In this document: piece by piece, positions 1 through 64,000 of the stretch
How the letters are laid out: each line of letters begins with the position of its first letter
How positions within the stretch are numbered: position 1 is the first letter of the stretch
Virus record (IMG/VR): IMGVR_UViG_3300031951_000060
Coordinates: 1-64,000 of that record
DNA: 64,000 bases
Source of the DNA: a virus
Strand: one strand, 5' to 3'
Program-made: the position numbers and the translations under genes
Notes under the pieces: model-generated
Told to the model about the DNA's origin: nothing
The model's database searches: none
The model's input: the letters and a program-made list of their open reading frames with translations, nothing else

Positions 1-87
1 CAGGTTACTATAGATGGAGAAACTATATGGACTCCAGTAATAGGAACAATAAATGTACTTGGAGATGTAACGGGAGGTAGTTTATAA
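1..87 (+). CDS. 3' end of a virion structural protein (BppU-N-like), truncated by window edge
   Basis: Frame 1 reads QVTIDGETIWTPVIGTINVLGDVTGGSL-stop; resembles the C-termini of ORFs 1709 and 9534; stop overlaps the next ATG (TAATG). Confidence 0.5.
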   Translation, partial: QVTIDGETIWTPVIGTINVLGDVTGGSL

Positions 88-962
88 TGCCAGTTATTAA
101 GATAGTGCCATTTCCTGGTGTACCAGGCGAAAAAGGCGATAAAGGCGATACAGGAAATACTGGGCCAATAGGTCCAACTGGATTGACTGGTGCGATGGGG
201 CCACAAGGTCCTGAAGGACCACAAGGTGAGCAAGGGATACAAGGTATCCAAGGTATACAAGGAGAAACTGGACCTGCTGGAGCAGATGCTCTTTGGAATT
301 ACACTGGAGCATATAGTGGTGGCTCAGCATATGGCGTCGGAGATCTAGCAACATATGACGGACAACTTTGGTATCGCAAACACGCTAATGGCGGTAATGT
401 TGGAGACACACCATCTGAAGGTTCGTTCTGGGATTTACTTGCAGCAAAAGGTGCAGATGGCGCACAAGGTCCTCAAGGAGAGCCAGGACAAGATGGTTCA
501 ATAGCAAATCTTAAATTTGGATCTTTTTTTGATACAACAATTCAGCCAGGTGGCGCTATTTCTCCTATATCCTTAAACTCTACAGATTTTTCAAACGGAG
601 TAACAATTGTAGATGGTTCAAGAATAACAATGGATACTTTGGGAATTTATAATATTGCATTTAGTTTACAATTAGAAAAAACTGGTGGATCTTCAGCAGA
701 TGTTTATATTTGGATGAGGCATAATGACGTGGATGTTCCAGATACAGCAACAATTATTCACATGGCTAATAATAATACTTACAATGTTGCTGCGTGGAAT
801 TTCTTTGTAAATTGTGACGTTCTACCTCAAGACTTTCAGTTGATGTGGTACACAGCAAGCACAAATGTTTCTATTTCTGCCATTAATGATGCTGGTACTC
901 CAGTTGGAGTTCCTTCTATACCGTCAATTATTGTGACAGTAAATAAAGTCGGGGATCTGTAA
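87..962 (+). CDS. Collagen-like (Gly-X-Y) virion fibre protein with CBM5/12-like insert and beta-rich C-terminal head
   Basis: Long GXY run (GEKGDKGDTGNTGPIGPTG...); AYGVGDLATYDGQLW motif typical of small carbohydrate-binding modules; BclA/C1q-like C-terminus. Confidence 0.75.
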   Translation: MPVIKIVPFPGVPGEKGDKGDTGNTGPIGPTGLTGAMGPQGPEGPQGEQGIQGIQGIQGETGPAGADALWNYTGAYSGGSAYGVGDLATYDGQLWYRKHANGGNVGDTPSEGSFWDLLAAKGADGAQGPQGEPGQDGSIANLKFGSFFDTTIQPGGAISPISLNSTDFSNGVTIVDGSRITMDTLGIYNIAFSLQLEKTGGSSADVYIWMRHNDVDVPDTATIIHMANNNTYNVAAWNFFVNCDVLPQDFQLMWYTASTNVSISAINDAGTPVGVPSIPSIIVTVNKVGDL

Positions 963-972
963 AGATTGAGCC

Positions 973-1692
973 ATGGCTGTATCTAAATCCATGGACTTTC
1001 CTACAGGTAAAAAATCTAGTTATGCCGCACAGGTAGTCGAAACTCAAAATGTTAACACAGATGTATTAATTAACTATGTGCCCGTTCCAGGGCCTATGGG
1101 GCCACAAGGACCGCAAGGGGTACCTGGACCTATGGGGCAGTCTGGAAAAGACGGAGAAAGAGGTCCTAAAGGCGATAGAGGGGCACCAGGAAAAGACGGT
1201 CAAAGTTCTTTGTCAGCATCTGGACAGCAGTCTGGTTGGGGTGCATATTTTAATTCTATTAAGAAAGAGATAAGGCTAGGTGCAGACAAAGGTGAAGACG
1301 GATGGGTTAGTGTCTGGGTAGATTCGAAAGGAATTAATACAAACCAAAAATACTTACCAGAAGAATGTACAAGTCTGTGGAATGCAGACCAAAGAATGCT
1401 TAATTTTCATGGGTTAAAAATAGGATCTCAGGTTTTTGTAACTTATAACTTTGAATTAACAACGTATAGTAATAATACAGAGGTTTGGATGAGAACATTT
1501 TTTCCTAAATCTACCACCGAAATTTCGCAGTTTGTGGCGTCTCTAAAATACCAATATGTTTATAATATGTATGTCACTCAGCATTTCTTTATTGAAAACA
1601 ACACTATGTGGTCAGCAGGTGCAATTCCACAGATTCGAACCGACTATGAATCTTCAGTTTTAATGAATTCTATATATGTATCTGTGATATAA
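973..1692 (+). CDS. Collagen-like virion fibre protein
   Basis: GPMGPQGPQGVPGPMGQSGKDGERGPKGDRGAPGKDG triple-helix repeat followed by a globular domain. Confidence 0.7.
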   Translation: MAVSKSMDFPTGKKSSYAAQVVETQNVNTDVLINYVPVPGPMGPQGPQGVPGPMGQSGKDGERGPKGDRGAPGKDGQSSLSASGQQSGWGAYFNSIKKEIRLGADKGEDGWVSVWVDSKGINTNQKYLPEECTSLWNADQRMLNFHGLKIGSQVFVTYNFELTTYSNNTEVWMRTFFPKSTTEISQFVASLKYQYVYNMYVTQHFFIENNTMWSAGAIPQIRTDYESSVLMNSIYVSVI

Positions 1693-1693
1693 T
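1685..1693 (+). promoter_or_regulatory. Extended -10 promoter TGaTATAAT overlapping the upstream stop codon
   Basis: Exact TGnTATAAT match, followed by GAGGAGG SD and ATG at 1709; the motif recurs before many genes. Confidence 0.6.
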
Positions 1694-1708
1694 TTACGAG
1701 GAGGAACT

Positions 1709-2125
1709 ATGGCATTTCCAGGAACATACAATATTTCATATTACAAGGGTGACACCCACGAGTTTCGTATTTACCCCAAAACAGCAGATGGAGATGTTTT
1801 TGATCTTACCCCATATGTAGGTGGAGACTATGATGACGATAATAATCCAGGAACTCCAGTTGTTGACGCAGACGCCGTAGTTTTTTCTTTTTCAGAAAGC
1901 AGAGGGGCCTCAAATCCTCATAAATGTTTTGCACAAATATCTGAGGATAAGACTTACATAACTTGTGTCATTAGACCAGAAGATTCTCAATACTTAACTG
2001 CAGGAACTAATTATGTATATGACGTACAAATATTTAAACCAGCAAGTGGATCTATAACATATCCAACGATCCATACTTTACTTACTGGTAATATCACTGT
2101 AACTGGACAGGTATCGCAGTGGTAG
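1709..2125 (+). CDS. Virion structural protein, BppU N-terminal-like
   Basis: YKGDT...FDLT...YVYDVQI...LLTGNITV pattern of BppU-N-like Ig-fold phage proteins; strong SD. Confidence 0.55.
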   Translation: MAFPGTYNISYYKGDTHEFRIYPKTADGDVFDLTPYVGGDYDDDNNPGTPVVDADAVVFSFSESRGASNPHKCFAQISEDKTYITCVIRPEDSQYLTAGTNYVYDVQIFKPASGSITYPTIHTLLTGNITVTGQVSQW

Positions 2126-2709
2126 ATGTTCTTTTAGCAAGCGATGATTTAGTTGTTCTTGGAGGTCCAGAAACTGTAAATGTTGAAGTGGATTTCGGAC
2201 AAAAAGGAGATAGGGGCAGTCTGGTTTTTGTAGGAAATCAAAAACCAATTGATGATCCAGAAGATTTTAAAGACTTAGTTGGTCAAACTCCAAACATATT
2301 TGATTTATATATAAATTTATTAACAACTGATGATGAATACCTAATGATATATCAGTATGTAGAAGTCTTAGGGGCAAAACAGTGGCAAACTCTTACAAAG
2401 TTAATTCCTAATACTTATGTTACCAATCAAAATATTGATTTTACTACATCTAATTATTGCCATATTCCAATTGCATCAATAGTTGATCCATCTTATGTTG
2501 GTAATACAAATGCATCCAATTTTAGTGTTCAGGCAACATTTAGTACATCAGCAGGATATCCAATTGTTAGTTCTATAAAAGTAGAAGTAGTGTCTTTAAG
2601 TGGTATTCAAAATTTAAAAATAACGTTTTATGCAAAGGAATTTGACGGAACCAATTGGGTTGATATCTCTGGATCCAGAACGGCCAACCTTCATATTTCA
2701 GTGGTATAA
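2119..2709 (+). CDS. Hypothetical virion protein
   Basis: 196-aa ORF in a structural cluster; single GQKGDRGS collagen-like motif. Confidence 0.5.
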   Translation: MVDVLLASDDLVVLGGPETVNVEVDFGQKGDRGSLVFVGNQKPIDDPEDFKDLVGQTPNIFDLYINLLTTDDEYLMIYQYVEVLGAKQWQTLTKLIPNTYVTNQNIDFTTSNYCHIPIASIVDPSYVGNTNASNFSVQATFSTSAGYPIVSSIKVEVVSLSGIQNLKITFYAKEFDGTNWVDISGSRTANLHISVV

Positions 2710-2726
2710 TCAAAGGGGTGGTTTAA

Positions 2727-3377
2727 ATGGCAGTAGAAAATATTGGTGGTCTATACAATACTAAGCAGCCTGGATACGAAGATGCTGCAGATATACAAGC
2801 AGCACTAAAGGCTTTTCTTTATGGTAGTTATACCTATGACACTACAAGCACAGATCCTACACAACTGCCAAACCCCTCTTTAGCAAGACATCTTCAAGAT
2901 CTGAGAGATGATGTAACATTTTTAGAAAACCAGGGAATTGGATCTGATTATTTAACTTTAGCCCAAATTGCAGCAATAGTATCTCCTACTGATGGCTATA
3001 TTGCTATGGCATCAGATTCTAATGGTGGAGCAGTTGAATCCTTATATGCCTCCGCTTTTTATACAAATGAGGCACCCACAACAGATATAGTAGATGGAGT
3101 TCTTTGGGTAGACAAGGATTCCGCAGCACTTGATACATATGTTTATGACTCAACACTTTTACCAGGGGACCCATGGGTAAGAATCAATGATCTTAAGAAT
3201 ATTATTCAGGCAAAGGGTGATATACTTATCGGCAGTTCTGCTGAAAATGTTGACAATTTGTCTGTAGGCGCAAATGGAACAGTTTTAACTGCAGACGACT
3301 CAAGTCCACTTGGTGTCAAATGGCAACAGGTAGATACTGAGTCTATTATAATTTCATCCGTAATGGGTGCGTATTAG
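2727..3377 (+). CDS. Putative tail fibre/appendage protein
   Basis: APT..VDGVLWVDKD and KGDILIG..DNLSVGANGTVLTAD motifs common in phage fibres; preceded by TGGTATAAT at 2702-2710. Confidence 0.55.
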   Translation: MAVENIGGLYNTKQPGYEDAADIQAALKAFLYGSYTYDTTSTDPTQLPNPSLARHLQDLRDDVTFLENQGIGSDYLTLAQIAAIVSPTDGYIAMASDSNGGAVESLYASAFYTNEAPTTDIVDGVLWVDKDSAALDTYVYDSTLLPGDPWVRINDLKNIIQAKGDILIGSSAENVDNLSVGANGTVLTADDSSPLGVKWQQVDTESIIISSVMGAY

Positions 3378-3385
3378 GAGGAGAT

Positions 3386-3688
3386 ATGGCTACTACACCA
3401 AAATTAATGTATCGTGGAAATGCAGCAACATCTAACACCACACTTTATACAGTTGGTTCTGGAAAAACTGGAATTGTTACTGATATCGTTGTAACAAATA
3501 CAGATTCTGTGTCTGCTACTTTTACAATTAATCTTAATGGTACCGCTTTGCTTTCTGCAGCAACAATCGCAGCAAATAGCATGGCAACTTTTGAATTAAA
3601 ACAAGTATTAGAAGCAGCAGATACTATTTCTGGTTCTGCATCTGCTACTACTGTTAAATTTCATATAAGCGGAGTTGAGGTTGTCTAA
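3386..3688 (+). CDS. Small fibre-associated virion protein
   Basis: TTLYTV...IVTDIVVTN...FHISGVE beta-sandwich pattern; AGGAG SD. Confidence 0.5.
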   Translation: MATTPKLMYRGNAATSNTTLYTVGSGKTGIVTDIVVTNTDSVSATFTINLNGTALLSAATIAANSMATFELKQVLEAADTISGSASATTVKFHISGVEVV

Positions 3689-4290
3689 TGGCTTATTCCG
3701 TATACCCCGCACCTAGTTCTGGAATAACAGTCTCAGATGGAAACAATGCTGGTTGGAATCTTGGAGAAACTCAATGGGAGCAAATCTCTGAGTATAAAAA
3801 TGCAACAACTGTTGCTAATATAGATTTTTCTAGTATTCCGCAAACCTATAGAGGTTTAAAGTTGCAAATTGTTGGGTTAACTTTGTCAACTGCTGATCAA
3901 GTTTATTTAAGAATTAATAATGATTCTACTGTTAGCACTTATTCAAGATTTGGAAGAGCAGAAAGATCAAATAATAGTGGAACTATAACAGTAATACAGC
4001 AACATTCTCAAAACAAAATACAATTAAACGGAGATCAAAATGTAGAGTCAGGAAATACTTTTCATTGTTTCATACATTTTCCAAATTATACATCTTCTAA
4101 TGTTAAAAAACTTGAGTGGAACTCATATTATCAAACCGCAGTTGGAGCAGAAACTTTTTCTGCAGAGGGCACTTTTAGAAAAGGAACAACAACCCCAGCA
4201 ATAACATCTTTGAGATTACTTACCAATAGTACTAATATGTATTTTGATGGTAATGAGGCATTATCTGCATCATTGTGGGGTATAAAGTAA
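3688..4290 (+). CDS. Putative fibre tip/receptor-binding-type protein
   Basis: [13 protein letters not shown]...AITSLRL...SLWGIK pattern typical of phage fibre C-terminal domains. Confidence 0.5.
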
Positions 4291-4291
4291 A

Positions 4292-6028
4292 ATGTCAACA
4301 GTTAGTTCAACCAGTAAAGTAGCATACATGTATGACCAAGCGTCAGACACTTGGTATGCTGTTGCTGGTACTGCTAACACAAATGTTGCATATAACTGGA
4401 ATGCTGCTCATACTTTTGGATCTGTTGTAACTGTTAATGATGTTATTCGTGCCAAGGGTGGAGTAAATAGATTTCAAAACCCTACCGCCAGAAATACAAT
4501 AATCCCATCTCCTGTTAAAGGTACAGTTTGTTTTGTTGAGCAAACAGACGGCGGTACTGATATTAACCAAGTTCAAATTTATAACGGCACATCATGGGTA
4601 GGAATGTTAGATACCGAAACCCTAGTAACAAAAACTTCTGATTATACTTTAGGTCTTGCAGATGCAGGAAAAACTATTCTTGTTGATTCGACTCTATCTA
4701 GAAACATCACTATTCCAACAAATTTGTCTGTTCCATTTGCAATTGGACAAACCTTAAAAATAAATAGGCTAAATACTGGCGCTGTAAATATAGTAGGCTC
4801 ATCTGGAGTTATTATAAATAGTAGACAGGCTTCGACATCGATTGCAGAAAGATATGGAGTTGTAACTCTTATAAAAACAGATTCTGATACTTGGCTATTA
4901 TATGGCGACCTACTTCTTTCTTCTTCTTTTATTTCAACACCTACCCCTACCCCAACACCTACTCCTACTCCTACTCCAACAATAACTCCAGCACCTACCC
5001 CAGCACCTACCCCAGCACCTACCCCAGCACCTACACCTACTCCAACATCAGCACCAGAACCAACACCAACACCAACACCGACACCGACACCAACACCAAC
5101 ACCAACACCAACACCGACACCAACACCAACTCCAACACCAACCCCAATTCCAACAGTAACCTGTGGATCTCAATATGGAACGACTACTGGAGGAGTTTAT
5201 AGCGGATCATGTCCAGATGGGTCATGTCCAGGATGTACTCATTATCAAGAAGCCTGGTATAAGTGTTCTGACGGAACTACAAGTTCTACTAAGATATATG
5301 TTGGACTTGGATGTTCTACCCCAACACCAACCCCAACTCCGACTCCTACACCAACAACAAATTGTACTGATACAAGTCTTTTGTCTTCATCTCAGTGCGC
5401 TGACTGTGGTATGGTTTGGAGTCCTTTGTATGGTGAATGTATTTATGAATCATCGCCAACACCAACACCAACACCTACCCCAACACCTACACCAACACCT
5501 ACACCTACACCTACACCTAATCCATGCTCTGGAGATATTTCTCTTCTTGGCCCAAGTGCGTGTCAGTCTTGTGGATATTATTATTCAACCCAATTTGGAG
5601 AATGTATTGATATGCCTTCTCCAACCCCAACACCAACCCCAACACCAACCCCTACTCCTACCCCTACACCAGCACCGACACCTTCGCCTTGTGTTGCAGG
5701 CTCATGGGCATATTCTGAAACACCATGCCAAGATGGAACAGAATATGGATATAGATATAATGCAGACTGCAGTATGTATTGGTCAACAAGATCTTGTTCA
5801 AGTTCCCCAGCGCCTACCCCAGCGCCTACCCCAGCACCAACTCCAGCGCCTACCCCAGCACCAACTCCAGCGCCTACCCCAGCACCAACTCCAGCGCCTA
5901 CCCCAGCACCAACTCCAGCGCCTACCCCAGCACCAACTCCAGCGCCTACCCCAGCGCCTTGTGAGTGCGTAATGGATGAATGTTGGATGGGATGTCCTGC
6001 ATGCTGTAATGGTCAGTGCGGATGCTAA
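4292..6028 (+). CDS. Fibre protein with extensin/mucin-like Pro-Thr/Pro-Ala tracts alternating with Cys-rich modules
   Basis: N-terminal phage fibre domains ending ...TWLLYGDL, then five (PT)n/(PAPT)n tracts separated by Cys-rich modules; terminal [22 protein letters not shown]. Confidence 0.75.
4937..5959 (+). repeat. Coding tandem repeats (6-, 12- and 24-nt units) encoding PT/PAPT tracts
   Basis: For example, five exact copies of ccagcgcctaccccagcaccaact at 5819-5938. Confidence 0.9.
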
Positions 6029-6058
6029 CTTAGTGTATAATGTATAAAAAGGAGAAAA

Positions 6059-6496
6059 ATGGCCAAATTTGCATTCGTAGTAAATAATTCAGTGAAATAT
6101 GTTCTTTCACTTACTTCAGATTCAGAAGTTAATAATAAATGGATTGCTGCCTTAAAATCTGATATTGTTTTTAAAGATGCATCGTTAAACTATGGACTTG
6201 CTCCGTTAGATTTATTTATAGATAATAAATTTTATAAAAATAATAACGGTAACTTGGTCGAAGTTGTTGAAAATGAAGACTGGCAAAACTCAGATGCCAT
6301 TAGAATTGCAGGAATTATAGATGGAGAGGTGATTGGCATGAGAATAATAAATAAAGATGCCTTTTCAGAAGAAGATTTGCAAAGAATTGTAGATGCTTTC
6401 TTGTCAAATTCATCTATCATTGAGATAAGTGAAGATTCTCAGGTATCCATAGGATGGAACTGGGATGGCGACAATTTTTCAGAACCGAGCAATTAA
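6059..6496 (+). CDS. Small fibre-associated/assembly-type protein (two-repeat architecture)
   Basis: C-terminal IGWNWDGDNFSEP motif common in proteins downstream of phage fibres; AAGGAG SD. Confidence 0.5.
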   Translation: MAKFAFVVNNSVKYVLSLTSDSEVNNKWIAALKSDIVFKDASLNYGLAPLDLFIDNKFYKNNNGNLVEVVENEDWQNSDAIRIAGIIDGEVIGMRIINKDAFSEEDLQRIVDAFLSNSSIIEISEDSQVSIGWNWDGDNFSEPSN

Positions 6497-6735
6497 TGTC
6501 TGAAGAATTATCAGCATGGCAAAAATATAAACAAAATTTAGGAGAAACCAGGCCATGGGATTTGGTAAATCCTAATAGTGAATGGGTTTCAGAAGAAGTG
6601 TCTTCTTCACGTTATGAAATATGCAAGGCATGCCCAGAATTGATAAAATTAACCAAACAGTGTAAAAAGTGTGGATGCTTCATGTATGCAAAAACTAGAT
6701 TAGAAAAAGCAACTTGTCCGATAGGAAAATGGTAA
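6496..6735 (+). CDS. Small Cys-rich metal-binding protein (DUF6171-like)
   Basis: RYEICKACP...QCKKCGCFM.AK.....ATCPIGKW; start reassigned to ATG 6496, overlapping the upstream stop. Confidence 0.6.
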   Translation: MSEELSAWQKYKQNLGETRPWDLVNPNSEWVSEEVSSSRYEICKACPELIKLTKQCKKCGCFMYAKTRLEKATCPIGKW

Positions 6736-7331
6736 TGAATAAAATCGAAATTGCTCCAGGAATAATGATTTACAAAGATGTAATAGATGGATACGAGTCT
6801 ATCATTACTGATATAGAGGATGCTGTATTATTAAAGTCAGCATCATGGTCCCCTGCAGGAGTAAAAAGTGGAGAGCAGAATGGGGTAGATACAACCAAAA
6901 GAGATACTCTAACTATAGGTATTCCATATTCTGCAACGCCACAAGAAGATTTATCTAGTCCCTCTAAGGCGTTTTACTCTATTCTGGGCGGTATATTCTT
7001 TAATGCTTTTGATCCAGTAGAAAAAGATTATGCAAGAACTTATATGATTGATCTCCCATGGCATGACACATATGGAATACTAAAATATGGTGTGGGGCAA
7101 AAATTTGTAAACCATATAGACGATCATACAGATTATCACAGAAGAGTGTCTTTTGTATATTATTTAAATGATAACTATACTGGAGGAGAAATTAATTTCC
7201 CAAGATTTGATATATCGTACAAACCAAAAGCAAATGAAATGTTAGTTTTTCCATCAACATATGTATATAATCATTCTGTATCAGAGGTCACAGAGGGAGA
7301 ACGCTACGCCGTTGTAAGTTGGTTAAGATAG
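6729..7331 (+). CDS. 2OG-Fe(II) oxygenase, prolyl 4-hydroxylase-like
   Basis: LKYGVGQKFVNHIDD (HxD), YLNDNYTGGEINF, distal His in HSVSEV, and ERYAVVSW 2OG-binding motif. Confidence 0.85.
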   Translation: MVMNKIEIAPGIMIYKDVIDGYESIITDIEDAVLLKSASWSPAGVKSGEQNGVDTTKRDTLTIGIPYSATPQEDLSSPSKAFYSILGGIFFNAFDPVEKDYARTYMIDLPWHDTYGILKYGVGQKFVNHIDDHTDYHRRVSFVYYLNDNYTGGEINFPRFDISYKPKANEMLVFPSTYVYNHSVSEVTEGERYAVVSWLR

Positions 7332-7349
7332 TGTGGTATTATTTATAAT

Positions 7350-8276
7350 ATGTCTACTATATTTATAAGTATTCCTTGCTATCAAGATCCAGAAATATGG
7401 GAAACAGTTTCAAGTTTTTATAATAATGCTACTAATCCAGAAAATGTTTATTTTGGAATTACTAATCAGACAGATTCTCCAGAATTACACAAGGAAATGC
7501 TTTTAAAATTCCCAAATGTACAAATGCATATCTTGGAGCCTGGATCTTTGCCAGGGTGCCAGCCAGCAAGATTAAAGTCCCATGAGTTTTATGATGGGCA
7601 GGACTACTATTTAAACATGGACTCTCACATGAGAGCAGTTAAAGATTGGGATTCTAGGCTAATAGCAGAATTAAATGAAACAAATTTTATATACGGACCT
7701 TCAGTGCTAACTGGATACGTTGCAGGATATGACAAAGATGAATACGGAAAAGATATAATTCCTGAAGTTACATATACTACAGTTTTTAGAATGAATGAAA
7801 AAAATATAAATCATTTTATAAATCATGGCATTCCTCAGTTTATTTCCTTTCCTCATGAAACCAACAAGCCAATACCATCTCCGTACATCTCTGGTCATTT
7901 TTTCTTTACTACTGGTCAAGCAGTTTTAGATTCACCTTTTGTTGAAGATGTATTTTTTACAGAAGAAGAAATTTTTATGGCTGTTAGATTTTTCACTGCT
8001 GGATATAACTTATTTCAACCGACTACAACATATGTGTATCATAGATATGGAAGAAACAATCGTAGACTTTTTTGGGAAGACTTTCCTGAACATTGGTATG
8101 AAAATGATAAAAGGTCAAGAGATTTTGTAAATAATGTTTTACAAAACAATATAATTGATCCTAAAAAGGGATTATTTAATAAAAGAACTTTAGACGAGTT
8201 TGAGGAATATTCTGGAATTAATTTTAGAAAAAGAGCGTTATCAGATTCGGTAATTAAGGGTACATCGTATTTATAA
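7350..8276 (+). CDS. GT60/Gnt1-like polypeptide (hydroxyproline/Thr) N-acetylglucosaminyltransferase
   Basis: TIFISIPCYQDPE...ATNPENVYFGI N-terminus, MDSHMR..KDWD motif, F..EE...AVRFFTAGY: hallmark motifs of the Skp1 GlcNAc-transferase family. Confidence 0.8.
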   Translation: MSTIFISIPCYQDPEIWETVSSFYNNATNPENVYFGITNQTDSPELHKEMLLKFPNVQMHILEPGSLPGCQPARLKSHEFYDGQDYYLNMDSHMRAVKDWDSRLIAELNETNFIYGPSVLTGYVAGYDKDEYGKDIIPEVTYTTVFRMNEKNINHFINHGIPQFISFPHETNKPIPSPYISGHFFFTTGQAVLDSPFVEDVFFTEEEIFMAVRFFTAGYNLFQPTTTYVYHRYGRNNRRLFWEDFPEHWYENDKRSRDFVNNVLQNNIIDPKKGLFNKRTLDEFEEYSGINFRKRALSDSVIKGTSYL

Positions 8277-8280
8277 AATA

Positions 8281-8331
8281 AAAATATCCCAGAGCCAAAC
8301 AATATGAATGACCCTGGGATATTTTATTTAT
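8281..8331. terminator. Bidirectional intrinsic terminator between convergent genes
   Basis: Inverted repeat aaaatatcccag (8281-8292) / ctgggatatttt (8314-8325) with A- and T-rich flanks. Confidence 0.65.
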
Positions 8332-8895
8332 TTATTGCGGGAATTTACCAATCCATTCTTTTGTCCTTGGTGTTATTCCTTTCCAAGCACTCCAGTTTTC
8401 TCCGCCATTTGACATATGAAATGCGATTTGTGCATTTACAACTGGATTAAACAAGTCTGCATTGTGATCTAGGTCATATTTATTACGACGATCAGGACCA
8501 AGCATTCCGAGCATATTTATCTGGAAAATTCCATAAGAACTGTCTCCAGTTTTAGTATTTCCATTGAATGCAAGTGGTCGACCATTACTTTCTTTTTTAG
8601 CAATAGCCCATGCCTCCTTGAGATTTTGACCTTCAAATCCTACTAATTTAAGTAGTATCTTTAGGTCTTTATCAGATAGAGATGTGGCGTTGTTGTATTT
8701 TTCTAACTGATCTTCTTTAGCCTCAGAAACACTTTTGGCCTCTTTCGAGGCCTCTTTTGTTTCTTCTAGCACGATAGGTTTTATATCGTTTAATCGGTTT
8801 TCAGAAGCATTAGCAGCGTTTGACCAAACGGCAAACATAGCCAATATGCTGAGTGTACCAATGATGTTCTTGTTATTATTCATAAAAGTAATCAT
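8332..8895 (-). CDS. Secreted/anchored lysozyme-like lytic transglycosylase
   Basis: N-terminal hydrophobic signal; AWAIAKKESNG (catalytic Glu), SYGIFQIN, NWSAW motifs; start set at ATG 8895 behind a GGAGG SD. Confidence 0.8.
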   Translation of the reverse strand: MITFMNNNKNIIGTLSILAMFAVWSNAANASENRLNDIKPIVLEETKEASKEAKSVSEAKEDQLEKYNNATSLSDKDLKILLKLVGFEGQNLKEAWAIAKKESNGRPLAFNGNTKTGDSSYGIFQINMLGMLGPDRRNKYDLDHNADLFNPVVNAQIAFHMSNGGENWSAWKGITPRTKEWIGKFPQ

Positions 8896-8949
8896 AGTTT
8901 CCTCCTTAGAAACAGATAACACCTTTTTAGGGGTGTTATATTACTTCCT

Positions 8950-8992
8950 AGTATAACACAGTTTGAGCCAGATAGTCAAACAATGATATAAT
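8950..8992. promoter_or_regulatory. Back-to-back divergent promoters
   Basis: Minus strand TTGACT-18-TATACT with TG extension (8950-8979); plus strand TGATATAAT (8984-8992), 8 nt before ATG 9001. Confidence 0.6.
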
Positions 8993-9000
8993 AATCTTCT

Positions 9001-9516
9001 ATGGCTGAAATAACTAATAACTATGGTCTAACATATCCAGAAGCATCTGACGCTGTAAATGTTCATAATGATATTAAAAAATTAGCGGATGATGTTGATG
9101 ATGCAATATCTTCTCTTGACGCATCAAATGTGCGGGTAAAGGTAACAAATAACTCAGGCTCAACCATAGGTGCAGCAAAACCAGTTTATGCAACAGGACA
9201 CACGAATAACAAAACAACAATATCTTTGTTTACCTTTGGACTCTCTGATGATAAACCATTTTTGGGATTAACAAAAACTTCTTTAAATAATGGAGAGTCT
9301 GGAGAAGTGGTTGTTGCTGGAGTTTTAACAAATGTCAATACAAGTGGATTTCCTGTAGGGTCCTTGCTTTATGTAGATTCTTACGGAGCATTGACTAATA
9401 CTGTCATTGGTGGCGCAATCGGAATTGTGGCTGTATCTAACACATCTACTGGCGTGATTGTTATTCAGGCAAAAGGAAATGGGACATGGGGAGCATTGAA
9501 GGCTGGATTAGCCTAA
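9001..9516 (+). CDS. Virion protein (cement/decoration-like C-terminal domain)
   Basis: GLTYP.....NVH.DIKKLA N-terminus and G.....GESGEVVVAG...GSLLYV C-terminal pattern. Confidence 0.45.
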   Translation: MAEITNNYGLTYPEASDAVNVHNDIKKLADDVDDAISSLDASNVRVKVTNNSGSTIGAAKPVYATGHTNNKTTISLFTFGLSDDKPFLGLTKTSLNNGESGEVVVAGVLTNVNTSGFPVGSLLYVDSYGALTNTVIGGAIGIVAVSNTSTGVIVIQAKGNGTWGALKAGLA

Positions 9517-9533
9517 TATGATATAATAATTAA

Positions 9534-9938
9534 ATGGCTCAGTTACGTGGATCTGCTTCTTCATATGATATAGGGAATAAACCTCCAACAATTGTTTGGA
9601 CTATTGTGAGAGGAGATACTGCATCATTTAAGGTTTATGTAACAGACGATGAAAAGCAGCCACTAAATATTCCAGACTGGAATATTAATATGAAAATAAA
9701 ACGTCCCAACAATACAGTTAACTTAGGCAAAATTACAGACGACGCTACATTAATTTTATCGCTAACACCATTAGCCGATGCAGATGATCAAATAGGAGAA
9801 TTTACAGTATCATTATTGTCATCAGAATCACAAATTCTTGAAACGGGAGATATCTTCGATATTCAATTGTCAAACGCAACATATGTTTGGACAGTTGCTC
9901 AGGGTAGCATGAAAATTCTTGAAGATGTAACAGATTAA
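9534..9938 (+). CDS. Virion structural protein, BppU N-terminal-like
   Basis: VRGDTASF...PLNI...FDIQL...WTVAQGSM; paralog-like to ORF 1709. Confidence 0.5.
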   Translation: MAQLRGSASSYDIGNKPPTIVWTIVRGDTASFKVYVTDDEKQPLNIPDWNINMKIKRPNNTVNLGKITDDATLILSLTPLADADDQIGEFTVSLLSSESQILETGDIFDIQLSNATYVWTVAQGSMKILEDVTD

Positions 9939-10162
9939 TGGCATCGGCAAAAATATTAGATAAAAATCAAAACAAATTAAAACTAATAAATGCAGTATCA
10001 TATGCAATAATTAACGTAGCAGATAATACAAGAGTAACTAAGATAAATGAAGTTCTTCCTTTTAGAGTTAAGTTTACTAATATAGGGATTGAAGGATATA
10101 GCAAAACAAACCCAGCAGGCATCGGCATTGCGGTAATTGGTTTTAGCAACTACATCCTTTAA
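9938..10162 (+). CDS. Hypothetical protein
   Basis: 74-aa ORF, translationally coupled (TAATG). Confidence 0.5.
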   Translation: MASAKILDKNQNKLKLINAVSYAIINVADNTRVTKINEVLPFRVKFTNIGIEGYSKTNPAGIGIAVIGFSNYIL

Positions 10163-10192
10163 TAATATAAAAATGGAGGTTATAATATAGCC

Positions 10193-10639
10193 ATGGCAAA
10201 AATATCAATACCAGCCGTAAAAAGTAAGTTCCAGACTGGTGATCGTCCTACTCAGCAGGATTATGAAGATTTGATTGACACCCTTGCTGGTGCAGGAAAC
10301 GATCTTGGCTCTTCTGGAAATAATGAAAACACAATCTCTGGCATTGAAAATGTCACAGTGATAGATAATTTTGACGCCACCGAATGGCGTATGGTCAAAT
10401 ACTTGGTCTCAATTGCAAAAACAACTGCGGGAGATAACAAGTTTTATGCAACAGAGTTGACCATCTTGGTAGACGGTACAAATGTAAACGTCTCTGAGTA
10501 TGGCACAATAGACAATGATGGGAATATTGGCACCATTAGCGTCTCCAGGGCTGGAAATACAGTATCCTTGACGGTTACTCCAGATCCTGCGATTAAGCCA
10601 GTCACAGTTCGTTATGCACGAATTGGACTTAAGGCATAA
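10193..10639 (+). CDS. Virion appendage protein
   Basis: KSKFQTGDRPTQQDYEDLIDT N-terminal motif; C-terminal domain resembles that of ORF 10655. Confidence 0.55.
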   Translation: MAKISIPAVKSKFQTGDRPTQQDYEDLIDTLAGAGNDLGSSGNNENTISGIENVTVIDNFDATEWRMVKYLVSIAKTTAGDNKFYATELTILVDGTNVNVSEYGTIDNDGNIGTISVSRAGNTVSLTVTPDPAIKPVTVRYARIGLKA

Positions 10640-10654
10640 CTAAGGAGATAAAAA

Positions 10655-12277
10655 ATGGCAACAGTCGTAAAAGACTTTAAGGTAAAGAATGGTCTGATTG
10701 TTGAAGGCGAAACAGGTACCATCAACAACCATGATATTCTTACAAAGAAAACAGATGACCAAAACTATATTATTGGTCTTATTGGCGGTTCTTCAGATTC
10801 CGCTAACACCCCAAATACAGTTGTAAAACGTGATGGCTCAGGCAATTTTGCTGCAGGTACAATTACAGCAAATCTTACAGGCGATGTAACTGGTAATGCA
10901 GATACAGCAACCACACTTGAGACTGCTCGTACAATTTCTTTGGCTGGAGATGTAACAGGTTCTGTATCATTTGATGGTTCACAGAATGTAAGCATTACAG
11001 CAACAATTGATGGATCTTTTGCAACAGATGCAGAAGTTGCTACTGCTAAAGGCGAAGCAATTTCAGATGCAGCATCAGATGCAACTACAAAGGCAAACGC
11101 TGCTAAGTCTGGCGCAGAAGCAACAGCAGCAGCAGCACTCGCTTCTGCAGTTTCTGATTTAGAAGATTATGCAGATCAGGCAGAGGCTGATGCTAAGGCA
11201 TATACCGATACTCGTGAGACTGCTATTACAGCAGCATATCAATCATATGCAGATACAGCAGAAGCAGACGCAAAGTCTTATGCTGATCAAAAGGTTGCAG
11301 ATCTTGTAGATTCTGCACCAGCACTTCTTGATACACTCAATGAATTGGCTGCAGCAATTGGCGATGACGCTAACTTTGCAGCAAACCTTGCTACATCAGT
11401 AGGAGAAAAGGTTGCAAAGGCTGGAGACACCATGACTGGCGCTCTTGTTCTTCATGCAGACCCAGTAAACAATCTTGAAGCAGCAACTAAGGCTTATGTT
11501 GATGCAGCAGAGGCAGATGCTAATGCATATGCAGATCAGGCTGAAGTTGACGCAAAAGCATATACAGACACTCGTGAGACAGCAATTACAACTGCTTATC
11601 AGTCTTATGCTGATACAGCAGAAGCAGATGCTAAGACATATGCAGATGGACTTGCTTCAACAATAAATGGAACTATTGCAGCACTTGATACAGACGATGT
11701 AGCAGAAGGTTCAAACCAGTACTTCACAGATGCTCGTGCTAAGGATTCAGCAGCAGCACTTCTTACAACTGCTACATTAGAAAACATCACAATTACTGGT
11801 ACAGGTAATGGTGGTCTTGTAATTACCGCAGAAAATGGTGTTGCAGACTCTACAACTGATGATCTTGCAGAAGGCGTAAACCGTCTTTACTTCACAGATG
11901 CTCGTGCAGTATCTGCTCTTGAAGCAGTTACTCCAGACTTCCCTGCAGTAGAGATTGCTTCTGTAGCAAAGCAGGTAGCAGCACAGGCAACTGTCGCAAC
12001 TGCAAGCACAAATACAGCAGTTTCATGGGCTAAGGCAGATTATCGTTCTGCTGAATTTCTTGTGAAGATTGCCAATGGATCTCACACAGAGGTTTCAAAG
12101 GTTATCCTAACACTTGACACTTCAGACAACGTAGCAGTTACAGAATATGCAATGGTTGGAACAAACGGTTCTCTTGGATCAGTTTCAGCAGACGTTTCTG
12201 GCAGCGATGTTCGTCTTCGTGTTACAACCGATAATAACAACTCAACAGTTGCAGTTATGGGTACGCTTTTAAAGTAA
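10655..12277 (+). CDS. Tail fibre/appendage protein with Ala-rich coiled-coil repeats
   Basis: VVKRDGSGNFAAG, LETARTISLAGDVTGSVSFDGS and APALLDTLNELAAAIGDD fibre motifs; internal duplication YADQAE.DAKAYTDTRETAIT.AYQSYADTAEADAK. Confidence 0.75.
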   Translation: MATVVKDFKVKNGLIVEGETGTINNHDILTKKTDDQNYIIGLIGGSSDSANTPNTVVKRDGSGNFAAGTITANLTGDVTGNADTATTLETARTISLAGDVTGSVSFDGSQNVSITATIDGSFATDAEVATAKGEAISDAASDATTKANAAKSGAEATAAAALASAVSDLEDYADQAEADAKAYTDTRETAITAAYQSYADTAEADAKSYADQKVADLVDSAPALLDTLNELAAAIGDDANFAANLATSVGEKVAKAGDTMTGALVLHADPVNNLEAATKAYVDAAEADANAYADQAEVDAKAYTDTRETAITTAYQSYADTAEADAKTYADGLASTINGTIAALDTDDVAEGSNQYFTDARAKDSAAALLTTATLENITITGTGNGGLVITAENGVADSTTDDLAEGVNRLYFTDARAVSALEAVTPDFPAVEIASVAKQVAAQATVATASTNTAVSWAKADYRSAEFLVKIANGSHTEVSKVILTLDTSDNVAVTEYAMVGTNGSLGSVSADVSGSDVRLRVTTDNNNSTVAVMGTLLK

Positions 12278-12307
12278 TAAAATAAATAAAAAGAGGGAGT
12301 GGTAATC

Positions 12308-12763
12308 TTGGCAACAGTCAACAAGGACTTCAAGGTTAAAAATGGACTTATCGTCACTGGTGGCGGTTCGTTCGGAGGAGCGGTAGTTGTAGGAACTCCT
12401 ACAGATTCTACCCACGCTACTACTAAAGCATACGTAGATTCAGTAGTAGGCGGAATGCAAGTCGGGGCTACCGCTCCCTCTTCACCAGACAATGGTGATT
12501 TATGGTTTGATACATTAACAGAAAGAGTTAATGTATATTATGGTGGCTCATGGCTTACCATAGCAACAATTGATGATACCCTCAATCTGCCAGAACATAT
12601 TCATGATGAGGCAATTGATGGCACAGGATTTATTGTTACTAAATTCGTCGATGGCGGTAGTTTCAATGATCCACAAGGAACTCCTGTAGACGCAGGAACT
12701 CCAACAACGTCATCTTGGGCATTAGTCTATAATGGCGGTATAGCAACAGATAACTTCAACTAA
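12308..12763 (+). CDS. Short fibre/appendage protein
   Basis: TTG start after GAGGGAG gives MATVNKDFKVKNGLIV, nearly identical to the N-terminus of ORF 10655; HATTKAYVD and APSSPDNGDLWFDT motifs. Confidence 0.6.
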   Translation: MATVNKDFKVKNGLIVTGGGSFGGAVVVGTPTDSTHATTKAYVDSVVGGMQVGATAPSSPDNGDLWFDTLTERVNVYYGGSWLTIATIDDTLNLPEHIHDEAIDGTGFIVTKFVDGGSFNDPQGTPVDAGTPTTSSWALVYNGGIATDNFN

Positions 12764-12820
12764 AATTGATGTTATAATAAGACATAAACTTGGTAGAAAT
12801 ACCATAAGGAGAGAATAAAT

Positions 12821-14482
12821 ATGGCAACAAGAATGCAACAGCGTAGAGGAACCGCTCAACAGTGGACTGACGCAAACCCTATTTTAGCAGCAGGAGAAAT
12901 CGGATTTGAGACTGACACAGGCAAGTTCAAGATGGGTAATGGTTCGTCTGCTTGGTCTGCCCTCTCCTACTTTACTGACTCATCAGACTTTGATACAACA
13001 AGTATCAATAATACAATTAACTCAACAGTAAGTGCAGCAATTGCAGGAGTAGTTGCAGCAGCACCAGGTGCTTTAGATACACTTAATGAGTTAGCAGCAG
13101 CAATTGGAGATGATCCAGACTTTGTGTCTACAATTACAGATGCAATTAGTTATAAGGCTCCATCTGCAAATCCAACATTTACAGGAACAGTTGCTCTTCC
13201 AGCAGCAACCAGCGTAACTATGAATGGCGTAAGTATTGAAACATATGTTTCTAATGAAATTGATCCAGTAGAATCACAAGTTAGCAATATTGCTTCTCAA
13301 GTTACCACAAACGAAGGAACACTAAATACTCTTTCTGGTACAGTTTCAAATATTGCAACTCAGGTAAATAATAACGAGTCTACTTTAAACTCTTTATCTG
13401 CATCAGTTGATACTTTATCTGACCAGGTTGATACAAATGAAACATCACTAAATTCATTGTCGGGTACAGTAAGTAACTTGTCTTCATTAGTTAATACAAA
13501 TGATGGAACCTTAACTCAGGCAGTTACAAATATCTCAACATTATTTGCCACAACCTCAGATCTAGAGGATGCAGATACAGCAATGGCAGCAGATATTTTA
13601 ACAAATGCTACAAATATTTCAAACATAGATTCAAACGTATCTACATTAACTGGAAATCTTAGTGCTTTAGATACACGTGTTGATGTTACAGAATCAGATA
13701 TTTCCGATTTAGAAACATCAACTTCTGCACACTCTTCTGCCACAATAAATGTGCATGGAATTGCAGATACTTCAGCACTTGCTACAAAATCTTATGTTGA
13801 TAGCGCAATTGGAAATACTGAAAATTATGCTGATACCGCACTTGCCCTTAAGGCAAATTTAGCGTCACCAGCACTAACTGGAACTCCAACTGCACCAACA
13901 GCGACAGTGGGCACTGATACAACTCAAATTGCTACAACAGCATTCGTACAAGATGCGATTGAGGCAGTTGTAGGTGCAGCCCCAGCAGCACTAAATACGC
14001 TGAGTGAATTAGCAGACGCTCTTGCTGATGATGCTAATTATGCGTCAACAGTTACATCTTCGTTAGCGCTTAAGGCACCACTTGCCTCTCCAACATTTAC
14101 AGGAACAGTTGCTCTTCCAGCAGCATCATCTGTAACGCTTGGCGGAACTGCACTATCAACAACACTAGCAGATAAGGCAGATAAGGCTGCAACTATTAAT
14201 ACAATGAATGGTTCTCATACTGCAGTTGCTGCAGATCTTGGAAATCTTCGTGAAATGAGCGGTGGCGGAACATTTACGATTCCATCAGACAACTCTTTCT
14301 GGCCAGTCGGCGGTACAGTAGATGTTCTTCAAACAGGATCATCTCAGGTAACTATTGTTGGCGCATCAGGTGTAACAGTTAATGCTACACCAGGTCTAAA
14401 ACTTCGTACTCAGTGGTCTTCTGCAACAGTGTTGAAGAGATCAGCAAATACGTTCGTGGTCATGGGCGACCTATCAGCCTAA
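12821..14482 (+). CDS. Tail fibre protein: Mtd_N-like N-terminus, heptad coiled-coil shaft, C-terminal ...GDL domain
   Basis: MQQRRGTAQQW..ANPILAAGEIGFETDTGKFKMGNG (major tropism determinant N-terminal motif); LDTLNELAAAIGDD; SPALTGTPTAPTA. Confidence 0.8.
   Translation: MATRMQQRRGTAQQWTDANPILAAGEIGFETDTGKFKMGNGSSAWSALSYFTDSSDFDTTSINNTINSTVSAAIAGVVAAAPGALDTLNELAAAIGDDPDFVSTITDAISYKAPSANPTFTGTVALPAATSVTMNGVSIETYVSNEIDPVESQVSNIASQVTTNEGTLNTLSGTVSNIATQVNNNESTLNSLSASVDTLSDQVDTNETSLNSLSGTVSNLSSLVNTNDGTLTQAVTNISTLFATTSDLEDADTAMAADILTNATNISNIDSNVSTLTGNLSALDTRVDVTESDISDLETSTSAHSSATINVHGIADTSALATKSYVDSAIGNTENYADTALALKANLASPALTGTPTAPTATVGTDTTQIATTAFVQDAIEAVVGAAPAALNTLSELADALADDANYASTVTSSLALKAPLASPTFTGTVALPAASSVTLGGTALSTTLADKADKAATINTMNGSHTAVAADLGNLREMSGGGTFTIPSDNSFWPVGGTVDVLQTGSSQVTIVGASGVTVNATPGLKLRTQWSSATVLKRSANTFVVMGDLSA
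13171..14125 (+). repeat. 37-bp exact direct repeat (13171-13207 and 14089-14125)
   Basis: tccaacatttacaggaacagttgctcttccagcagca occurs twice, 918 nt apart and in frame. Confidence 0.85.
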
Positions 14483-14510
14483 TAATAACTAAAAAAGGAG
14501 ATTGATTTAA

Positions 14511-15545
14511 ATGGCATTACAAAGAAGCAGAGGTAGAACAGTAAGAAAGTCTCAGGTACCAACCTTTTCAACTTCTTTTACTAGATCTCAATATCAGTCT
14601 ACCCTTAGTTCATTAGGATTGTCTTATTCGGAGTCGTCATTTAATACAAGTGATAACGGATTAGACCAAAAATGGCAAGCACAAAATATTACCCCAGGAA
14701 CAGTTGTTCCATTTGGAACTACTATTGGTATTACATATTATATGTATGTATATCCTGGTTTCAGCCATTACGGCGGATTTGGTCACTATGGTGGCTTTGG
14801 TCACTATGGTGGCTTTGGTCACTACAGTAACTTTGGTCACTACAGTAACTTTGGTCACTACAGTAACTTCAGCCATTACGGCGGATTTGGTCACTACAGT
14901 AACTTCGGCCATTATAGTAACTTCAGCCATTATAGTAACTTCAGCCATTACGGTGGTTTTGGTCACTATAATAGTTTTAGTCATTATGGGTCCTTTAGTC
15001 ATGGATATGGTGGCTTTGCCCACTACGGAGGATTCTACGGCGGATTTAGCCATCATGGTGGTCTAGGCTGGTACTCTATTGGAGCACAAACTGGTATTTT
15101 GACACCAACTGGATCAATTACTGCAGAAAATGTTAAGGTTGGAGATAAACTATTAGCATTAAATGTTGACGAGATTGATTTATCAACCTTTAATCCAAAT
15201 GATTGGACGTCTGAAACCTTTACATCTCCATCAGTTGTAGAAACAGAGGTTGTCTCTGTGGTAAAACATGTTAAAGATACTGCTGTAAGAATTAATGGTG
15301 ATGTATTTTCACAAAGCCATAAAATCCTAACAAGAAAAGACGGAATAGTGCAGTTTGTATTATCAAGTCTAATCGACGGATCTTTTGAGGTTTGGAGTTA
15401 TACTGAACAAAATTGGGTTCCTGTAACAGAATTTGAAACAATATCTTATATTGATAAGGTATATTCTATCAACTGTGAGCCATACGACATGTTCTTTACT
15501 AACAACATGTTGGTTTACGATAGCGATTCAAACATACCATCCTAG
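14511..15545 (+). CDS. PASTA-like domain + (xxF[G/S]HY)n hexapeptide repeat + C-terminal Hint-like domain protein
   Basis: VP......QSTLSSLGL...AQNITPGTVVPFGTTI (PASTA-like); about 15 GGFGHY/SNFGHY/SNFSHY units; SIGAQTGILTPTG...ENVKVGDKL...SQSHKIL...VYSINCEPYDMFFTNNMLVYD (Hint blocks A, B, F, G). Confidence 0.75.
   Translation: MALQRSRGRTVRKSQVPTFSTSFTRSQYQSTLSSLGLSYSESSFNTSDNGLDQKWQAQNITPGTVVPFGTTIGITYYMYVYPGFSHYGGFGHYGGFGHYGGFGHYSNFGHYSNFGHYSNFSHYGGFGHYSNFGHYSNFSHYSNFSHYGGFGHYNSFSHYGSFSHGYGGFAHYGGFYGGFSHHGGLGWYSIGAQTGILTPTGSITAENVKVGDKLLALNVDEIDLSTFNPNDWTSETFTSPSVVETEVVSVVKHVKDTAVRINGDVFSQSHKILTRKDGIVQFVLSSLIDGSFEVWSYTEQNWVPVTEFETISYIDKVYSINCEPYDMFFTNNMLVYDSDSNIPS
14754..15056 (+). repeat. 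18-nt coding tandem repeat (about 15-16 degenerate units)
   Basis: ggtggctttggtcactat / agtaactttggtcactac / agtaacttcagccattat variants in tandem. Confidence 0.9.
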
Positions 15546-15559
15546 TAGAAAGCGGTATC

Positions 15560-16303
15560 ATGGGAAGACTTCCTAATGATGAGTATTATCCAAAAGAATG
15601 GAAAGAAAATCAGCCATACGTTCATAAACACGAAGACATATCACTAAATTCTGATCGTGTAACTAAGGGAGATATGGCAACACCATTTTCCATCAGTCCA
15701 CAAATATCTGACTTTACGAGAAAGTTTGGCGAAGAGTTAGCAGAAATGCCTACTGCAGAAGAGATGGCTCAATGGCATTTTCCCTGGGATAAAGAATACA
15801 GAGAGGGAACATCCTTTTTTGTACCAGAAAATAGATATACTCATGAAGCAATATTTCCTCCACAATTAGTTAAAGATAATATTTATAAAATATTACTTTC
15901 TCCAGATATATATGTAAAGATAATTTCTTCTGAATTAATTTTAAATAGTAAAAAACACATAACAAACGAGTATAAATTTATTAGTAGAACTCTTTATACT
16001 CATCTAGAGCCTACAGATAAAATAATTGAAGATGAGTCTATGTGGGAAACTTGGTGCCCTAGAGTGTATCAATGGAATATTAGGTGGCTACCAAAAGACA
16101 ATGCAAGATTAACATTTTTTGTGGATAAAGATATTGAAGATATGCTATACTGTAATGTAGAGGAATACTCTATAGATACAAAAGATATTGACGGAGGATG
16201 TGTGGCAGTCCCAGTTACTTTTAGGAGGGGTTTAAAGAAAAAAATGGCATATATGAAACATGATACCCCTTATTTATACTTAAAGGTTGACACCTATGAA
16301 TAA
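15560..16303 (+). CDS. Hypothetical protein, probable divergent paralog of the next two genes
   Basis: PKEWKENQPY, ISPQISDF, YQWNIRWLPK and HDTPYLYL align loosely with PLWWRKQEPY, KCPGILDL, FVWDMRWGTK and AGTPIMSI. Confidence 0.5.
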   Translation: MGRLPNDEYYPKEWKENQPYVHKHEDISLNSDRVTKGDMATPFSISPQISDFTRKFGEELAEMPTAEEMAQWHFPWDKEYREGTSFFVPENRYTHEAIFPPQLVKDNIYKILLSPDIYVKIISSELILNSKKHITNEYKFISRTLYTHLEPTDKIIEDESMWETWCPRVYQWNIRWLPKDNARLTFFVDKDIEDMLYCNVEEYSIDTKDIDGGCVAVPVTFRRGLKKKMAYMKHDTPYLYLKVDTYE

Positions 16304-17009
16304 AAAAAATATTATAAACTTTATTCCAAAAGATGAATACACTATTGAGTATGCATCAAAGCCAGAGCCAATGTCTAAAAACTTCCCTCTATGGTGGAGA
16401 AAACAAGAACCATATGTTGGTGGAGAAAAAAGAGTGGTAAATGGGCAATATAATGAAACTGTAAAAAAGTGTCCAGGAATATTAGATTTACTAGTTACTG
16501 GTTATCTTCTTAAGACCCCATGTGATATTTATGTGGATACCACTGAAGATAAATTACAATTTCAGGTTCATGATGCACACAAAGAATGCGTAACTATTCA
16601 TACTAGAGAACAAGTTGGCAATTGGGATTTTGATAGATCTGTCTGGTCAGATGATATTTTTAGAATACATCCTATGTGGGTTGTAACTACTCAAAAGGGC
16701 TATAGTACTTTATTTATTCATCCATCATTTCACAATGACCTACCATTTGATATTGTTCCAGCAATTATAGATACAGACATGTATCCATCAGATGGGCCAT
16801 TTTCTATGAGATTTAAAAAGGGTTTTAAGGGTGTAATAGAGGCTGGAACTCCACTCGTTCAATGTATCCCATACAAAAGAGAGCATTTTGAAGCCAACAT
16901 ATTGGAAAAGCCTGATTTAAAAATTTTAAAATCTTTACAACAAAAATTAAGACACAAGTTTGGCGGATCTTATAAAAAATTAATGTGGGAAAAGAAGGTG
17001 TTTAATTAA
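16296..17009 (+). CDS. Uncharacterised DUF6065-like (dUTPase-fold-like) protein
   Basis: P.WW....KKCPGILD....GY.L.TP.D...W....KGYSTLFIHP...IIDTD...GTPLVQCIPYKR. Confidence 0.55.
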   Translation: MNKKNIINFIPKDEYTIEYASKPEPMSKNFPLWWRKQEPYVGGEKRVVNGQYNETVKKCPGILDLLVTGYLLKTPCDIYVDTTEDKLQFQVHDAHKECVTIHTREQVGNWDFDRSVWSDDIFRIHPMWVVTTQKGYSTLFIHPSFHNDLPFDIVPAIIDTDMYPSDGPFSMRFKKGFKGVIEAGTPLVQCIPYKREHFEANILEKPDLKILKSLQQKLRHKFGGSYKKLMWEKKVFN

Positions 17010-17770
17010 TGGATAAATTTGAAGAAAAGTATAAAAATCCAGAACCACTAGAGGACAACGTGGTAAAGTTTTTTACCTCTAGTGCATATATTAAAACAAC
17101 TCCAAGCCCAGTGCCAGCAATAAACAATTTGCCAAACTGGTGGAAAGATAGGCCAATCTATCAAAGAAATGATGATATTGATAGATTATCTATAGTTAAT
17201 AATCGTGGTGCGGATGCAGCATCTATTAGCGTTAAGCATTGTATGCCGTTTTTTGATGCTCTTACATGTGGATATCACTATCTTTTACCAACCACAGTGA
17301 CAGTAAAAAAGACAGATGACCCAGATACTCCAGACATATCCTGGGACCCAACAAAAGCACGTCCTATAGAGATGCGTGGACATATAGAACTTCCAGTCCC
17401 AGCAAATTGTTATCCAATTCACTTTGTTTGGGATATGAGATGGGGAACAAAAATGCCAGATGGTTGGTCAGCAATGATCACTCATCCAATTGATAGGTAT
17501 GATCTTCCGTTTTTTACAATGACGGCAATTCAAGATTCAGACAGATGGTTTACTGGAAATGTTGTGACATTCTTTTTAAGAAAAGATTTTGAGGGTGAAA
17601 TTCCAGCAGGAACTCCAATAATGTCCATTATTCCAATTAAAAGAGCAAATTGGACGATGGAAGTTGACCACTCCCTTATGCACGAGGGTCTGTGGGATTT
17701 AGAGAGAAAAAGAAATTATTTATATGGATTCTATAAAAAGCATAGATGGATTAGAAAAAAATATCGATAG
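17009..17770 (+). CDS. Uncharacterised DUF6065-like protein, paralog of the upstream gene
   Basis: PNWWK...VKHCMPFFDALTCGY...PDGWSAMITHP..RYDLPF....IQDSD...GTPIMSIIPIKR. Confidence 0.55.
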   Translation: MDKFEEKYKNPEPLEDNVVKFFTSSAYIKTTPSPVPAINNLPNWWKDRPIYQRNDDIDRLSIVNNRGADAASISVKHCMPFFDALTCGYHYLLPTTVTVKKTDDPDTPDISWDPTKARPIEMRGHIELPVPANCYPIHFVWDMRWGTKMPDGWSAMITHPIDRYDLPFFTMTAIQDSDRWFTGNVVTFFLRKDFEGEIPAGTPIMSIIPIKRANWTMEVDHSLMHEGLWDLERKRNYLYGFYKKHRWIRKKYR

Positions 17771-17778
17771 GAGATAAA

Positions 17779-18438
17779 ATGAACAACTACGAATATGGCG
17801 ATTCACATCAGCCAAGTGTTAGCAGGTCCAAAAAAGAGCATTTGTTCTTTGAAAGACAAATAGATATTAATGATACAGATCACCTAGCAAAATTAATGCT
17901 TGATCTAAATGAAAGAATATCTAGGGGAGAAGTGATCAAGGGAGATAGAAATCAGCACACCCCATGGGATAACTCTGGTAGTCAGCCAACAATTAATTGG
18001 AATAAATATAATGTATTTCAAGTATATGACAAAAACATACATACCCTTTTTAGGGCAGTTAGAGACATGACAGTTGAAGCATGTAAGCATTATGAGTTAG
18101 ACTTTACTAAAGAGCAGTTTATGGTTCAAGGTTGGTTTAATGTCAACTACAACCATATTGGAAAACTAGATTGGCATGAGCATGGTGGTGAAGGTGCGCC
18201 ACATTTTCATGGCTACTACTGCGTTAAGGCAGAGCCATCAATAACCTATTATCGTGTTTTTGAAAAAGAAATAGAAAATCATAATAAAAATAATCGTGCC
18301 ATATTGTCAGAGACAGGACACCCACATGCCATGGGTGACTGGGATTGGGAAGGTCCAAGAATTACTATAGCCTATGATGTAATTCCATTAAGACTTATTC
18401 CTATGGAGTGGGAGCAGCACTGGATTCCTTTGGTGTAA
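17779..18438 (+). CDS. Putative 2OG-Fe(II) oxygenase (HxH-type)
   Basis: WFNVN...WHEH...FHGYYCV...HPHAM...RITIAYD double-stranded beta-helix motifs. Confidence 0.7.
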   Translation: MNNYEYGDSHQPSVSRSKKEHLFFERQIDINDTDHLAKLMLDLNERISRGEVIKGDRNQHTPWDNSGSQPTINWNKYNVFQVYDKNIHTLFRAVRDMTVEACKHYELDFTKEQFMVQGWFNVNYNHIGKLDWHEHGGEGAPHFHGYYCVKAEPSITYYRVFEKEIENHNKNNRAILSETGHPHAMGDWDWEGPRITIAYDVIPLRLIPMEWEQHWIPLV

Positions 18439-18439
18439 A

Positions 18440-18787
18440 ATGTTATACACTGCTTCTGCCTTGTTTTTATTATTTTTAATATCTATGGTATTTTATAAAT
18501 ATACTATAGATACAAAGATAACAATTACAGAATTAAGAAAAGATCGTGATATATATAGAAATAAGTTATGGGTTTTAATTAAAAGAGGAGATAAACTAAA
18601 AGAAGAGTTTATAGTCGCTAACTCTTCAAATACTCTATATAAAAATCTAAAACAAAAAATTTCTTTGTTACGAAATGATCTTGCGGAAACAGATTTTGAG
18701 AATTATGAAAATATTAAAGATGAAATACTCAAGGCATTAAAAGATATAGATTCATATGGAGAGGGCAATGATAAAAGTAAAAATTAA
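18440..18787 (+). CDS. Membrane-anchored coiled-coil hypothetical protein
   Basis: N-terminal hydrophobic helix followed by a charged helical region. Confidence 0.5.
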   Translation: MLYTASALFLLFLISMVFYKYTIDTKITITELRKDRDIYRNKLWVLIKRGDKLKEEFIVANSSNTLYKNLKQKISLLRNDLAETDFENYENIKDEILKALKDIDSYGEGNDKSKN

Positions 18788-18965
18788 TTATGACTGTCAG
18801 GCCTGGGGGCAATGTGTATTTGATGCTCCAGAAGTTTTTGATTTAGTTGATAGCGAACGAAAAACATGGAATTATAATGTTGAGGATAATTTGCTAGATA
18901 AAATTTCACTTGCAGTTAGCCATTGTCCAAATAGGGCTATATCTTTTGAGGTCGTAGATGATTAA
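18768..18965 (+). CDS. Single-cluster [3Fe-4S]-type ferredoxin
   Basis: CQAWGQC...APEVF...CPNRAIS; the CxxXxxC...CP pattern of actinobacterial-type ferredoxins; start set at ATG 18768. Confidence 0.8.
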   Translation: MIKVKINYDCQAWGQCVFDAPEVFDLVDSERKTWNYNVEDNLLDKISLAVSHCPNRAISFEVVDD

Positions 18966-19092
18966 GAAATTAATTTGCATATTATACGGACATAAAATTG
19001 AAGAGTCATCATGTCCATATACACTTAAGACATATCAAACGTGTCTCCGTTGTGGCTTACAAGGCATAAAAGAAAACCATAACCCTCAATAA
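18958..19092 (+). CDS. Small Zn-finger-like protein (44 aa), absent from the ORF track
   Basis: MIKKLICILYGHKIEESSCPYTLKTYQTCLRCGLQGIKENHNPQ; GAGGT SD; start overlaps the end of the ferredoxin gene. Confidence 0.6.
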   Translation: MIKKLICILYGHKIEESSCPYTLKTYQTCLRCGLQGIKENHNPQ

Positions 19093-19103
19093 TACAATTA
19101 GAG

Positions 19104-19132
19104 TTGTTAAAAATTAAAAACTCTGATATACT
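19104..19132 (+). promoter_or_regulatory. Sigma70-type promoter for RNR
   Basis: TTGTTA-17 nt-TATACT with TG extension; AAGGAG SD before GTG 19165. Confidence 0.55.
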
Positions 19133-19164
19133 TTACCAATAACAGTTCTTAAAGGAGAAAAACA

Positions 19165-21195
19165 GTGTCAGATTTTTTTAGTTTTCGTTTGTCAGAAGAT
19201 TTCGTAAATGAGTATAAAGCAAAGGAATCTCCTTTTGGATTTATAGATGCAGGTGGTAACTCATTAGGAGAGATTACGTTTATCCGTACCTACTCCCGTA
19301 TGAAGGATGATGGGACTAAGGAAAGATGGTACGAGGTTTGTCGTCGAGTAATCGAGGGCATGTATTCAGCACAAAAGAATCACGCTAAAGAAAACAGACT
19401 CCCCTGGAATGATTATAAGGCTCAGGCATCTGCTAAAGAGGCGTTTGACCGTATGTTTAATTTAAAGTGGACTCCGCCAGGAAGAGGCATGTGGGCTTTT
19501 GGAACACCTCTAACTATGGAAAAGAGAAACTCGGCAGCACTTCAAAATTGTGCCATGGTTTCTACAAAAGATATTGACCGTAATGACCCAGGGGCATTGT
19601 TTGCATGGGTGATGGACGCATTGATGATGGGTGTTGGTGTAGGGTTTGATACAGTAGGTGCAGAAAAACAACTTCCCATTTATACACCTACAGAACCAGC
19701 ACAAATATATGAAATTCCAGATACCCGTGAGGGATGGGTAGAATCTGTAAGACTTTTGTTAAATTCTTTTTTAAGGCCAAACCACTTTATTCAAGAGTTT
19801 AACTATGACCTTATTCGCCCCCTAGGAGCGCCCATTAAAGGCTTTGGAGGCACAGCAAGCGGTCCTGCACCACTTATTCAGTTACACAAGCAGATCAGGG
19901 CTGTAATCGGCGGTAGGGCTGGAGAGACCCTTGACTCAAGAGCAATAGTAGATATTGTTAATCTTATTGGTACCTGTGTGGTATCAGGAAATGTTAGACG
20001 ATCTGCAACCCTGGCTTTGGGTAATGCTCAAGATGAAGACTTTATGAATCTTAAGAATTCTGAGGTTTTTCCAGATAGAAACTCATTTGATCCAGAAAAC
20101 CCAGGTTGGGCGTGGATGTCGAATAACTCAATTTCTGCGACGGTAGGTACAAAGTACGAAGACTATGTAGACCTAATCGCAAGCAATGGAGAGCCAGGAT
20201 TCATTTGGCTTGATGTTGCCAGAAACTACGGCAGACTTAAGGATCCTGCGGATGGCAAGGATTATCGTGTAATGGGATTCAATCCTTGTGCAGAGCAGCC
20301 ATTGGAATCATACGAACTATGCACCTTGGTCGAGGTACATCTAAATCGTCATGAATCCAAGGAAGACTTCCTCCGCACCCTTAAGTTTGCTTATCTCTAT
20401 GGCAAGACGGTAACGCTGATACCAACACACTGGCAACAGACAAACGGTATCATGCAACGTAATCGTCGTATTGGAACATCACTTACGGGTATTGCTTCAT
20501 TCTCAGACAAATTTGGTTTGCCTGTTGTGCGTGAATGGATGGACGAAGGATATGAGACTATCCGTAAATATGATCACTCATATTCTGAATGGCTATGCGT
20601 TCGTGATTCCATTAGAGTCACAACTGTTAAACCATCGGGGTCTGTATCAATTCTTTCTGGCGCAACTCCTGGAGTTCACTGGGCGCCTGGAGGAAACTAT
20701 TTCTTGAGAGCAATTAGATTTGGGAATACTGACCCAATGATTCACTTGTTCAAGGCTGCTGGATATAAAATGGAGCCTGACCTTGTATCTGCGAATACAA
20801 CTGTCGTATATTTCCCAGTACATTCTGGCCACGCAAGATCTGAAAAGGATGTAACATTATTTGAGAAGATTGCGCTTGCTGCTACTGCTCAGAAATATTG
20901 GTCTGATAACGGCGTGTCTGTAACGCTTTCATTTGACAAAGAAACTGAAACCAAGCATATTGCGCCTGCTCTTCATATGTACGAAGGACAACTAAAGGCC
21001 GTGTCATTCCTGCCAATGGGAAATACGGTGTATCCTCAACAGCCATATACCGAAATTACTGAAGAAGAATATAATAGTTATATTGGTCAGATTAAAAAGA
21101 TCGACTGGTCTGCTATTTATGACGGAATAGAAAATCTAGAGGCTCAGGGTGAAATGTACTGCACCACAGATGCTTGCGAAATTAAAATCTCGTAG
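19165..21195 (+). CDS. nrdJ: Class II (adenosylcobalamin-dependent) ribonucleotide reductase, monomeric RTPR type
   Basis: PPGRG, NPCAEQ catalytic loop, TTVKPSG, C-terminal CTTDAC redox pair; no beta-subunit gene nearby. Confidence 0.9.
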   Translation: MSDFFSFRLSEDFVNEYKAKESPFGFIDAGGNSLGEITFIRTYSRMKDDGTKERWYEVCRRVIEGMYSAQKNHAKENRLPWNDYKAQASAKEAFDRMFNLKWTPPGRGMWAFGTPLTMEKRNSAALQNCAMVSTKDIDRNDPGALFAWVMDALMMGVGVGFDTVGAEKQLPIYTPTEPAQIYEIPDTREGWVESVRLLLNSFLRPNHFIQEFNYDLIRPLGAPIKGFGGTASGPAPLIQLHKQIRAVIGGRAGETLDSRAIVDIVNLIGTCVVSGNVRRSATLALGNAQDEDFMNLKNSEVFPDRNSFDPENPGWAWMSNNSISATVGTKYEDYVDLIASNGEPGFIWLDVARNYGRLKDPADGKDYRVMGFNPCAEQPLESYELCTLVEVHLNRHESKEDFLRTLKFAYLYGKTVTLIPTHWQQTNGIMQRNRRIGTSLTGIASFSDKFGLPVVREWMDEGYETIRKYDHSYSEWLCVRDSIRVTTVKPSGSVSILSGATPGVHWAPGGNYFLRAIRFGNTDPMIHLFKAAGYKMEPDLVSANTTVVYFPVHSGHARSEKDVTLFEKIALAATAQKYWSDNGVSVTLSFDKETETKHIAPALHMYEGQLKAVSFLPMGNTVYPQQPYTEITEEEYNSYIGQIKKIDWSAIYDGIENLEAQGEMYCTTDACEIKIS

Positions 21196-21215
21196 TATGA
21201 TAAAATAGACTCATA

Positions 21216-24200
21216 ATGTCTAGTCCTTCAAACCTTTACGCAGAGAAAATATATTCAGAGCATCCTCAGTTTCTGTGGGCACTTGATGATGAAGCAGATT
21301 ATGTATCGATAATATCTGAGGAACAAAGAGACGTTTCCCTATGGTCTATAGATAATGCAACAGCAATATCAACAGAAGAACTTGAAAATGCTCCATTTCC
21401 AGATAGTATAATCAATAAAGTTAGCATTAATTCAGTAATTGCAGACTTATTCTCAATTACAATGGTTAGTCCAAATATTGTAAACTTTAATGATTTAAAT
21501 TCAATACTAAAAACTTTTTCTGTAGGATCTTATTTGTATAGTTTGAGTCCATACATTTTAAGCGTTGAAATAGGCTATAGATACTACGATGATGCGCTTG
21601 AATCATATGTAGATGTGTTAAAGTCGTATGATGTTTCTTTAACAGAAAAGTGGTACTTTGTATCTGAAACTTTTAGTCCAGAAGAGACAACCGAGCCAAT
21701 TAGGTTGGTAATAAAAGTTAACTACTTGGGCCAATCATCAAACTTGGATGATTATACTTTTTATACAAACGGAATAACCTTTGGTCAGTGGGCTGAAGAA
21801 TTTCAATCAAGTTCTTTGGGTGTTTCAACGCTAACCCTTCCATCTAATGTTGCGCTGGATCCTGCAAAAGTTATAGAAGCAAAAGCATATGGCTTATCCG
21901 AAAATTCTGGATACTATTTTGTCAATAATAATTCGTTAATGGCTAAAAATTTCGGAATACCAATGGTTTTTGGTTCTTCCAATATCACTAAACTTTATAA
22001 CAATGGCAATAAGCCATCATTAATTGTTCCTTCTGCAGGGATGCTTTCTAATGGAGGAAGATATAAAGATTTTACTTTAGAATTTTGGTTAAGAACAAAC
22101 AACTCGTCTTCTGAATCAAAAAGAATTATAGGTCCAATAGCATCTACGGATGGAATATACCTAGATGGACCTTTTATTGTTTTAAAAATTAATCAAGCAT
22201 ATTCTTCATATTACGTGGGTCATTGGGAAAGGCCAATGCTAATTCACTGGAGATATACAAGTGATTTATCAACAGTTTTGCTTAATGGTGAAGAAATAAT
22301 ATCTTTATCAATTGATTCAGAATCTTTGACATTACCAGAATCTTCAATAATAGTAGGCGGAATTGAAAAAGGTCAAGACTGGATAGGCTTTTATGCACAT
22401 GAAAATATTGAACCTATTGAGATTGATTGTATTGCTATATACCCATACTCAGTTCCTTCGCTTGTTGCCAAACGAAGATTTGTGTATGGTCAGGGTGTAC
22501 AATATCCAGAAAACTTAAATGCTGCTTACGGCGGAAGTTCTGTAGTGTTTGATTATTCCTTTGCAGATTATACAAAAAATTATAATTACCCAGACCTCGG
22601 CTCTTGGGAACAGGGCGCCATAGACAATATTGCAATTGATAGCAATAGTCTTAGTATACCAAATATATCAACACCAACAATAGTTATTGATAGTACCAAC
22701 AAAACACAAGATGATCTTTTATCAGATTGTGCAATTATTCAAAACGAACAATCTTTATTTTTAAAACTGAGACCGAATACATCCTGGAACTCAATCAATT
22801 CATATTTATATCTTGATAACTTAACGCTTTCTGGAAATCCAATTCATGCTTTTTATGGATTATTTAAAAAGCCATCAACTTATTCTGGAACAGAAGTTTT
22901 GATTAGGCTTGAAGATCAAAACGGAAATTACTTTTCTATAGAGTGTGTTGGAAACGACATTAGATATATTTTTAAATATCAGTCTGCATCAGAGCAAACG
23001 CTTTATGAAGCGTTATCTGTTCCCAATGATAGTATATTTTCTGTAGGAATTGAGGTAGATATTTTTAGAGATTATTTTGGAAATGACATTTTGTCATTTT
23101 TTAATAATCAATCTTTGTTAAAGATGTATATCGGCGGTACAAAAGAATTTAATAAGACTTTTACTGGAAATATATATAAGATTGCTCTGTGCTCAGAGAA
23201 AAATGTTAAAGATATTAAAGATTTGTTTAATAATTTAGGCGTACCTAAAGACTATGAAAATATTTTTAATCTTTATGGACCAACAGTTGACTACGACGGA
23301 GGGGAGTCAGATCAAGAATTTTGGACATATTATTTAAACTCTGAAAGTCCTTTTGACTTTAATGCTTCAGAATTTTTATATATTAAGTTATCAGAGCATA
23401 AGCCAAGTCTTGGAATTACTCCAAAAAATTACTTTGATAACTTTTATTTAGATGTAGACATAAAAGGGTCATGGAAAGATTATATTCCTCTTTCTTATTT
23501 TGGACAATACATTACAGACGAATACGGAAATTCTAAGTTTGGAATAGATTTTATTCAATTTAATATAAACTATCCAGCCCCTGCGAAGTTTAAAGAGTCT
23601 GAAACTGTGGACGAAAATGGTTGGACATATTCTGAATTGGCTGCTGAATATTCTTACCCACAACAAAGAACTTATGAGGCTTTGGATAATTATTTATATA
23701 CTGGTTATTTAGACTATCAGGATTTAGCACAAAGATCGATAAAGACATACTCCTACGACACAACAGACTCTATTCTGAAGACTTATATTACTTTTGAATA
23801 TTTAGAAGATGGTGCCAATGCATCAAATGGATTTTTTGTAAACACAGAAAGTGTTCCAAAAAATGGAGTAATTACTCCAGGCTCTAATTGGATTAACACA
23901 AAGTATGAAATTGTAGATAACATAATTGTTTATCCTCCAAAAGGCGTTGATTTTAACGACATTGCAATAGTTGTACATTTAGAGTTTGAGGTTGATGGAA
24001 TCAGATATCAACCAATAAAGGTTAAGAGTTTACAGTTAGCCTCTCAAGCATTTAATTATAATACTGCAAATAACATTGGGACAAGATTTGGAACAAGTGT
24101 ATATCCATATGTAAATAATGGTTATTATTTCAATTACAAAACTAAAAATCCTTTTACTATATATAAGGGGTCTTCTCCGTATTTATATTTAACTAGGTAT

Positions 24201-24932
24201 TCTGGTTTAGAATTACGAGGAAATTACCATCCACTAACAAATCGAGGGGTGGCAATTCCCGTTAATGCAAATAAGTCAGAAAATTATGAAGTGATGGCAC
24301 TACAATCTTTGATCAGATTTAATGGTGACTTTTTCCCATATGCGCCAACACAGATAATGCAAATTAATGCAAAAGGTAAAACTATTAAATTTTATATGCT
24401 GGCAAACCACCCAAATGGAAAACGGGCAAAAATATATGCAATTGACGCAACAACTGGCGCATTGTTTGATGGTATTGTTTTTTATATTAATGGTAGGGTT
24501 GTTAAAGAGCCAGTATTAAATATTAATGAGTGGGCCATGATCGGCCTTGGCTTTCCAGCAATTCTAAACTTTAAGTCCTATGCTGGATCTATAATGATTA
24601 ATGGTCCTATTATTTTTAATAATTTATCATATTATCAAACTACAAATTTACAGGCAATTCAGACTGTAAATAAAAGGCCATGGGCTAGGGTTAAGTTTGC
24701 ATTAGAGGGGCTATTCGACTGGGAATATTGGACACAATATTATATGTGGCAGGGTGTACTAGTACAGTCTTCTATAAGTTATTATGGAGTCAACCCATCA
24801 GATTTATATAAGGCATACACAGGAACTAATAAGATTATTTTTGGAGACGATACAGTTTTTGGCTTTAGCAACTACGAATATTCGACATTCCAGAATATAA
24901 CTTGGCAAGCCCAGATATCAGATGCGGTATAG
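21216..24932 (+). CDS. Large virion protein with LamG/concanavalin-A-like domains
   Basis: HPQFLWALDD N-terminus, FTLEFWLR...LLNGEEI LamG-like strands; 1238 aa. Confidence 0.55.
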   Translation: MSSPSNLYAEKIYSEHPQFLWALDDEADYVSIISEEQRDVSLWSIDNATAISTEELENAPFPDSIINKVSINSVIADLFSITMVSPNIVNFNDLNSILKTFSVGSYLYSLSPYILSVEIGYRYYDDALESYVDVLKSYDVSLTEKWYFVSETFSPEETTEPIRLVIKVNYLGQSSNLDDYTFYTNGITFGQWAEEFQSSSLGVSTLTLPSNVALDPAKVIEAKAYGLSENSGYYFVNNNSLMAKNFGIPMVFGSSNITKLYNNGNKPSLIVPSAGMLSNGGRYKDFTLEFWLRTNNSSSESKRIIGPIASTDGIYLDGPFIVLKINQAYSSYYVGHWERPMLIHWRYTSDLSTVLLNGEEIISLSIDSESLTLPESSIIVGGIEKGQDWIGFYAHENIEPIEIDCIAIYPYSVPSLVAKRRFVYGQGVQYPENLNAAYGGSSVVFDYSFADYTKNYNYPDLGSWEQGAIDNIAIDSNSLSIPNISTPTIVIDSTNKTQDDLLSDCAIIQNEQSLFLKLRPNTSWNSINSYLYLDNLTLSGNPIHAFYGLFKKPSTYSGTEVLIRLEDQNGNYFSIECVGNDIRYIFKYQSASEQTLYEALSVPNDSIFSVGIEVDIFRDYFGNDILSFFNNQSLLKMYIGGTKEFNKTFTGNIYKIALCSEKNVKDIKDLFNNLGVPKDYENIFNLYGPTVDYDGGESDQEFWTYYLNSESPFDFNASEFLYIKLSEHKPSLGITPKNYFDNFYLDVDIKGSWKDYIPLSYFGQYITDEYGNSKFGIDFIQFNINYPAPAKFKESETVDENGWTYSELAAEYSYPQQRTYEALDNYLYTGYLDYQDLAQRSIKTYSYDTTDSILKTYITFEYLEDGANASNGFFVNTESVPKNGVITPGSNWINTKYEIVDNIIVYPPKGVDFNDIAIVVHLEFEVDGIRYQPIKVKSLQLASQAFNYNTANNIGTRFGTSVYPYVNNGYYFNYKTKNPFTIYKGSSPYLYLTRYSGLELRGNYHPLTNRGVAIPVNANKSENYEVMALQSLIRFNGDFFPYAPTQIMQINAKGKTIKFYMLANHPNGKRAKIYAIDATTGALFDGIVFYINGRVVKEPVLNINEWAMIGLGFPAILNFKSYAGSIMINGPIIFNNLSYYQTTNLQAIQTVNKRPWARVKFALEGLFDWEYWTQYYMWQGVLVQSSISYYGVNPSDLYKAYTGTNKIIFGDDTVFGFSNYEYSTFQNITWQAQISDAV

Positions 24933-24950
24933 TATGGTATACTTGTGGTA

Positions 24951-25319
24951 ATGAAAAAGAATAATCCTGCACAAATTGGTAAGTCAAAGATTCAAGTCAT
25001 CGACAAGATGTATGACTGGGGTATTTATGTCTGGAAAAGGCAAAACGGCAAATGGTTTACAGACGGTCAAGGAAACATACTAAACATACCCTCGATGAAG
25101 GGGGATATAACAAAAATTGCAGAATTGAAAAAGGCAGCAGCCCATTACGGAGAGCCAGATGGAGAGGCTGTATTTTTTGCGGGACTAAGTAGAATCTCTG
25201 ATGAAGAGTATGCAGAGCAAAAGCAAAGAATGTCAGAAGGCCTAATCCCTAATCTCAACGACCTTGGTGCAGTTCATGCAGCAAAACAAACTATTAGACA
25301 ATATGGGGCTGATGAATAA
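24951..25319 (+). CDS. Hypothetical protein upstream of portal
   Basis: ATG 7 nt after TGGTATACT (leaderless-type); coupled to portal by TAATG. Confidence 0.55.
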   Translation: MKKNNPAQIGKSKIQVIDKMYDWGIYVWKRQNGKWFTDGQGNILNIPSMKGDITKIAELKKAAAHYGEPDGEAVFFAGLSRISDEEYAEQKQRMSEGLIPNLNDLGAVHAAKQTIRQYGADE

Positions 25320-26908
25320 TGACAGAAGATAGAGAATATTTAATTGGTGCAAGGATAGATAATCTTGTAGAGTCTGCAGATCCATTTAAAGCATCTGATC
25401 CCTTTAATAAAGCGTGGTCAGAGTTAAAGTCCTATAATGGTATAGATAATAATTTTAAAAGAAGAGTTAATAGACTTTTAGAAAAAGCAAGTGCAAACGA
25501 CCCAAGCCAAGGATATCTTGATAGCGCAAGAGCAGAACAGCATGGTTTGGGAGATGCAAAATCAAAAGAGATTAATCCTGGAACGGTATACAGAAATGGC
25601 TATGGACTATTTGATGTAATTACCCCACCATGGAATGTTTATGAACTTGCTAACTATTACGATACATCTTTTGCAAACCACGCAGCCATTGATGCAAAGG
25701 TTGAAAATATAGTTGGGCTTGGGTATGACTTTGAAGTTTCTCCAAGTACAATGTTAAGACTTGAGTCAAATAAGGATAAGGGTCAAGTAGATAGAGCAAG
25801 AAACAGAATTGAACGTGCAAAAATAGAAATGCATGAATGGTTAGAGTCTTTAAATGATGATGATTCATTCACTACAACAATGATGAAGGTTTATACAGAT
25901 GTTCAGGCAATTGGAAATGGATATCTAGAAATTGGCAGAACAACACGTGGAGAGATTGGGTATGTTGGTCATATTCCAGCCACAACTATGCGTGTACGTC
26001 GTCTGCGTGATGGATACGTTCAAATTATCGGAAGCAAGGTTGTTTATTTTAGGAATTTTGGTGCAAAGAATCCAAATCCAGTAACATCGGATCCTAGACC
26101 AAATGAAATCATACACTTTAAACAGTATTCGCCTTTAAATACTTTTTATGGTGTACCAGATATAATGTCGGCAATAACATCGCTCCATGGAGACCAGTTA
26201 GCGTCACAATATAACATCGACTACTTTAGTAATAAGGCTGTCCCTCGTTATGTTGTGACGTTAAAGGGCGCAAAACTTTCTGGGGATGCTGAAGATAAGA
26301 TGTTTAGGTTTTTACAAACAGGTCTTAAGGGGCAATCACATAGAACCCTCTATATCCCACTTCCTGGAGATACTGATAACAATAAAGTTGAATTTAAGAT
26401 GGAGCCAATTGAAAATGGGGTTCAAGAAGGTTCGTTTGAAAGATACCGTAAGCAAAACCGTGATGATATTTTAATTGCACATCAGGTTCCACTTTCAAAA
26501 ATTGGTGGTGGCGATTCTGGAGCCATTGCAGCAGCCTTAGCACAGGATCGTACATTTAAGGAGCAGGTGTCTCGACCAGCACAAAGAGAACTTGAAAAAA
26601 TTATTAATAAGATTATTAAAGAAAAAACAGATGTATTAGTTCTAAAGTTTAAAGAGTTAACCTTAACTGACGAAATAGCACAATCACAGATTCTTGAGAG
26701 ATATGTAAAAAGCCAAGTCATGCTTCCTAACGAAGCAAGATCAGTTCTTGGACTCCCGCAAAGGGAAGGAGGGGATGAGCCTTTCCAGCCTAAACCAGCA
26801 GATAATTCTGATCGTGAGCGGGATGGAGAGAGACTGAACAATCAGTCTGACGGTGCTGCCACTATCAATGGCAGAAACCCAAAAGGTGAAGGTCGGGCTA
26901 CCGAATAG
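25319..26908 (+). CDS. Portal protein
   Basis: GNGYLEI.R...HIPA..MR, EIIHFK.YSPLNTFYGVPD, YFSNKAVP, ILIAHQVP..KIG, PNEARSVLGLP motifs; position before protease and capsid. Confidence 0.9.
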   Translation: MTEDREYLIGARIDNLVESADPFKASDPFNKAWSELKSYNGIDNNFKRRVNRLLEKASANDPSQGYLDSARAEQHGLGDAKSKEINPGTVYRNGYGLFDVITPPWNVYELANYYDTSFANHAAIDAKVENIVGLGYDFEVSPSTMLRLESNKDKGQVDRARNRIERAKIEMHEWLESLNDDDSFTTTMMKVYTDVQAIGNGYLEIGRTTRGEIGYVGHIPATTMRVRRLRDGYVQIIGSKVVYFRNFGAKNPNPVTSDPRPNEIIHFKQYSPLNTFYGVPDIMSAITSLHGDQLASQYNIDYFSNKAVPRYVVTLKGAKLSGDAEDKMFRFLQTGLKGQSHRTLYIPLPGDTDNNKVEFKMEPIENGVQEGSFERYRKQNRDDILIAHQVPLSKIGGGDSGAIAAALAQDRTFKEQVSRPAQRELEKIINKIIKEKTDVLVLKFKELTLTDEIAQSQILERYVKSQVMLPNEARSVLGLPQREGGDEPFQPKPADNSDRERDGERLNNQSDGAATINGRNPKGEGRATE

Positions 26909-26929
26909 TTATCCACATAATTATTCACA
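26909..26929 (+). promoter_or_regulatory. Tandem DnaA boxes TTATCCACA and TTATTCACA
   Basis: Two matches to TTATNCACA, 3 nt apart, in the portal-protease intergenic gap. Confidence 0.6.
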
Positions 26930-26934
26930 TTTTG

Positions 26935-26963
26935 TTAACATTCGTATAAAAAGGCTCTATAAT
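26935..26963 (+). promoter_or_regulatory. Promoter for the protease/capsid operon
   Basis: TTAACA-17 nt-TATAAT, 10 nt before ATG 26974. Confidence 0.5.
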
Positions 26964-26973
26964 ATATTCTAGT

Positions 26974-28308
26974 ATGACTATATCAAAAGCCCATTGGGAT
27001 ACCAGTGGGGACTCAGTAAGACTTTCCCTTCCATTTGCGAAGGTTGATAAGGAGAGACGTATCGTCTCAGGTTTCGCATCTCTTGACAACATTGATAAGC
27101 AAGGTGACATTGTTACAGCAGAAGCATCAATGAAAGCATTTTCAAAATTCCGTGGAAACATTCGTGAAATGCATCAACCACTTGCTGTTGGCAAAATGGT
27201 TAATTTTAAAGAAGATAGATATTTCGATCCAGAATCTAAAAAGTTTTATTCTGGTGTTTTTGTTTCAGCATATGTATCAAAGGGTGCACAGGATACATGG
27301 GAAAAAGTTTTGGACGGTACACTAACAGGATTTTCTATTGGTGGTCGTATGAATAAGTGGGATGACGGTTATGATGAGAAGTCAGATTCCACAATTAGAA
27401 TTATTAAGGATTATGATTTGGTTGAGTTGAGTCTTGTAGATTCCCCAGCAAATCAATTTGCAAATATTATGCATGTAGAAAAAGTTGATGGCGTTGAAGT
27501 TGTTAAAGGACAAGACGTAGCATTAGAAAATGTTTTTTATGATGAGGAATCTGGATTAGTTATGGTATCAGAAGAAGAAACAGCAGTTAGCCCAACTACT
27601 GGAAATCAAATGAAGAATATAGGTTTCGTTGAAAAAGAAGACAACGAAAAAATGGATATAGTCAAATTCTTAGTAGATAGTGCTAAAGGCATTGATGCTA
27701 AGATAACAAAGGAGGATAATCCTATGGCAAGAAAAACAAAGACTGAAGAAGTCGAAGTTGCAAAGTCAGAAGAGATCGCTCCAGAGGCAGATGCAGTAGT
27801 TGAAACTCCTGTTGCCGAAGTTACTGAAAAGTCTGAAGAGACTGCAGTAGCCGAAGAAACTGTTGAAAAGTCTGAAGAGACACCAGCAACAGAAGAGGTT
27901 GCTAAGGCTGATGAATCAGTCGAAGAGCCAGCAGCAGAGGTTGCTACAGAAGTATCTAAATCAGATGAAGTAATTGTTGAATCAATTGCAGAAATCAAGA
28001 ATACACTTACATCAGCCTTTAGCGATTTAGTTGAAACTGTAAAGTCTTTGCAGGCAGAGGTAGAAATGCTTAAGTCTACAAAGGTTGATACAGATGCAGT
28101 AAAGAGTTCACTGGAAGCAGTCGCCAAAGACATTGCTGCAACAGTTGAGCAAGTTGACAAGTTTGGAAAGCGTGTTGACGCAGTAGAAGCAGATACAGCA
28201 TTCCGAAAGTCTGGCGATCTAGGCGAGATCGTACAGGAACAACCAGCAATGGTTGAAAAATCCCTATGGGGCGGACGTTTCCTCAAAACAGCCGACTTAT
28301 TTAATTAA
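26974..28308 (+). CDS. HK97-type prohead protease fused to acidic coiled-coil scaffold
   Basis: VSGFAS...DKQGD...REMH...GFSIGG...ELSLVDSPANQFA protease motifs; Glu/Ala-rich C-terminal half. Confidence 0.85.
   Translation: MTISKAHWDTSGDSVRLSLPFAKVDKERRIVSGFASLDNIDKQGDIVTAEASMKAFSKFRGNIREMHQPLAVGKMVNFKEDRYFDPESKKFYSGVFVSAYVSKGAQDTWEKVLDGTLTGFSIGGRMNKWDDGYDEKSDSTIRIIKDYDLVELSLVDSPANQFANIMHVEKVDGVEVVKGQDVALENVFYDEESGLVMVSEEETAVSPTTGNQMKNIGFVEKEDNEKMDIVKFLVDSAKGIDAKITKEDNPMARKTKTEEVEVAKSEEIAPEADAVVETPVAEVTEKSEETAVAEETVEKSEETPATEEVAKADESVEEPAAEVATEVSKSDEVIVESIAEIKNTLTSAFSDLVETVKSLQAEVEMLKSTKVDTDAVKSSLEAVAKDIAATVEQVDKFGKRVDAVEADTAFRKSGDLGEIVQEQPAMVEKSLWGGRFLKTADLFN
27724..28308 (+). CDS. Probable nested in-frame scaffolding protein (internal start)
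   Basis: AAAGGAGG SD 8 nt before in-frame ATG 27724 (MARKTKTEEVE...); TGcTAAGAT -10-like motif at 27696-27704. Confidence 0.6.
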   Translation: MARKTKTEEVEVAKSEEIAPEADAVVETPVAEVTEKSEETAVAEETVEKSEETPATEEVAKADESVEEPAAEVATEVSKSDEVIVESIAEIKNTLTSAFSDLVETVKSLQAEVEMLKSTKVDTDAVKSSLEAVAKDIAATVEQVDKFGKRVDAVEADTAFRKSGDLGEIVQEQPAMVEKSLWGGRFLKTADLFN

Positions 28309-28331
28309 GTAATCACTTAGGAGGTGACAAT

Positions 28332-29456
28332 ATGTCGGAAGAGATTAAGAAAAACCAGCCAGGAGAAACTGGCGAACTAGGCGGAACCGCACCTGGTCTA
28401 TACCAGGGACAAGGCGCTTTCGCTTCAGGTGGCGTTGGTGGTGTAACAGATCCAGGTGCAAATACACTTGGCAACATCCCTAATGCTAACTTTGGTGTTA
28501 CCACTGGTCCTAATGCCGTTAACCCTTCGGGTGATGCTGCAAGCGGAATCCTACGCCCTGAACAGGCACGTCGTTTTATTGACTACGTTTGGGATGCTAC
28601 CGTTCTCGCCCAAGATGGTCGTCGTGTGACGATGAGAGCAAACACCATGGAACTTGAGAAGATCAATGTTGGTGAACGTGTTATCCGTGCAGCCTCACAG
28701 GCAATCGGTGACTACACAAACACTGGCGCTCAGTTCTCTAAGGTAGAACTTACAACCAAGAAGATTCGTCTTGATTGGGAAGTTTCTGCTGAAGCACTAG
28801 AAGACAATGTCGAGGGGGCTGCATTAGAAGATCATCTCGTTCGCTTGATGACAAATGCATTCGCTAATGACATTGAAGATCTTGCTATCAATGGTGATGG
28901 TACAACAGCACCATTCCTTTCAATTATGCCTGGCTTCATCAAGAAGCACCAGACAAATGGAGACTCACATGAGGCAGCAATCACTGTTGCTGACAATGCC
29001 TGGACTCCAGAAAAAATGCAAGAGATTATCCTTGCCATGCCACGTAAGTACCGTGCACTTAAGAACAATCTTAAGTTCTATGCAGGTACAGATGCATTCG
29101 CAGGTATCGTTAAGAATAATGGTACATTGTCTGATGCAATCGCTGAGGCACTTGGTAAGAATGGTAATACCTATGCAAATACACAGGCATACCTTGATGG
29201 CCAAGGCCAAACTTTCGGTGGCGCACGTACAACTCGTGTCCTCGGAATTGATGTCCAAGAAGTTCCTTACTACCCAGATGGCTATGTCGATTTGACATTC
29301 CCACAAAACCGTGTATGGGGCTTCCAGCGTGATATCGTCGTTAACCGTGAATATGTTGCTAAGAAGGACACAATTGAATATACTGTGTTCGTTCGCTTCG
29401 GTATTCAATGGGAAGAAGAAGACGCTATTGCATGGGCAGACGCTACAGCAGATTAA
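28332..29456 (+). CDS. Major capsid protein (HK97 fold)
   Basis: GILRPEQARRFID, VELTTKKIRL.WEVS.EALEDN, DIEDLAINGD motifs; strong codon bias; AGGAGG SD; follows the protease gene. Confidence 0.9.
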   Translation: MSEEIKKNQPGETGELGGTAPGLYQGQGAFASGGVGGVTDPGANTLGNIPNANFGVTTGPNAVNPSGDAASGILRPEQARRFIDYVWDATVLAQDGRRVTMRANTMELEKINVGERVIRAASQAIGDYTNTGAQFSKVELTTKKIRLDWEVSAEALEDNVEGAALEDHLVRLMTNAFANDIEDLAINGDGTTAPFLSIMPGFIKKHQTNGDSHEAAITVADNAWTPEKMQEIILAMPRKYRALKNNLKFYAGTDAFAGIVKNNGTLSDAIAEALGKNGNTYANTQAYLDGQGQTFGGARTTRVLGIDVQEVPYYPDGYVDLTFPQNRVWGFQRDIVVNREYVAKKDTIEYTVFVRFGIQWEEEDAIAWADATAD

Positions 29457-29475
29457 TCTGTAAATAGCACCTTTT

Positions 29476-29516
29476 GAGAGGGGGTAGGGGCGAAATCTCC
29501 TCCCCCTCTTATCTTT
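29476..29516 (+). terminator. Intrinsic terminator after the capsid gene
   Basis: gagaggggg...tccccctctt GC-rich hairpin followed by T-rich sequence. Confidence 0.65.
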
Positions 29517-29554
29517 AGTATTCTGTTATAATAGTTCACATAGGAGGTTAAATA

Positions 29555-30055
29555 ATGGAAGAAAATAATTTAAATAATGAAGTAAGTGAAGTAGCAGTAG
29601 AAAGTTCTGTTGCTCCAGAAACTTCAGTTGAGTCACCAGTCATTGCAGAACCAGTTGTTGAGGCCCCTATGCCAGAGACTAAGGTTGAAGAAGTTGCAGC
29701 CGAAAATAGTATTCAGGCATCAGTAACTGAGGCACCAGAGGCTGTAGATGCAATTACTACATCAGACTTTAGCAGACCAAGTTCTGATACAGTTCAAGGT
29801 ATTGGATCTGTTGCTAATGGCGTAATTGGTGTTGCTGATAAGCCAAGACCAGTTAAGAAGGCTGCTCCTGCTGCAAAGGCAGCAAAAGAAGAAACAGTTG
29901 CCATTCATTCAACAAAGAATGTTAGTTGGTCTGGTGTAGGCAAAGTATATCGTGGATACAATATTGTATCAAAGTCTGCTGCTGAAAAGTGGTTGACAAG
30001 AAATCACGTTCGCATGGCCACCCCAGAAGAAGTAGCCAAGGAGTTTGGTCGCTAA
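29555..30055 (+). CDS. Hypothetical head-associated protein (acidic low-complexity N-terminus)
   Basis: Own TGTTATAAT promoter (29524-29532) and AGGAGG SD; lies between capsid and adaptor. Confidence 0.5.
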   Translation: MEENNLNNEVSEVAVESSVAPETSVESPVIAEPVVEAPMPETKVEEVAAENSIQASVTEAPEAVDAITTSDFSRPSSDTVQGIGSVANGVIGVADKPRPVKKAAPAAKAAKEETVAIHSTKNVSWSGVGKVYRGYNIVSKSAAEKWLTRNHVRMATPEEVAKEFGR

Positions 30056-30934
30056 ATGCAAATTTTGAGAGTTCCGCCATATGACTTAAGTGTTACACTT
30101 GATGTTTCTTCAGCAAGTGTAGTATATAACTACACAATTGTTGATATGGCGGACTCTTCAGAAATAATTGGCATAGCCACCTCAGACACCTTTAAAAAGG
30201 TTGTTATTCCACTTTCTTCAAAATACGATACTCAATATAAAGTCACGGTAGACGGAGAAGACACATATGTAGATGTAGTACGTCCATATGTCAATCCAAA
30301 CGATCATGGTAGCACAGCAAGTGAAATCGCAGCGTATGCTAGTAACGAAGAATTAGCAAGAGCAATCATAGACTCCGTATGCGATGTAGAATTTTATTAT
30401 AAGAAAAAAGTTTTAGAGACAACTGGCCTAGGTGTAGATTATATTCCAATTTGGGTAGATGCTAAAAAGGTTGTTAAGGTTTATGAAAATAACGTGCTGC
30501 TATATGATGAATCTGATTTGGAAAATGCAGTATCAGAGTTTGAAATTATTGCAGATGGATCTGCTATAACAATGAAATATTCAGATGCAATCAATAGAGA
30601 TGAATCTGCACGTATTCTTTTGCCAGCATCTCCAACAGATATTGCAGAGTTAGATTATTCTGCTAGAGGATTTCCAAAAGGATGGGACTACAGGATTACT
30701 CTTGAAGTAGGCTATAACAAAGTTCCAGAGGATATTAAGAGGGCAACTGAACTGTTAATTCATGATATTGAGTGTGGTAAATTAGATTATTATAAGAGAT
30801 ATATCAGCGCATATAATACAGATCAGTTTAGAATTCAGTTTGATAAGGCTATATTCCAAGGTACAGGTAATTTAATAGTAGATAAAATACTTGACAAGTA
30901 TAGAAAACCAATTGAGTTCGTCGGAGTACTATAA
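30056..30934 (+). CDS. Head-tail adaptor/connector
   Basis: ARAIIDSVC...GYNKVPEDIKRATELLI...ILDKYR pattern; synteny. Confidence 0.65.
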   Translation: MQILRVPPYDLSVTLDVSSASVVYNYTIVDMADSSEIIGIATSDTFKKVVIPLSSKYDTQYKVTVDGEDTYVDVVRPYVNPNDHGSTASEIAAYASNEELARAIIDSVCDVEFYYKKKVLETTGLGVDYIPIWVDAKKVVKVYENNVLLYDESDLENAVSEFEIIADGSAITMKYSDAINRDESARILLPASPTDIAELDYSARGFPKGWDYRITLEVGYNKVPEDIKRATELLIHDIECGKLDYYKRYISAYNTDQFRIQFDKAIFQGTGNLIVDKILDKYRKPIEFVGVL

Positions 30935-31383
30935 TGGTAATATGCGAAACTCCAGACTTCGCATTCCCAATGCAAGCAGATATATATCATCCTATAGTTG
31001 AACAAGGCGCTTACGGAAATATTAAAAAAACTTGGATATTGGACAGAACTATTGCATGTTCGTTTAATGCAGCAGGCACAGCATTTAAGGAAGAAGTACT
31101 TCCAAATATAAATATCACTCAAGATAAAATACTTCTTGGACGTGCAAAAACAGATATTCGTATTTCAAGTTTAGAGGCTAAAAATTCTATAACAAATGTT
31201 ATTATTACTAATATTCGTGATAAAAATTGTAATGAAATTTACTTAGAGACTTCTGGCCCACGTGCAGGCAAATCTACAATATTTGAAATTGCCACACAAG
31301 ACCCATTTACTGGTCCATTTGGAAATATTGAATATTATAAGTTAATTATTCGTAGATCAGAGAATCAGGCGGTAGATGTTTGA
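30934..31383 (+). CDS. Head closure/stopper protein
   Basis: Size and position after the adaptor; beta-rich. Confidence 0.5.
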   Translation: MVICETPDFAFPMQADIYHPIVEQGAYGNIKKTWILDRTIACSFNAAGTAFKEEVLPNINITQDKILLGRAKTDIRISSLEAKNSITNVIITNIRDKNCNEIYLETSGPRAGKSTIFEIATQDPFTGPFGNIEYYKLIIRRSENQAVDV

Positions 31384-32054
31384 TGAGAGTAGTTGTGGAT
31401 TCTAAAAGGTTTAAAATGGAAATGAATAAGATAATGGATTACTCTTTTGGATTTCTTGACGGTGTACAGAGAGGGAAAAAGGCTTTATACCTATCTCTTG
31501 GGCCAAAGATTGCAGAGTTAGCGTCTCAGTTTATTGACGCAAATGCTAGGATGTCGCCAGATTTACTGCATCATATATATGAGTGGGAGCAAACTGGAAG
31601 TCCAAAATCAAGGCTTTTTGATGTAGATTATACGATTAGTAATATTGGGATTACTTTTAAAACAACGCTTAAGCAGTCACAATCAATTAAAAAAGGATCC
31701 AGTGTTCCTTTTTACAATAAAGCATCAATTATGGAAAATGGCATAGCCGTAACAATAAAACCTAAAAAAGCAAAAGCATTAAAATTTGAGATAGACGGTC
31801 AAGAAATTTATACTTCAAGAGAAGTTCGTGTTGAAAATCCAGGTGGAAACACACAGGGACAATTTGAAAATGCAATAAATAACTTCTTTAATGTATATTT
31901 TAGACAATCATTTTTACGAGCAAGTGGACTACAAAATTACTTAAATTATCCAAAAGTTTACAGTAAAAATCTAAATGCTGGAAAGCGTGGCGGTAGATCT
32001 GTAGGAATTAAGACAGGATATCGCTGGGTAGCAAATGCAGGAGTTGCACTATGA
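31383..32054 (+). CDS. Tail completion/neck protein (HK97 gp10-like position)
   Basis: Basic protein with IKPKKAKALKF..DG motif; synteny. Confidence 0.5.
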   Translation: MRVVVDSKRFKMEMNKIMDYSFGFLDGVQRGKKALYLSLGPKIAELASQFIDANARMSPDLLHHIYEWEQTGSPKSRLFDVDYTISNIGITFKTTLKQSQSIKKGSSVPFYNKASIMENGIAVTIKPKKAKALKFEIDGQEIYTSREVRVENPGGNTQGQFENAINNFFNVYFRQSFLRASGLQNYLNYPKVYSKNLNAGKRGGRSVGIKTGYRWVANAGVAL

Positions 32055-32620
32055 CAATATCTTATCCTCCAATTTTTATAAATGAATATTTAAAAGAAAA
32101 ATTACCAATGACAGGCAGAGAGGCAATGCCATTTTTCCCCACGATGCCTACGGACATACATTCTTTGACAGAATCATTCCCAGACGGAATGTTTGCAGTT
32201 TTTGATAGAATGTTTAAAATGCGTAGGGGACCCTTTCCACATATTAAGTGTGAACAATTGCTATATTATTTTTATAAGGTAGATGGAGACCCAGAATTAT
32301 TAATTGAACATACTCAAAGAGTTCAGGACCTTCTAGATCGAGGAGATGAATCAGCACAAGAACTTAATTCTTGGATAAAGGGAAAACTATCCACGAATAA
32401 GTTATTTGAAATTGATAATAAACAATTTTTACCTATATATTTTCATGATATTAAAATATATCAATTGGAAGAAACAAGAGATATAATTGATTTTGGTACA
32501 GCCAGGACCTATGCTGGAAACAAATTAATTATAGATTTTGATTACCATACCATGGGCCATAAAAATCCTGATACGGGATTTCTTGACCCATTAAAATATA
32601 ATGGAACAATAATTTCATAA
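32051..32620 (+). CDS. Putative tail terminator
   Basis: Position immediately before the major tail gene. Confidence 0.45.
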   Translation: MTISYPPIFINEYLKEKLPMTGREAMPFFPTMPTDIHSLTESFPDGMFAVFDRMFKMRRGPFPHIKCEQLLYYFYKVDGDPELLIEHTQRVQDLLDRGDESAQELNSWIKGKLSTNKLFEIDNKQFLPIYFHDIKIYQLEETRDIIDFGTARTYAGNKLIIDFDYHTMGHKNPDTGFLDPLKYNGTIIS

Positions 32621-32686
32621 AAGGCCTGTATAATTATAGCGAGGAAACACGCCTTTTATTTCTATAGAAAAAAAGAGGTGAATTAA

Positions 32687-33304
32687 ATGGCATATACACG
32701 TGGAGATAGTACCCAAATCATCGTAGGTGCAGCAGCACTTTTTACGTATGAGGCAGGTCCACTACCAGAAGCAGGTGCTCTACCAGGGTACACTGCAGGA
32801 ACTTCTTACAAGGAAACACTTTCCACAGAAGAAGGCTTCCGTAACGTTGGTTATACAATGAACGGTCTTGAACTTCAGTTCCAACCAGACTTCGGCGAAG
32901 TACAGGTTGATCAGGTTCTTGACGTTGCCAAGTTGTTCAAGCAAGGTATGCAGGTTAACCTAAATACCACATTTGCTGAAGCAACATTGGAAAATCTTTT
33001 GTTCGCACTTGCAAGCAAGGATTCAAATCTCACAACGGTATCTGGTAATCCAACACTCAATCTTTCAGCAGGCGATATTGGCGAATGTCCAGTAGAGCGT
33101 GGTTTGGTTGCAGTTGGTCCAGGAACTGGCGATTGTGCTGACTCAGATTCGATTGAAAGAATCTACGTCGCATATCGTGCACTCTCAATTGAGAGCGTAA
33201 CAGTGGGTGCAAAGCGTGATGAGGCTACAATGTTTGAAGTTTCATTCCGTTTGCTACCAAATGATAACGCATCCTACGGTAAAATCGTAGATCGTTCTCT
33301 ATAA
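32687..33304 (+). CDS. Major tail (tube) protein
   Basis: NVGYTMNGLEL.FQPDF.EV.VDQ...TTFAEATLENL siphovirus tube pattern; highly biased codons; followed by a terminator. Confidence 0.8.
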   Translation: MAYTRGDSTQIIVGAAALFTYEAGPLPEAGALPGYTAGTSYKETLSTEEGFRNVGYTMNGLELQFQPDFGEVQVDQVLDVAKLFKQGMQVNLNTTFAEATLENLLFALASKDSNLTTVSGNPTLNLSAGDIGECPVERGLVAVGPGTGDCADSDSIERIYVAYRALSIESVTVGAKRDEATMFEVSFRLLPNDNASYGKIVDRSL

Positions 33305-33322
33305 TACAATTTAATAGCAGAT

Positions 33323-33350
33323 AGCCCAGTCTTAATTGGCTGGGCTTTTC
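33323..33350 (+). terminator. Intrinsic terminator after the major tail gene
   Basis: agcccagtc-ttaatt-ggctgggct followed by tttc. Confidence 0.75.
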
Positions 33351-33369
33351 TGTTTGGTATAATGGTTTT

Positions 33370-34059
33370 ATGCCTACTCAGATTTATGATAATACTATTG
33401 TTACCTTGATGGATGGTAGAGAGTTATATATTACACCGTTAAAAATAAAATATCTTAAGTTATTTATGCAAGAATTTCAAAATGTTAAGGCTGCAAAAAA
33501 TGATAGCGAAGCAATAGATGCTTTATGTTCTTGCACTACAATTATGATGAGACAGTATTGCCCAGAAATAAAAACACAAGAAGAATTAGAAGATAATATA
33601 GACATGCCAACAATATATAAAATATTAGAATACTCTGCTGGAATAAAAATAAATGATAAATCTGAAGAACCTGTAAAAGAGCAGGCGGAAAAGGGTGGGT
33701 CTTCTTGGGATGAGTTGGATTTAGCAGAATTAGAGTCAGAAGTATTTTTACTTGGAATTTGGAAAGATTACGATGAATTAGAATCTTCTATGTCTATGCC
33801 AGAATTAACAGCAACATTAAAAATAAAAAGAGATTTAGATTATCAAAATAAAAAGTTTTTGGCAGCAATGCAGGGTGTAGATTTAGATAAAGCAAGTGGC
33901 AAACAGGATGCATGGCAAGAAATGAAAGCAAGAGTGTTTAGTCAGGGCAAGGCAGCAAATGCGAAAGATGTATTAGCCCTACAAGGCGTAAATGCACAAA
34001 AAGCAGGGTTTGGAATAGGTATGGGTCTTGAGTATGAAGATCTAACCCAAAATAAATAG
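33370..34059 (+). CDS. Tail assembly chaperone, long (GT-like) form
   Basis: N-terminal ~100 aa homologous to ORF 34102, plus a C-terminal extension; lies between tube and tape measure. Confidence 0.65.
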   Translation: MPTQIYDNTIVTLMDGRELYITPLKIKYLKLFMQEFQNVKAAKNDSEAIDALCSCTTIMMRQYCPEIKTQEELEDNIDMPTIYKILEYSAGIKINDKSEEPVKEQAEKGGSSWDELDLAELESEVFLLGIWKDYDELESSMSMPELTATLKIKRDLDYQNKKFLAAMQGVDLDKASGKQDAWQEMKARVFSQGKAANAKDVLALQGVNAQKAGFGIGMGLEYEDLTQNK

Positions 34060-34101
34060 CCGTCTATGGTATAATTATTTCACTAACCTTAAGGAGGAAT
34101 A

Positions 34102-34428
34102 ATGGCCGAAAAGCCTTCCAATAAAAAAACAGTAACGCTGGTAGATGGAACAGAAATAGCAATCAGACCTTTGAAGTTGTCTTTGCTTAGACCATTTATG
34201 GTAAAGTTTGCTGATCTTGCATCAGTAAGCGATGATAACGATAAGTCAATGGATATTCTGCTTGAATGCGTACAAATTGCAATGAAGCAATATAAGCCAG
34301 AACTTGCAGAGGACAAAGAGCAGTTAGAAGAACTTCTTGATCTTCCAACTGTATATGAAATAGTAGATGCAGCATCTGGCATCCAAAACGCAGATGCAGG
34401 AGCAATGCTTAGTTCGCTAGGTAAATAA
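34102..34428 (+). CDS. Tail assembly chaperone, short (G-like) form
   Basis: VTLVDGTEIAIRPLKL...LDLPTVYEIVDAASG; AAGGAGG SD; directly before the tape measure. Confidence 0.7.
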   Translation: MAEKPSNKKTVTLVDGTEIAIRPLKLSLLRPFMVKFADLASVSDDNDKSMDILLECVQIAMKQYKPELAEDKEQLEELLDLPTVYEIVDAASGIQNADAGAMLSSLGK

Positions 34429-34452
34429 AAAATAAAAGAGGTGTCTTGAGAG

Positions 34453-37400
34453 TTGGCAGATGTAAATTCTAACATTAATATCAACTTTAATACTGCCGAC
34501 GCATTAGCACAGTTACGTAGGTTGCAGGCAGGCCTCAGCAGGTTTCATCAATCACTTGCTGAGGGCAACCTCGCTGCTGCTAACGCACAAAAAGGTCTCA
34601 ACGCTCAACTAGTTCAAGCAATAGGTGCCACTGGTAAATTTGCAGTAAGTCAAGCAAAAGTTGCCTCAAGCACCATGGCGTTTACAACCGCCTTAGAAAA
34701 AAATAAGTTTTCTTTACGTGAATATTATAGATACAGCATGGCTGCAGCAACAGCCAATACAAGAGTTCTAGGCAAGGCTTTTGCTCAAGAACGTGAAATT
34801 ATAAATCGTGCTCGTAGAGACAGAGTAAAGGCATTACAGGCGCAGTACATACAAATGTCTAAAGCCCAAGGTGGGTTTATTGACGCAATGCGTGTTATGC
34901 CAAGAACATTGATGATGGCAAATGGAAGATTTACAGAACTTGGAACAAGAATACAGTATGCAGCACAAAGACAGCAGTTCTTAAATCAGTTATTAAAACA
35001 GGGTTCTACTCAACTTTTAAATTTTGGTAAGAATACTCAGTGGGCTGGACGTCAGTTAATGGTCGGTCTCACTATACCACTTATGATGTTAGGTGGATAT
35101 GCTTCTAAAGCATTTAGAGAATTAGAGCAGGCTACATTAAAGTTTAGACGTGTTTATGGTGATGCCTTTACAAATGATACTGAGGTTGAGGCTGCAGTAC
35201 AAAATATAAGGAAACTTGCAGACGAATTTACTAAATATGGGGTTGCAGTAAAAGATACCGTAGAGATGGCTGCCACCGCAGCAGCAGCAGGTTTTTCTGG
35301 CAGAGCATTAGAGGAACAAGTTAAGACTGCAACAAAATTAGCCGTGCTTGGTCAGGTAGAACAGCAACAGGCTCTTGAAACAACCATATCATTGCAAAAT
35401 GCTTTTGGTCTTTCAACTGAAGAACTTGCAGAAAAAATTAACTTCTTGAACGCAGTAGAAAACCAAACTGTTGTTTCTATCGAAGATTTAACTATTGCTA
35501 TTCCAAAGGCTGCTCCTGTAGTTAAGCAACTAGGTGGATCTGTAGAAGATTTAGCATTTTTCCTTACAGCAATGAAGGAAGGTGGTATCAATGCCTCAGA
35601 AGGTGCAAACGCTTTAAAGTCTGGTCTCGCATCATTAATTAACCCAACTAAAAAAGCAAGCGCAATGCTCAAAGATATGGGTATTAATATTACAGGAATT
35701 GTTGAGGCTAACAAGGGTGATATCAAAGCAACAGTGGTTGGTTTTGCAAGAGCACTAGACACCTTAGATCCATTAAACCGTGCTCGTGCAATCGAACAAT
35801 TATTTGGTAAATTCCAGTTTGCTCGTTTATCTACACTATTCCAAAACGTAACTAAAGAGGGTACTCAGGCAGCAAGAGCATTTGATTTAGCAGGAGCATC
35901 CGTAGAAGAGTTGGCAATTCTATCTGAGCGAGAAATGAAGAAGGTAGAGGAGTCAGTAGGCGTTAAATTCCAGGCTGCTGTAGAGCAATTTAAACAAGAC
36001 ATTATGCCATTAGGAAAGGCATTTCTTGAAGCAGTTACTCCAATTGTTAAATTTTTTGGCAGTCTGTTTGAAAAATTCAATAAGTTAAGTGACAACACAA
36101 AGAAAGTAATAGCGATCATTGTTGGTGTTGTTGCTGGTTTAGGCCCAATAGTTCTCATGACTTTTGGTTTGCTGGCAAACGGTTTGGCAAATTTAATTAA
36201 ATTATTTGCGACAATTCGTGGAGGCATAGCCAAGTTAAATGGTCAGACAAATATCTTGGGTGCTGGTTTTAATTATGTTACACAGGAACAACTTGAGCAA
36301 CAAGCAGCAAGCCAGGCATTGCATAATACGCATACAAGATTAGTTGAAATATTTAATGTTGAAAAGTCTGCTGCTTTACAGTTAGCAGCAGCATATAGCA
36401 GTTTAAGTTCTCAGATGCGAAATATGGCTGCACAAAATCCAGCCCTTTTTGCTGGAGGTATGCGTGGTGCTGCAGGAGCAGTTTCCAAACTTCCAAAGTC
36501 TCCAAAGGGATACGAAGACGGAATTATTAGTGTTCCAGGTCCAAAAGGCGCTGGAGATGTTGTTCCTGCAATGCTGTCACCAGAAGAAGCAGTTATTCCA
36601 TCCGATAGAGCAAAGAAATATCGTGGACTAATTACTGCTATATTCCAAGATAAAGTTCCAGGATTTATGGCTGGAAGGCTTCCGTGGGGAAATGCACATC
36701 CAATAAAGCAATCTGGGGCTATAAATATTGGAATGCCAAAAAGTTTTAAAGATGTAACTCAATCAAGACAGATTGCAGATCAAATAGATAAAACGGTCAA
36801 GTCTGGCAAATTTGGTTCCATGCCACCAACAGACTTTGGAACATTAATCCAGCCATTCTCTGGTAGAAGTTTCCCGATCCGTGGAGTTGGCGGGGTATAT
36901 AGAAAGCCTAACGGAGAACTAGTAGTAGTAAAGCCTACAATGGATGAAAAGACTGCTTTAGCAGAATTAAGGGCTACCCAAATAGCAAGAGAGGCACATG
37001 GATTAATTGCTCCAAAACAGTCAATAAAAACTATGATTGACCCAACAGATGCAACAGGAAAAAGAAAAATAATTGTTTTAGAATCTCCTTACGACCCAAG
37101 AATTGCTGAAGCAACTGGCAAATTTACTAAAAAGGATATGATTTCTCAATTAGTTGCATCTACATTAAGAGCAGACAAAGACTTATCTCAGTCAAACGTG
37201 TCTGGCAAAGTGTTGGCAGATGTTGGTACTGCTGGTGTATTTGATAGAGCATCTGGATTTAGAGATTTTGCCAAAGCCCTACCATCTATGGAAGAGCAGG
37301 CAATGATTAATCTCCTTGGCGTAAAAGGTGGGGCAAAGAAGTTTTTTGCACAACAGACATCTGGCATAGCAGCAAAAATGAGTCCTAAACAGTATAATGA

Positions 37401-40400
37401 AGAAATTATTAAGGAAATTGATAGAGTCCTTCCTAGACTAAAAAATACTATTGCAAAATTTGATTTAAATCCAGCAGAACAAATAGTTTATCAAAATATG
37501 ATAAAGAGGCTAGAGGATGGACGAAAGGTAGATTGGTCAAAACTACACTCAATTCATTCTAAGGCTGGAGAGTCAATTAAAAAACTTGAGGTCGGTCAAA
37601 ATAAAAAAACATATCAAGATGTTATAGATGCTCAAACTAAAAAGTTTGCCTTGGGCAATTTTGAAGAATTAAAGTCAGATCCAACTTCTAAAAATCAAAT
37701 AGATACAATTGTAAAAAGATTGGCAAAAGACTCAGTCGATGAATTAGAAAAATTAAAAACTTCTAATCCTAAACAGTATGACTTAATCACAGACTTATTA
37801 CGTAAAAAGAAAATAAATAATGTTACACAGCATGATTTGCTCAAATTTGTTAAAGATGAAATGGTATATAAAGATGGATTATATTATGATAAAAAGTCTA
37901 TTGAGGCAGGAACTACTCCAGCATCTGCAGGAAAGACATACGAGCAAGTCAGGAAAAATGTTTTATACAGACTTGGGCTTTTAGAAAAAGATGGTCAATT
38001 CTCTAATATTAAAAAAATGACTGTATCAAAACTTAGATTTGATATGAGTCCTACTGATAAAAAGAGTGGTGGATGGAAACAGTCTATACCAAAAGATTCT
38101 TTATTGTATAAAGTTTTAAGTGCAGAAGAAAAAAGATTTAAAGAAGAAAATGCTGCACAAGGGAAAAAGACTGACCCACTAAGATCCGTTAAAGAAACAA
38201 TGAAGGCTCTTGGATACACAGATAAAGAGATTGCCTATCAGTTAAGACCAGAACTTTCTCATATATCAAAAACTGGTGAATCTGGAAGAGGTGCAGAAAA
38301 ATGGCTTAAGGGTACTGCATTATTTGATGCCAGGTTATTAAATAACTACATGAATACTGAAAAACGAGCCACAAATATTTTAGATTGGAACGACCAAAAT
38401 AAGAATCCGTTAGGATTAACAAGAGATCAAATTAAAACATTCAGAAGTGCTGCAGACTTTATGTCAACTCAAACTCATCCAACAACAGAAGCACAGGTTA
38501 GGCTTGTTCGTTCTGCAACACAACTTGATATGATTGCTGAAGATTATTTAAATAAGCAACCAAGAAAGCCAAAGAAGTTCCCAGACCTAGGACAGGTTAG
38601 ACAGTCAAGAGCATTGGCACAATTAATTGATGATAGGCTTGGAACTAGATATTATGATAAATGGATACCTAAGTTTAATTTGCCAAGTGGTCCCGCAAAG
38701 TCTCAAAATGTTTTGGTTAATCCAAATAAAGAATATATGGTTGATACAAAAACTGGAGCAATTACTAAATTAAATATTTCAAACACAGGAAGTAGGCCTC
38801 TAGGCGCTGTTGCTGATACAGGTAATACAAATGATAGAAGAGTAGTTACAGAAACTGCTACAAGAAGAGTTGCTACTGCAGGACAGGCCCGTGCATTTGC
38901 AGGAAGAACTCCTTTTGTCATGCCTGGCAGGGAAGGTGGAGATCCTAGACTTAGTAAAAATGCTCAAGGTCGTGTACAGAAGGCTGTTCAGGATCAACAA
39001 AGACTGTTGAGATCTCAAAATAAATTTACAGAGCAACAAATTAGAGATGCTCTAAAAAGATTTAGACAAGTAAAAATACAAGAAGAATTGGCTGCTGCTA
39101 ATGCACGAAAGAAGGCTCAATTAGACAGGGAAGAAATACGTAATCGTCAAACAAAACAGATTAGCGAAAAGCAAAAAGCAAAACAAGAAAGAGCAGAGCG
39201 TAAAGCAATCAGGCAAGAAAAGGTAGGAAGGTTCTCTGGAGGGGCCTCAATGGCCCTAGGAACTGCTGGTATGGCTGCAATGATGTCTGGCAATGCTGGA
39301 ATGGGTATGGGGCTTATGGGGGCTTCAGCAGTGGCTGGTATGGCTCCAATGCTTGCTGGCATGGGGCCAGTTGGATGGGCCGTCACTGGTGTAACTGCTG
39401 CTGCTGGAGCATTTTATTTAGCAGATAAGGCAGCACAAAAAGCAGCAGAGTCTCAATCTAAATATGTTGATTCTATAACCGCTACAACTGAAAAAATGTC
39501 TCAGGTTGGACAACTTACAAATAAGGTCGGGGCCAGCGAAATATATTCTAGAAAGAGACAAACCTCTGCTGCGGATAGGTATACCACTGGTTTTGAAAGA
39601 GGAAAAGAGCAATTTGGCGAAACATTTATAGAAAGCGAAGTAGGAAAATCAGTTTTTGAAGGGTTTAAAAAGAATCTAACTTTGGGCGGTATAGATGCTG
39701 TTAAAGCAATATCGGTACAGTTAGCAGCATATGTGTCTGATGGAGTTATGACTGCAGAGCAAGCACATAGTGTTGCGTCACAAATTGGAATTGAACTAAA
39801 TAATACAACACTAATTTCTCAAATTAGTGGCCAACTATTAGACCTTATTGGTCCAGAAGGGCAGAATTTAATTACAGATCCTTTAACAGTTAGAATGAAC
39901 TTGGTTCAGGCACAAATGGATCTTGCACAATCTGGAAATAAGAATTTGATGGAAGAATTTGCTAAGAGTGGCATCAATGAAGATTCATGGGCGTGGATTA
40001 CAGATATGTTTGTTGAGACAGACTATGATAAAATGTCTTCTCAACTAGCAGCAATTAATACTCAAAATCTTGAATTAAATTTGGCTCAACAAGATTCATT
40101 ATCTAAGCAGTATGATACTGAACTTAAAAAGTTGCAGGCACAAAAGGCAGCAACTACAGATAAGGCAAAACAAAAGAAAATTGATGATGAAATAGAGAAT
40201 GTAGAAAAAAGAAGGCAATCTGGGCTAGAGGCACTCAGGGCAAAAAATAAAGAAATTTTAGATGATCAACTTAAAACATATAATATTGCAAGTCAAAATT
40301 CTTCTTTAAAGAATGCATTTTTTGATTCTCTAAATGCACAAGTAAAAACTAAATATGAGGGCAATCCTTTTCTTGATTCATTTTTAGATAAATCGGCAGG

Positions 40401-43400
40401 ACTAAAGTCAGAAGAACTAGAAGTAAAGATTAAAACAATAGTTGCTGCAGGCGATCTTGGGGTAGAAAGTGGACAAAGAATAATTGAAATTTTTGGAGAT
40501 GATGAAGAAGGTCTAGAAACAACTTTAGATCTTGCATTAACTAAACATGATCCAGGGTCGGTCACACAATTAATCAATGGTTTGGGTGGAGTTGAAAATG
40601 AAGTAGCCAAAAAAGTTTTAGTTGATGTTATGAGTAAAGATCCTAAAGAATTTGACAAGACAGCATCAGCCATAGCATTGGTACAAAAAATGGCTGGAAA
40701 AGAAATAAACATTGACACATTTTTCTCTAATAAAGATGCAGATGGAAATGAGATTGATCCTCTTGCTAAACTTAATGATTTGACAAAATCTTTAGAGGCT
40801 GTTGAGCAAATTGAAACCCCTATTACAAAAACAGCCCTAATTCAAATGAAAGAGGTTGGTGGCGTATCTTTAGACGGAATTCTGCCATTATGGGATCAAT
40901 GGGAAAATCTACCAGATGAAACTAAAAAGACTGTGCTACAAGAATATGTAACTGTATATAAGACTATTACAGAGGGTGACGTAGATGCTGAAATTAAAAA
41001 GAGGGTAGCAGCAGCAGGTGGCGGTGACACGGTTCAAAGATATTACTCAACTGAAGGAGCCAGAGAATCTGTAAGGCAGCAACTTGCTGGAGCAAGAACT
41101 ATGCAGCAGGTTAACCAAGATATTGCATCAGCAGAATCTAAAATAACAGACGATGACGGTGGTGGAGGCAAAAAAGAAGATCCATATGAATGGTTGCTTA
41201 CAAGATTAAAGAATGTTAGAAATGCAGCAATAAATGCTGCTGGAGGACTTGGCGAATTAAATAAGGCATTAGCAAAATCAGGCTCTAAGTCAGTAAAAAA
41301 TAAATTTATGGGTATAGAGCAGCAATTAATGGGTATGAATATGAATAGACAATTCATAGACTGGGTTACTGGCATGGATCCAAAAGAGCAGGCTAAGTAT
41401 GTTAAAACTGCTACAAAGAAAAATGTTAATCCGTTTACTGGTAAAAAAGAAAAAGGCATTAAAGTTGGACAAACTGTTCTAAGTTCTCAGGCTAAGAAAT
41501 ATGAAAAAGGACTTGATGCTGCAATAGTTGGAGACTTTAATGTTGCACAACAAAGAACACTGGATAATATTAAATATCAAGAACAAGCATATAGAAAGTT
41601 AGTTGCTGCTGGATATGATAATTTAACAATTCAGAGAATTCTTGAAGATGAGTATATGACTCAGCAAATTGCAATAGGACAAATAACTAAGGAAGAATTA
41701 ACAACAAATGCAGAATTAACAAAGCAGGTTTCAATTAGACAAAGAATTAATGGGTTAATCTCAAACGGACGAGATGCTTTACAACAACAAGCAAACATTA
41801 AACAAATACCAGATGTTGTAAAGTTTTTTGAAAAAATGTCTAAAGAAGGAATGACCCTTTCATCTGGAGCATTAACTAGTTTGATAGGAGATCCAGAGCA
41901 ACTATCAGGAGCAATTGCTGCCATGGAAGATTATGAAAGTGGTGCAGAGGGGGCAAGAGATAGACTTAAAGAGATTGTAGATGGACTTAATGCTATTAAG
42001 GCAAATTCTGATATTAAGATAGTGATAGACTATGTGCAAAAAAATCTTGCAGAAAAGGCACAGGCTGGAAAAGAAGCAGCAGAAAGAGTTCTCTCTGCAA
42101 AACGCAGCATATACTCAAACTTAACAGTTGGAGAACTTGGTGCTCAAACTGTAAAAAATCCTCTAACTGGAAATATAACTCAGGTAGGCAAATTAGCGCA
42201 AGCAAAAGTTAATGCACGATTTGCTACTTCTGCTGGTGGCCCAGGAGTCCCAACTAATATTGCTGGTCAGACACTTTCTGGAGTTCAAAAGCAAAGAGAA
42301 GAACTCGCAAGAAGAATGCAGGCTGTTCAGTTAAAGACAAGAGATATTCAGTCAAGATATTCCTCAGCACAGGACGACTTATCAAAGGCTCAAGATAATT
42401 TAGAAAAGGCATTAGATGCTGTCGATACCAAATATGATGGATTAATTGAAACTCAAAAAGATAAGATTGATTCTATAGAAGAGCAAATAAAAACTCAATT
42501 TGATGATAAGATTACTGTACTAAATAAAGAAAGTGGTAAGTTAAGTAATGATCTTGCCATTATGGATAATTTAGCAGAAAAAATTAATACCAAATATGAC
42601 AAGCAAATTGAGGCTTTGCAAAAGGTTAGTGATATAAATCAAGATATTGCAAATAGCCAAAGACAGCAATTAGATTTAGCAGATGCCCTGTCTCAAGGCG
42701 ATATTGCTGCTGCTGCCCGTGCAGCACAAGAAATGAGAGCAAGTTCATCGGAGTCTATGCTTAATGCTCAAATGTCTGGGCTTGATCAGGCTAGACAAAG
42801 AGAGTTAGGTGCACTTCGTGGCGCAGAATCTGGAATGACAAGAGAGCAAATATCTGAACGTCAATTCCAAATAACTCAAGAGATATATAGATTAGAAAAT
42901 GATCCAGCACGTTTGTTATTAGAGCAACAACTACAGGCTGCTCAAGCAGAAATAACTAGACTAGAAAAAGAAAGAGTAGTAGAACTTGACAAAGCCAGAG
43001 TTTTAAATGAAAAAGCAATTGCTGATGCACAAGCATTAGTTGATAAGATTAAAATAGAATTAGAAGATCAAAATAAGATTTTGGCTACACTAGAAAAACA
43101 AGACTTAGAGTTGGAGTCGCAAGAAACATACTTGCAATCAATAGTTGATGAGGCGATTGCATTAGATGATAGCACAGGAATGACTCTTGAAAAGTGGGAA
43201 GAGACGATAACTAAGTTAATTGACGTAGAGGCTTTGGCACAAGATTATGCAATTGCTTTGGCTGCAGCCGAAGATTCAGCAGCCGCAGCAGACGCATCTT
43301 GGCAGAGTATTTTAACTACCATCAATTCTATACCAGAAAGTGTAACAACTACACATATCATTAATGAAATTAGAAACATTACTGAAAATATTACACAATA

Positions 43401-43836
43401 TGTTCATACTGTTTATACCAGCAGTGGGAATACTGGTGGCAATAACGGTGGCAATAACGGTGGTAATAATGGAAATAGCGGATCAACTGGAAACAACTCT
43501 GGCGGAGGCGGAGGAGACTTTGGACTTACCTTCATGTCAACTGGTGGAATAGTTAAGGCAAAATACTTTGCAAATGGTGGAAGGCCATTAGGTAGTGATA
43601 TTGTTCCAGCAATGTTGACGCCAGGTGAATTCGTTATGAGCAGATATGCGGTTGAAAAGTATGGGCTAGACACTATGAAGGCAATAAATGGCGGAGAAAT
43701 GTCAGGCGACTCAGTGTATAATTATAGTATTAACGTAAATGTTAAGTCTGATGCTAATCCTGATGAAATTGCTAGAGCAGTAATGACACAGATTAAACAG
43801 GTAGATTCAAAGAAACTTAGGGGAGCACGTATATAA
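34453..43836 (+). CDS. Tape measure protein with inserted cargo domains
   Basis: 3127 aa; TP901-type core (EGGINASEGANALKSGL...AIEQLFGK), hydrophobic segments, long coiled coils, two D.VPAML.P.E.V motifs. Confidence 0.9.
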   Translation: MADVNSNININFNTADALAQLRRLQAGLSRFHQSLAEGNLAAANAQKGLNAQLVQAIGATGKFAVSQAKVASSTMAFTTALEKNKFSLREYYRYSMAAATANTRVLGKAFAQEREIINRARRDRVKALQAQYIQMSKAQGGFIDAMRVMPRTLMMANGRFTELGTRIQYAAQRQQFLNQLLKQGSTQLLNFGKNTQWAGRQLMVGLTIPLMMLGGYASKAFRELEQATLKFRRVYGDAFTNDTEVEAAVQNIRKLADEFTKYGVAVKDTVEMAATAAAAGFSGRALEEQVKTATKLAVLGQVEQQQALETTISLQNAFGLSTEELAEKINFLNAVENQTVVSIEDLTIAIPKAAPVVKQLGGSVEDLAFFLTAMKEGGINASEGANALKSGLASLINPTKKASAMLKDMGINITGIVEANKGDIKATVVGFARALDTLDPLNRARAIEQLFGKFQFARLSTLFQNVTKEGTQAARAFDLAGASVEELAILSEREMKKVEESVGVKFQAAVEQFKQDIMPLGKAFLEAVTPIVKFFGSLFEKFNKLSDNTKKVIAIIVGVVAGLGPIVLMTFGLLANGLANLIKLFATIRGGIAKLNGQTNILGAGFNYVTQEQLEQQAASQALHNTHTRLVEIFNVEKSAALQLAAAYSSLSSQMRNMAAQNPALFAGGMRGAAGAVSKLPKSPKGYEDGIISVPGPKGAGDVVPAMLSPEEAVIPSDRAKKYRGLITAIFQDKVPGFMAGRLPWGNAHPIKQSGAINIGMPKSFKDVTQSRQIADQIDKTVKSGKFGSMPPTDFGTLIQPFSGRSFPIRGVGGVYRKPNGELVVVKPTMDEKTALAELRATQIAREAHGLIAPKQSIKTMIDPTDATGKRKIIVLESPYDPRIAEATGKFTKKDMISQLVASTLRADKDLSQSNVSGKVLADVGTAGVFDRASGFRDFAKALPSMEEQAMINLLGVKGGAKKFFAQQTSGIAAKMSPKQYNEEIIKEIDRVLPRLKNTIAKFDLNPAEQIVYQNMIKRLEDGRKVDWSKLHSIHSKAGESIKKLEVGQNKKTYQDVIDAQTKKFALGNFEELKSDPTSKNQIDTIVKRLAKDSVDELEKLKTSNPKQYDLITDLLRKKKINNVTQHDLLKFVKDEMVYKDGLYYDKKSIEAGTTPASAGKTYEQVRKNVLYRLGLLEKDGQFSNIKKMTVSKLRFDMSPTDKKSGGWKQSIPKDSLLYKVLSAEEKRFKEENAAQGKKTDPLRSVKETMKALGYTDKEIAYQLRPELSHISKTGESGRGAEKWLKGTALFDARLLNNYMNTEKRATNILDWNDQNKNPLGLTRDQIKTFRSAADFMSTQTHPTTEAQVRLVRSATQLDMIAEDYLNKQPRKPKKFPDLGQVRQSRALAQLIDDRLGTRYYDKWIPKFNLPSGPAKSQNVLVNPNKEYMVDTKTGAITKLNISNTGSRPLGAVADTGNTNDRRVVTETATRRVATAGQARAFAGRTPFVMPGREGGDPRLSKNAQGRVQKAVQDQQRLLRSQNKFTEQQIRDALKRFRQVKIQEELAAANARKKAQLDREEIRNRQTKQISEKQKAKQERAERKAIRQEKVGRFSGGASMALGTAGMAAMMSGNAGMGMGLMGASAVAGMAPMLAGMGPVGWAVTGVTAAAGAFYLADKAAQKAAESQSKYVDSITATTEKMSQVGQLTNKVGASEIYSRKRQTSAADRYTTGFERGKEQFGETFIESEVGKSVFEGFKKNLTLGGIDAVKAISVQLAAYVSDGVMTAEQAHSVASQIGIELNNTTLISQISGQLLDLIGPEGQNLITDPLTVRMNLVQAQMDLAQSGNKNLMEEFAKSGINEDSWAWITDMFVETDYDKMSSQLAAINTQNLELNLAQQDSLSKQYDTELKKLQAQKAATTDKAKQKKIDDEIENVEKRRQSGLEALRAKNKEILDDQLKTYNIASQNSSLKNAFFDSLNAQVKTKYEGNPFLDSFLDKSAGLKSEELEVKIKTIVAAGDLGVESGQRIIEIFGDDEEGLETTLDLALTKHDPGSVTQLINGLGGVENEVAKKVLVDVMSKDPKEFDKTASAIALVQKMAGKEINIDTFFSNKDADGNEIDPLAKLNDLTKSLEAVEQIETPITKTALIQMKEVGGVSLDGILPLWDQWENLPDETKKTVLQEYVTVYKTITEGDVDAEIKKRVAAAGGGDTVQRYYSTEGARESVRQQLAGARTMQQVNQDIASAESKITDDDGGGGKKEDPYEWLLTRLKNVRNAAINAAGGLGELNKALAKSGSKSVKNKFMGIEQQLMGMNMNRQFIDWVTGMDPKEQAKYVKTATKKNVNPFTGKKEKGIKVGQTVLSSQAKKYEKGLDAAIVGDFNVAQQRTLDNIKYQEQAYRKLVAAGYDNLTIQRILEDEYMTQQIAIGQITKEELTTNAELTKQVSIRQRINGLISNGRDALQQQANIKQIPDVVKFFEKMSKEGMTLSSGALTSLIGDPEQLSGAIAAMEDYESGAEGARDRLKEIVDGLNAIKANSDIKIVIDYVQKNLAEKAQAGKEAAERVLSAKRSIYSNLTVGELGAQTVKNPLTGNITQVGKLAQAKVNARFATSAGGPGVPTNIAGQTLSGVQKQREELARRMQAVQLKTRDIQSRYSSAQDDLSKAQDNLEKALDAVDTKYDGLIETQKDKIDSIEEQIKTQFDDKITVLNKESGKLSNDLAIMDNLAEKINTKYDKQIEALQKVSDINQDIANSQRQQLDLADALSQGDIAAAARAAQEMRASSSESMLNAQMSGLDQARQRELGALRGAESGMTREQISERQFQITQEIYRLENDPARLLLEQQLQAAQAEITRLEKERVVELDKARVLNEKAIADAQALVDKIKIELEDQNKILATLEKQDLELESQETYLQSIVDEAIALDDSTGMTLEKWEETITKLIDVEALAQDYAIALAAAEDSAAAADASWQSILTTINSIPESVTTTHIINEIRNITENITQYVHTVYTSSGNTGGNNGGNNGGNNGNSGSTGNNSGGGGGDFGLTFMSTGGIVKAKYFANGGRPLGSDIVPAMLTPGEFVMSRYAVEKYGLDTMKAINGGEMSGDSVYNYSINVNVKSDANPDEIARAVMTQIKQVDSKKLRGARI

Positions 43837-44492
43837 TGGCAACATCTCAATACATGTCTGGTAGGAAAAAGTATCAAAGACCGCAGGCAATGCTTTGGTC
43901 TGAGAATTCTGGTACCCTAATTAACGGTGTTTATGTACCAAATGGGCTAGAGATAGGTCAAGATCCAGGTTCTGAATCTGATCAGTCTGTTTATGATCAA
44001 TTTTTAATATTATCAGATGATAACAGGAGTTCTATTGACTTTACCCCAACAAGAATAGAAACAAGAGAAAGAATGATTAATGGTCGTATGAGATCATATC
44101 ATGTTGCAGATAAATTAACTATTAATACATCTTGGAATATGCTTCCTTCAAGATCATATTTTACATCTCCAGATTTCAATGCAACTACTGGAATTTCTCC
44201 ACATAATGGATATGGTAGCCCAACGGGGGCTGATTTGCAATACACTACAGATGGTGGAGCAGGAGGAGTTGAGATATTAGATTGGTATGAAAATCACCAA
44301 GGCCCTTTTTGGGTATATCTTGCATATGATAAATATTCTAATTTTAATAAAGACTCTAATCCATATGCACATTTACCACAATACAATCAATTAATACAAA
44401 TGTATTTTTCTGATTTTAATTATAGTGTTGTAAAGCGTGGCGGAACTAATTTTGATTTCTGGAATATAAGTGTAACACTGGAAGAGGTATAA
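43836..44492 (+). CDS. Distal tail protein (Dit-like)
   Basis: First gene after the tape measure; RERMINGRMRSY and WNISVTLEEV patterns. Confidence 0.6.
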   Translation: MATSQYMSGRKKYQRPQAMLWSENSGTLINGVYVPNGLEIGQDPGSESDQSVYDQFLILSDDNRSSIDFTPTRIETRERMINGRMRSYHVADKLTINTSWNMLPSRSYFTSPDFNATTGISPHNGYGSPTGADLQYTTDGGAGGVEILDWYENHQGPFWVYLAYDKYSNFNKDSNPYAHLPQYNQLIQMYFSDFNYSVVKRGGTNFDFWNISVTLEEV

Positions 44493-47400
44493 TGTTTCAG
44501 GCTGAAGAATTAAAATTACATTTAGAGAGTTCTTCAACAATAAGAACTCAAACCGCCATTATCGCTGAATGGAATATGAATATAGCAAACAACATATTCA
44601 GAATTGGCAACTATAGATATAGGCCATCATCAGACTCATCTGATAAATATAAAATAATTCCAAATACTTTTGACGTTAATGATCTTGGCAATTTCTATAC
44701 TGGTGCAACAGATGCCGATATCATAATAGATGGCGGAGTTAGTCCAGAAGACAATGATCAGCCATGGTTTTTATTTCCACAAAATAAAAAAAATAAAATG
44801 TTGTATTCGCTAGAAGATTGTTTTAAAAAATTTAGACCAAGATCTGGAATTAATAAGGCTGTTTATTTTCCAGGAAGAAAACTACACCATTCTAATCTAA
44901 ACATGTCTAATCGCCCCAGATACTACATGGCAGACAAAAATGATAACTTTAAATATTGGACATCTTTTAGAACAGATAGTGGTACATTAAGGGGCATAGC
45001 AAACAAGCCTTTGAACGGGCAGCAGTATATAGATGATGCCGCACCATTTGTTGTGTATGATAACCCAGTACCATCTAATAGGGTCATTATAAAAATGCAA
45101 ACAAATGTTGGCTCAGTTGACCTGGGTCCCTTCTCAAACTCCTCTGGTTCATTTTCAGATCCCTTGTATGGAGAGCAAAATAAGACAACTCCAGTTAAGT
45201 GGAAAGTTCAATCTCTACAAAATAATAATTGGGTGGATATTATTAGTTTTAATTCTGGCAGTAGAAGAAGAAATGGTACACCGATTATTAAAAGTGACGG
45301 ATATGTAGAACTATCTTATGGGCTAAAGGTTCCTGAAAAGTATCGTGATTATTTTGTTCGTGCTGAAGAATATACACATGAAGATTTTCTGCCAGAAAAA
45401 TCAATAAACGGATATGCATATTTAATTAAGGAAAATGAAGAAGATCTTGGCGTTTATCATATATGGTTTAATAGCGCATGGGAAACTTTTACGCCAGAAT
45501 ATGGGTGGCTTTTAGAAGAAGAAACAGTAGATAGACTAACAAATTTTGTTACAAATTTTGTAGACCCATTTAAATTTATATCTGATTCAGATGGAAGATC
45601 TATATTCCGTGAATTTGAATATATAAAAGGGCTAAGAATTGTAGTCGATACAATGAACAAAGTAGACTCTACTTTCGATCTTATTGAACTTTCTCCAAGA
45701 CTTTCTGCCGATATTACAGATACTGTGGTTGGTTTCGATGTATCAAAGACTGCCTCTGATTTAGGGGCAAGTGGCTTGCCAGTTGGACAATTACTGGCAT
45801 CAACTGGTACTATTAATATATTTGATTATAATAATTCATTTAATGAAAATAATACTAATAGCATAATTAGTCCTTATACCTCTCAAAACATCCAGATTAA
45901 GTTTTATGATGTTGTTGTTAATGTAGATGGTTATGATTACTTTGTACCCATCAAAACCATGTATTCAGAAGGATTTCCCTCATATTCTCATTCTGACAGG
46001 AAAGTAGATTTAACCCTTAGAGATTTATACTTTTATTTTGAATCATTAAAGGCACCAGAAATGTTAGTGACCAATGTTTCTTTGAGTTATGCTATCTCTT
46101 TGTTGTTAGATTCTGTAGGCTTTTCTAATTATGTTTTTAAGCGGATCAATGGAGAAAAAGAGTTAATTATTCCTTTTTTCTATATACCACCAGACAAAAC
46201 AGTTGCAGAAATACTAAATGATTTAGCAATTTCTAGTCAAACTGCTATGTTTTTTGATGAATATAATAATTTTGTTATGATGAGTAAAAATTATATGTTG
46301 CCAGATGTATCACAAAGAGATATAGACATAACTTTGCGTGGTTCTGACGACTTTATAGACTCTGGAGTTATTGAGAATAAAAATAAAAATATTTCTTTGA
46401 CTAACATTGTAGACATTTCATCTGAGGATAGGAATGTATATAATGATGGGGTAATTAACTATAGCACAAGATATATCCAAAGATCATACGGAAGCATTAA
46501 GCAAGCCTCAATGATAGATAATGAGGTCGCTGCAAAAAATTGGATATATAAACCAGCCCTTCTATGGGAAGTTTCTGGAGATCAGAATATAAGATCAATC
46601 AATAATGAGGTAAGTGATCAATCATCATATAACTTAGCGGCGATTCCGCTAAACTCAAATTTAACCTCTGCAGTTCCAGAGGTAGTTGGAAATAGACTAA
46701 CTAACAATGTAATAGACTTGGGCGAAGCAGTATATTGGCTTGGAAGATATAACGGATATCTTTACGCAAATGGTGAAATAATTAAATTTGATGCCGTTCA
46801 GTATAATATACCTGGAGCAGAAAAAAATATTATTAAAGAAGAATTAAATGGTACCATATCCTACACAACGCAAACTGTTGGGGCGGTAGGGAATGTCTGG
46901 ATTAGTAGTAACCAAGAGTACCAAGACTATATGTCAAAATTAGTGTTTAATGGAAAGATTTATCCAACAGGTCTTGTTCGTATATATGCGGAGCCAAAGT
47001 ATGAAGACATTAACGGTATAACTGTAATGAAAAATGGACCAGTTACAACACATGGTCGTGGACAATTTGGCACAGAGATTGTTGAGCACAGCGCTGGCTT
47101 ATCCAATGAATGGAAGAGCGACTCTTTTGTTCGTGGTGTTAATATGGAAAGTAAGCATTTATTTGGTTTGACTAATGGAGATATTTTAGATAATTCTGCT
47201 ATTGCGTCAAAGTCTTTGACAACGGGGGTTGCTGGAGCAAATAACACAAAAGCAAAAGATAATACTAGAAGTAGTATTATTAAAAACTTTTTGTCATATT
47301 CATATTTAAATGAGTCACAAAATAATACAAATAAATCGACACAGGCTGGATCAGTTCAATCTTCAGCATTAGTTATGGCTGGACCATCATTTAGTACTAC

Positions 47401-48886
47401 AGAGGCACCATTAAACTTTGTTTCATATCAATATAAGCCACTTAACAATAAGTATAAGCATTTTGGAACAAGGATGAGAGTTATAGGCAAAATTGAGGTT
47501 AGTGAGACAAAAGAGCAGACCCCAATAAATGCTACCCCTTATTATGTATTACCAGGAACTCAGCCTAACCAACAATTAAATATTGCTGGAGGGTCTGGCG
47601 GTATTGCAGTGATGCTTAATCCGAGTACTAACGTAGGATATTATTTTGAAATTGTTGCACTAACTGAAAAAAATGTTAGTGAATATTCGGCAGACATAGA
47701 TAATTTGCACAATGTTATTTTTTATAAAGTTTATGCAAACTCAGAGGGCAAGGCAATCCCTATTAAACTGTGGGGAGGACTCAGCAACATAATTGTTGAT
47801 GACGGCAAATTTACTGGTCAGGCAAGAATGATGGGGGAACAAAATCCAACTGTATATGATCTTGCCGTAGAGTATCAGGATATTGGAAGCACGAGAAGGT
47901 TTTATCTGTATATTAATAATAATCTTGTTAAGGTTATTGATGACTCTTCTCCTTTGCCTGTTTATAACAATGTTGCTCTTTTTGTTCGTGGTGGGTCAAG
48001 GTGTATGTTTGAAAATATTTACGCATTGGCAAATAACTATAGCCAAAATACTTCTTTTTCTTTAGAAACACCAGTATCAGCAGCCTTTGGCGATGACCAC
48101 ATAACAGCAAATGAATCATTTAGAAAGTATGCAATGTCTGGCATGGTTCAGTCAACCTATCTATCAGGAATTAATCCAGGACAGCCACCATCTTTTAATA
48201 TTTATTTTGATGAATTTGGTACAATAATGAGAGAAGCGGCTTATTTAAAGGTTAAATATGATAAGGCATATCCAGCATTATATGCTCAATTATCTCCAAC
48301 CTTCAATAGAATAAAAGGATACACAGTTTCTGGATTTAGGGCAGGCTCATATGGGGCAGAATTTTTAGTATTTAATGCTACCGATACATCTTTAAATTTA
48401 GACGAAACTAGTGGAAATTATTTAAGAATTCAAGGAATTACCTTTACGCAAGAATCAACTAATCAGTTAACAGTTGATGCCTATTTTGCAAAAAATGCTA
48501 ATTTTTCTGATCCAGAATTAAGCAAAAGCGGAACCATAATATCTCCGATTCGTGCTGCACTTGATTATGATAAAATAAAAACAAGCAGATTAACATATGG
48601 TAAAAAAGAATTTTCATTAGAGACTCCATATGTTCAATCTAACGATGATGCTAATGATTTAATGGCTTGGATGACCAATAAGATATTAAGACCAAGGAAA
48701 AACGTGGGGGTTAGAATTTTTGCTAATCCAATGATTCAGTTGGGTGATGTTGTAAACATTAATTATAAGGACGACCTTGGTAATGATATAATTGCATCAA
48801 GCGATAAAAGGTTTGTGGTCTATCATATAGACTATAATAAAAAATATCAGGGACCAGAGATGGTTCTCTATTTGAGTGAGGTATAG
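44492..48886 (+). CDS. Large tail tip/hub protein
   Basis: 1464 aa after Dit; C-terminal NPMIQLGDVV.I motif typical of hub proteins. Confidence 0.6.
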   Translation: MFQAEELKLHLESSSTIRTQTAIIAEWNMNIANNIFRIGNYRYRPSSDSSDKYKIIPNTFDVNDLGNFYTGATDADIIIDGGVSPEDNDQPWFLFPQNKKNKMLYSLEDCFKKFRPRSGINKAVYFPGRKLHHSNLNMSNRPRYYMADKNDNFKYWTSFRTDSGTLRGIANKPLNGQQYIDDAAPFVVYDNPVPSNRVIIKMQTNVGSVDLGPFSNSSGSFSDPLYGEQNKTTPVKWKVQSLQNNNWVDIISFNSGSRRRNGTPIIKSDGYVELSYGLKVPEKYRDYFVRAEEYTHEDFLPEKSINGYAYLIKENEEDLGVYHIWFNSAWETFTPEYGWLLEEETVDRLTNFVTNFVDPFKFISDSDGRSIFREFEYIKGLRIVVDTMNKVDSTFDLIELSPRLSADITDTVVGFDVSKTASDLGASGLPVGQLLASTGTINIFDYNNSFNENNTNSIISPYTSQNIQIKFYDVVVNVDGYDYFVPIKTMYSEGFPSYSHSDRKVDLTLRDLYFYFESLKAPEMLVTNVSLSYAISLLLDSVGFSNYVFKRINGEKELIIPFFYIPPDKTVAEILNDLAISSQTAMFFDEYNNFVMMSKNYMLPDVSQRDIDITLRGSDDFIDSGVIENKNKNISLTNIVDISSEDRNVYNDGVINYSTRYIQRSYGSIKQASMIDNEVAAKNWIYKPALLWEVSGDQNIRSINNEVSDQSSYNLAAIPLNSNLTSAVPEVVGNRLTNNVIDLGEAVYWLGRYNGYLYANGEIIKFDAVQYNIPGAEKNIIKEELNGTISYTTQTVGAVGNVWISSNQEYQDYMSKLVFNGKIYPTGLVRIYAEPKYEDINGITVMKNGPVTTHGRGQFGTEIVEHSAGLSNEWKSDSFVRGVNMESKHLFGLTNGDILDNSAIASKSLTTGVAGANNTKAKDNTRSSIIKNFLSYSYLNESQNNTNKSTQAGSVQSSALVMAGPSFSTTEAPLNFVSYQYKPLNNKYKHFGTRMRVIGKIEVSETKEQTPINATPYYVLPGTQPNQQLNIAGGSGGIAVMLNPSTNVGYYFEIVALTEKNVSEYSADIDNLHNVIFYKVYANSEGKAIPIKLWGGLSNIIVDDGKFTGQARMMGEQNPTVYDLAVEYQDIGSTRRFYLYINNNLVKVIDDSSPLPVYNNVALFVRGGSRCMFENIYALANNYSQNTSFSLETPVSAAFGDDHITANESFRKYAMSGMVQSTYLSGINPGQPPSFNIYFDEFGTIMREAAYLKVKYDKAYPALYAQLSPTFNRIKGYTVSGFRAGSYGAEFLVFNATDTSLNLDETSGNYLRIQGITFTQESTNQLTVDAYFAKNANFSDPELSKSGTIISPIRAALDYDKIKTSRLTYGKKEFSLETPYVQSNDDANDLMAWMTNKILRPRKNVGVRIFANPMIQLGDVVNINYKDDLGNDIIASSDKRFVVYHIDYNKKYQGPEMVLYLSEV

Positions 48887-48888
48887 TA

Positions 48889-49392
48889 ATGTCAGTTAAT
48901 AGTACTCCAAGTTTGCCACAAGGAACTGCATCACAGTCAGGATCTGCAACTTCTGCAATTAAGCCAGCAACTCCAGATATTATACTATTTGATGACGAAT
49001 CCACTCCAATAGAAATAATGACAGACCTTATATTTGAAAATATAGGTGGTCAGGAGTTAGTTAACATATTAAGGTCTGATATTATAAATGGACAAAATGT
49101 TGTGTATCAGCCAATTAAAAATCTAACAAACTTATACTTTCAATATAATCCCCAAAATATTTTAGCATTACAAGATGTAGATTATAATTATTTTAAAAAA
49201 TTTCCAATTAATTTTTCTACCAAGGTACCAGAGTATGGGACTGGGCCAGAGGGGGCTATAGTTTATATTGACCCAGTCACTGGAGATTTAGTAATAAATG
49301 TTGTTAATTTGGCAAGAGATGAGCAGGTAGAGGTATCAATAGTCGCAGATGGCTCGATACTTGATGATACAATATATGAGGTGAATCAATGA
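48889..49392 (+). CDS. Minor tail protein
   Basis: Coupled ORF in the tail-tip cluster. Confidence 0.45.
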   Translation: MSVNSTPSLPQGTASQSGSATSAIKPATPDIILFDDESTPIEIMTDLIFENIGGQELVNILRSDIINGQNVVYQPIKNLTNLYFQYNPQNILALQDVDYNYFKKFPINFSTKVPEYGTGPEGAIVYIDPVTGDLVINVVNLARDEQVEVSIVADGSILDDTIYEVNQ

Positions 49393-50522
49393 TTACAAAT
49401 ATAGGCAAAGGTATATTGGCAAAGTATCTTATAGGGCAGGCGCCAGCATATGCGTCTTATCTTGCCATAGGCTGTGGAGCAAAGCCACTACCGTCTAACC
49501 ATAACTTTACAGAGGCCGAACTCGCTGCTTATTTTGCCAAACAGTCATTAGATTTTGAAATGTTTCGTGTTCCAATTACGTCAAGAGGGTATGTAAATGA
49601 AAATGGAAGCAATAAGATAGTTTTAACGGCAGAATTGCCAACAGACGAAAGATACGAAATAACCGAGGTTGGAATTTACTCAGCAGGCGCAAATCCATCT
49701 GCTGGTGCTTATGATAGTAGATCTCTTTTTGCATTTACAGTAAATGAAAACTGGGAATATCATAATGAGAGCACTGCAACAGAGTTACCAATTGTTTATG
49801 AACCATTAGATGGCTCAAACAATGACAATATTATAAATCAAACATATAAGGCTTTTCAGACCAATTCAGACAATCGACTTTTTACTAACTCTGATAGAAT
49901 TGCTAGATATGAAAGAGCAAGGTTTTATAATAACGTAGTAATGCTAAGAGGAGATCTTTCTAATCTGTCAGTGTCTGGCGATCATTTAGATTTTTCTACA
50001 GGGTCAAACCACATTCATCTACTTGGAACTTCACTAGATTTTAATAAAAATGCACCAACAGATGAGGTTAAGTTAGCATTTTGTATCATCAATAAAGATC
50101 CAGATCCATCAATTATTCCAGATGAGGTAAGAATACTTTTAGAATTTGCAGAAAGTGACTCACCAGGAAATGGTCAGTGGGCTAGATTTGAAATTGTGAT
50201 GTCTGCTGACGATTATGATTTTTCAGAAAATCGATATTATGTAATTACAAAACAATTACAAGAACTTTATAAGAGTACTGGATTCACTTGGAATAATGTC
50301 AGTATTATTAAATTTTACACTACAGTAATTAAAAATAATGTTGCATCATCTGATTTTTATATAGGTCTTGATGCCGTTAGGTTTGAAAATATATCAACAA
50401 CTAATCCAGTATATGGTTTGACTGGATATACTGTTTTAAAAAATACAAATGCTGAAACAGTAGTCAAGGCTGCGAACACAAGTAATTATGTTGAGTTTAG
50501 ATTTGCAATGGATGTGCAATAA
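49389..50522 (+). CDS. Minor tail/baseplate protein
   Basis: MITNIGK...YLAIGCG...ITEVGIY pattern of fibre-anchoring baseplate proteins. Confidence 0.55.
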   Translation: MITNIGKGILAKYLIGQAPAYASYLAIGCGAKPLPSNHNFTEAELAAYFAKQSLDFEMFRVPITSRGYVNENGSNKIVLTAELPTDERYEITEVGIYSAGANPSAGAYDSRSLFAFTVNENWEYHNESTATELPIVYEPLDGSNNDNIINQTYKAFQTNSDNRLFTNSDRIARYERARFYNNVVMLRGDLSNLSVSGDHLDFSTGSNHIHLLGTSLDFNKNAPTDEVKLAFCIINKDPDPSIIPDEVRILLEFAESDSPGNGQWARFEIVMSADDYDFSENRYYVITKQLQELYKSTGFTWNNVSIIKFYTTVIKNNVASSDFYIGLDAVRFENISTTNPVYGLTGYTVLKNTNAETVVKAANTSNYVEFRFAMDVQ

Positions 50523-50962
50523 TGCCAACACCAGATCAAGGCATTAAAAAAGTAATTATTCCTAAAGCCAAACTTCCTGGATTCTTTGGAGAAAACAGAA
50601 AATATATACTTAGATATAGACTTATATCAGAAGATAAAAATAGAACGTCTCATTGGTCCCCAGCATATAAAATAGTAACCGAAGATACTCCGTCAGAAAT
50701 TTTAAATAGTATGGTTATAGATACTGCAAATAGGATAATTAACCTTACCTGGGAACCACAGAATAATATGGAAGAATATTTTATTTATGTTAAATGGAAT
50801 AATGCTGGATGGCAATATTATGGTAAAACTTCACAAACAAACTACTCTATTGTATATAACTCAGAAAGAACATATGTTCATGTTGCTGTTCAAGCAAAAA
50901 CTATCCCATTAGAAAGATTTGCAGATGCCATTTTATTTGAAAACGAAGGCGATCTGGTATAA
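50522..50962 (+). CDS. Minor tail protein, FN3/Ig-like
   Basis: YRLISEDKNRTSHWSP and INLTWEP beta-sandwich cues. Confidence 0.45.
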   Translation: MPTPDQGIKKVIIPKAKLPGFFGENRKYILRYRLISEDKNRTSHWSPAYKIVTEDTPSEILNSMVIDTANRIINLTWEPQNNMEEYFIYVKWNNAGWQYYGKTSQTNYSIVYNSERTYVHVAVQAKTIPLERFADAILFENEGDLV

Positions 50963-50978
50963 TTAGATAGGAGAAATT

Positions 50979-51422
50979 ATGGCAAAAATACCATCACCAG
51001 AACCAGGGCAACCAATAGACGTTGCGTATATAGATCAAATCGTTAGGTCAATTAATGATCTTTCTGTTCAAGTGTCTCCAGCAATCTATAAGTATGTTAC
51101 AGTAGATGTTCCAAACTTCACATCTCAAAGTGCTAAGATTTCTGAAACAAGAGTTATTGCTGGATACGTTGATGTTGTAAAAAGTGGAAATCAAAGTGTA
51201 GGAAGTCAGCATCCATTTTCATATCCATTTAAACCAGAGTTTAAGTATCCTCCAATAGTTACAGCAACCCCAGTCAATATAGGTGGAACTGAGGCAGGAC
51301 GAAATGTTCACGTTGTAATTAAATCTATCACTACTTCAAGAGTTGATGGTGTAGTTAATTTTAATTCTACTGGAGATGTTTCTATCGGCGTTAATTTAAT
51401 TATCGTCGGCATACCTAATTAA
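50979..51422 (+). CDS. Minor tail protein with H-type-lectin-like C-terminus
   Basis: YPFKPEFKYPPIVTAT...SITTS...VNLIIVG pattern; TGGTATAAT promoter at 50955. Confidence 0.45.
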   Translation: MAKIPSPEPGQPIDVAYIDQIVRSINDLSVQVSPAIYKYVTVDVPNFTSQSAKISETRVIAGYVDVVKSGNQSVGSQHPFSYPFKPEFKYPPIVTATPVNIGGTEAGRNVHVVIKSITTSRVDGVVNFNSTGDVSIGVNLIIVGIPN

Positions 51423-51613
51423 TGATAAAATGCAAAAAGTGTTTACGAAATATGATGATAGACAGAGTCTACAGTTCCATATCTCATTTAGAAATATATT
51501 GTTTTATATGTGGATCAAGACGTTTTTTTCATCCACCATCTGATTCGGAGGAAGGAAGATGGCTACTAAAAAAGGAAATAGAACGAGCGAAGACTACAAC
51601 AGCGCCCCTATAA
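51422..51613 (+). CDS. Small Zn-ribbon protein
   Basis: CKKC...CFICG. Confidence 0.6.
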   Translation: MIKCKKCLRNMMIDRVYSSISHLEIYCFICGSRRFFHPPSDSEEGRWLLKKEIERAKTTTAPL

Positions 51614-52101
51614 TTTCAGGTAATAAAAAGGTATGGTTTTTAAATAATGATCTCATAAGGGTGGTTCATTATAACAGATCAAATGGCATTATGTCAATTT
51701 ATAATATAACCAAAGATAGGGTAGAAAGTTGTCTAATCAGCGATTTTAAAAATAAAAGAGAAAGAGCGTATACTGTCGGAGAAACTGCTGATTTAGTTAA
51801 TCGTCATAAAAAATATATGCCTTCATTAATGAAACGTGGAATTATTCCGTTTCCAACAGGCTCACAAAAAGGTGGCGCAAGAGGGTGGCAAGTAAGAAGT
51901 TATTATTCGGAGTCGCAAGTTAGAGAGATCCGTGATATACTGGCTACATACCATATTGGTAGACCGAGAAAAGATAATTTAATAACAAATGATATTACGC
52001 CCACAAAGGCTGAGTTGACACGCAGAATGGGCGATGGTATACTTACATATACAAAGACTGAAGATGGACGATTTATTCCTATTTGGTCAGAATCAATTTA
52101 A
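51559..52101 (+). CDS. MerR-like helix-turn-helix DNA-binding protein
   Basis: YTVGETADLVNRH...RGIIPFP...RSYYSESQV winged-HTH pattern. Confidence 0.6.
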   Translation: MATKKGNRTSEDYNSAPIISGNKKVWFLNNDLIRVVHYNRSNGIMSIYNITKDRVESCLISDFKNKRERAYTVGETADLVNRHKKYMPSLMKRGIIPFPTGSQKGGARGWQVRSYYSESQVREIRDILATYHIGRPRKDNLITNDITPTKAELTRRMGDGILTYTKTEDGRFIPIWSESI

Positions 52102-52110
52102 CAGAAGGGT

Positions 52111-52323
52111 ATGAAAATGGAAGATACGAAAGTATCAGTAACGCTTGGATATACACTAAATCTTGGAAACTTTCAATCTTTAAGGCTTGACCTTGGGGTT
52201 GTAGACTCTAAGCGTGATGGCGAGAATACAGATCAAGCATTTGAGCGTGTTTATAAGTTTGTTGAAGATAAACTCGCAGCAAAAATCTCAGAAGCAAAGG
52301 CTGAACTAGAAGAAAGCAATTAG
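52111..52323 (+). CDS. Hypothetical phage protein
   Basis: TLNLGNFQSLRLD motif followed by a helical C-terminus. Confidence 0.55.
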   Translation: MKMEDTKVSVTLGYTLNLGNFQSLRLDLGVVDSKRDGENTDQAFERVYKFVEDKLAAKISEAKAELEESN

Positions 52324-52324
52324 T

Positions 52325-52633
52325 GTGACAGACAAACAGAAGCGATTGGCTCTGTTGAGTAGGTTTGATAAACACTATCAGTTTAAACTAGGACAGAAGC
52401 CACAATATAATAAGTGGATTGAACAGTGGTCTGCTGATGCACTCATCGAGTCTTACGGCATGGATCTTTGCTACGAACTTCTTGAATATTATTTTGAGGT
52501 TACGGAAAATCCAACATGGAATCATTTTGCATATGTGGCACATGATATACTGGAAGCAAAAGAGCAATATGCTAAAGACATAAAAGAACGATCAGAACGC
52601 AGACAAAAGGCTAAGGAGTGGTTGAGTGAATAA
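52325..52633 (+). CDS. Hypothetical protein (possible helicase loader/initiator partner)
   Basis: Overlaps the start of the helicase gene; helical. Confidence 0.45.
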   Translation: MTDKQKRLALLSRFDKHYQFKLGQKPQYNKWIEQWSADALIESYGMDLCYELLEYYFEVTENPTWNHFAYVAHDILEAKEQYAKDIKERSERRQKAKEWLSE

Positions 52634-53852
52634 TACAGAATCAAAATTAATCTCAGCCGTGCTAAAAGATAAGCAGGCTCATGTATTGCTTCAGGCCAAT
52701 GTAGAAAATATTTTAACTACTCATGTCGATGTCTGGCAGTTTATTAGAAAATATTATGAGGCAAATGCTACTGTTCCACCAACAGAATTAGTTGTAGAGA
52801 AGTTTAGAGATTTTGAACCCATAGGCGGAGTTGGTGCAACTAAGCATCATCTTGAAGAATTACAGGCAGAATATTTAACCAATAGTCTAAAAGATATTAT
52901 TAGATCTGCAGCAACAGATGTTCAGGGTGGACAGGGTCTAGATGCTCTAGAGTCTCTAATTACTAAGACGGCAGAACTTAGAAAAAATACAGCAGCAATT
53001 CGTGATATTGATGTGACAGATTTAGATTCTGCTGTTGCATATTTTGAAAACCTTAAAAAACAACAAGAGGCTGGAGCACTAGGAATCAAGACTGGCCTCC
53101 CAGGATTCGATAACTACCTACCCTCTGGGATCATGCCAGGGCAGTTAGGAGTCTTCCTTGCATATCCAGGCATAGGAAAGTCATGGCTGTCTCTCTATTT
53201 TGCTGTACAGGCTTGGAAACAGGGTCGTAGCCCAATGATCATAAGCCTTGAAATGTCTGAGGTTGAAGTTCGTAACCGTGTATTTGCAATTATGGGAGAG
53301 GGAGTATGGTCCCATAGAAGGTTAAGCGCTGGCCAGGTTGAGATGGATATGCTAAAGTCTTGGCACACTAAACACGTTAGTGGTAAGCCAGAATTTCATA
53401 TTATCTCAAACGACACTGGTGGTGATATTACACCATTAGTATTGCGTGGAAAGATTGATCAATACAAGCCAGATTTTGTTATTGTTGACTATTTACAATT
53501 GATGTCCCCTAATCAAAAGTCTGACAATGAAACTATTCGCATGAAGAACCTTTCTCGTGAATTAAAACTAATGGCAATTGCAGAAGAGGTGCCAATTATT
53601 GCTATCTCATCTGCTACCCCTGATGATGTTACTAAACTTGAAACCGTGCCAACCCTTGGTCAAACTGCATGGTCTCGTCAGATTGCTTATGATGCGGACT
53701 GGGTACTTGCGCTGGGTAGAGGAAATAATAGCGATATTATTGAATGTGTATTCCGCAAGAATCGTAACGGTTTTATGGGAGAATTCTTGGTTCAGGCTGA
53801 TTTTGACAAGGGATACTATAGATATAAGGATTATGAAGATAAGTCAGTATAA
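52626..53852 (+). CDS. dnaB: DnaB-like replicative helicase
   Basis: AYPGIGKS Walker A, ISLEMS, VIVDYLQLM Walker B, KNRNG motif. Confidence 0.9.
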   Translation: MNNTESKLISAVLKDKQAHVLLQANVENILTTHVDVWQFIRKYYEANATVPPTELVVEKFRDFEPIGGVGATKHHLEELQAEYLTNSLKDIIRSAATDVQGGQGLDALESLITKTAELRKNTAAIRDIDVTDLDSAVAYFENLKKQQEAGALGIKTGLPGFDNYLPSGIMPGQLGVFLAYPGIGKSWLSLYFAVQAWKQGRSPMIISLEMSEVEVRNRVFAIMGEGVWSHRRLSAGQVEMDMLKSWHTKHVSGKPEFHIISNDTGGDITPLVLRGKIDQYKPDFVIVDYLQLMSPNQKSDNETIRMKNLSRELKLMAIAEEVPIIAISSATPDDVTKLETVPTLGQTAWSRQIAYDADWVLALGRGNNSDIIECVFRKNRNGFMGEFLVQADFDKGYYRYKDYEDKSV

Positions 53853-53860
53853 TATGTCCC

Positions 53861-54187
53861 ATGGAGACATATCAGCACAAGCCAATAAAAAGGTTTGCCT
53901 TAGATGGAGTAATCAATGATGACTCTGCTATATACAGATTACAGCAGGAATATATCAGGTTACTCGTATCAGAGATGCGGTTATCAGGATATGCTCCACG
54001 ATTTGACATTGACCCACAATTTACATTATCATATAACGAAGCCAAAAACTATTTTGAATTTAAATTAAGCGTATACGGAATATATGTCGGGAGAAAAAAG
54101 AGCGAATGGATACTAGGAATAGACGGAGCCAAGCCAATATATACACAGCCAACCAAATTAAAAGAGTACTCGCAGGATCTGGCTTAA
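53861..54187 (+). CDS. Hypothetical protein
   Basis: 108-aa ORF; ATG 7 nt after TATAAT. Confidence 0.55.
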   Translation: METYQHKPIKRFALDGVINDDSAIYRLQQEYIRLLVSEMRLSGYAPRFDIDPQFTLSYNEAKNYFEFKLSVYGIYVGRKKSEWILGIDGAKPIYTQPTKLKEYSQDLA

Positions 54188-55050
54188 ATATAGAAAAAGA
54201 GGCTGAGTCTGAATATATTGTCTTTTGTCCTTTTCATGCTAACCATAGAACTCCAGCAGGAGAAATAAATAAATTTAGTGGGCTTTTCTTTTGTTTTTCT
54301 TGCAGCAAGGTTGCAGATTTAGTAGAGTTAGTTATGCATTGTTCAAATAGAACCTATTTCGAGTCTGTTAGATTTATTAAGAGTAAAGAAATAGAAACAG
54401 ATATTTTATCTGACGTTACTCAAAAATTAATAGATAAAGAAGAGTGGAAGGAGTTTGACCACTCTCTTATAGATAAACTTAATAGCCAGGCATTGTCGGA
54501 TAATCGTGCTATTGAATATTTTAATAAAAGAAAATTAACCAAAGAGTCTATAGTAAAATTTAAATTGGGATATTCGTTGTCTCAAGATATGGTAACTATT
54601 CCAGTTCACAATCATGAGAACCTCTGCGTTGGCTTTGTTGCTAGATCTATAGAGGGTAAAGATTTTAAAAATACCCCAGGTCTCCCAAAGTCAAAACTAC
54701 TATTTAATTTAAATAGAATAAAAACAGCAAGCCGTGTCTATGTTGTAGAATCATCTTTTGATGCCATTAGGCTTGATCAGGTCGGAATGCCAGCAGTCGC
54801 AACATTAGGGGCAAATATTTCCACAAAGCAGGTCGACTTATTGAAAAAATATTTTACTGATATAATGGTTATAGCAGATAACGATGATGCTGGAGACAAC
54901 ATGAAAGATAAATTATTATCCAGATTTGGATCTAGCATTACATTTATTGCTTTAGATAAAAGATATAAGGACATAGGAGAAATGGAGGATGAAGAGATAA
55001 AAATGCTTGATTACTCTTTTGATAAAAGCATAATGTCTCTTTTACAATAA
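54106..55050 (+). CDS. dnaG: DNA primase (CHC2 Zn finger + Toprim)
   Basis: CPFH...FCFSC Zn finger; VVESSFDA and IADNDDAG Toprim motifs. Confidence 0.88.
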   Translation: MDTRNRRSQANIYTANQIKRVLAGSGLNIEKEAESEYIVFCPFHANHRTPAGEINKFSGLFFCFSCSKVADLVELVMHCSNRTYFESVRFIKSKEIETDILSDVTQKLIDKEEWKEFDHSLIDKLNSQALSDNRAIEYFNKRKLTKESIVKFKLGYSLSQDMVTIPVHNHENLCVGFVARSIEGKDFKNTPGLPKSKLLFNLNRIKTASRVYVVESSFDAIRLDQVGMPAVATLGANISTKQVDLLKKYFTDIMVIADNDDAGDNMKDKLLSRFGSSITFIALDKRYKDIGEMEDEEIKMLDYSFDKSIMSLLQ

Positions 55051-55051
55051 T

Positions 55052-55576
55052 ATGTTATTAGAATCAGTTCCAAGTGGTCATACAATTATAAATGTTTTCA
55101 TGCAAAATCCAAAAAGATTTATGCCGCTACTTTCATTTGCACAAAACATTTTAAGGGAAGACTCTTTTTTAAGTTCTACAGATAGAGAAATAATTGCTAC
55201 GTTTACATCCAGTTTAAATAAATGTAAGTTCTGTACTGGATCACACCGAATTTTTGCTATTTCTGTAGGGGCAGATGAAAGTCAGATAGATAAGATAATC
55301 AATCAAGACTATCAAGATTTAAAGTTGGCTCCAATATTAGACTATGTTAAAAAATTAACACTAGAGCCATCTGAACTTAGCCAAGAGGATGTTTCTCGTG
55401 TTTATAATGCTGGATATTCTGAAGATGAATTAAAAGATGCAATAACAGTTTGTGCAGCATTTAATCTTTTTAATAGAATTGTTGAGGGGCATGGAGTAGA
55501 AGAAAATTCAGAAACATGGCTACCTTCAGCAGAAGAAATTAATAAGTTTGGCTATGATAGGAGTAAGGCTAATTAG
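55052..55576 (+). CDS. AhpD/carboxymuconolactone decarboxylase-family peroxidase-like protein
   Basis: REIIATFTSSLNKCKFCTGSH (E...N.CxxC...H) and FNLFNRIV motifs. Confidence 0.8.
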   Translation: MLLESVPSGHTIINVFMQNPKRFMPLLSFAQNILREDSFLSSTDREIIATFTSSLNKCKFCTGSHRIFAISVGADESQIDKIINQDYQDLKLAPILDYVKKLTLEPSELSQEDVSRVYNAGYSEDELKDAITVCAAFNLFNRIVEGHGVEENSETWLPSAEEINKFGYDRSKAN

Positions 55577-55591
55577 TTTAGCATATAAACT

Positions 55592-57037
55592 ATGAATATA
55601 ATTATTGCAGGCGGAGGTACGGCTGGTTGGATTGCTGCTTATTTTATTAATAATGCTCAACCAAATATGCATAACATTACAGTCATTGAATCTTCTCAGA
55701 TAGGCATTGTCGGTGCAGGAGAGGCTGCTGCTGGATCTTTGTTTGAATTATTGGATGGTGGATTTTTTAATAAAAAAATACCTATTCAGGATTTTATTAA
55801 TAGCACAGATGCAACTACAAAGATGGGGATTAGACATACAAATTGGGCTGGTAAAAATGAATCTTATTTTGCTCCTATTGACCTAAGTCCTACAACACAA
55901 AAAAATATAGATTATATTTTTAACTATGTACTACATAAGTATGGTCCATCTAAAATTCATCTCGCCTCTAGACTTGGAATTCGTTATGAAAATAACCAAT
56001 TCGATAGAGGCAATGGATTACATTTTGACGGCCACAAAGTTGGCAAGTTTTTTAAAGAACATACGATAGGAAAGAATGTTTCTGTCATAGATGCAAAAAT
56101 ATTAAAGGTTAATATAGGTGCAGATGGCAGGATTGAATCTTTATTCCTAGATAACGACCAAACCATTGAAGGCGATCTTTTTATAGATTGCACTGGTTTT
56201 AGGCGTGTATTAATTAGCGAAACAGATGCAAAGTGGAAATCAGTTTCAGATATTTTAACAGTTAATTCCGCAATGCCGTTTATTGAACCATATGCTGATA
56301 ATAATAATTTTATTCCAGAAACTGGGGCAACCGCTTTAAGTTCTGGCTGGATGTTTGATATTCCACTAAAAACACGCAGAGGTATGGGATATATATATGA
56401 TAATAACTTTATATCTGATGATGATGCTAAACTTGAATTAGAAGAGAAAATTGGACATGAGGTAGAGCCAATTAAAATTATTAGGTTCGACACTGGATAT
56501 TTCGAAAAATCATGGAATAAAAATGTTTTGTCTTTAGGACTTGCCTCTTCATTTTTAGAGCCATTAGAGGCTACATCAATTCATAATACTATTGCTCAGT
56601 TGCATGTTTTTGTCAATCACTTTTTTAATGGTCATCTTCAGTCAATTAACAATGAACTAAGTCAACAGATGTACAATAAGTTAATATCAAGACTAAACGA
56701 AACAAGTATTGATTTTATTTCTTTGCACTATCAAGGCAAAAGAAATGATTCAGAATTTTGGCAAAATATATATCATAACAATCTTGCAACAGATACTGTA
56801 AAAGAGATAGTTAATGTTTGTCAGTATAGAATCCCCACTATAGCAATATATGATGGAGTTATAGGATCCTACGGAATACCTCTTGCAAAATGGAATATGG
56901 TTGGTCTTGGGCTAATCAATGAAGAGCAGGCATTGACAGAATTAATGATGTCTGATACACTAGATATTGCTAAGACTGAATACGATATTTTTAGAAATAC
57001 AGTATTAAGTAAAATGCAAATTCTAAAGTCTACTTGA
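55592..57037 (+). CDS. Tryptophan-halogenase-family flavin-dependent enzyme
   Basis: GGGTAGW, IVGAGEA, FIDCTGF, GWMFDIP (WxWxIP variant), FLEPLEATSI. Confidence 0.85.
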   Translation: MNIIIAGGGTAGWIAAYFINNAQPNMHNITVIESSQIGIVGAGEAAAGSLFELLDGGFFNKKIPIQDFINSTDATTKMGIRHTNWAGKNESYFAPIDLSPTTQKNIDYIFNYVLHKYGPSKIHLASRLGIRYENNQFDRGNGLHFDGHKVGKFFKEHTIGKNVSVIDAKILKVNIGADGRIESLFLDNDQTIEGDLFIDCTGFRRVLISETDAKWKSVSDILTVNSAMPFIEPYADNNNFIPETGATALSSGWMFDIPLKTRRGMGYIYDNNFISDDDAKLELEEKIGHEVEPIKIIRFDTGYFEKSWNKNVLSLGLASSFLEPLEATSIHNTIAQLHVFVNHFFNGHLQSINNELSQQMYNKLISRLNETSIDFISLHYQGKRNDSEFWQNIYHNNLATDTVKEIVNVCQYRIPTIAIYDGVIGSYGIPLAKWNMVGLGLINEEQALTELMMSDTLDIAKTEYDIFRNTVLSKMQILKST

Positions 57038-57062
57038 CAAACAAGTAATTCTTTAGTATACT
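57034..57062 (+). promoter_or_regulatory. Near-consensus sigma70 promoter for the SSB-DnaE-RecA operon
   Basis: TTGACA-17 nt-TATACT; AAGGAG SD before ATG 57091. Confidence 0.75.
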
Positions 57063-57090
57063 TAAGTATAAAATAGATAAGGAGAAAACT

Positions 57091-57750
57091 ATGAGCGTTA
57101 TTAAGGGACTAAAAAATATCAATGCCCTGCTCGACAAACCAAAAGAAGACTCACCAAAGGTACGTTGGCTAAAATTGGCTGATGGACAGGCAGTAAAGGT
57201 TCGTTTCATTGAAGAGTTGGACGAAGATTCTGCACACTATGAAGAAAAGCGTGGCCTTGCACTAGTTGTCAAGGAACACACAAATCCAAAGGACTATAAG
57301 CGTAAGGCAGTAGACACCATGGATACTGAAGGCCGTGACTGGGCTGAAGAGATGTATCGAAAAGATCCAAAGGGCAATAGCGGATGGCGTGGTCGTCTTC
57401 GTTTTTATTGTAATGTACTTGTAGATGATGGTATTGAGGACAAGCCTTATGTCGCCATTTGGTCTATGGGTGTAAGCAAGCAATCTGCCTTTAACACAAT
57501 TCGTGAGTATGCTCTTGAAACAGGTAGCATTTCAAATATCACATGGAAGTTAAAGCGTAATGGTCAGGGTACTGAAACATCTTATACTTTGATTCCTTCG
57601 GCTCCAGATAAGGAACCGTTTAACTGGGAAGGCGTTGAGCCGTACCCATTGGAGAAGGCACTACGACGTGTACCATATGCAGAGCAAGAGGCTTTCTATC
57701 TTGGCTTTGATTCTCCATCTACAACATCAGCGACGAATATCGACTGGTAG
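57091..57750 (+). CDS. Single-stranded DNA-binding protein (gp32-like)
   Basis: WLKLADGQ.VKVRF...KLKRNGQGTETSYTLIP OB-fold pattern, acidic/aromatic C-terminal tail, upstream of the polymerase. Confidence 0.7.
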   Translation: MSVIKGLKNINALLDKPKEDSPKVRWLKLADGQAVKVRFIEELDEDSAHYEEKRGLALVVKEHTNPKDYKRKAVDTMDTEGRDWAEEMYRKDPKGNSGWRGRLRFYCNVLVDDGIEDKPYVAIWSMGVSKQSAFNTIREYALETGSISNITWKLKRNGQGTETSYTLIPSAPDKEPFNWEGVEPYPLEKALRRVPYAEQEAFYLGFDSPSTTSATNIDW

Positions 57751-57753
57751 TAG

Positions 57754-60700
57754 ATGAATTACGTACCACTACACTTACATACCCACTTTTCACTATTCGA
57801 CGGAATTGGGTTGCCGTCTGAATATGTAGATCGTGCTACAAAATTGGGAATGCCTGCAATTGCGATTACAGACCATGGCTCCCTTTCTGGCCACAGAGAA
57901 ATGTATCGTGTTGCTAAAGCAAGTGGTATCAAGCCTATTCTTGGCATAGAAGGATATATGTGTGAGAACCGATTTGACCAAAGGGACAAAGAGGACAGAA
58001 CAACTCCACTAGATATGGTGTATAACCATATTATCCTTCTAGCCAAGAATAAGGTAGGCTTAGAAAATCTAAACAAGTTAAATGAAATTGCATGGACAGA
58101 GGGCTACTATAAAAAGCCACGAATTGACTTTGAAGTTTTGTCTAAATATAAAGAAGGAATTATAGTTTCATCTGCATGTCCAAGTGGTATTATTGCTAAG
58201 TCTATAGAACTTGGCGAACTGGGGATGGCAAAAAGATATATTAAGTGGTTTAAGGATGAGTTTAAGGATGACTACTATCTTGAAGTGATGCCACATAATC
58301 CCGAATCAATAAATAATGTAATTCTTCAGTTAGCAGATGAGTTTGGAGTAAAGCCTATTGTCACTCCAGACTGCCATCATGTTGACTCATCACAAAAAGA
58401 AATTCAAGAACTAAAACTTATTCTTAATACATATTCAAATAAGATTCAGAAAGATGCTACATACGAGAAGTCCAAAAAGCAAGGGGACTTAATGAAGCGT
58501 CTTGATTACCTATATGGCGCAGATAGACAAATGTCATTTAATAAGTTTGATATACACCTTCTGTCATACGAAGAGATTCAGGCTGCTATGGAAAAGCAAG
58601 CAATCTATAGAACTGATATTTATGAAAATACAATCGAACTTGCAAATAAAGTTGAAGACTATGATATTAAGGATGGACTAAACCTCCTTCCAGTTCAATA
58701 TAAGGATCCAGACAAACAACTAAAAGAATTGGCAATATCTGGTTTGGTAGAAAAGGGTCTTGACAAAGATCAGGAATATCTTGATAGACTTGATGAAGAA
58801 TTAAAAGTAATTCAAGATAAAAAGTTTGGACCTTACTTCCTTGTCGTGCAGAGTATGATTTCTTGGGCAAAGAAAGAAGGCATTATGGTTGGTCCAGGTC
58901 GTGGATCTTCTGCTGGCTCATTACTTTGCTATGCTCTTGGCATTACCGATATCGATCCCCTCAAGCATGGACTTTTGTTCTTCCGCTTTATTAATCCAGA
59001 ACGTAATGACTTTCCAGATATTGATACAGATATTCAAGACTCTCGCCGTGATGAGGTCAAAGATTATCTTGTTAGACAATATAAACATGTTGCTTCGATT
59101 GCAACATTCTTAGAGTTTAAAGATAAGGGTGTGGTACGAGATGTTGCTCGTGCATTAAATATTCCATTGGCAGATGTAAACAAAGTTTTGAAGTTGGTAG
59201 ATACTTGGGATGAGTATTGCACTTCAAAAACTACTGCATGGTTTAGAGAGAAATATCCAGAGGTAGAGCAATATGGCGAACAACTTCGTGGTCGTATTAG
59301 AGGTACTGGCATACACGCTGCTGGTGTTGTCACTAGTAAAAATCCTATTTTTAGGTACGCACCGATGGAGACACGTAATTCTCCTGGTTCCGATGAGCGT
59401 ATTCCTGTTGTGGCAGTGGATATGGAAGAGGCTGAAAAAATCGGGCTTATCAAAATCGACGCACTTGGACTAAAAACCTTAAGTGTAATTAATGATACAG
59501 TTAATATTATTAAAGAACGAGAAGGAACGGAAATAGATCTTTTAAATATTGACATGTCTGATTCAAAGGTATACCAGATGCTTTCTGAGGGATTCACAAA
59601 GGGTGTATTTCAGTGTGAAGCAACCCCATATACCAATCTTCTAATAAAGATGGGTGTAAAAAATCTAGCAGAACTTGCTGCTTCAAACGCTCTTGTTCGT
59701 CCAGGTGCAATGAATACTATTGGAAAAGACTATATTGAGCGCAAGCACGGTAGGCAGTCAGTAAATTATTTACATCAAACGATGAAGCCTTTCACAGAAG
59801 AAACATATGGGTGTATCCTATACCAAGAGCAGGTCATGCAGGCCTGCGTTCAACTTGGAGGTATGTCTTGGTCTGAGGCTGATAAGGTTCGCAAGATCAT
59901 TGGTAAAAAGAAAGATGCTAGAGAGTTTGATGCGTTTCGTGATCGTTTCGTTGACGGTGCTTCTAAGTTTATTAGTCCTAATCAGGCTCGTGATTTATGG
60001 CATGACTTTGAGGCGCATGCGGGTTATTCGTTCAACAAGTCTCATGCGGTTGCTTACTCTACGCTCTCGTATTGGACGGCATGGCTAAAGTATTACTATC
60101 CACTAGAGTTTATGTACTCTTTACTTAAAAATGAAAAGGACAAAGATGCGAGAACTGAATATCTTATTGAAGCGAAAAGAATGGGTATCAGCGTTAAATT
60201 ACCTCATATTAACGATTCGGATATTGATTTTAAAATTGAGGGTAAGGGTATTCGGTTTGGATTGTCGGGGATCAAGTTTATCTCTGATAAGATTGCAGAA
60301 CGATATATATCGGCACGACCTTTTAAGTCTTTCGAGGAAGTTAAAGCCTTTACATTTACGAAAGGTAATGGAGTCAACAGTAGAGCGTTAGAGGCATTAC
60401 GAATAATTGGCGCTGCAACATTTTTAGATAATCCTAGAAATGATAATGAGATTCGTGAAAACCTTTATGAATATTTAGGTTTGCCAGAGTTTACCCAAAC
60501 AGTTCCCTCACACTTTCATGCGTTTATTAACCCTGTAGAAGATTTTGAGGAAAAGGGATCTTTTATTTTAATGGGAATGGTAAAGGGGATCAAGCGTGGC
60601 AAAGGTTGGAGTCGTGTAGAAATATTAGATAAGACTGGAAGTATCGGTATTTTTGATGAAGAACAGACCACAATTGAGGCTGGTAGAAGTTATATTCTTT

Positions 60701-61029
60701 TATGTAGTGATAATAGAATTGTTAGCGCTGTTCCAGTTGATGAAATTAAAAAGTCAGACTCGGCATTAGTTAAATTTTTAAATTATAGAATGCTACCATA
60801 CAAGGATGATGAGTTGTTTGTTGTTTCGTTTAGGCCAAGAGTGACGAAGGCAGGGAAAAAGATGGCATCATTAACTTTAGCAGATACATCGAGAGAATTG
60901 CATCCAGTAACGGTTTTCCCAACGGCTTTTGCAAAGGCTTATATGAAAATTGAGGAAGGCAATGCTTATAAATTTGAATTAGGTAAAACTAAAGACGGGA
61001 CAGTAATATTGGAGGACATAAATGTTTGA
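57754..61029 (+). CDS. dnaE: DNA polymerase III alpha subunit
   Basis: PHP domain HLHTHFSLFDG/TDHG; GRGSSAGSL; FPDIDTD catalytic motif; HAAGVV; KIDALGL; YSFNKSHA. Confidence 0.95.
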   Translation: MNYVPLHLHTHFSLFDGIGLPSEYVDRATKLGMPAIAITDHGSLSGHREMYRVAKASGIKPILGIEGYMCENRFDQRDKEDRTTPLDMVYNHIILLAKNKVGLENLNKLNEIAWTEGYYKKPRIDFEVLSKYKEGIIVSSACPSGIIAKSIELGELGMAKRYIKWFKDEFKDDYYLEVMPHNPESINNVILQLADEFGVKPIVTPDCHHVDSSQKEIQELKLILNTYSNKIQKDATYEKSKKQGDLMKRLDYLYGADRQMSFNKFDIHLLSYEEIQAAMEKQAIYRTDIYENTIELANKVEDYDIKDGLNLLPVQYKDPDKQLKELAISGLVEKGLDKDQEYLDRLDEELKVIQDKKFGPYFLVVQSMISWAKKEGIMVGPGRGSSAGSLLCYALGITDIDPLKHGLLFFRFINPERNDFPDIDTDIQDSRRDEVKDYLVRQYKHVASIATFLEFKDKGVVRDVARALNIPLADVNKVLKLVDTWDEYCTSKTTAWFREKYPEVEQYGEQLRGRIRGTGIHAAGVVTSKNPIFRYAPMETRNSPGSDERIPVVAVDMEEAEKIGLIKIDALGLKTLSVINDTVNIIKEREGTEIDLLNIDMSDSKVYQMLSEGFTKGVFQCEATPYTNLLIKMGVKNLAELAASNALVRPGAMNTIGKDYIERKHGRQSVNYLHQTMKPFTEETYGCILYQEQVMQACVQLGGMSWSEADKVRKIIGKKKDAREFDAFRDRFVDGASKFISPNQARDLWHDFEAHAGYSFNKSHAVAYSTLSYWTAWLKYYYPLEFMYSLLKNEKDKDARTEYLIEAKRMGISVKLPHINDSDIDFKIEGKGIRFGLSGIKFISDKIAERYISARPFKSFEEVKAFTFTKGNGVNSRALEALRIIGAATFLDNPRNDNEIRENLYEYLGLPEFTQTVPSHFHAFINPVEDFEEKGSFILMGMVKGIKRGKGWSRVEILDKTGSIGIFDEEQTTIEAGRSYILLCSDNRIVSAVPVDEIKKSDSALVKFLNYRMLPYKDDELFVVSFRPRVTKAGKKMASLTLADTSRELHPVTVFPTAFAKAYMKIEEGNAYKFELGKTKDGTVILEDINV

Positions 61030-61339
61030 TGATTTAGCAGAACAAATACATAGTACAGCAGTAGAAAAAGGTTTTTGGGATAGAACAGTAGACCCGATTT
61101 TTATAGCCAAACAAATGATGATGATTGTTTCAGAGGTATCAGAGGCTATGGAAGCCCTTCGTAAAGATATGGATCCCGATCAAATATCAGATGAGTTTGC
61201 AGATATTATTATTCGTACACTTGACTTGTATGCAGGAATTGCAGAGGCAGGGTATGTAAAGAAATCTCTTGATTATGCTATTAAAGAAAAGATGGAACGC
61301 AATATACATAGACCAAAGAAGCATGGAGTAAGATTCTAA
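61022..61339 (+). CDS. MazG-like NTP pyrophosphohydrolase
   Basis: IVSEVSEAMEALR...EFADIIIRTLD motif. Confidence 0.8.
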   Translation: MFDDLAEQIHSTAVEKGFWDRTVDPIFIAKQMMMIVSEVSEAMEALRKDMDPDQISDEFADIIIRTLDLYAGIAEAGYVKKSLDYAIKEKMERNIHRPKKHGVRF

Positions 61340-62352
61340 TGACAGTAACAGTTGAAGAAGTTTTAGCACAACTAAATCCCAAATTAAGAAAAAATATATT
61401 GGTTGGAGATGCAATACCAGAAACACAGTTTGCAAAAACTCCAAGTTATGGACTAAATCGTGCACTTGGTGGTGGCCTCCCATACGGAAGACAAGTTTTA
61501 ATTTGGGGCAGTAAGTCATCAGCCAAATCCTCTATGTGTCTTCAAATGGTTTCACTTGCACAACAAGAGGGAAAAATCTGTGCATGGATTGATGCAGAGA
61601 TGTCATATGATAAAACTTGGGCAGAGAAACTTGGAGTAGACACTTCTAAACTAATAGTGTCTCAAGTTAGAACAATCAATGAGATGGTAGATGTTGGAGT
61701 TCAACTAATGGAGGCTGGTGTAGATATTATTGTGGTTGATAGTATTACATCATTGCTTCCAGCAATTTATTTTGAAAAAGATTCGGATGAATTAAAAGCA
61801 TTGGAAAATACAAAACAAATAGGTGCAGAATCTCGTGATTTTAGCAATGCTTGGAAGATGATTAACTATGCAAATAATAAAGTAAAGCCAACTCTATTTG
61901 TGTTAATTAGCCAATCTCGTAATAATATAAATGCAATGTATACAAGTCAACAGCCAACTGGTGGACAGGCTACAAAATTTTATTCCTCAACAGTTATAAA
62001 GTTATTCTCATCTGAATCAGATAATCAAGCCCTGAAAGGCAAGATCTACGTTGGAGATAAGGCAATAGAGGAAAAGGTTGGAAGAAAGGTTCGTTGGGAA
62101 GTTCAATTTTCCAAAACCTCTCCTGCTTTTCAATCTGGAGAGTATGATTTTTACTTTAGAGGAAATCATATTGGCGTAGACTTTATTGCTGATCTTGTAG
62201 ATACGGCAGAATTAATGGGTATCGTAGAAAGAACTGGAGCCTGGTATCTTTTGCCAGATGGTTCAAAAGTTCAAGGAAGAGAGGGCTTTATCAATAGAGT
62301 ACGAGAGGATCTTGATCTACAGGATATGATTAAGAATAAAATAAGTGGCTAA
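61339..62352 (+). CDS. recA: RecA-like recombinase
   Basis: LGGGLPYGR, GSKSSAKS P-loop variant, WIDAE, IVVDS, TGG.A.KFYSS, GAWY. Confidence 0.88.
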   Translation: MTVTVEEVLAQLNPKLRKNILVGDAIPETQFAKTPSYGLNRALGGGLPYGRQVLIWGSKSSAKSSMCLQMVSLAQQEGKICAWIDAEMSYDKTWAEKLGVDTSKLIVSQVRTINEMVDVGVQLMEAGVDIIVVDSITSLLPAIYFEKDSDELKALENTKQIGAESRDFSNAWKMINYANNKVKPTLFVLISQSRNNINAMYTSQQPTGGQATKFYSSTVIKLFSSESDNQALKGKIYVGDKAIEEKVGRKVRWEVQFSKTSPAFQSGEYDFYFRGNHIGVDFIADLVDTAELMGIVERTGAWYLLPDGSKVQGREGFINRVREDLDLQDMIKNKISG

Positions 62353-62530
62353 ATACTCTATCTATGAAGGCAAGTTCCCATGTAGAACTTGTCGTGAAGA
62401 AGTTAAAACTATGAGAGTGTATCCCGAAACGGGCAAAGCCTCATGGATGTGTTCTAAAAAACATTTGTCAGAATCACAACTTTATCAAGTAGGATATAAA
62501 AAGAAAAAGGACTATGAGCGAGAAGAGTGA
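62345..62530 (+). CDS. Small Zn-binding protein
   Basis: CRTC...C..KH. Confidence 0.5.
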   Translation: MAKYSIYEGKFPCRTCREEVKTMRVYPETGKASWMCSKKHLSESQLYQVGYKKKKDYEREE

Positions 62531-62804
62531 AAGTAAAAGAATAGGTGCCAAGCAGCATAAGAATTCTGGTAGAAATACTAAGAAAGGTGATGCCACATGG
62601 AACAACTTCACTGTAGATTTCAAGGAAGTAGGAAAGTCCTTTACCTTGAATCAGGATGTATGGGCTAAGGCTACTACAGATGCAATTAGAAATGGCAGTG
62701 ATCCAGCCATAGTTGTTGTAATTGGCGAGGGCAACAAGAAGGTCAGACTTGCTATAATAGAGTTAGAACTACTAGAACAGATGGTGAATAATGGAACAAA
62801 ATAA
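62514..62804 (+). CDS. Putative PD-(D/E)XK Holliday junction resolvase-like nuclease
   Basis: E...NSG....KGD......VDFKE pattern. Confidence 0.55.
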   Translation: MSEKSESKRIGAKQHKNSGRNTKKGDATWNNFTVDFKEVGKSFTLNQDVWAKATTDAIRNGSDPAIVVVIGEGNKKVRLAIIELELLEQMVNNGTK

Positions 62805-63096
62805 TACAACGCTTGAGATGGTTAATGGTTTGTCAGAAATAGCAGAATATATGGAGGATGAGGAATTAACCACAGCCCTTACCTTTATTGCTAAAATAAT
62901 TATTAAGCCAGACATACCTATGAATGTTGCAACTGTAGAAATTGTTCGACTTCAGGCAATAGCAGCAAAGATGGCTCTCAAGGCTACCTGGATGGCTAAT
63001 GTCGATAAGTCAAACAGAGGAAAGAAAAATCTATACTATACAGCAGCAGAGTCAATTAATAATCTTGTGTCTGCTCTCAAATATATCACTCGATGA
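62791..63096 (+). CDS. Hypothetical helical protein
   Basis: Coupled ORF in the recombination cluster. Confidence 0.5.
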   Translation: MEQNNTTLEMVNGLSEIAEYMEDEELTTALTFIAKIIIKPDIPMNVATVEIVRLQAIAAKMALKATWMANVDKSNRGKKNLYYTAAESINNLVSALKYITR

Positions 63097-63130
63097 TATC
63101 TGATATAATTGACTTAAACAAAGGATAATA

Positions 63131-63991
63131 ATGGCAAAAAATTTATTGCAACAAGTAATGTTAAAGGGTTCGGATAAAGTTAAGGGCGTCAAAGAAGACG
63201 AAGGCAATTTTGTAGAAGGATTAATAGAAAAAATAGAATCTGGATACATGACAAAAACTAAACCTAAATTTACCAAGAAGACAAATTTCTCTGCTTCTGG
63301 ATTGACATATGGTGCTGGAGAGTGCCCAAGATATTGGTATTTGGCTTTTGATGGTCAAGTTCACTACGACAACTCAGATGCGTATGGGGTAGCAAATAGA
63401 ACAAATGGAACTCTCGGTCATGAAAGAATTCAAGAGGCAATTCAAGCATCTGGAATTCTAGACGAATCGATGGAATTTGATTCTCTCCCAAGAAAATATA
63501 ATAAGCAAACTCATCCAGCAATGGAATTTAGAGTTAAGTCAGAAGATCCTCCACTAGATGGCTACGGAGATGTAATGCTTAATTATAACGGAGAACGTCT
63601 TGTGGGTGAAATTAAGACTATGCCAAATGAAGGCTTTGAGTATAAAAAGAATAGCCGAAAGCCTAAAATGGCACACTTAATGCAAATTTTAATTTACATG
63701 AAGGTTTGGAAAGTTGGTAAAGGTGTAATAATTTATGAAAACAAAAATAATCATGAGTTACTAACTTTACCTGTAGTAGTAAACGATCATTACCGTCGGT
63801 GGGTAGACCAGGCATTTGATTGGATGAGGGCAGTTCATAAATCTTGGAAAAATAGAGAGTTACCGCAAAAGCCGTATCGATCAAACTCTAAGATTTGTAA
63901 GGTGTGTCCAATTCAAAAAGCATGTGCTGAAGCAGAGACAGGGGTAATTAAAATTAAACCTCTGGAGTTGCTAGAAGATGAAAAATTGTAG
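63131..63991 (+). CDS. Cas4/RecB-like PD-(D/E)XK exonuclease
   Basis: CPRYWY, GTLGHE, G.GD...GEIKT, Q...Y, CKVCPIQKAC Fe-S cysteines; TGATATAAT at 63101. Confidence 0.8.
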   Translation: MAKNLLQQVMLKGSDKVKGVKEDEGNFVEGLIEKIESGYMTKTKPKFTKKTNFSASGLTYGAGECPRYWYLAFDGQVHYDNSDAYGVANRTNGTLGHERIQEAIQASGILDESMEFDSLPRKYNKQTHPAMEFRVKSEDPPLDGYGDVMLNYNGERLVGEIKTMPNEGFEYKKNSRKPKMAHLMQILIYMKVWKVGKGVIIYENKNNHELLTLPVVVNDHYRRWVDQAFDWMRAVHKSWKNRELPQKPYRSNSKICKVCPIQKACAEAETGVIKIKPLELLEDEKL

Positions 63992-64000
63992 ATGGTGTGA

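Follow-up and report, generated by a model that had tools for sequence, protein, structure and literature searches.

A putative phage-encoded tailoring cassette next to a Pro/Thr-rich tail-fibre protein

Gene content and arrangement of the locus

The locus was found in an uncultured phage whose host is probably an actinobacterium; the portal protein shares 46% identity with the portal of Streptomyces phages. We analyzed a stretch of 64 kb (here referred to as the window) of a record of 100.6 kb. The genes from 2727 to 8276 share one strand, and no gap between them exceeds 30 nt. Two of their junctions are TAATG overlaps, one at each end of the DUF6171 gene, and the genes are predicted to form one co-transcribed operon. 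A sequence-only reading of the locus had described a fibre with five Pro/Thr tracts which is followed by two small genes, an oxygenase and a transferase. ORF translation and profile searches against Pfam and PHROG recovered all of these elements in place, in the same order and tightly packed (Table 1).

Table 1. Features of the locus; positions are those of the window
Feature	Position	Strand	Evidence
Three fibre-module genes upstream (2727-3377, 3386-3688, 3688-4290)	2727..4290	+	PHROG tail-fibre matches for 2727-3377
Fibre-end domain, N-terminal part (aa 1-213) of the candidate substrate protein	4292..4930	+	phrog_8780, E 5e-16
Five (PT)n/(PAPT)n tracts alternating with Cys-rich modules	4931..5959	+	Translation, tract coordinates
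C-terminal 8-Cys module (22 protein letters) and stop codon	5960..6028	+	Translation
Small ORF, 145 aa	6059..6496	+	No Pfam match; strong AAGGAG ahead of ATG
DUF6171 six-Cys protein, 79 aa from ATG 6496	6496..6735	+	PF19668, phrog_13558
Prolyl-4-hydroxylase-type Fe(II)/2OG oxygenase, 198 aa	6735..7331	+	PF13640, predicted fold
GT60-family (PF11397) GT-A glycosyltransferase, 308 aa	7350..8276	+	PF11397, phrog_24687
Lysozyme-like gene (SLT_3)	8332..8922	-	PF18896, E 2e-15

The candidate substrate, ORF 4292-6028, encodes a protein of 578 aa containing 102 Pro, 111 Thr and 27 Cys. Its Pro/Thr tracts span aa 214-288, 342-357, 386-411, 442-466 and 503-556 (nt 4931-5155, 5315-5362, 5447-5524, 5615-5689 and 5798-5959, respectively), and the tract DNA is composed of imperfect tandem repeats of 6, 12 and 24 nt. 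The Cys residues are grouped in five modules between the tracts and after the last one. We propose the five tracts as the modification sites.

Amino acids 109-207 of this protein align with the C-terminal end of PHROGs annotated as phage minor tail or virion structural proteins (phrog_8780). The same fibre-end domain also matched phrog_21510, phrog_21978 and phrog_18179 at their C-terminal ends, and it is present as a stand-alone ORF of 209 aa in the related loci L012 and L102. In some relatives the N-terminal part of the counterpart of 2727-3377 is fused with the fibre-end domain and the linker region into one protein. A protein of 993 aa in L096 (3343-6324) contains, in one chain, a region homologous to 2727-3377, a fibre-end domain and P/T linkers along with Cys modules. 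The genes flanking ORF 4292-6028 encode collagen-like and other tail-fibre proteins. Based on its fibre-protein homology and its location in the fibre module, the ORF is assigned to the predicted tail-fibre or appendage proteins, and the homology of one domain predicts its location in the virion.

For the product of the adjacent small ORF a Pfam search found no family. Its position is conserved among relatives and its sequence weakly, the small ORFs at this position being linked stepwise by weak similarities (E 1e-9 to 1e-3). As a guess, it may be a fibre chaperone or an assembly factor. The DUF6171 ORF (6454/6496-6735) matched PF19668 with E 2e-5 and 25 bits, which is under the Pfam cut-off of 27 bits, and phrog_13558 with E 1e-15. 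Six Cys are invariant across 17 homologues. In L010, L011, L013 and L016-L018 as well as in the entries P0042, P0043, P0046 and P0051 the domain is fused to the N-terminus of the GT60; the DUF6171 protein probably serves the transferase or the hydroxylase as an accessory or detachable domain.

The oxygenase had been regarded as prolyl-4-hydroxylase-like (here referred to as P4H), and the profile match, the quoted motif HID...H...RYAVVSW and the predicted fold all agree with this assignment. ORF 6714-7331 matched PF13640 (2OG-FeII_Oxy_3) with E 1e-18 and 68 bits (cut-off 27); translation probably begins at the ATG at 6735, which yields 198 aa, the length also seen in database entry P0068. All 32 homologues share H127, D129 and H180, and nearly all share R190, corresponding to the HxD...H facial triad and the basic residue for the 2OG C5 carboxylate. 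In an AF2 model (pLDDT 91.3) searched against the PDB with Foldseek, nearly all of the 50 matches listed were prolyl hydroxylases, with TM 0.45-0.73 and E down to 8e-11. These included PhyA of Dictyostelium (DdPhyA, 6t8m), PPHD (4iw3), CrP4H (3gze), PHD2, vCPH of PBCV-1 (5c5t) and BaP4H. DdPhyA was the best structural match, at an identity of only ~18% in the structural alignment. Among 2OG oxygenases, the modelled fold comes closest to the protein prolyl hydroxylases.

ORF 7350-8276 matched PF11397 (GlcNAc) with E 4e-52 and 178.3 bits (cut-off 21), covering profile positions 89-321 and an N-terminal stretch, and phrog_24687 with E 2e-37. It carries the DSHMR motif. An alignment of 19 homologues, both paralogues among them, shows no variation in the D91-x-H93 motif (D91-S-H93 here) and hardly any at H183; by analogy with the DxH of pp-GalNAcTs (PMC6939170) D91, H93 and H183 may act as metal ligands. 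Both enzymes thus scored above cut-off in searches against the GlcNAc (GT60) and P4Hc-type families, and together with the DSHMR motif the PF11397 match bears out the GT60-like assignment. To call the cassette eukaryote-like, as was done initially, is an overstatement, since bacterial genomes and phages commonly encode PF11397 relatives. No membrane anchor is evident in the sequence of the transferase.

Two more PF11397 paralogues are encoded in the genome outside the window, both without a (PT)n gene alongside, which counts against the linkers as GT60 substrate. One of them, GT60b, is located ~250 nt from an AspH-like oxygenase and clusters with a carbamoyltransferase and further oxygenases.

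Glycosylation of hydroxymethylated DNA bases is known from phages, and the first step of such pathways is carried out by TET/JBP-type 2OG oxygenases. With these pathways as precedent, the two enzymes might act on something other than protein: on DNA bases, to be hydroxylated and then glycosylated as in base J and T-even phages, on a small molecule or on a cell-wall precursor. Names of DNA enzymes are attached to some of the PHROGs matched by the oxygenase, the model of ox188, an oxygenase family found in related loci, also resembles AlkB, and the surroundings of GT60b would fit as well. We nevertheless consider this very improbable. The genome contains no Tet_JBP match above cut-off, the sole weak one being the P4H itself (14.8 versus 34.9 bits), and no gene of the thymidylate-synthase/hydroxymethylase family was found in it. 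Almost all listed fold matches of the P4H are protein prolyl hydroxylases, as opposed to TET/JBP or AlkB, characterised GT60 enzymes are polypeptide transferases, and the cassette is located within a tail-fibre module.

Conservation of the arrangement in related phages

Within the record of 100.6 kb, ORF 4292-6028 is the sole (PT)n ORF and the oxygenase the sole PF13640 gene. Only 0.7 kb separate them, so that the pairing is not due to chance.

Comparative analysis covered 11 P4H-centred loci of the same lineage (L096-L106). In all 11 the P4H directly follows a Cys-rich protein whose linkers are periodic in P/T or P/S, with the small ORF and the DUF6171 gene mostly preceding it after the linker protein. 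The linker units comprise (PT)n, (PTPVA)n, (VTP)n, (VSPVG)n and (PTTT)n. Downstream of the P4H the enzymes vary and include GT60 or GT60-like proteins, an ox188 oxygenase, an NAD epimerase/dehydratase (E 1e-35), a cupin and a weak GT8 match; L012 adds an ORF similar to Gal-3-O-sulfotransferases. The SLT_3 gene is found at the matching place in L007-L009, L012 and L096-L106. The variable tailoring slot ends on its right side at this conserved border gene, which we do not count as part of the proposed pathway.

Every close relative centred on a GT60 whose upstream region is visible carries a (PT)n Cys-rich protein just 5' of it. The P4H adjoins the GT60 here and in L007, L008 and L012. In L010, L011 and L013 the GT60 is located beside the (PT)n protein and the P4H 5.7 kb away, behind another repeat protein. 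Six loci with a P4H orthologue (L099, L100, L102-L105) are without a glycosyltransferase of the PF11397 family and the P4H is still found beside linker proteins. Since the gene always adjoins periodic linker or repeat proteins containing Pro, the oxygenase is predicted to hydroxylate peptidyl proline. The synteny within this lineage reflects shared descent and is therefore not independent evidence.

Association of GT60 genes with Pro/Thr repeats and oxygenases

We extended the comparison to phage contigs with GT60s of only 28-36% identity. Here, 17 of 21 gene clusters encoding (TP)5 were located at most 5.5 kb from a GT60, a zone which makes up ~10% of the 1.59 Mb (binomial p 2.7e-14). A control scan with the reversed pattern gave zero matches. 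ORFs with (P[TS])5 were present at 36 of 87 viral GT60 loci versus 6 of 80 bacterial ones (Fisher p 2.8e-7). From this co-localisation the GT60 is predicted to transfer alpha-GlcNAc to a polypeptide hydroxyl (Thr/Ser or hydroxyproline, Hyp), although both gene types may simply sit in fibre modules. The strict (TP)5 tract was absent from 22 of 35 long GT60-bearing contigs, and the GT60s clearly have other acceptors too.

This absence also fits a reading in which the enzymes modify other proteins and the PT tracts are plain flexible linkers. The P4H might, for example, hydroxylate the collagen-like fibres 87-962 and 973-1692, the repeat protein at 14511 or a host protein such as EF-Tu or a ribosomal protein, and the GT60 might glycosylate other proteins of the virion or the host. 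Collagen-like (G-X-Y)n fibre genes are found 3-6 kb upstream, and in relatives they keep synteny with the P4H. The best PDB sequence match of the oxygenase is the P4H of B. anthracis (E 3e-5), which is active on collagen peptides. Bacterial P4H/PHD relatives act on EF-Tu, 4iw3 being among the top fold matches, and in L107-L112 ~10 tandem P4H paralogues follow a Hint-domain repeat protein instead of a (PT)n protein. We still regard such substrates as quite unlikely: the collagen-like runs offer only ~4 X-Pro-Gly sites with Pro mostly at X, compared to 102 Pro in ORF 4292-6028, the P4H is placed after the linker protein, the small ORF and (mostly) the DUF6171 gene, away from the collagen-like gene, and the GT60-(PT)n association extends to unrelated phages.

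The expectation that Pro/Thr repeat fibres co-occur with the P4H and GT60 pair was only partly borne out: (PT)n genes cluster with GT60 in unrelated phages, but the pair itself is not the rule. Among 34 long GT60-bearing phage contigs, PF13640 was found in only 5 and an ox188-family oxygenase in only 2, leaving 29 and 32, respectively, without these families anywhere. Neither family was found in G024 (100% complete), G015 and G029 (87-88% complete), and yet several GT60s of these contigs are flanked by (PT)n genes. Across these 34 contigs an obligate dependence of GT60 on prior hydroxylation was thus not seen at the family level. Together with the P4H loci lacking a glycosyltransferase, these contigs indicate that both enzymes associate with the linkers separately and that Hyp is no more likely than Thr to be the acceptor. 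The P4H clade comprises more than 900 metagenome clusters (E <= 1e-5) versus 62 for the GT60 clade, so the function of the P4H is independent of this GT60.

These data bear directly on a strict two-step order as in Skp1, in which the P4H would form 4-hydroxyproline in the linkers and the GT60, like Gnt1, would then add GlcNAc to Hyp only. The adjacency of both genes in four loci and DdPhyA as best fold match are in agreement with such an order, and protist Gnt1 requires the earlier action of PhyA (PMC6939170). Fusions are known as well: P0039 joins a 2OG-oxygenase-fold domain (ox188; model pLDDT 95.5) to a GT60, and giant alphaproteobacterial proteins combine several PF11397 domains with two PF13640 domains, which leaves room for a coupling of both activities. 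As a rule, however, the order is not supported, given the oxygenase-poor contigs and the P4H loci without GT60. Since the GT60 in L010, L011 and L013 keeps its (PT)n protein with the P4H at a distance, and Thr is as constant as Pro in the linkers, we consider it unlikely. A search with PF01466 (Skp1) gave no match in the 100.6-kb record, nor in control genomes. Skp1 is not known from phages or bacteria, and the cassette is not assigned to the Skp1 Hyp-glycosylation pathway. The adjacent Pro/Thr-rich fibre as candidate substrate, on the other hand, has strong support from the comparative data, namely synteny and family-wide co-localisation.

Comparison with known systems and proposed function

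In T. cruzi and Dictyostelium, mucin-like repeats receive alpha-GlcNAc on Thr from GT60 enzymes; in Skp1 the residue modified by such enzymes is Hyp (PMC8724618, PMC6939170). The pathway from PhyA to Gnt1 in Dictyostelium and Toxoplasma uses the same pair as found here, a PHD/P4H-type 2OG oxygenase and a PF11397/GT60 GT-A enzyme with DxH, and its enzymes are cytoplasmic, as is proposed for those of the phage. It differs in having one target Pro instead of the dozens of sites in the candidate repeat linker, its later enzymes PgtA and AgtA/Gat1 were not seen here, and the phage comparative data do not require Hyp as acceptor. The pp-alphaGlcNAc-transferases of T. cruzi and Dictyostelium modify Thr in Pro/Thr-rich repeats without the need for prior hydroxylation (PMC8724618), which fits the GT60-(PT)n link in contigs free of P4H. 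Unlike these type II membrane proteins of the Golgi, the phage GT60, having no evident anchor, would act in the bacterial cytoplasm, and it adjoins a P4H and a six-Cys DUF6171 partner.

[quoted passage not shown] Among the fold matches of the phage oxygenase, the structure of Chlamydomonas P4H together with a (Ser-Pro)5 peptide (3gze) ranks third. That system differs in its glycosyltransferase families, none of which were found here, in its Ara/Gal sugars and in its use of the secretory pathway. PBCV-1 encodes a P4H as well, vCPH, whose structure 5c5t ranks 17 among the listed fold matches. Eriksson et al. reportedly found in 1999 that it hydroxylates the virus's own Pro-rich repeats, e.g. (PAPK)n, in vitro. 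PBCV-1 differs in being a eukaryotic giant virus, and a GT60 partner is undescribed. An unpublished amino-acid analysis of PBCV-1 virions, listed in a chlorovirus review, was without hydroxyproline (PMC7019647, ref. 162), which counts against our reading of the cassette.

Mycobacteriophages, Che8 for example, have been described to glycosylate virion proteins with enzymes of their own (Freeman 2023, as cited by PMC12582341 and PMC11256854). As far as these citing accounts go, the host there is an actinobacterium too, and glycosyltransferases encoded by the phage attach sugars covalently to its structural proteins. [quoted passage not shown] No publication on a cassette for hydroxylation and glycosylation of fibre linkers was found.

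Taken together, we consider it moderately probable that this locus equips the phage with its own cassette for post-translational tailoring of a distal tail-fibre appendage, in which the linkers of ORF 4292-6028 are decorated by the P4H and the GT60. In the cytoplasm of the infected cell, the P4H-type oxygenase would hydroxylate linker prolines with Fe(II), 2-oxoglutarate and O2. The GT60 would transfer a HexNAc to a linker hydroxyl, most likely GlcNAc, since UDP-GlcNAc is abundant in the host, with Thr favoured as acceptor and Hyp as the alternative. The six-Cys DUF6171 protein may serve both enzymes as a detachable accessory domain. The expected product would be an extended glycoprotein stalk similar to mucins or extensins; such a stalk might, as the sequence-only reading supposed, be stiff and resist proteases while presenting the Cys modules. 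Since the slot is hypervariable between relatives, the decoration of the stalk probably diversifies.

Fibre module and enzyme cassette

The 100,597-bp IMG/VR record (G000), of which the window covers the first 64 kb, was rated 93% complete by CheckV. Its portal protein was 46% identical to portals of ~130-kb Streptomyces phages and neighbouring fibre-region proteins of its relatives contained PASTA domains, which makes an actinobacterial host likely. All genes from 87 to 8276 were located on the plus strand and form a tail-fibre module, in which further fibre-like genes were present besides those listed in the table.

The N-terminus of the fibre protein is a domain of ~210 aa, residues 109-207 of which matched minor tail and virion structural PHROGs at their C-termini (E 5e-16). 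Five Pro/Thr tracts were found at aa 214-288, 342-357, 386-411, 442-466 and 503-556, the last one consisting of (PAPT)12-13, and small modules with 4-8 Cys each separated and closed them. No other ORF of this kind was present in the whole 100.6-kb record. The genes from 6059 to 8276 overlapped by TAATG at two junctions and the final gap was 18 nt. A scan for promoters and terminators gave the same counts as in shuffled sequence, NCBIfam returned weak, sub-threshold matches only, and the DNA from 6000 to 8400 had no similarity match among cultured phages. Translation, profile matches and coordinates confirmed in every detail the elements described in the sequence-only reading.

Coordinates of the analyzed features (positions in G000 unless a locus of a relative, L, is named)
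Feature	Position	Strand	Evidence
Collagen-like fibres	87-962 and 973-1692	+	PF01391
Fibre protein, 578 aa	4292-6028	+	PHROG match, Pro/Thr tracts
Small ORF, 145 aa	6059-6496	+	no family
DUF6171, six invariant Cys	6496-6735	+	family match
Fe(II)/2OG oxygenase (P4H), 198 aa	6735-7331	+	PF13640
GT60 transferase	7350-8276	+	PF11397
Carbamoyltransferase, GT60b cluster	within 74733-81678		PF02543/PF16861
Two ORFs of ~310-320 aa and one of 84 aa, GT60b cluster	within 74733-81678		no assigned family for the two larger ORFs
ox188-family 2OG oxygenase, GT60b cluster	78144-79031		E 3e-21
GT60b paralogue, outside the window	79797-80861		PF11397, E 1e-17
AspH/LpxO-like oxygenase, GT60b cluster	81109-81678		PF05118, E 3e-15
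Third GT60 paralogue, 361 aa, outside the window	86691-88267 (L015 2691-4267)	-	PF11397, E 2e-26
NAD-dependent sugar epimerase/dehydratase, variable slot after P4H	L099 10116-11138, L104 1327-2364		PF01370, E 1e-35
Gal-3-O-sulfotransferase-like ORF, 265 aa, between DUF6171 and P4H	L012 4627-5424		HIPKTGGTS motif; phrog_3347, E 6e-8
Giant fusion proteins, 1709-2452 aa	L183 4921-10050, L190 3988-10083, L145 4066-10149, L170 2938-10296		PF11397 + PF13640/PF13661

The oxygenase matched its profile with an E-value of 1e-18, and in 32 homologues the HxD...H triad was invariant and an Arg nearly so. The closest sequence relative in the PDB was the Bacillus anthracis P4H (E 3e-5). When the AlphaFold2 model (pLDDT 91.3) was compared to the PDB with Foldseek, the matches listed were almost all protein prolyl hydroxylases, with Dictyostelium PhyA first, followed by Pseudomonas PPHD, the Chlamydomonas P4H with (Ser-Pro)5, PHD2, the PBCV-1 enzyme and BaP4H. 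Given the profile, triad, PDB sequence and predicted fold, the label "P4H-like" is well founded. A role in a DNA-base modification pathway is unlikely, because no Tet_JBP match was found above the cut-off and no thymidylate-synthase-family (ThyA) hydroxymethylase in the genome. Additionally, the enzyme is predicted to fold like protein hydroxylases, and the cassette genes are located in a fibre module.

The transferase scored 178 bits on PF11397 (cut-off 21). D91-x-H93 was invariant and H183 nearly invariant in the aligned homologues, which fits the DxH metal site carried by the related polypeptide GalNAc-transferases (PMC6939170). Two groups of GT60 enzymes have been described: one transfers alpha-GlcNAc onto Thr of mucin-like repeats in T. 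cruzi and Dictyostelium, and in the other Gnt1 puts alpha-GlcNAc on the hydroxyproline (Hyp) of Skp1 (PMC8724618, PMC6939170). No sequence relative was present in the PDB at E <= 1, and among proteins of cultured phages matches were found only in four Xanthomonas/Stenotrophomonas jumbo phages (25-28% identity). The profile searches thus support both proposed enzyme families. However, to call the cassette eukaryote-like was an overstatement, since PF11397 is not restricted to eukaryotes and GT60 relatives are encoded by at least 577 IMG/VR stretches and at least 554 stretches in GTDB species genomes. The P4H clade comprised more than 900 clusters at E <= 1e-5 versus 62 for the GT60 clade, a difference in size that speaks against an obligate coupling of the two enzymes.

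DUF6171 was found free beside P4H and elsewhere fused to GT60. The most likely interpretation is that of a detachable accessory domain with six Cys, which probably binds metal.

A variable slot behind Pro/Thr-linker proteins

In seven loci with GT60s of 50-74% identity a large (PT)n Cys-rich protein was located directly upstream wherever this region was visible. Eleven loci centred on P4H orthologues (53-66% identical) shared one slot, bordered by fibre genes on one side and a lysozyme-like gene of opposite strand on the other. The conserved order began with a fibre-end domain carrying Cys-rich modules and P/T or P/S linkers of periodic sequence; next came a small ORF, then DUF6171 and P4H, and finally variable enzymes. 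The linker units of the relatives were (PT)n, (PTPVA)n, (VTP)n, (VSPVG)n or (PTTT)n and always contained Pro plus Thr or Ser. Co-variation of repeat unit and enzyme set was compared by eye, the independent events being too few for statistics.

The variable enzymes comprised GT60 or its paralogues, ox188 (a second oxygenase family), an NAD-dependent epimerase/dehydratase, a cupin and a weak GT8 match. The epimerase/dehydratase genes imply that the phages may make their own nucleotide sugars for the tailoring transferases, and the sulfotransferase-like ORF of one relative hints at sulfated glycans. As a sugar-nucleotide enzyme, several glycosyltransferases and a carbohydrate-type sulfotransferase adjoin one repetitive protein, we would read the slot as a glycoprotein-tailoring island.

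The (PT)n Cys-rich proteins of three GT60 loci (L010 2974-5733, L013 3112-5733 and L012 2727-4379) had aromatic repeats, of the (FFxPPG)n type or similar, and after these a Hint-like domain at their ends, which in L010 and L013 terminated in ...VHNK. Some such proteins began with a PASTA domain. Because the repeat proteins of relatives carry these aromatic-repeat, Hint-like and PASTA variants, linker modules appear to be shuffled among several fibre-region architectures.

We analyzed 80 further viral loci, whose GT60s were 28-36% identical to that of the window or, in three cases, ~50%; many originated from much larger genomes, which also encoded SprB-repeat proteins, HtrL_YibB and GT25. In total, about 40 of 87 viral loci carried (PT)n ORFs, mostly Cys-rich, within 7 kb of GT60, and 15 such ORFs were located within 100 nt of it. 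ORFs with (P[TS])5 were present in 36 of the 87 viral but only 6 of 80 bacterial GT60 loci (Fisher p 2.8e-7). A (TP)5-coding pattern, searched across the whole contigs behind 35 viral GT60 loci, matched in 13 of them (21 gene-level clusters); the reversed pattern gave zero matches. Seventeen clusters fell within 5.5 kb of GT60, a zone of ~10% of the 1.59 Mb in the 13 contigs (binomial p 2.7e-14).

Same-lineage synteny reflects shared descent, and GT60 and (PT)n genes may both simply prefer fibre modules. Pro/Thr-rich repeats are the textbook acceptor type for a polypeptide transferase of this sort. Despite shared descent and fibre-module preference, the most economical reading is that the adjacent fibre linkers would be the acceptor of GT60, because a polypeptide transferase within fibre modules here adjoins its textbook acceptor.

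Coupling of hydroxylase and transferase

In favour of coupling, P4H and GT60 were adjacent in the window and in three relatives (L007, L008 and L012). In L009 the P4H position was occupied by a different protein of 188 aa (ox188). The database entry P0039, which has 490 aa and 15 member sequences, carries this protein fused in frame to GT60; over 184 residues the identity was 71%. The ox188 model (AF2, pLDDT 95.5) had a 2OG-oxygenase fold with conserved H92-x-D94...H138. A Pfam search gave no match and hhalign found no significant similarity to the P4H family (E 0.12-0.45); ox188 is placed among 2OG oxygenases only by the AF2 model with Foldseek and by its membership in phrog_2954. Furthermore, giant proteins of alphaproteobacterial MAGs, including Rickettsiales, combined several PF11397 domains with two PF13640/PF13661 oxygenase domains. 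They also held GT2 or other GT-like pieces, and three of the four proteins inspected had an AhpC/TSA domain as well. Within 6 kb of them no (PT)n gene was observed.

Coupling was not general. Among 34 long GT60-bearing phage contigs PF13640 was present in only five and ox188 in only two, and neither was found in the 100%-complete 297-kb contig G024 nor in G015 and G029. In several contigs without either oxygenase (PT)n genes still flanked GT60. In six loci (L099, L100, L102-L105) the slot held P4H without a PF11397-family transferase. In L010, L011 and L013 a GT60 fused to DUF6171 adjoined the (PT)n protein, and P4H was located 5.7 kb away behind a second protein with repeats and a Hint domain. 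Of the co-occurrence proposed by the sequence-only reading, the clustering of (PT)n genes near GT60 was thus recovered, but the pairing of P4H with GT60 was not general, and an obligate Hyp-GlcNAc chemistry is not supported.

The window contains another cassette (14511-18438) with a repeat protein ending in a Hint-like domain, three related proteins of ~240-250 aa and a 219-aa ORF. A homologue of its repeat-plus-Hint protein (14511-15545) was followed in L107-L112 by a tandem series of about ten P4H paralogues, which also speaks against an obligate coupling of P4H with GT60. Homologues of window 16287-17770 were interspersed in this unusually large array, e.g. L107 5007-14055; the two cassettes therefore draw on a common set of enzymes.

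A second tailoring-type cluster was located outside the window at 74733-81678 (L014 10733-17678). Its paralogue GT60b lay ~250 nt from an AspH-like and ~0.8 kb from an ox188-family oxygenase, which speaks for a coupling of the two enzyme types. No Pro/Thr-repeat gene adjoined the cluster. The third GT60 paralogue was oriented divergently to an adjoining HSP20/alpha-crystallin gene. Some cyanophage 2OG-Fe(II) oxygenases are annotated "ferrochelatase" in RefSeq (e.g. NC_048049.1, NC_070962.1, NC_023587.1) and the names of phrog_2954 and phrog_3531 repeat this label, which looks like a propagated annotation error.

Judged from gene context, we consider that the P4H and GT60 families are each linked independently to fibre-region proteins whose repeats contain Pro, and that the linkers of ORF 4292-6028 would be acted on by both. 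The target of P4H might possibly be the upstream collagen-like fibres instead, with runs of (G-X-Y)19 in the first and (G-X-Y)13 in the second. However, Pro is mostly at the X position there, only about four X-Pro-Gly sites exist, and these fibres were never immediate neighbours of P4H. The enzymes may also act on a host protein such as EF-Tu. That the cassette tailors the adjacent fibre linkers we consider rather probable, on the basis of synteny and of the co-localisation of (PT)n with GT60; this part of the original claim stands as a probability only. As sugar acceptor we favour Thr (mucin type) over Hyp (Skp1/extensin type).

Relation to known systems and significance

Virion glycosylation by phage-encoded glycosyltransferases is known from mycobacteriophages (Freeman 2023, as cited in PMC12582341 and PMC11256854). 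In PBCV-1 a viral P4H acts in vitro on viral Pro-rich repeats (Eriksson 1999, as cited in PMC7019647); an unpublished analysis listed in the same source found no Hyp in virions. The pair of P4H and GT60 as such is known from the protist Skp1 pathway. Our search of the literature for phages with GT60 or hydroxyproline gave no relevant result. The combination seen here, in which GT60, a P4H-type oxygenase and their six-Cys partner occupy a hypervariable slot downstream of a tailed-phage fibre protein with Pro/Thr linkers, was not found in the searchable literature.

As a tentative overall picture, doubtful when all its parts are taken together, tailed phages of aquatic bacteria would build mucin- or extensin-like glycoprotein appendages. 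In the cytoplasm of the host, enzymes from a hypervariable, phage-encoded tailoring island (P4H-type and other 2OG oxygenases, GT60, epimerases, sulfotransferase-like proteins) would hydroxylate the Pro/Thr linkers of fibres and add O-linked sugars to them, some of which would be attached to Hyp in this lineage. On this view, the P4H and GT60 pair of prokaryotes and phages would be identical to the module with which protists modify Skp1. The proposed island would diversify much like O-antigen loci, and the fact that the enzyme set varies while its slot is conserved points to a locus involved in an arms race.

If true, the finding bears on the origin of the eukaryotic PhyA/Gnt1 pair and glyco-engineering in bacteria would gain P4H and GT60 enzymes that are small, soluble and cytoplasmic and have simple repeats as substrates. 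Protein O-glycosylation of fibres would be widespread among uncultured phages and would rely on enzymes of a family that has mostly been described for the mucins and Skp1 of protists. Hydroxylation and a sugar coat on the linker would alter the presentation of receptor-binding modules, with effects on resistance to proteases and grazing, on stickiness to polysaccharide matrices and on phage antigenicity.

Follow-up and report, generated by a model that had tools for sequence, protein, structure and literature searches.

Two fibre genes of an uncultured phage share a beta-sandwich knob domain that neighbours hypervariable repeat proteins

Two fibre genes in an uncultured phage record of about 100 kb (100.6 kb) end in a common knob domain, a shared segment of about 100 aa that is a beta-sandwich capping the C-terminus of phage fibre proteins. 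The knob matches known folds and PHROG families; the layout in which a knob-ending gene precedes a gene for a hypervariable repeat protein (the partner), often together with genes for modifying enzymes, is the usual one in hundreds of related phage contigs and looks undescribed. The best overall explanation, which we consider somewhat probable, combines a homologous fibre-end knob, an adjacent partner gene and a partner borne by the knob as a second-tier appendage. The window analysed here is the whole stretch of 64,000 nucleotides from IMG/VR record IMGVR_UViG_3300031951_000060, and its region from 0 to 15.5 kb is a run of fibre-like genes. The two knob-bearing genes read as follows.

4292..4594, + strand: N-terminal half of ORF4292; in relatives this part makes up the first ~100 aa of a 209-aa protein that stands on its own
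4595..4915, + strand: knob copy 1, ORF4292 aa 102-208 (HMM envelope; PHROG matches)
4916..6028, + strand: fused extension of ORF4292, with linkers of (PT)n and (PAPT)n type, Cys-rich modules (four or five) and, at the C-terminus, a Cys-rich tag
12821..14164, + strand: fibre shaft of ORF12821, an Mtd_N start (PF18454, E 5.6e-14), then coiled-coil and tail-fibre repeats
14165..14476, + strand: knob copy 2, ORF12821 aa 449-552, at the extreme C-terminus (HMM envelope; PHROG matches)

The first-pass annotation held that ORF4292 and the end of ORF12821 share a domain, and the two copies are indeed one homologous domain, present at both places. Compared directly by BLASTP they give a weak alignment (28% identity over 57 aa, E 0.002). 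With the ORF12821 segment as tblastn query, the only other match in the whole record (100.6 kb) was the ORF4292 segment (E 2.4e-6). Homology is settled by independent profiles and proteins: both knobs match the last ~100 positions of phrog_8780, 18179, 21978 and 21510 (E 1e-10 to 1e-17), and both match the same C-terminal end of minor tail proteins from Gordonia phages, among which Polly gp27 ends right after the same Gly-Asp-Leu motif. An HMM built from both window segments gave the envelopes listed above. The family is very large, with 24,945 clusters at 50% identity (E<=1e-3), and the knob is C-terminal in 120 of the best 150 family hits. ORF12821, which also matches the tail fiber family phrog_454 (E 5e-56), ends 1 aa past the envelope. 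ORF4292 has a further 370 aa after its knob, which is terminal in its 22 relatives. Pfam has no model for the family, and its models, T4_gp9_10_N included, left the knob unmatched at E<=0.1 in both window proteins and at E<=0.01 in 33 family members.

Structure prediction agrees with a beta-sandwich. The AlphaFold model of knob copy 2 (pLDDT 89.8) has fold matches with Z of 9-12, the best being the C-terminal knob (CTK) of the Pa223 capsid spike (residues 187-292, Z 12.4, 103 residues aligned). This spike, gp52 of a Pseudomonas phage, is trimeric (PDB 9ny6), and its authors suggest that the CTK has a part in host recognition (bioRxiv 10.1101/2025.06.11.659172). In both phages the knob is the outermost, C-terminal part of a short fibre or spike. 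The Pa223 knob differs in sequence (12% identity to the window knob), its spike is capsid-borne and has a shaft built as a triple beta-helix, and no repeat protein is described as its partner. The other matches are of XD1 type, with 84-104 residues aligned: CBA120 TSP4 residues 50-185 (the XD1 range, Z 9.9), T4 gp9 residues 66-165 (Z 9.2) and T4 gp10 residues 25-149 (Z 9.1). The fold is the same beta-sandwich, and the proteins that contain XD1 serve as carriers of further fibres or spikes in branched adsorption complexes. In contrast to those carriers, knobs of the window type are C-terminal and often tandem, have no match to Pfam T4_gp9_10_N, and, in a comparison for which the knob alone was modelled, come with no detected XD2 or XD3, the TSP4 matches falling on XD1.

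Relatives show what lies beyond the knob. They belong to a broad lineage of uncultured 80-118-kb phages and were drawn from IMG/VR as two samples of about 80 loci apiece, the second more distant; for locus 1, 23 relatives have 42-99% identity to the N-terminal half of ORF4292. In each of the 5/5 related genomes examined, exactly two genes end in the knob, and a repeat-protein gene comes after both of them. In the complete genomes examined, one of the two encodes the 209-aa protein and the other a fibre of 530-660 aa that starts with Mtd_N and has a coiled-coil shaft, and the partner gene begins 0-40 nt after each. The window follows this pattern at its second locus, where, as the initial reading had it, the repeat protein is the next gene: ORF14511 starts 29 nt beyond the stop of ORF12821.

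14511..14765, + strand: N-terminus of ORF14511, a basic peptide then a PASTA domain (profile of 22 homologues)
14766..15065, + strand: tandem hexapeptide repeats of ORF14511, GFGHY / SNFSHY type (translation)
15066..15545, + strand: C-terminal domain of ORF14511, Hint / bacterial-intein-like superfamily by profile (13 homologues)
15560..18438, + strand: four tightly packed genes, 15560, 16287, 17009 and 17779 (no Pfam/NCBIfam match)

Partners are 150-700 aa long. They start with a short basic peptide and a PASTA or FN3 domain, continue with hypervariable low-complexity repeats, in many cases interspersed with Cys-rich modules, and finish in a Cys-rich tag or in an intein-like Hint domain; the low-complexity fraction of ORF14511 as a whole is 0.30. 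A profile of 22 partner N-termini matches the PknB PASTA domain (E 1.7e-17), and Pfam PASTA (PF03793) matches 21/22 partners (best E 1.7e-11), with the window's own ORF14511 at 14.8 bits, below the cut-off of 23.2. At the other end, a profile of 13 C-termini including that of ORF14511 matches the BIL domain 2lwy (E 5e-6) and the gp41-1 intein (E 4e-4), which by sequence places this domain of ORF14511 and of many partners in the Hint / bacterial-intein-like superfamily. It differs from BIL/Hint domains in being terminal, with little or no C-extein, and may have a role in self-removal or transfer. The idea that the low-complexity region is the exchangeable part is borne out by median identities among locus-1 relatives, which are 77% for the 209-aa protein, 49% for the first 82 aa of the partner and 19% for its remainder.

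In the gene neighbourhood of the knob, a low-complexity ORF lies downstream in 56/68 further IMG/VR loci against 9/406 control ORFs, and the figure is 50/56, 10/14 and 5/6 when knobs are clustered at 90%, 70% and 60% identity. In the more distant sample such an ORF is found in 34-38/59 loci, and about 40% have other genes there. Four cultured phages have a knob-ending gene with no repeat-partner link. The one general design proposed from the window is partly supported: in this lineage, knob gene, repeat protein and accessory genes follow one another in that order at both loci of 5/5 genomes and across two samples. As a property of the whole domain family, the link is ruled out by the four cultured phages and the ~40% of the distant sample.

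At locus 1 the window departs from its relatives. The 22/22 that are readable have a counterpart of ORF4292 of about 209 aa (207-211), with a stop two residues past Gly-Asp-Leu, and a separate repeat protein as the next gene. In the window, PT repeats come directly after Gly-Asp-Leu in one ORF, and the extension (low-complexity fraction 0.63) corresponds to the downstream repeat protein of relatives minus its basic peptide and PASTA domain; one of its Cys modules has 62% identity to repeat proteins that contigs L010 and L011 encode separately (E 1e-5). As read from its sequence, ORF4292 joins the 209-aa protein in frame to a partner lacking those two N-terminal parts. The earlier statement that the repeat is fused directly after Gly-Asp-Leu is correct for the window and describes this record only. 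The fusion could be an assembly artefact, given that its junction (searched as a 30-mer and a 49-mer) is in no other viral or metagenome contig and that contig L004, which is 99% identical, ends just before it. A chimera would have joined the end of a 209-aa gene to the repeats of the next gene across pyrimidine-rich low-complexity DNA, and we regard this as a real, if less than even, possibility. The junction DNA is a CTT/TCT run, the relatives uniformly have the stop and a separate PASTA-led gene, and contigs L004, L006 and L022 all break at or near this gene, which marks the region as hard to assemble. On the other hand, the join is in frame and is followed by 370 codons without a stop, the flanks of the junction are unique sequence and not repeat, and its absence elsewhere is weak evidence since the record of the window itself was excluded from those searches. 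If ORF4292 is a chimera, the two cassettes share a single two-gene layout, and the Rosetta-stone evidence falls away.

The genes after the partner vary among relatives and include those for the Zn-ribbon protein, DUF6065-like proteins, 2OG oxygenases and glycosyltransferases. In the window, those of cassette 1 are the following.

6454..6735, + strand: small Zn-ribbon protein resembling DUF6171 (PF19668, E 2.4e-5, 25 bits, below the cut-off of 27)
6714..7331, + strand: 2OG-Fe(II) oxygenase ORF6714, prolyl-hydroxylase-like family (PF13640, 68.3 bits against a cut-off of 27)
7350..8276, + strand: glycosyltransferase, GlcNAc-transferase family (PF11397, E 4e-52, 178 bits)
8332..8922, − strand: lysozyme-like (SLT_3) gene (PF18896, E 2.3e-15)

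By tblastn, the Zn-ribbon gene lies after the repeat gene and before the lysozyme-like gene in most locus-1 relatives, and the latter is conserved in relatives (56-87% identity) and closes the variable cassette 1 on its right-hand side. Homologues of the PF11397 glycosyltransferase (25-27% identity) are found in the PT-repeat relatives L010-L012, and oxygenase homologues occupy the downstream side of the knob in 46 loci and the upstream side in 5, counted over 69 loci with at least 3 kb downstream and 62 with at least that upstream. The matched modifying enzymes that had been proposed are accordingly present in cassette 1, as an oxygenase and a PF11397 glycosyltransferase, and not recognisable in cassette 2, where genes 15560-18438 had no match in Pfam, NCBIfam or PDB, no detected enzyme homology and, against the ORF6714 oxygenase family, an hhalign probability below 3%. 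These genes match phrog_7084, whose function is unknown in PHROG, and DUF6065 is present in 12-23% of members of their nearest Atlas clusters. ORFs 16287 and 17009 are paralogues. Downstream of the knob there are relatives of 16287 in 32 loci (the phrog_7084-like count) and of 17009 in 31, against 4 loci upstream for each, and for relatives of 17779 the counts are 20 and 0.

Calling the knob a docking domain goes further than the fold does, which is that of an XD1 spacer or distal knob and not of XD2/XD3. We modelled the natural sequence of the knob, a 14-aa spacer, the basic peptide and the PASTA domain as a single-chain AlphaFold read-through. Both domains were confident (PASTA pLDDT 96-98), and the linker and basic peptide reached pLDDT 49-57 with a pTM of 0.52, in what is a weak test (a monomer, without PAE and with almost no paired rows). 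Branched receptor-binding complexes, such as CBA120 TSP1-4 and G7C gp63.1/gp66, are marked by XD2/XD3 jellyrolls on the carrier and by a second fibre or spike protein bound to it. In CBA120 TSP4, XD1 is near the N-terminus and probably a spacer, and docking is by the XD2 and XD3 jellyrolls (PMC8825819). The XD1 fold was counted against docking, as was the fact that synteny kept among relatives can be inherited without any interaction. Counted for an adaptor role were that the conserved part of the partner is exactly its first ~82 aa, that locus-1 partners have one common N-terminal subtype while repeats and end modules are common to both loci, and that the covalent fusion in the window does without the adaptor.

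An appreciable minority of our belief goes to the knob being a distal receptor-binding fibre tip, with the repeat proteins as separate entities, either virion appendages of their own or PASTA/FN3 accessories that bind the cell wall, adjacent through a common late operon and joint inheritance. PASTA domains are cell-wall ligand binders in PknB-type kinases, so the target of the partner N-terminus could be the host wall and not the knob. The best fold match, a distal trimeric knob with a suggested role in host recognition, fits such a separation, as do the predominantly terminal position in the best family hits, the cultured phages whose knob-ending minor tail proteins have no repeat partners, the lack of confident docking in the read-through and the run of fibre-like genes over the first 15.5 kb. 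It is less easily reconciled with a partner that stays directly after the knob gene at two loci per genome, to knob identities of 60% or below, despite reshuffled cassettes, or with the N-terminus being the only conserved part of the partner, or with the knob-repeat fusion, if the assembly is correct. We think it very improbable that the downstream protein is instead a fibre assembly factor or chaperone, with Hint and repeats active only in maturation. Tail-fibre chaperones are typically encoded immediately 3' of fibre genes, where the partner lies, and Hint domains, to which superfamily the partner end belongs by profile match, cut themselves off. However, chaperones are usually small and conserved, and the partners, at 150-700 aa, are hypervariable, Cys-rich and surface-like, and accompanied by modifying enzymes.

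In the second-tier reading that we prefer, the partner would be suspended from the knob trimer by its conserved N-terminal adaptor. The partner's repeats would serve as a flexible tether, which may be hydroxylated or glycosylated by the enzymes encoded alongside, and which would hold out a variable C-terminal module to the host envelope. Recombination within the partner gene, past the adaptor, would exchange both the chemistry of the repeats and the end modules.

Some parts of this arrangement have counterparts in cultured phages. The C-terminal domain of the Gordonia minor tail proteins (phrog_8780 and relatives) is a direct sequence homologue of the knob (34-43% identity), likewise terminal and closing with the same motif, but the next gene encodes an ordinary protein of ~190-290 aa without low-complexity repeats, and oxygenase and glycosyltransferase are absent nearby. 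Phage-encoded glycosyltransferases modify the major capsid proteins of cluster F1 mycobacteriophages such as Che8 (Freeman et al. 2023, as cited in PMC11256854). Going by that citation, the likeness is that structural proteins of actinobacteriophages are modified by enzymes of the phage; unlike them, the presumed targets in the window are separate hypervariable repeat proteins by fibre genes, and an oxygenase precedes the glycosyltransferase in the gene order.

Taken together, these observations lead us to propose, tentatively and with more doubt than conviction, a widespread and undescribed two-tier appendage system of uncultured, probably aquatic phages. In it, a conserved fibre-end knob would recruit a hypervariable low-complexity bristle through a PASTA/FN3 adaptor, oxygenases and glycosyltransferases would tailor the repeats, and a Cys-rich tag or a self-processing Hint domain would stand at the end. 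If true, this system would parallel, in phages, the modified surface polymers of extensin or mucin type, and would serve to diversify adhesion to the host.

The first-pass annotation proposed that two fibre genes of this phage share one end domain, each copy being linked to a repeat protein and to modifying enzymes. This domain, here termed the knob, is about 100 aa long and occurs twice in the window, which represents the first 64 kb of a 100.6 kb record estimated to be 93% complete. The genes concerned are the following:

nt 87-15,545, + strand: run of fibre-like genes in the window
ORF4292, 578 aa: N-terminal part of ~100 aa, knob at aa 102-208, and a 370-aa extension in which (PT)n linkers alternate with Cys-rich modules
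ORF12821, 553 aa: Mtd_N start, coiled-coil tail-fibre shaft, knob (aa 449-552) ending 1 aa before the stop
ORF14511: repeat-protein gene, starting 29 nt past ORF12821

Direct BLASTP of ORF4292 against ORF12821 gives a borderline match (28% identity over 57 aa, E 0.002). Despite this, the homology of the two segments is established by three other comparisons: when the ORF12821 segment is used as query against the whole record, its sole other match is the ORF4292 segment (E 2.4e-6); the same four PHROG families match both copies in the last ~100 positions, with E between 1e-10 and 1e-17; and in more than 200 minor tail proteins of Gordonia phages both copies match the same C-terminal end, one of these proteins, Polly gp27, terminating directly after the same Gly-Asp-Leu motif. 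The annotation was thus right that the two segments are one shared domain, and also that the gene next to ORF12821 encodes a repeat protein. A megablast search of nt 4000-16000 against GenBank phages gave no match. Two small ORFs in the window (1709-2125 and 9534-9938) each match phrog_1084, of unknown function; they may be paralogues, which suggests an appendage module built from repeated units. Shortly after the second cassette lies a gene for a B12-dependent (class II) ribonucleotide reductase (19165-21195), and this junction is conserved in the related genomes L027 and L029.

A search profile built from the two window copies retrieved 24,945 clusters at 50% identity with E<=1e-3, and 9,683 with E<=1e-10. 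In 120 of the 150 top-ranking proteins the final knob lies no more than 15 aa from the C-terminus, and 80 of the 150 carry two knobs in tandem; where the protein extends beyond the knob, the extension is often collagen-like. The proteins P0006 (3206 aa) and P0007 (2401 aa) are of the kind in which tandem knobs, up to 22 copies in one protein, lead into collagen-like Gly-x-y tails. The knob has no match in Pfam-A, either in the two window proteins or in 33 members of the family, searching PDB sequences with the two-copy profile returned nothing meaningful, and the Atlas neighbours of the knob are unnamed viral clusters.

The AlphaFold model of the knob is a confident beta-sandwich (pLDDT 89.8, pTM 0.81). 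In fold it comes closest to the knob at the C-terminus of the Pa223 trimeric capsid spike (Z 12.4), followed at Z 9-10 by baseplate chains of Klebsiella phage KP1, CBA120 TSP4 50-185, T4 gp9 66-165 and T4 gp10 25-149. Residues 50-185 of TSP4 correspond to XD1, which the structural study of CBA120 considered a probable spacer, docking being assigned to XD2 and XD3 (PMC8825819). The matches of the modelled knob land on XD1 and not on a docking jellyroll of the XD2/XD3 type, so that the domain is best described as a knob at the fibre end with an XD1-type fold. Such a fold would by itself be compatible with a docking role or with none; it neither proves nor excludes one.

Exactly two knobs are present in each of five related records, of which four have an estimated completeness of 100%: one in a 209-aa protein, the free-standing counterpart of the N-terminal part and knob of ORF4292, and one in a fibre of 530-660 aa. 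In all five, a repeat-protein gene lies within about 30 nt 3' of the large fibre; some of these partners are orthologues of ORF14511, and the others begin with FN3, carry aromatic-proline repeats and end in a Cys-rich or Hint module. Relatives of the ORF12821 knob are encoded on more than 555 IMG/VR stretches, of which the best 80 (48-80% identity) were sampled. In 68 of these 80 loci an ORF of 100 aa or more lies downstream, and 56 of the 68 were of low complexity (fraction >=0.15), versus 9 of the 406 other ORFs of the same loci. Because the loci are related by descent, such counts are not independent events; when knobs are clustered, a repeat partner is found for 50/56 clusters at 90% identity, 10/14 at 70% and 5/6 at 60%. 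Relatives of the cassette 1 oxygenase ORF6714 were found downstream of the knob in 46 loci and upstream in 5, those of the cassette 2 gene ORF16287 (phrog_7084) in 32 and 4, and those of ORF17779, also of cassette 2, in 20 and 0.

In a second sample, seeded with a distant family member, repeat partners made up 34-38 of 59 unique downstream ORFs, the remainder being Gly-rich proteins or members of a ~185-aa non-repeat family. The cultured Gordonia phages Polly, Zitch and BiteSize and the cultured Brevundimonas phage Bajun all have, 3' of the knob, a gene without low-complexity sequence. The proposed enrichment of the domain upstream of repeat proteins and oxygenase clusters is therefore borne out in the sampled IMG/VR lineage and fails in these four phages: the link between knob and repeat partner is strong and broad, yet it belongs to a lineage and is not shared by every member of the knob family. 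Where no repeat protein comes next, the neighbour is often a non-repeat protein of ~180-290 aa that begins with a short hydrophobic or basic stretch (L161, L162, L166, L174, L175, L178, L183 and L193; Polly gp28, Zitch gp44, BiteSize gp28), and a recurrent family among these ends in ...FALYG[VI][KR]. They may constitute an alternative class of partner.

Relatives of the N-terminal part and knob of ORF4292 occur on 23 IMG/VR contigs. In 22 of the 22 that can be read, the protein is 207-211 aa long and stops two residues past Gly-Asp-Leu, and a separate partner gene begins ~8 nt downstream. These partners share a conserved N-terminus of ~85 aa, after which the repeats differ wholly between phages (PT, VTPP, VTPG, NTV/QNT, FFPP, YSFTP and FGVFGFSP among them), with interspersed Cys-rich modules and sometimes a Hint end. 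In most relatives a small Zn-ribbon gene follows, then variable oxygenase and glycosyltransferase genes or none, and a conserved lysozyme-like gene on the opposite strand closes the locus. The Zn-ribbon protein (~76-93 aa, CxxC...CxxCGC; window 6454-6735) is DUF6171-like, just under the Pfam cut-off, and with homologues in L008-L023, L029 and L030 it is a near-constant companion of the repeat-protein gene.

Given that the relatives have two separate genes, ORF4292 would join the 209-aa protein in frame to its partner, without the N-terminal domain of the latter; this fusion is unconfirmed. Its extension and the free-standing partners in L010 and L011 have a Cys module in common (62% identity, E 1e-5). 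An exact search for the fusion junction in viral and metagenome collections found it in no other contig, and L004, which is 99% identical to the window, stops just short of it. Several independent contigs (L004, L006, L022) end at the 209-aa gene or directly behind it; the repeat genes seem difficult to assemble, which bears on the trust to be placed in the fusion. The annotation's direct fusion of the repeat after Gly-Asp-Leu is hence seen in the window, but it is not the design of the locus.

The enzymes postulated for both cassettes were recognised in the first, where ORF6714 is a 2OG-Fe(II) oxygenase (PF13640) and ORF7350 a GlcNAc-type glycosyltransferase (PF11397); no enzyme homology was found for the second. 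Its ORFs 15560, 16287, 17009 and 17779 have no sequence match in Pfam, NCBIfam or PDB, and in the named Atlas clusters nearest to ORF16287 only 12-23% of the proteins have DUF6065. Profile-profile comparison of these genes with the ORF6714 family gave probabilities below 3%, so that an oxygenase identity is rejected on present evidence, and they are best regarded as conserved companions. In locus 1, within one small sample that includes close relatives (L005-L026), oxygenase or glycosyltransferase genes adjoin Pro/Thr and Asn/Thr repeats (PT, VTPP, VTPG, NTQ); they are absent beside the four aromatic repeat types FFPP, YSFTP, FGVFGFSP and FTFTP, where the Zn-ribbon gene alone remains. In L030 (G004:C1:1-11600, reverse strand) a large-fibre cassette is followed by some nine packed genes for ~220-300-aa proteins, several with 2OG-oxygenase-like motifs by eye towards the gene ends and one sulfotransferase-like in appearance, a putative tailoring cluster far larger than that of the window.

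Of 93 knob-partner pairs, classed by our own motif patterns, 44 have a PASTA-like partner N-terminus, 35 an FN3-like one and 14 one of another type. The PASTA assignment is solid at the sequence level: a profile from 22 partners matches the PASTA repeats of PknB (E 1.7e-17), and 21 of the 22 score as PASTA in Pfam; the copy in ORF14511 is itself under the Pfam cut-off and aligns with the partner family. The partner N-termini of the two loci are homologous. ORF14511 and its relatives end in a domain of the Hint/bacterial-intein-like superfamily (2lwy, E 5e-6); a related-locus search with the Hint part of ORF14511 alone found none. Across nine locus-1 relatives, median pairwise identity falls from 77% in the 209-aa protein to 49% in the first 82 aa of the partner and 19% in the rest, which points to module exchange inside the partner gene, after its N-terminal domain; such exchange would leave this domain and the knob together. 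The Cys-rich C-terminal tag of ORF4292 (5960-6025, C..C...CW..CP.CC..CGC) reappears with little change at the termini of repeat proteins that begin with FN3 and lie behind the large-fibre knob in L067, L072 and L073; as it recurs in both cassette types, end modules are common to both.

Does the knob dock its partner? The locus L033, whose knob-partner pair is about 73-80% identical to that of the window, was modelled as a natural in-frame read-through, with TAA as Gln, containing the knob, a 14-aa spacer, the basic peptide and the PASTA domain. In this single chain both domains were predicted with pLDDT >90, the spacer and basic peptide with 49-57 (pTM 0.52), and there was no confident 1:1 interface, in what was a weak test, being a monomer with hardly any paired alignment rows and no PAE; the read-through model was accordingly set aside as a stand-in for a multimer. 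Three indirect points support an adaptor role for the partner N-terminus: it is conserved and stays next to its knob; its locus-specific subtypes persist even though repeats and end modules are common to both loci; and it is missing from the covalent ORF4292 fusion, if that fusion is real. Co-variation between knob clade and partner N-terminus would carry no such weight, as common descent would give the same pattern. The notion of one general design thus describes the gene architecture largely correctly, the fusion and the cassette 2 enzymes being the exceptions, and is unproven as a mechanism.

No publication describing this layout of knob, repeat protein and enzymes was found in the literature searched. 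The hosts are probably Gram-positive, a guess based only on the presence of PASTA and on the homologues in Gordonia phages. In aquatic viromes phage 2OG-Fe(II) oxygenases are common, and for most of them no substrate is known. The conserved order of fibre knob, repeat protein and oxygenase/glycosyltransferase offers a testable candidate substrate for these enzymes. Our results also define a large, so far unmodelled family of fibre-end domains, and locate the site at which appendage modules are swapped by recombination, after the N-terminal adaptor of the partner. If the knob is a docking site, this would be a new way to build branched, chemically modified organelles for host recognition.

What the first reader, a model, noticed from the sequence alone, without database searches (positions are those of the whole stretch)
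14511..19092. Candidate new system: self-cleaving (xxF[G/S]HY)n repeat protein with a cluster of putative tailoring enzymes
Seen: ORF 14511 has a PASTA-like domain, about 15 tandem hexapeptides (GGFGHY, SNFGHY, SNFSHY) and a Hint-like domain. It is followed, tightly packed, by three related unknown proteins, an HxH 2OG-Fe(II) oxygenase, a membrane protein, a ferredoxin and a tiny Zn-finger ORF. F, H and Y stay almost fixed while codons vary synonymously, so selection acts on the peptide. Known: multi-core repeat precursors next to oxidative enzymes is the layout of RiPP clusters; 2OG oxygenases hydroxylate His/Asn/aromatic residues; PASTA domains bind peptidoglycan. Inference: a phage-encoded RiPP-like or virion-decoration pathway in which the repeat is hydroxylated or cross-linked, released or ligated by the Hint domain, and targeted to the host wall. 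Alternatively, the Gly/His/aromatic repeat is a metal-binding or self-assembling (amyloid/coacervate-like) adhesive.
Basis: partly seen in the sequence, partly recalled or inferred. Interest (0 to 1): 0.9.

Follow-up and report, generated by a model that had tools for sequence, protein, structure and literature searches.

The report
Phage fibre-side protein with self-cutting Hint cap
A lake-type phage encodes, right after a tail-fibre gene, a protein made of a cell-wall-binding PASTA domain, a floppy Gly/Phe/His/Tyr repeat and a genuine intein-like (Hint) domain that most likely cuts itself off; the "tailoring enzymes" next door are only partly that, since two of them fold like dUTPases.

Summary
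ORF 14511-15545 has a PASTA fold (Z about 10), 14 clean xxF[G/S]HY hexapeptides predicted disordered, and a C-terminal Hint fold (Z 17-18 to BIL domains, Hedgehog and inteins). Ser189 aligns with the nucleophile and His270 with block B. There is no C-extein, so cleavage or transfer is possible but not splicing.

At least 221 IMG/VR relatives keep the Hint domain while the front modules (PASTA or FN3) and the repeat chemistry change. The gene nearly always follows a fibre gene ending in a conserved "GDL" domain.

The "tailoring cluster" reading is only partly supported:
- o3 and o4 are paralogs near DUF6065 with a dUTPase/dCTP-deaminase fold (Z about 10).
- o2 is not demonstrably related to them.
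- o5 is a divergent PF13759 2OG-Fe(II) oxygenase (hhalign 96%).
- The ferredoxin, the Zn-ribbon protein and the membrane protein are as described.
- A class II RNR follows.

In sister clades with Pro-rich repeats the Hint gene is followed by P4H-type oxygenases, so repeat hydroxylation stays a live rival. Nothing here is RiPP-like. Other agents of this scan reported the same repeat-plus-Hint theme on other phage DNA. I found no paper describing it.

The parts
12821..14482 (+). Tail-fibre protein (553 aa). Its last ~95 aa (nt 14186-14479) form the conserved 'GDL' fibre-end domain that precedes the Hint gene in almost all relatives.
   Evidence: PHROG tail-fibre families and Mtd_N. 42 of 49 distinct GDL-domain copies in the related loci are followed directly by the Hint gene. 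About 40 of 46 unique Hint ORFs have such an upstream gene, with a gap of -31 to +44 nt.
14511..14759 (+). N-terminal part of the repeat-Hint protein: a short basic leader and a PASTA-fold domain (residues ~11-82).
   Evidence: AF2 pLDDT about 90. VIA Z 9.9-10.2 to PrkC and PknB PASTA domains. Relatives pass Pfam PASTA. The window protein itself is sub-threshold.
14754..15074 (+). Low-complexity repeat, residues 82-188: 14 clean xxF[G/S]HY hexapeptides, then degenerate units. Composition G30 F17 H17 Y17 S15 N7 of 107 residues, with no acidic, Lys or Arg residues. Predicted disordered.
   Evidence: pLDDT below 40 across residues 84-185.
15075..15521 (+). Hint domain, Ser189 to Asp337, followed by a 7-residue tail. 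The predicted acyl-shift and cleavage site is Tyr188|Ser189 (nt 15074/15075).
   Evidence: Foldseek E 1.8e-8 to BIL2, TMt 0.81 to 2lwy. VIA Z 18.2 (6tmm), 17.1 (2lwy), 17.0 (Hedgehog 1at0, model residue 189 aligned to Cys258). S189, T194, H270 and C322-E-P-x-D-x-F-F-T are invariant in 31-48 relatives.
15560..16303 (+). o2: conserved 247-aa protein of unknown family, found only in the His-repeat clade.
   Evidence: No Pfam, PHROG or PDB match. Not related to o3/o4 by hhalign. Present in 15 unique close loci.
16287..17009 (+). o3: DUF6065-related protein with a dUTPase/dCTP-deaminase-like fold. The likely true start is the ATG at 16296.
   Evidence: AF2 pLDDT 94. VIA Z 10.2 down to 5.7, with the top 22 hits all from the dUTPase/dCD superfamily. 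Foldseek gives the same families. phrog_7084 E 3.9e-42. Homologs carry PF19541. Atlas start.
17009..17770 (+). o4: paralog of o3.
   Evidence: 26% identity, E 6e-17. phrog_7084 E 6.9e-26.
17779..18438 (+). o5: divergent PF13759-type putative 2OG-Fe(II) oxygenase, with WHEH...GHPH...RITIAYD motifs.
   Evidence: 30 of 93 remote relatives hit PF13759. hhalign to cyanophage PF13759 proteins gives probability 96%, E 3.4e-9 over 167 columns. Atlas feature neighbours agree. No direct Pfam hit.
18440..18787 (+). o6: small protein with an N-terminal hydrophobic helix and a coiled-coil-like rest.
   Evidence: Sequence read directly. Only sub-threshold Pfam hits.
18756..18965 (+). Single-cluster ferredoxin (CxxxxxC...CP pattern).
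   Evidence: Fer4_13 25.7 bits and Fer4_15 25.2 bits, both above their cut-offs.
18958..19092 (+). 44-aa Zn-ribbon protein, DUF1660.
   Evidence: PF07874 24.9 bits against a cut-off of 21.4. phrog_2670.
19165..21195 (+). Class II (B12-dependent) ribonucleotide reductase. It closes the block and is about 85% conserved across the related loci.
   Evidence: PF17975 E 1.8e-30, PF21995 E 9e-15, phrog_367 E 9e-145. Synteny.

Best explanation
ORF 14511 encodes a tail-fibre-associated accessory or adhesin protein of a phage that probably infects low-GC freshwater Actinobacteria.

Shown by computation:
- A PASTA domain.
- A ~105-residue disordered, uncharged Gly/Phe/His/Tyr repeat.
- A C-terminal Hint domain with Ser at position 1, an [S/T]xxH block B and no C-extein.
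- A gene position immediately behind a fibre gene that ends in the conserved GDL domain.

Inferred mechanism:
1. After folding, the Hint domain converts the Tyr188-Ser189 peptide bond into an ester (N-to-O acyl shift).
2. The ester is then resolved, most simply by water.
3. The 17-kDa Hint cap leaves, and a 21-kDa PASTA-plus-sticky-tail fragment becomes the mature product at or near the fibre end.
4. PASTA there would contact peptidoglycan.

The Hint domain would thus act like the self-removing C-terminal chaperone domains of other phage fibres.

The downstream block is a mixed accessory block that is co-inherited with the Hint gene: o2, two dUTPase-fold DUF6065-like paralogs, a PF13759 oxygenase, a membrane protein, a ferredoxin, a Zn ribbon and a class II RNR. 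o3 and o4 are more likely nucleotide-pool enzymes working with the RNR than peptide-tailoring enzymes. Only o5 is a credible modifier of the repeat.
For: - Folds: Hint Z 17-18 and PASTA Z about 10.
- Register: model residue 189 aligns with intein residue 1 and with Hedgehog Cys258; residue 337 aligns with the last intein residue.
- Conservation: invariant S189 and H270, block F/G pattern, variable +1 residue and a tail of only 3-8 residues.
- The repeat is disordered.
- 221 IMG/VR relatives keep the Hint domain but swap PASTA for FN3 or other extracellular modules, and swap repeat chemistry among GF[YG]H, FFPP, GAF, SPFGVFGF, PVIIAEP and NPPPY.
- The GDL-ending fibre gene lies directly upstream in most clades, including both copies on the one contig that carries two (L028 and L068).
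- PHROG 38766, annotated 'virion structural protein', matches the Hint domain, and a collagen-like fibre of this window matches another part of the same profile. BFVD holds Hint-ended collagen, FN3 and PASTA phage proteins.
- o3 has a dUTPase fold.
- No canonical dUTPase or dCTP deaminase was found in this genome or in three complete relatives.
- The RNR is class II. A halovirus homolog of o3 also sits beside a class II RNR.
Against: - No chemistry, expression or virion data exist. Autoprocessing is inferred from residues only.
- Block F position 4 is Ser/Thr rather than the usual Asp. Block B position 7 is Val in one clade.
- There is no signal peptide and no shown contact with the fibre.
- Hint distances track o3 (r 0.78, partial 0.57) better than they track the GDL domain (r 0.55, partial 0.24). 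This argues for a tie to the downstream genes at least as strong as to the fibre.
- dUTPase motifs II and V are not seen in o3/o4, and no sequence method links them to dUTPases.
- The halovirus has a canonical dUTPase-family gene as well.
- True DUF6065 and o3-like genes sit between P4H-type oxygenases in the FFPP clade.
Confidence: 0.5

Rival explanations
1. Fibre-tailoring cassette. Before or after Hint cleavage, the repeat is chemically modified by the downstream genes. The PF13759 oxygenase o5 would hydroxylate or cross-link Asn, His, Tyr or Phe side chains. o2, the DUF6065-like pair and the ferredoxin would be accessory factors.
For: - Genes from 14511 to 19092 are on one strand with gaps of 14 nt or less, or overlaps, and no convincing terminator lies between them.
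- The order o2-o3-o4-o5-o6-fdx-Zn is kept in all 15 unique loci of the His-repeat clade.
- In FFPP/PPPF clades the Hint gene is followed at once by PF13640 (P4H-type) oxygenases interleaved with true DUF6065.
- PF13640 lies within 4.2 kb in six clades, all with Pro in the repeat, and in neither Pro-free clade.
- This genome's only PF13640 gene sits beside its (PT)n fibre, ORF 4292.
- Hint-o3 distance correlation.
- Other agents' notes describe the same pairing elsewhere (unchecked).
Against: - The o3/o4 fold is dUTPase-like, not that of a known protein-modifying enzyme.
- The o5 family occurs with F/T/P/G, S/P/F/G/V and N/P repeats and is missing from other clades, so it does not track repeat chemistry.
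- Distant o5 relatives lack the His motifs.
- The by-clade association of PF13640 with Pro is weak (about p 0.18 by my count), and three Pro-containing clades lack it.
- DUF6065-like and PF13759 genes occur in cyanophages and haloviruses without any Hint protein and are not adjacent to each other there.
Confidence: 0.2
2. Hint-driven ligation rather than simple cleavage. The ester at Tyr188 is attacked by an amine or hydroxyl of a partner: a Lys of the GDL fibre-end domain, peptidoglycan or a lipid. The PASTA-repeat fragment becomes covalently tethered, as BIL2 of Tetrahymena BUBL conjugates a ubiquitin-like domain through an isopeptide bond.
For: - The best structural match is BUBL BIL2 (Z 18.2). 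Its isopeptide chemistry is described in PMC8616854, section 2.4.
- The GDL-gene to Hint-gene pairing is constant.
- The GDL domain keeps a Lys-Arg pair in its last 25 residues.
- ORF 4292 has the same domain followed in cis by linkers and binding-type modules. A ligation would give the same end topology.
Against: - The match to BIL2 is no better than to ordinary inteins or Hedgehog once ties are allowed (Z 17-18).
- There is no excess co-variation between Hint and GDL.
- No interaction test could be run.
- The similarity of ORF 4292 to the GDL domain is weak (E 1e-4 to 2e-3).
Confidence: 0.15
3. The Hint domain is catalytically dead and serves as a docking or folding module. It would be retained in the mature protein, for example to bind the fibre end.
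For: Block F:4 Asp is replaced by Ser/Thr. The terminal Asn is replaced by Asp in most members. The most conserved stretch (INCEPyDxFFT) is not a classical catalytic motif.
Against: Ser1 and the block B His are invariant across 48 very divergent members, although nothing else in the junction is conserved. This is hard to explain without chemistry at that bond.
Confidence: 0.1
4. RiPP-like pathway. The hexapeptides are cores that are modified and released as small peptides.
For: Multi-copy short units next to an oxygenase and a ferredoxin.
Against: - The 'precursor' has two folded domains and sits in a fibre module.
- No protease, exporter, RRE, radical-SAM or cyclase gene was found between 14.5 and 21.2 kb.
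- Relatives replace the units with linker-like FFPP, GAF or PVIIAEP tracts.
Confidence: 0.03

Closest known systems
Bacterial intein-like (BIL) domains, e.g. Clostridium thermocellum BIL (PDB 2LWY)
   Same: Same Hint fold (Z 17.1, rmsd 1.8 over 130 residues; profile E 3e-5). N-terminal nucleophile, block B His, no homing endonuclease, placed in a non-conserved and variable protein context. Expected to give cleavage rather than obligatory splicing.
   Different: Here the domain is at the extreme C-terminus with no C-extein. It starts with Ser, not Cys, ends in [Y/F/H]-Asp, and forms a phage-only subfamily tied to tail-fibre genes and to an upstream low-complexity repeat.
BIL2 of the Tetrahymena thermophila BUBL1 locus (PDB 6TMM/6Y75)
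   Same: Top structural match (Z 18.2; Foldseek E 1.8e-8). It is a precedent for a Hint domain that transfers its N-terminal neighbour onto a lysine (PMC8616854).
   Different: BIL2 sits between two ubiquitin-like domains and uses Cys1 and a terminal Asn. No acceptor domain follows the phage Hint, and no conjugation is shown.
Hedgehog/Hog C-terminal autoprocessing domain (PDB 1AT0)
   Same: A C-terminal Hint that cleaves its own N-terminal neighbour with no splicing. Z 17.0, with Ser189 on Cys258.
   Different: No sterol-recognition region follows. The nucleophile is Ser. The cargo is a PASTA domain plus a repeat, not a signalling domain.
C-terminal intramolecular chaperone domains of phage tailspikes and fibres (Peptidase S74; from my own knowledge, not tested here)
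   Same: A self-removing C-terminal domain on a phage appendage protein, which is the role proposed here.
   Different: Unrelated fold and chemistry (Ser-Lys dyad). S74 domains assist trimerisation of the fibre itself.
Trimeric dUTPase / dCTP deaminase superfamily (for o3 and o4)
   Same: Jelly-roll core (Z 10.2 to 5.7, with the top 22 hits all from this superfamily). By eye, motif I-like GY.L..P.D, motif III-like (I/V)ID(T/S)D.Y and motif IV-like G.P..Q are conserved. The genes lie next to a class II RNR.
   Different: About 100 extra residues. Motifs II and V are not recognisable. No HMM or profile match to PF00692 or PF22769. The nearest Pfam family is DUF6065, which has no known function. 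The trimer state is unresolved.
PF13759 (2OG-FeII_Oxy_5), the 'orphan' oxygenases common in cyanophages (for o5)
   Same: Profile-profile probability 96%. HxH...H...R pattern in the same order.
   Different: No direct Pfam hit. The substrate of the whole family is unknown, so membership gives no function.
His/Gly/aromatic structural repeats such as squid-beak GHGxY proteins, and FG-repeat domains (from my own knowledge)
   Same: Uncharged, disordered Gly/aromatic(/His) short repeats that are cohesive or pH-responsive.
   Different: This is only a compositional resemblance. No homology or behaviour was tested.

Membership tests
Hint superfamily (inteins, BIL, Hedgehog/Hog) | Hint fold | tested here: met
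   AF2 pLDDT above 90 for residues 189-341. Foldseek E 1.8e-8, TMt 0.75-0.81. VIA Z 18.2, 17.1 and 17.0, rmsd 1.8-2.2 over 130-140 residues.
Hint superfamily (inteins, BIL, Hedgehog/Hog) | Cys/Ser/Thr nucleophile at position 1 and [T/S]xxH in block B | tested here: met
   S189 and H270 are invariant in 48 relatives. Residue 189 aligns to intein residue 1 and to Hedgehog Cys258. Block B position 7 is Ser/Thr in most members and Val in one clade.
Splicing inteins | Terminal Asn (or Gln/Asp) followed by a Cys/Ser/Thr +1 residue of a C-extein | tested here: not met
   The last Hint residue is Asp in most members and Asn in three clades. The +1 residue varies (S, K, R, T, I, V, Q ...). Only 3-8 residues follow. 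So this is not an intein; it is of BIL/Hog type.
Hint superfamily (inteins, BIL, Hedgehog/Hog) | Autoprocessing activity | not testable with these tools
   Needs expression, mutants and mass spectrometry.
PASTA domain (PF03793) | Pfam gathering score and PASTA fold | tested here: met
   The window protein scores only 11-14 bits against a cut-off of 23.2. However, 15 of 48 relatives pass (best E 6.8e-17), and the model matches PrkC, PknB and PBP PASTA domains at Z 7.5-10.2 over 57-69 residues.
RiPP biosynthetic cluster | Short leader/core precursor with dedicated peptide-modifying enzyme(s), protease or exporter | tested here: not met
   The precursor has two folded domains. No protease, exporter, RRE or radical-SAM gene was found in 14.5-21.2 kb. 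The neighbours are dUTPase-fold proteins, one orphan oxygenase, a ferredoxin and an RNR.
dUTPase / dCTP deaminase superfamily (o3, o4) | Fold | tested here: met
   VIA Z 10.2 (3h6x), with the top 22 hits all in the superfamily, then a drop to Z 4.5. Foldseek agrees.
dUTPase / dCTP deaminase superfamily (o3, o4) | Five conserved sequence motifs / Pfam PF00692 or PF22769 match | tested here: inconclusive
   No Pfam or PDB-profile hit. hhalign to a halovirus dCD-like protein is non-significant, but it does align the IDxD...GxxxxQ stretch. Motifs II and V are not seen.
DUF6065 (PF19541) | Pfam gathering score | tested here: inconclusive
   The window proteins give no hit. 3 of 33 relatives hit weakly. 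Two profile hits carry PF19541. A neighbouring paralog family in the FFPP clade scores 81.5 bits. Atlas feature neighbours are 12-23% DUF6065.
2OG-FeII_Oxy_5 (PF13759) (o5) | Homology to the family and metal/2OG-binding pattern | tested here: met
   No direct hit. However, 30 of 93 remote relatives hit PF13759, and hhalign gives 96%, E 3.4e-9. WHxH, a distal His and Arg are conserved.

The most novel reading that the evidence does not exclude
A phage 'appendage-finishing' system. The Hint domain does not merely fall off. It hands the PASTA-repeat fragment covalently to the GDL end of the preceding fibre, or to the host wall. The His/Tyr/Phe repeat is oxidatively modified or cross-linked by the PF13759 oxygenase, with the dUTPase-fold DUF6065 proteins as a new kind of partner. 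This would give the orphan phage oxygenases and DUF6065 a substrate.
Probability: 0.12. Interest if true: 0.85.

Novelty: new variant of a known kind. Interest (0 to 1): 0.62.

Why it matters
Hint domains are known as inteins, as BIL domains of bacterial surface proteins and as the Hedgehog processing domain. A large phage-only subfamity that caps fibre-side adhesin-like proteins would be a new use of this chemistry. Members combine PASTA or FN3 modules, a hypervariable low-complexity tail and the Hint domain, and the gene is always placed behind a fibre gene. The idea is easy to test: one protein and two point mutants.

It also bears on two common unknowns of environmental phage genomes. The first is the many orphan 2OG oxygenases. 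In this phage group they tend to sit beside repeat proteins: P4H-type next to Pro-rich repeats, and PF13759 here. The second is DUF6065, which this work places in the dUTPase/dCTP-deaminase fold.

If the repeat tail is sticky or pH-responsive, it is a natural self-processing tag of possible use in protein engineering.

Tried and rejected
- tblastn of the whole protein and of the Hint domain against 50,697 deposited phage genomes: no match. No cultured relative could therefore be named.
There is thus no read-level check of the repeat array and no expression data.
- Promoter and terminator scans gave no more sites than shuffled sequence.
- Complex prediction of an o3 homotrimer gave no verdict (median score 0.31). 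It is not used as evidence either way.
- Profile searches of o3/o4, o5 and o2 against PDB sequences gave nothing usable.
- A first hhalign of o5 against three PF13759 proteins failed (probability 2%). It succeeded once the o5 profile was deepened.
- The DUF6065 context in eight proteobacterial genomes consists of housekeeping genes only (Lon-N, thioredoxin-TPR, tRNA-edit, SDR) and is uninformative.
- A scan of GTDB genomes for the Hint subfamily found two MAG contigs only, giving no host assignment.
- A search for N-domain relatives with a different C-terminal cap found only loci already known.
- Literature searches (DUF6065; BIL + bacteriophage; Hint + PASTA + phage; Hint + tail fiber) found no description of this family.
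- The idea that the (GAF)n relatives are collagen-like was considered and dropped as a general rule. Other clades have periods of 4, 6 or 8.

Full report
**Setting**

The window is the first 64 kb of a single 100,597-bp virus record that CheckV rates 93% complete. Around the finding all genes run on the + strand:
- collagen-like and coiled-coil tail fibres at 87-962, 10655-12277, 12299-12763 and 12821-14482;
- the finding itself;
- a class II ribonucleotide reductase;
- a 1238-aa protein;
- portal, protease and major capsid protein.

Hints to the host are indirect. The RNR DNA is 71% identical to an Actinomycetia phage. Homologs of o3 and o4 are filed under an Actinobacteria MAG. PASTA domains are typical of Gram-positives (my own knowledge).

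**The observation**

ORF 14511-15545 (344 aa) contains 14 in-register hexapeptides at residues 82-165, and the pattern decays up to residue 188. F is fixed at position 3, H at position 5, and Y at position 6 in 13 of 14 units. Tandem Repeats Finder reports periods of 18 to 72 nt.

The F, H and Y codons differ synonymously in 136 unit pairs and non-synonymously in 13. So the peptide pattern is held while the DNA drifts. One stretch (14898-14950, 97% matches) is a recent duplication. The two long ORFs on other frames inside the array (14661-15056 on the minus strand, 14704-15066 on the plus strand) are by-products of the repeat.

**Folds of the protein**

An AlphaFold2 model built on 48 relatives shows two confident domains, residues 8-83 and 189-341 (pLDDT about 90 or more). 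The stretch 84-185 has pLDDT below 40.

An all-against-all structural search matches the C-terminal domain to:
- BIL2 of Tetrahymena: Z 18.2, rmsd 2.2, 140 residues;
- the Clostridium thermocellum BIL domain: Z 17.1;
- the Hedgehog processing domain: Z 17.0;
- dozens of inteins: Z 12-17.

The same search matches the N-terminal domain to PASTA domains of PrkC, PknB and PBPs (Z 7.5-10.2 over 57-69 residues) (Foldseek agrees).

In these alignments residue 189 falls on intein residue 1 and on Hedgehog Cys258. Residue 337 falls on the last intein residue. A sequence profile of the domain finds the C. thermocellum BIL at E 3e-5. Among 48 family members, 23 hit Pfam Intein_splicing, 10 hit Hint_2, 15 hit PASTA and 23 hit fn3.

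**Catalytic residues**

Across 31-48 divergent relatives the following are invariant: Ser189, Thr194, Thr245, His270 and the stretch C-E-P-x-D-x-F-F-T. The junction always reads x-Ser-[I/V/L]-x-x-x-Thr, whatever precedes it. Block B is [S/T]-x-x-His in most clades.

The last Hint residue is Asp (Asn in three clades). The next residue is variable, and only 3-8 residues follow. The domain therefore cannot splice. It has what is needed for an N-to-O acyl shift at Tyr188|Ser189, as in BIL and Hedgehog domains.

Two features are atypical. Block F position 4 is Ser/Thr, not Asp. The nucleophile is Ser.

**The family**

A pattern scan of IMG/VR found 221 relatives, of which 80 loci were fetched. The Hint domain is kept at 33-66% identity. 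Everything in front of it is modular: one PASTA domain, one to several FN3 domains, PT linkers or Cys-rich modules.

The tract just before Ser1 is always low-complexity, but its chemistry differs by clade:
- GF[Y/G/S/T]H(Y);
- FFPP and PPPF;
- (GAF)n;
- SPFGVFGF;
- FTPFG;
- NPPPY;
- NPGF;
- PVIIAEP.

Histidine (11-18%) occurs only in the clade of this window. UniProt/BFVD already hold members under automatic names such as 'PASTA_pknB domain containing protein' or 'Hint domain containing protein' from uncultured Caudovirales. GTDB genomes gave only two MAG contigs, so this looks like a phage-only family.

**Upstream partner**

In about 40 of 46 unique loci with sequence upstream, the Hint gene starts -31 to +44 nt from the end of a gene whose product ends in the same ~95-residue domain. 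That domain finishes in ...W.V.GDL plus two residues. Of 49 distinct copies of that domain in the loci, 42 are followed directly by the Hint gene. This includes both Hint genes of the one contig that carries two (L028 and L068).

In this window the domain closes fibre 12821-14482. A weak second copy (E 1e-4 to 2e-3) lies inside ORF 4292. There it is followed in the same chain by (PT)n linkers and Cys-rich modules.

This pairing is the most constant feature of the family. It places the protein in the slot where phages usually keep fibre chaperones or tip adhesins (my own knowledge).

A caution applies. Pairwise distances of the Hint domain correlate less with the GDL domain (r 0.55, partial 0.24) than with the downstream o3 family (r 0.78, partial 0.57) in 22 loci. 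So there is no special co-evolution signal with the fibre end.

**Downstream genes**

- **o3 (16287-17009) and o4 (17009-17770)** are paralogs of PHROG 7084. A model of o3 (pLDDT 94) matches trimeric dUTPases at Z 8-10 and dCTP deaminases at Z 5.7-6.8. The top 22 hits are all from that superfamily, and the next hit has Z 4.5 (Foldseek). Conserved stretches resemble dUTPase motifs I, III (IDTD.Y) and IV by eye, and in a non-significant hhalign. Motifs II and V are not seen. No HMM links them to dUTPases. The nearest Pfam family is DUF6065.
- **o2 (15560-16303)** is conserved but matches nothing. It is not detectably related to o3/o4.
- **o5 (17779-18438)** has no direct Pfam hit. After deepening its profile with the 1.8-billion-protein library, 30 of 93 remote relatives hit PF13759. 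hhalign to three cyanophage PF13759 proteins gives 96% probability over 167 columns, with the HxH, distal His and Arg motifs aligned.
- **Ferredoxin and DUF1660 Zn ribbon** pass their Pfam cut-offs.

**Are the downstream genes tailoring enzymes for the repeat?**

Against:
- o3/o4 have a nucleotide-enzyme fold.
- Neither this phage nor three complete relatives have a canonical dUTPase.
- A class II RNR closes the block.
- The halovirus homolog of o3 also sits beside a class II RNR.
- DUF6065-like and PF13759 genes occur in haloviruses and cyanophages that lack the Hint protein and are not adjacent there.

For: prompted by earlier notes of this scan on other phages, I clustered the genes after the Hint gene in all loci.
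- In the FFPP and PPPF clades the Hint gene is followed at once by two PF13640 (prolyl-hydroxylase-type) oxygenases, a true DUF6065 (81.5 bits), an o3-like gene and another PF13640 gene.
- PF13640 lies within 4.2 kb in six clades, all with Pro in the repeat.
- PF13640 lies within 4.2 kb in neither Pro-free clade (this one and (GAF)n).
- Three Pro-containing clades also lack it, so the count by clade is only suggestive (about p 0.18 by my own count).
- Within this genome the single PF13640 gene (7074-7328) lies beside the (PT)n protein, while the PF13759 gene lies beside the His/Tyr repeat.
- The o5 family itself does not follow repeat chemistry.

I conclude that hydroxylation of Pro-rich tails by neighbouring P4H-type enzymes is plausible in sister clades. 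Modification of this window's repeat by o5 is possible but unsupported. The role of the DUF6065 group is open between nucleotide metabolism and an unknown accessory role.

**Most likely mechanism**

- Shown: the architecture, folds, conserved residues, gene order and family distribution.
- Inferred: the Hint domain makes an ester at Tyr188-Ser189. Water resolves it. A 21.0-kDa basic fragment (PASTA plus an uncharged His/aromatic tail, pI about 9.1) is released from a 17.4-kDa cap. The fragment acts at the fibre end, with PASTA binding peptidoglycan and the tail giving weak multivalent or pH-dependent adhesion.

The rival readings are ligation to the fibre or the wall, an inactive docking domain, oxidative tailoring of the tail, and a RiPP pathway. 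They are scored separately in this report.

**Novelty**

The Hint, PASTA, dUTPase and 2OG folds are all known. What I could not find described in any searched paper is this phage subfamily and its fixed place behind fibre genes. Other agents of this scan independently reported the same theme on other phage DNA. I treat those notes as leads only.

**Limits**

There are no reads, expression data or virion data. The o3 trimer test gave no verdict.

Noticed in passing
window 4292-8276: ORF 4292 carries a weak copy of the GDL fibre-end domain (residues ~140-207). In the same chain it is followed by long (PT)n/(PAPT)n linkers and Cys-rich modules. The genome's only PF13640 (P4H-type) oxygenase (7074-7328, 70 bits) and a glycosyltransferase (7350-8276, phrog_24687) lie just downstream. 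This looks like a second repeat-plus-enzyme cassette.
   Followed up: partly
L028 and L068 (same IMG/VR contig 3300032326_001363): One phage carries two diverged fibre(GDL) plus repeat-Hint gene pairs, one with a PPPF tract and one with FFP. Each is followed by PF13640-type genes.
   Followed up: partly
window 16287-17770; L024 11995-12705: DUF6065 (PF19541) and its phage relatives have a dUTPase/dCTP-deaminase-like fold. The family is single-copy in 17 of 301 sampled Pseudomonadota genomes, with uninformative neighbours.
   Followed up: partly
whole genome G000 and three complete relatives (G001-G003): No canonical dUTPase (PF00692) or dCTP deaminase (PF22769) was found, although these phages encode a class II RNR.
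   Followed up: partly
window 55592-57037: A 481-aa ORF matches PHROG 2928, annotated 'tryptophan halogenase' (E 5e-97). It lies between the helicase and the DNA polymerase.
   Followed up: no
window 34453-43836: A very long ORF (3127 aa) lies after the head genes. It is presumably a tape-measure-type protein.
   Followed up: no
L030, L044, L056, L071 (o5-like genes): Distant o5 relatives next to PASTA-type Hint genes have lost the WHxH and GHPH histidines, so they may be non-catalytic.
   Followed up: no
L032, L037, L048, L053, L070: In some clades a Pol-beta-type nucleotidyltransferase gene (PF18765) sits between the o3-like gene and the PF13640 gene downstream of the Hint gene.
   Followed up: no
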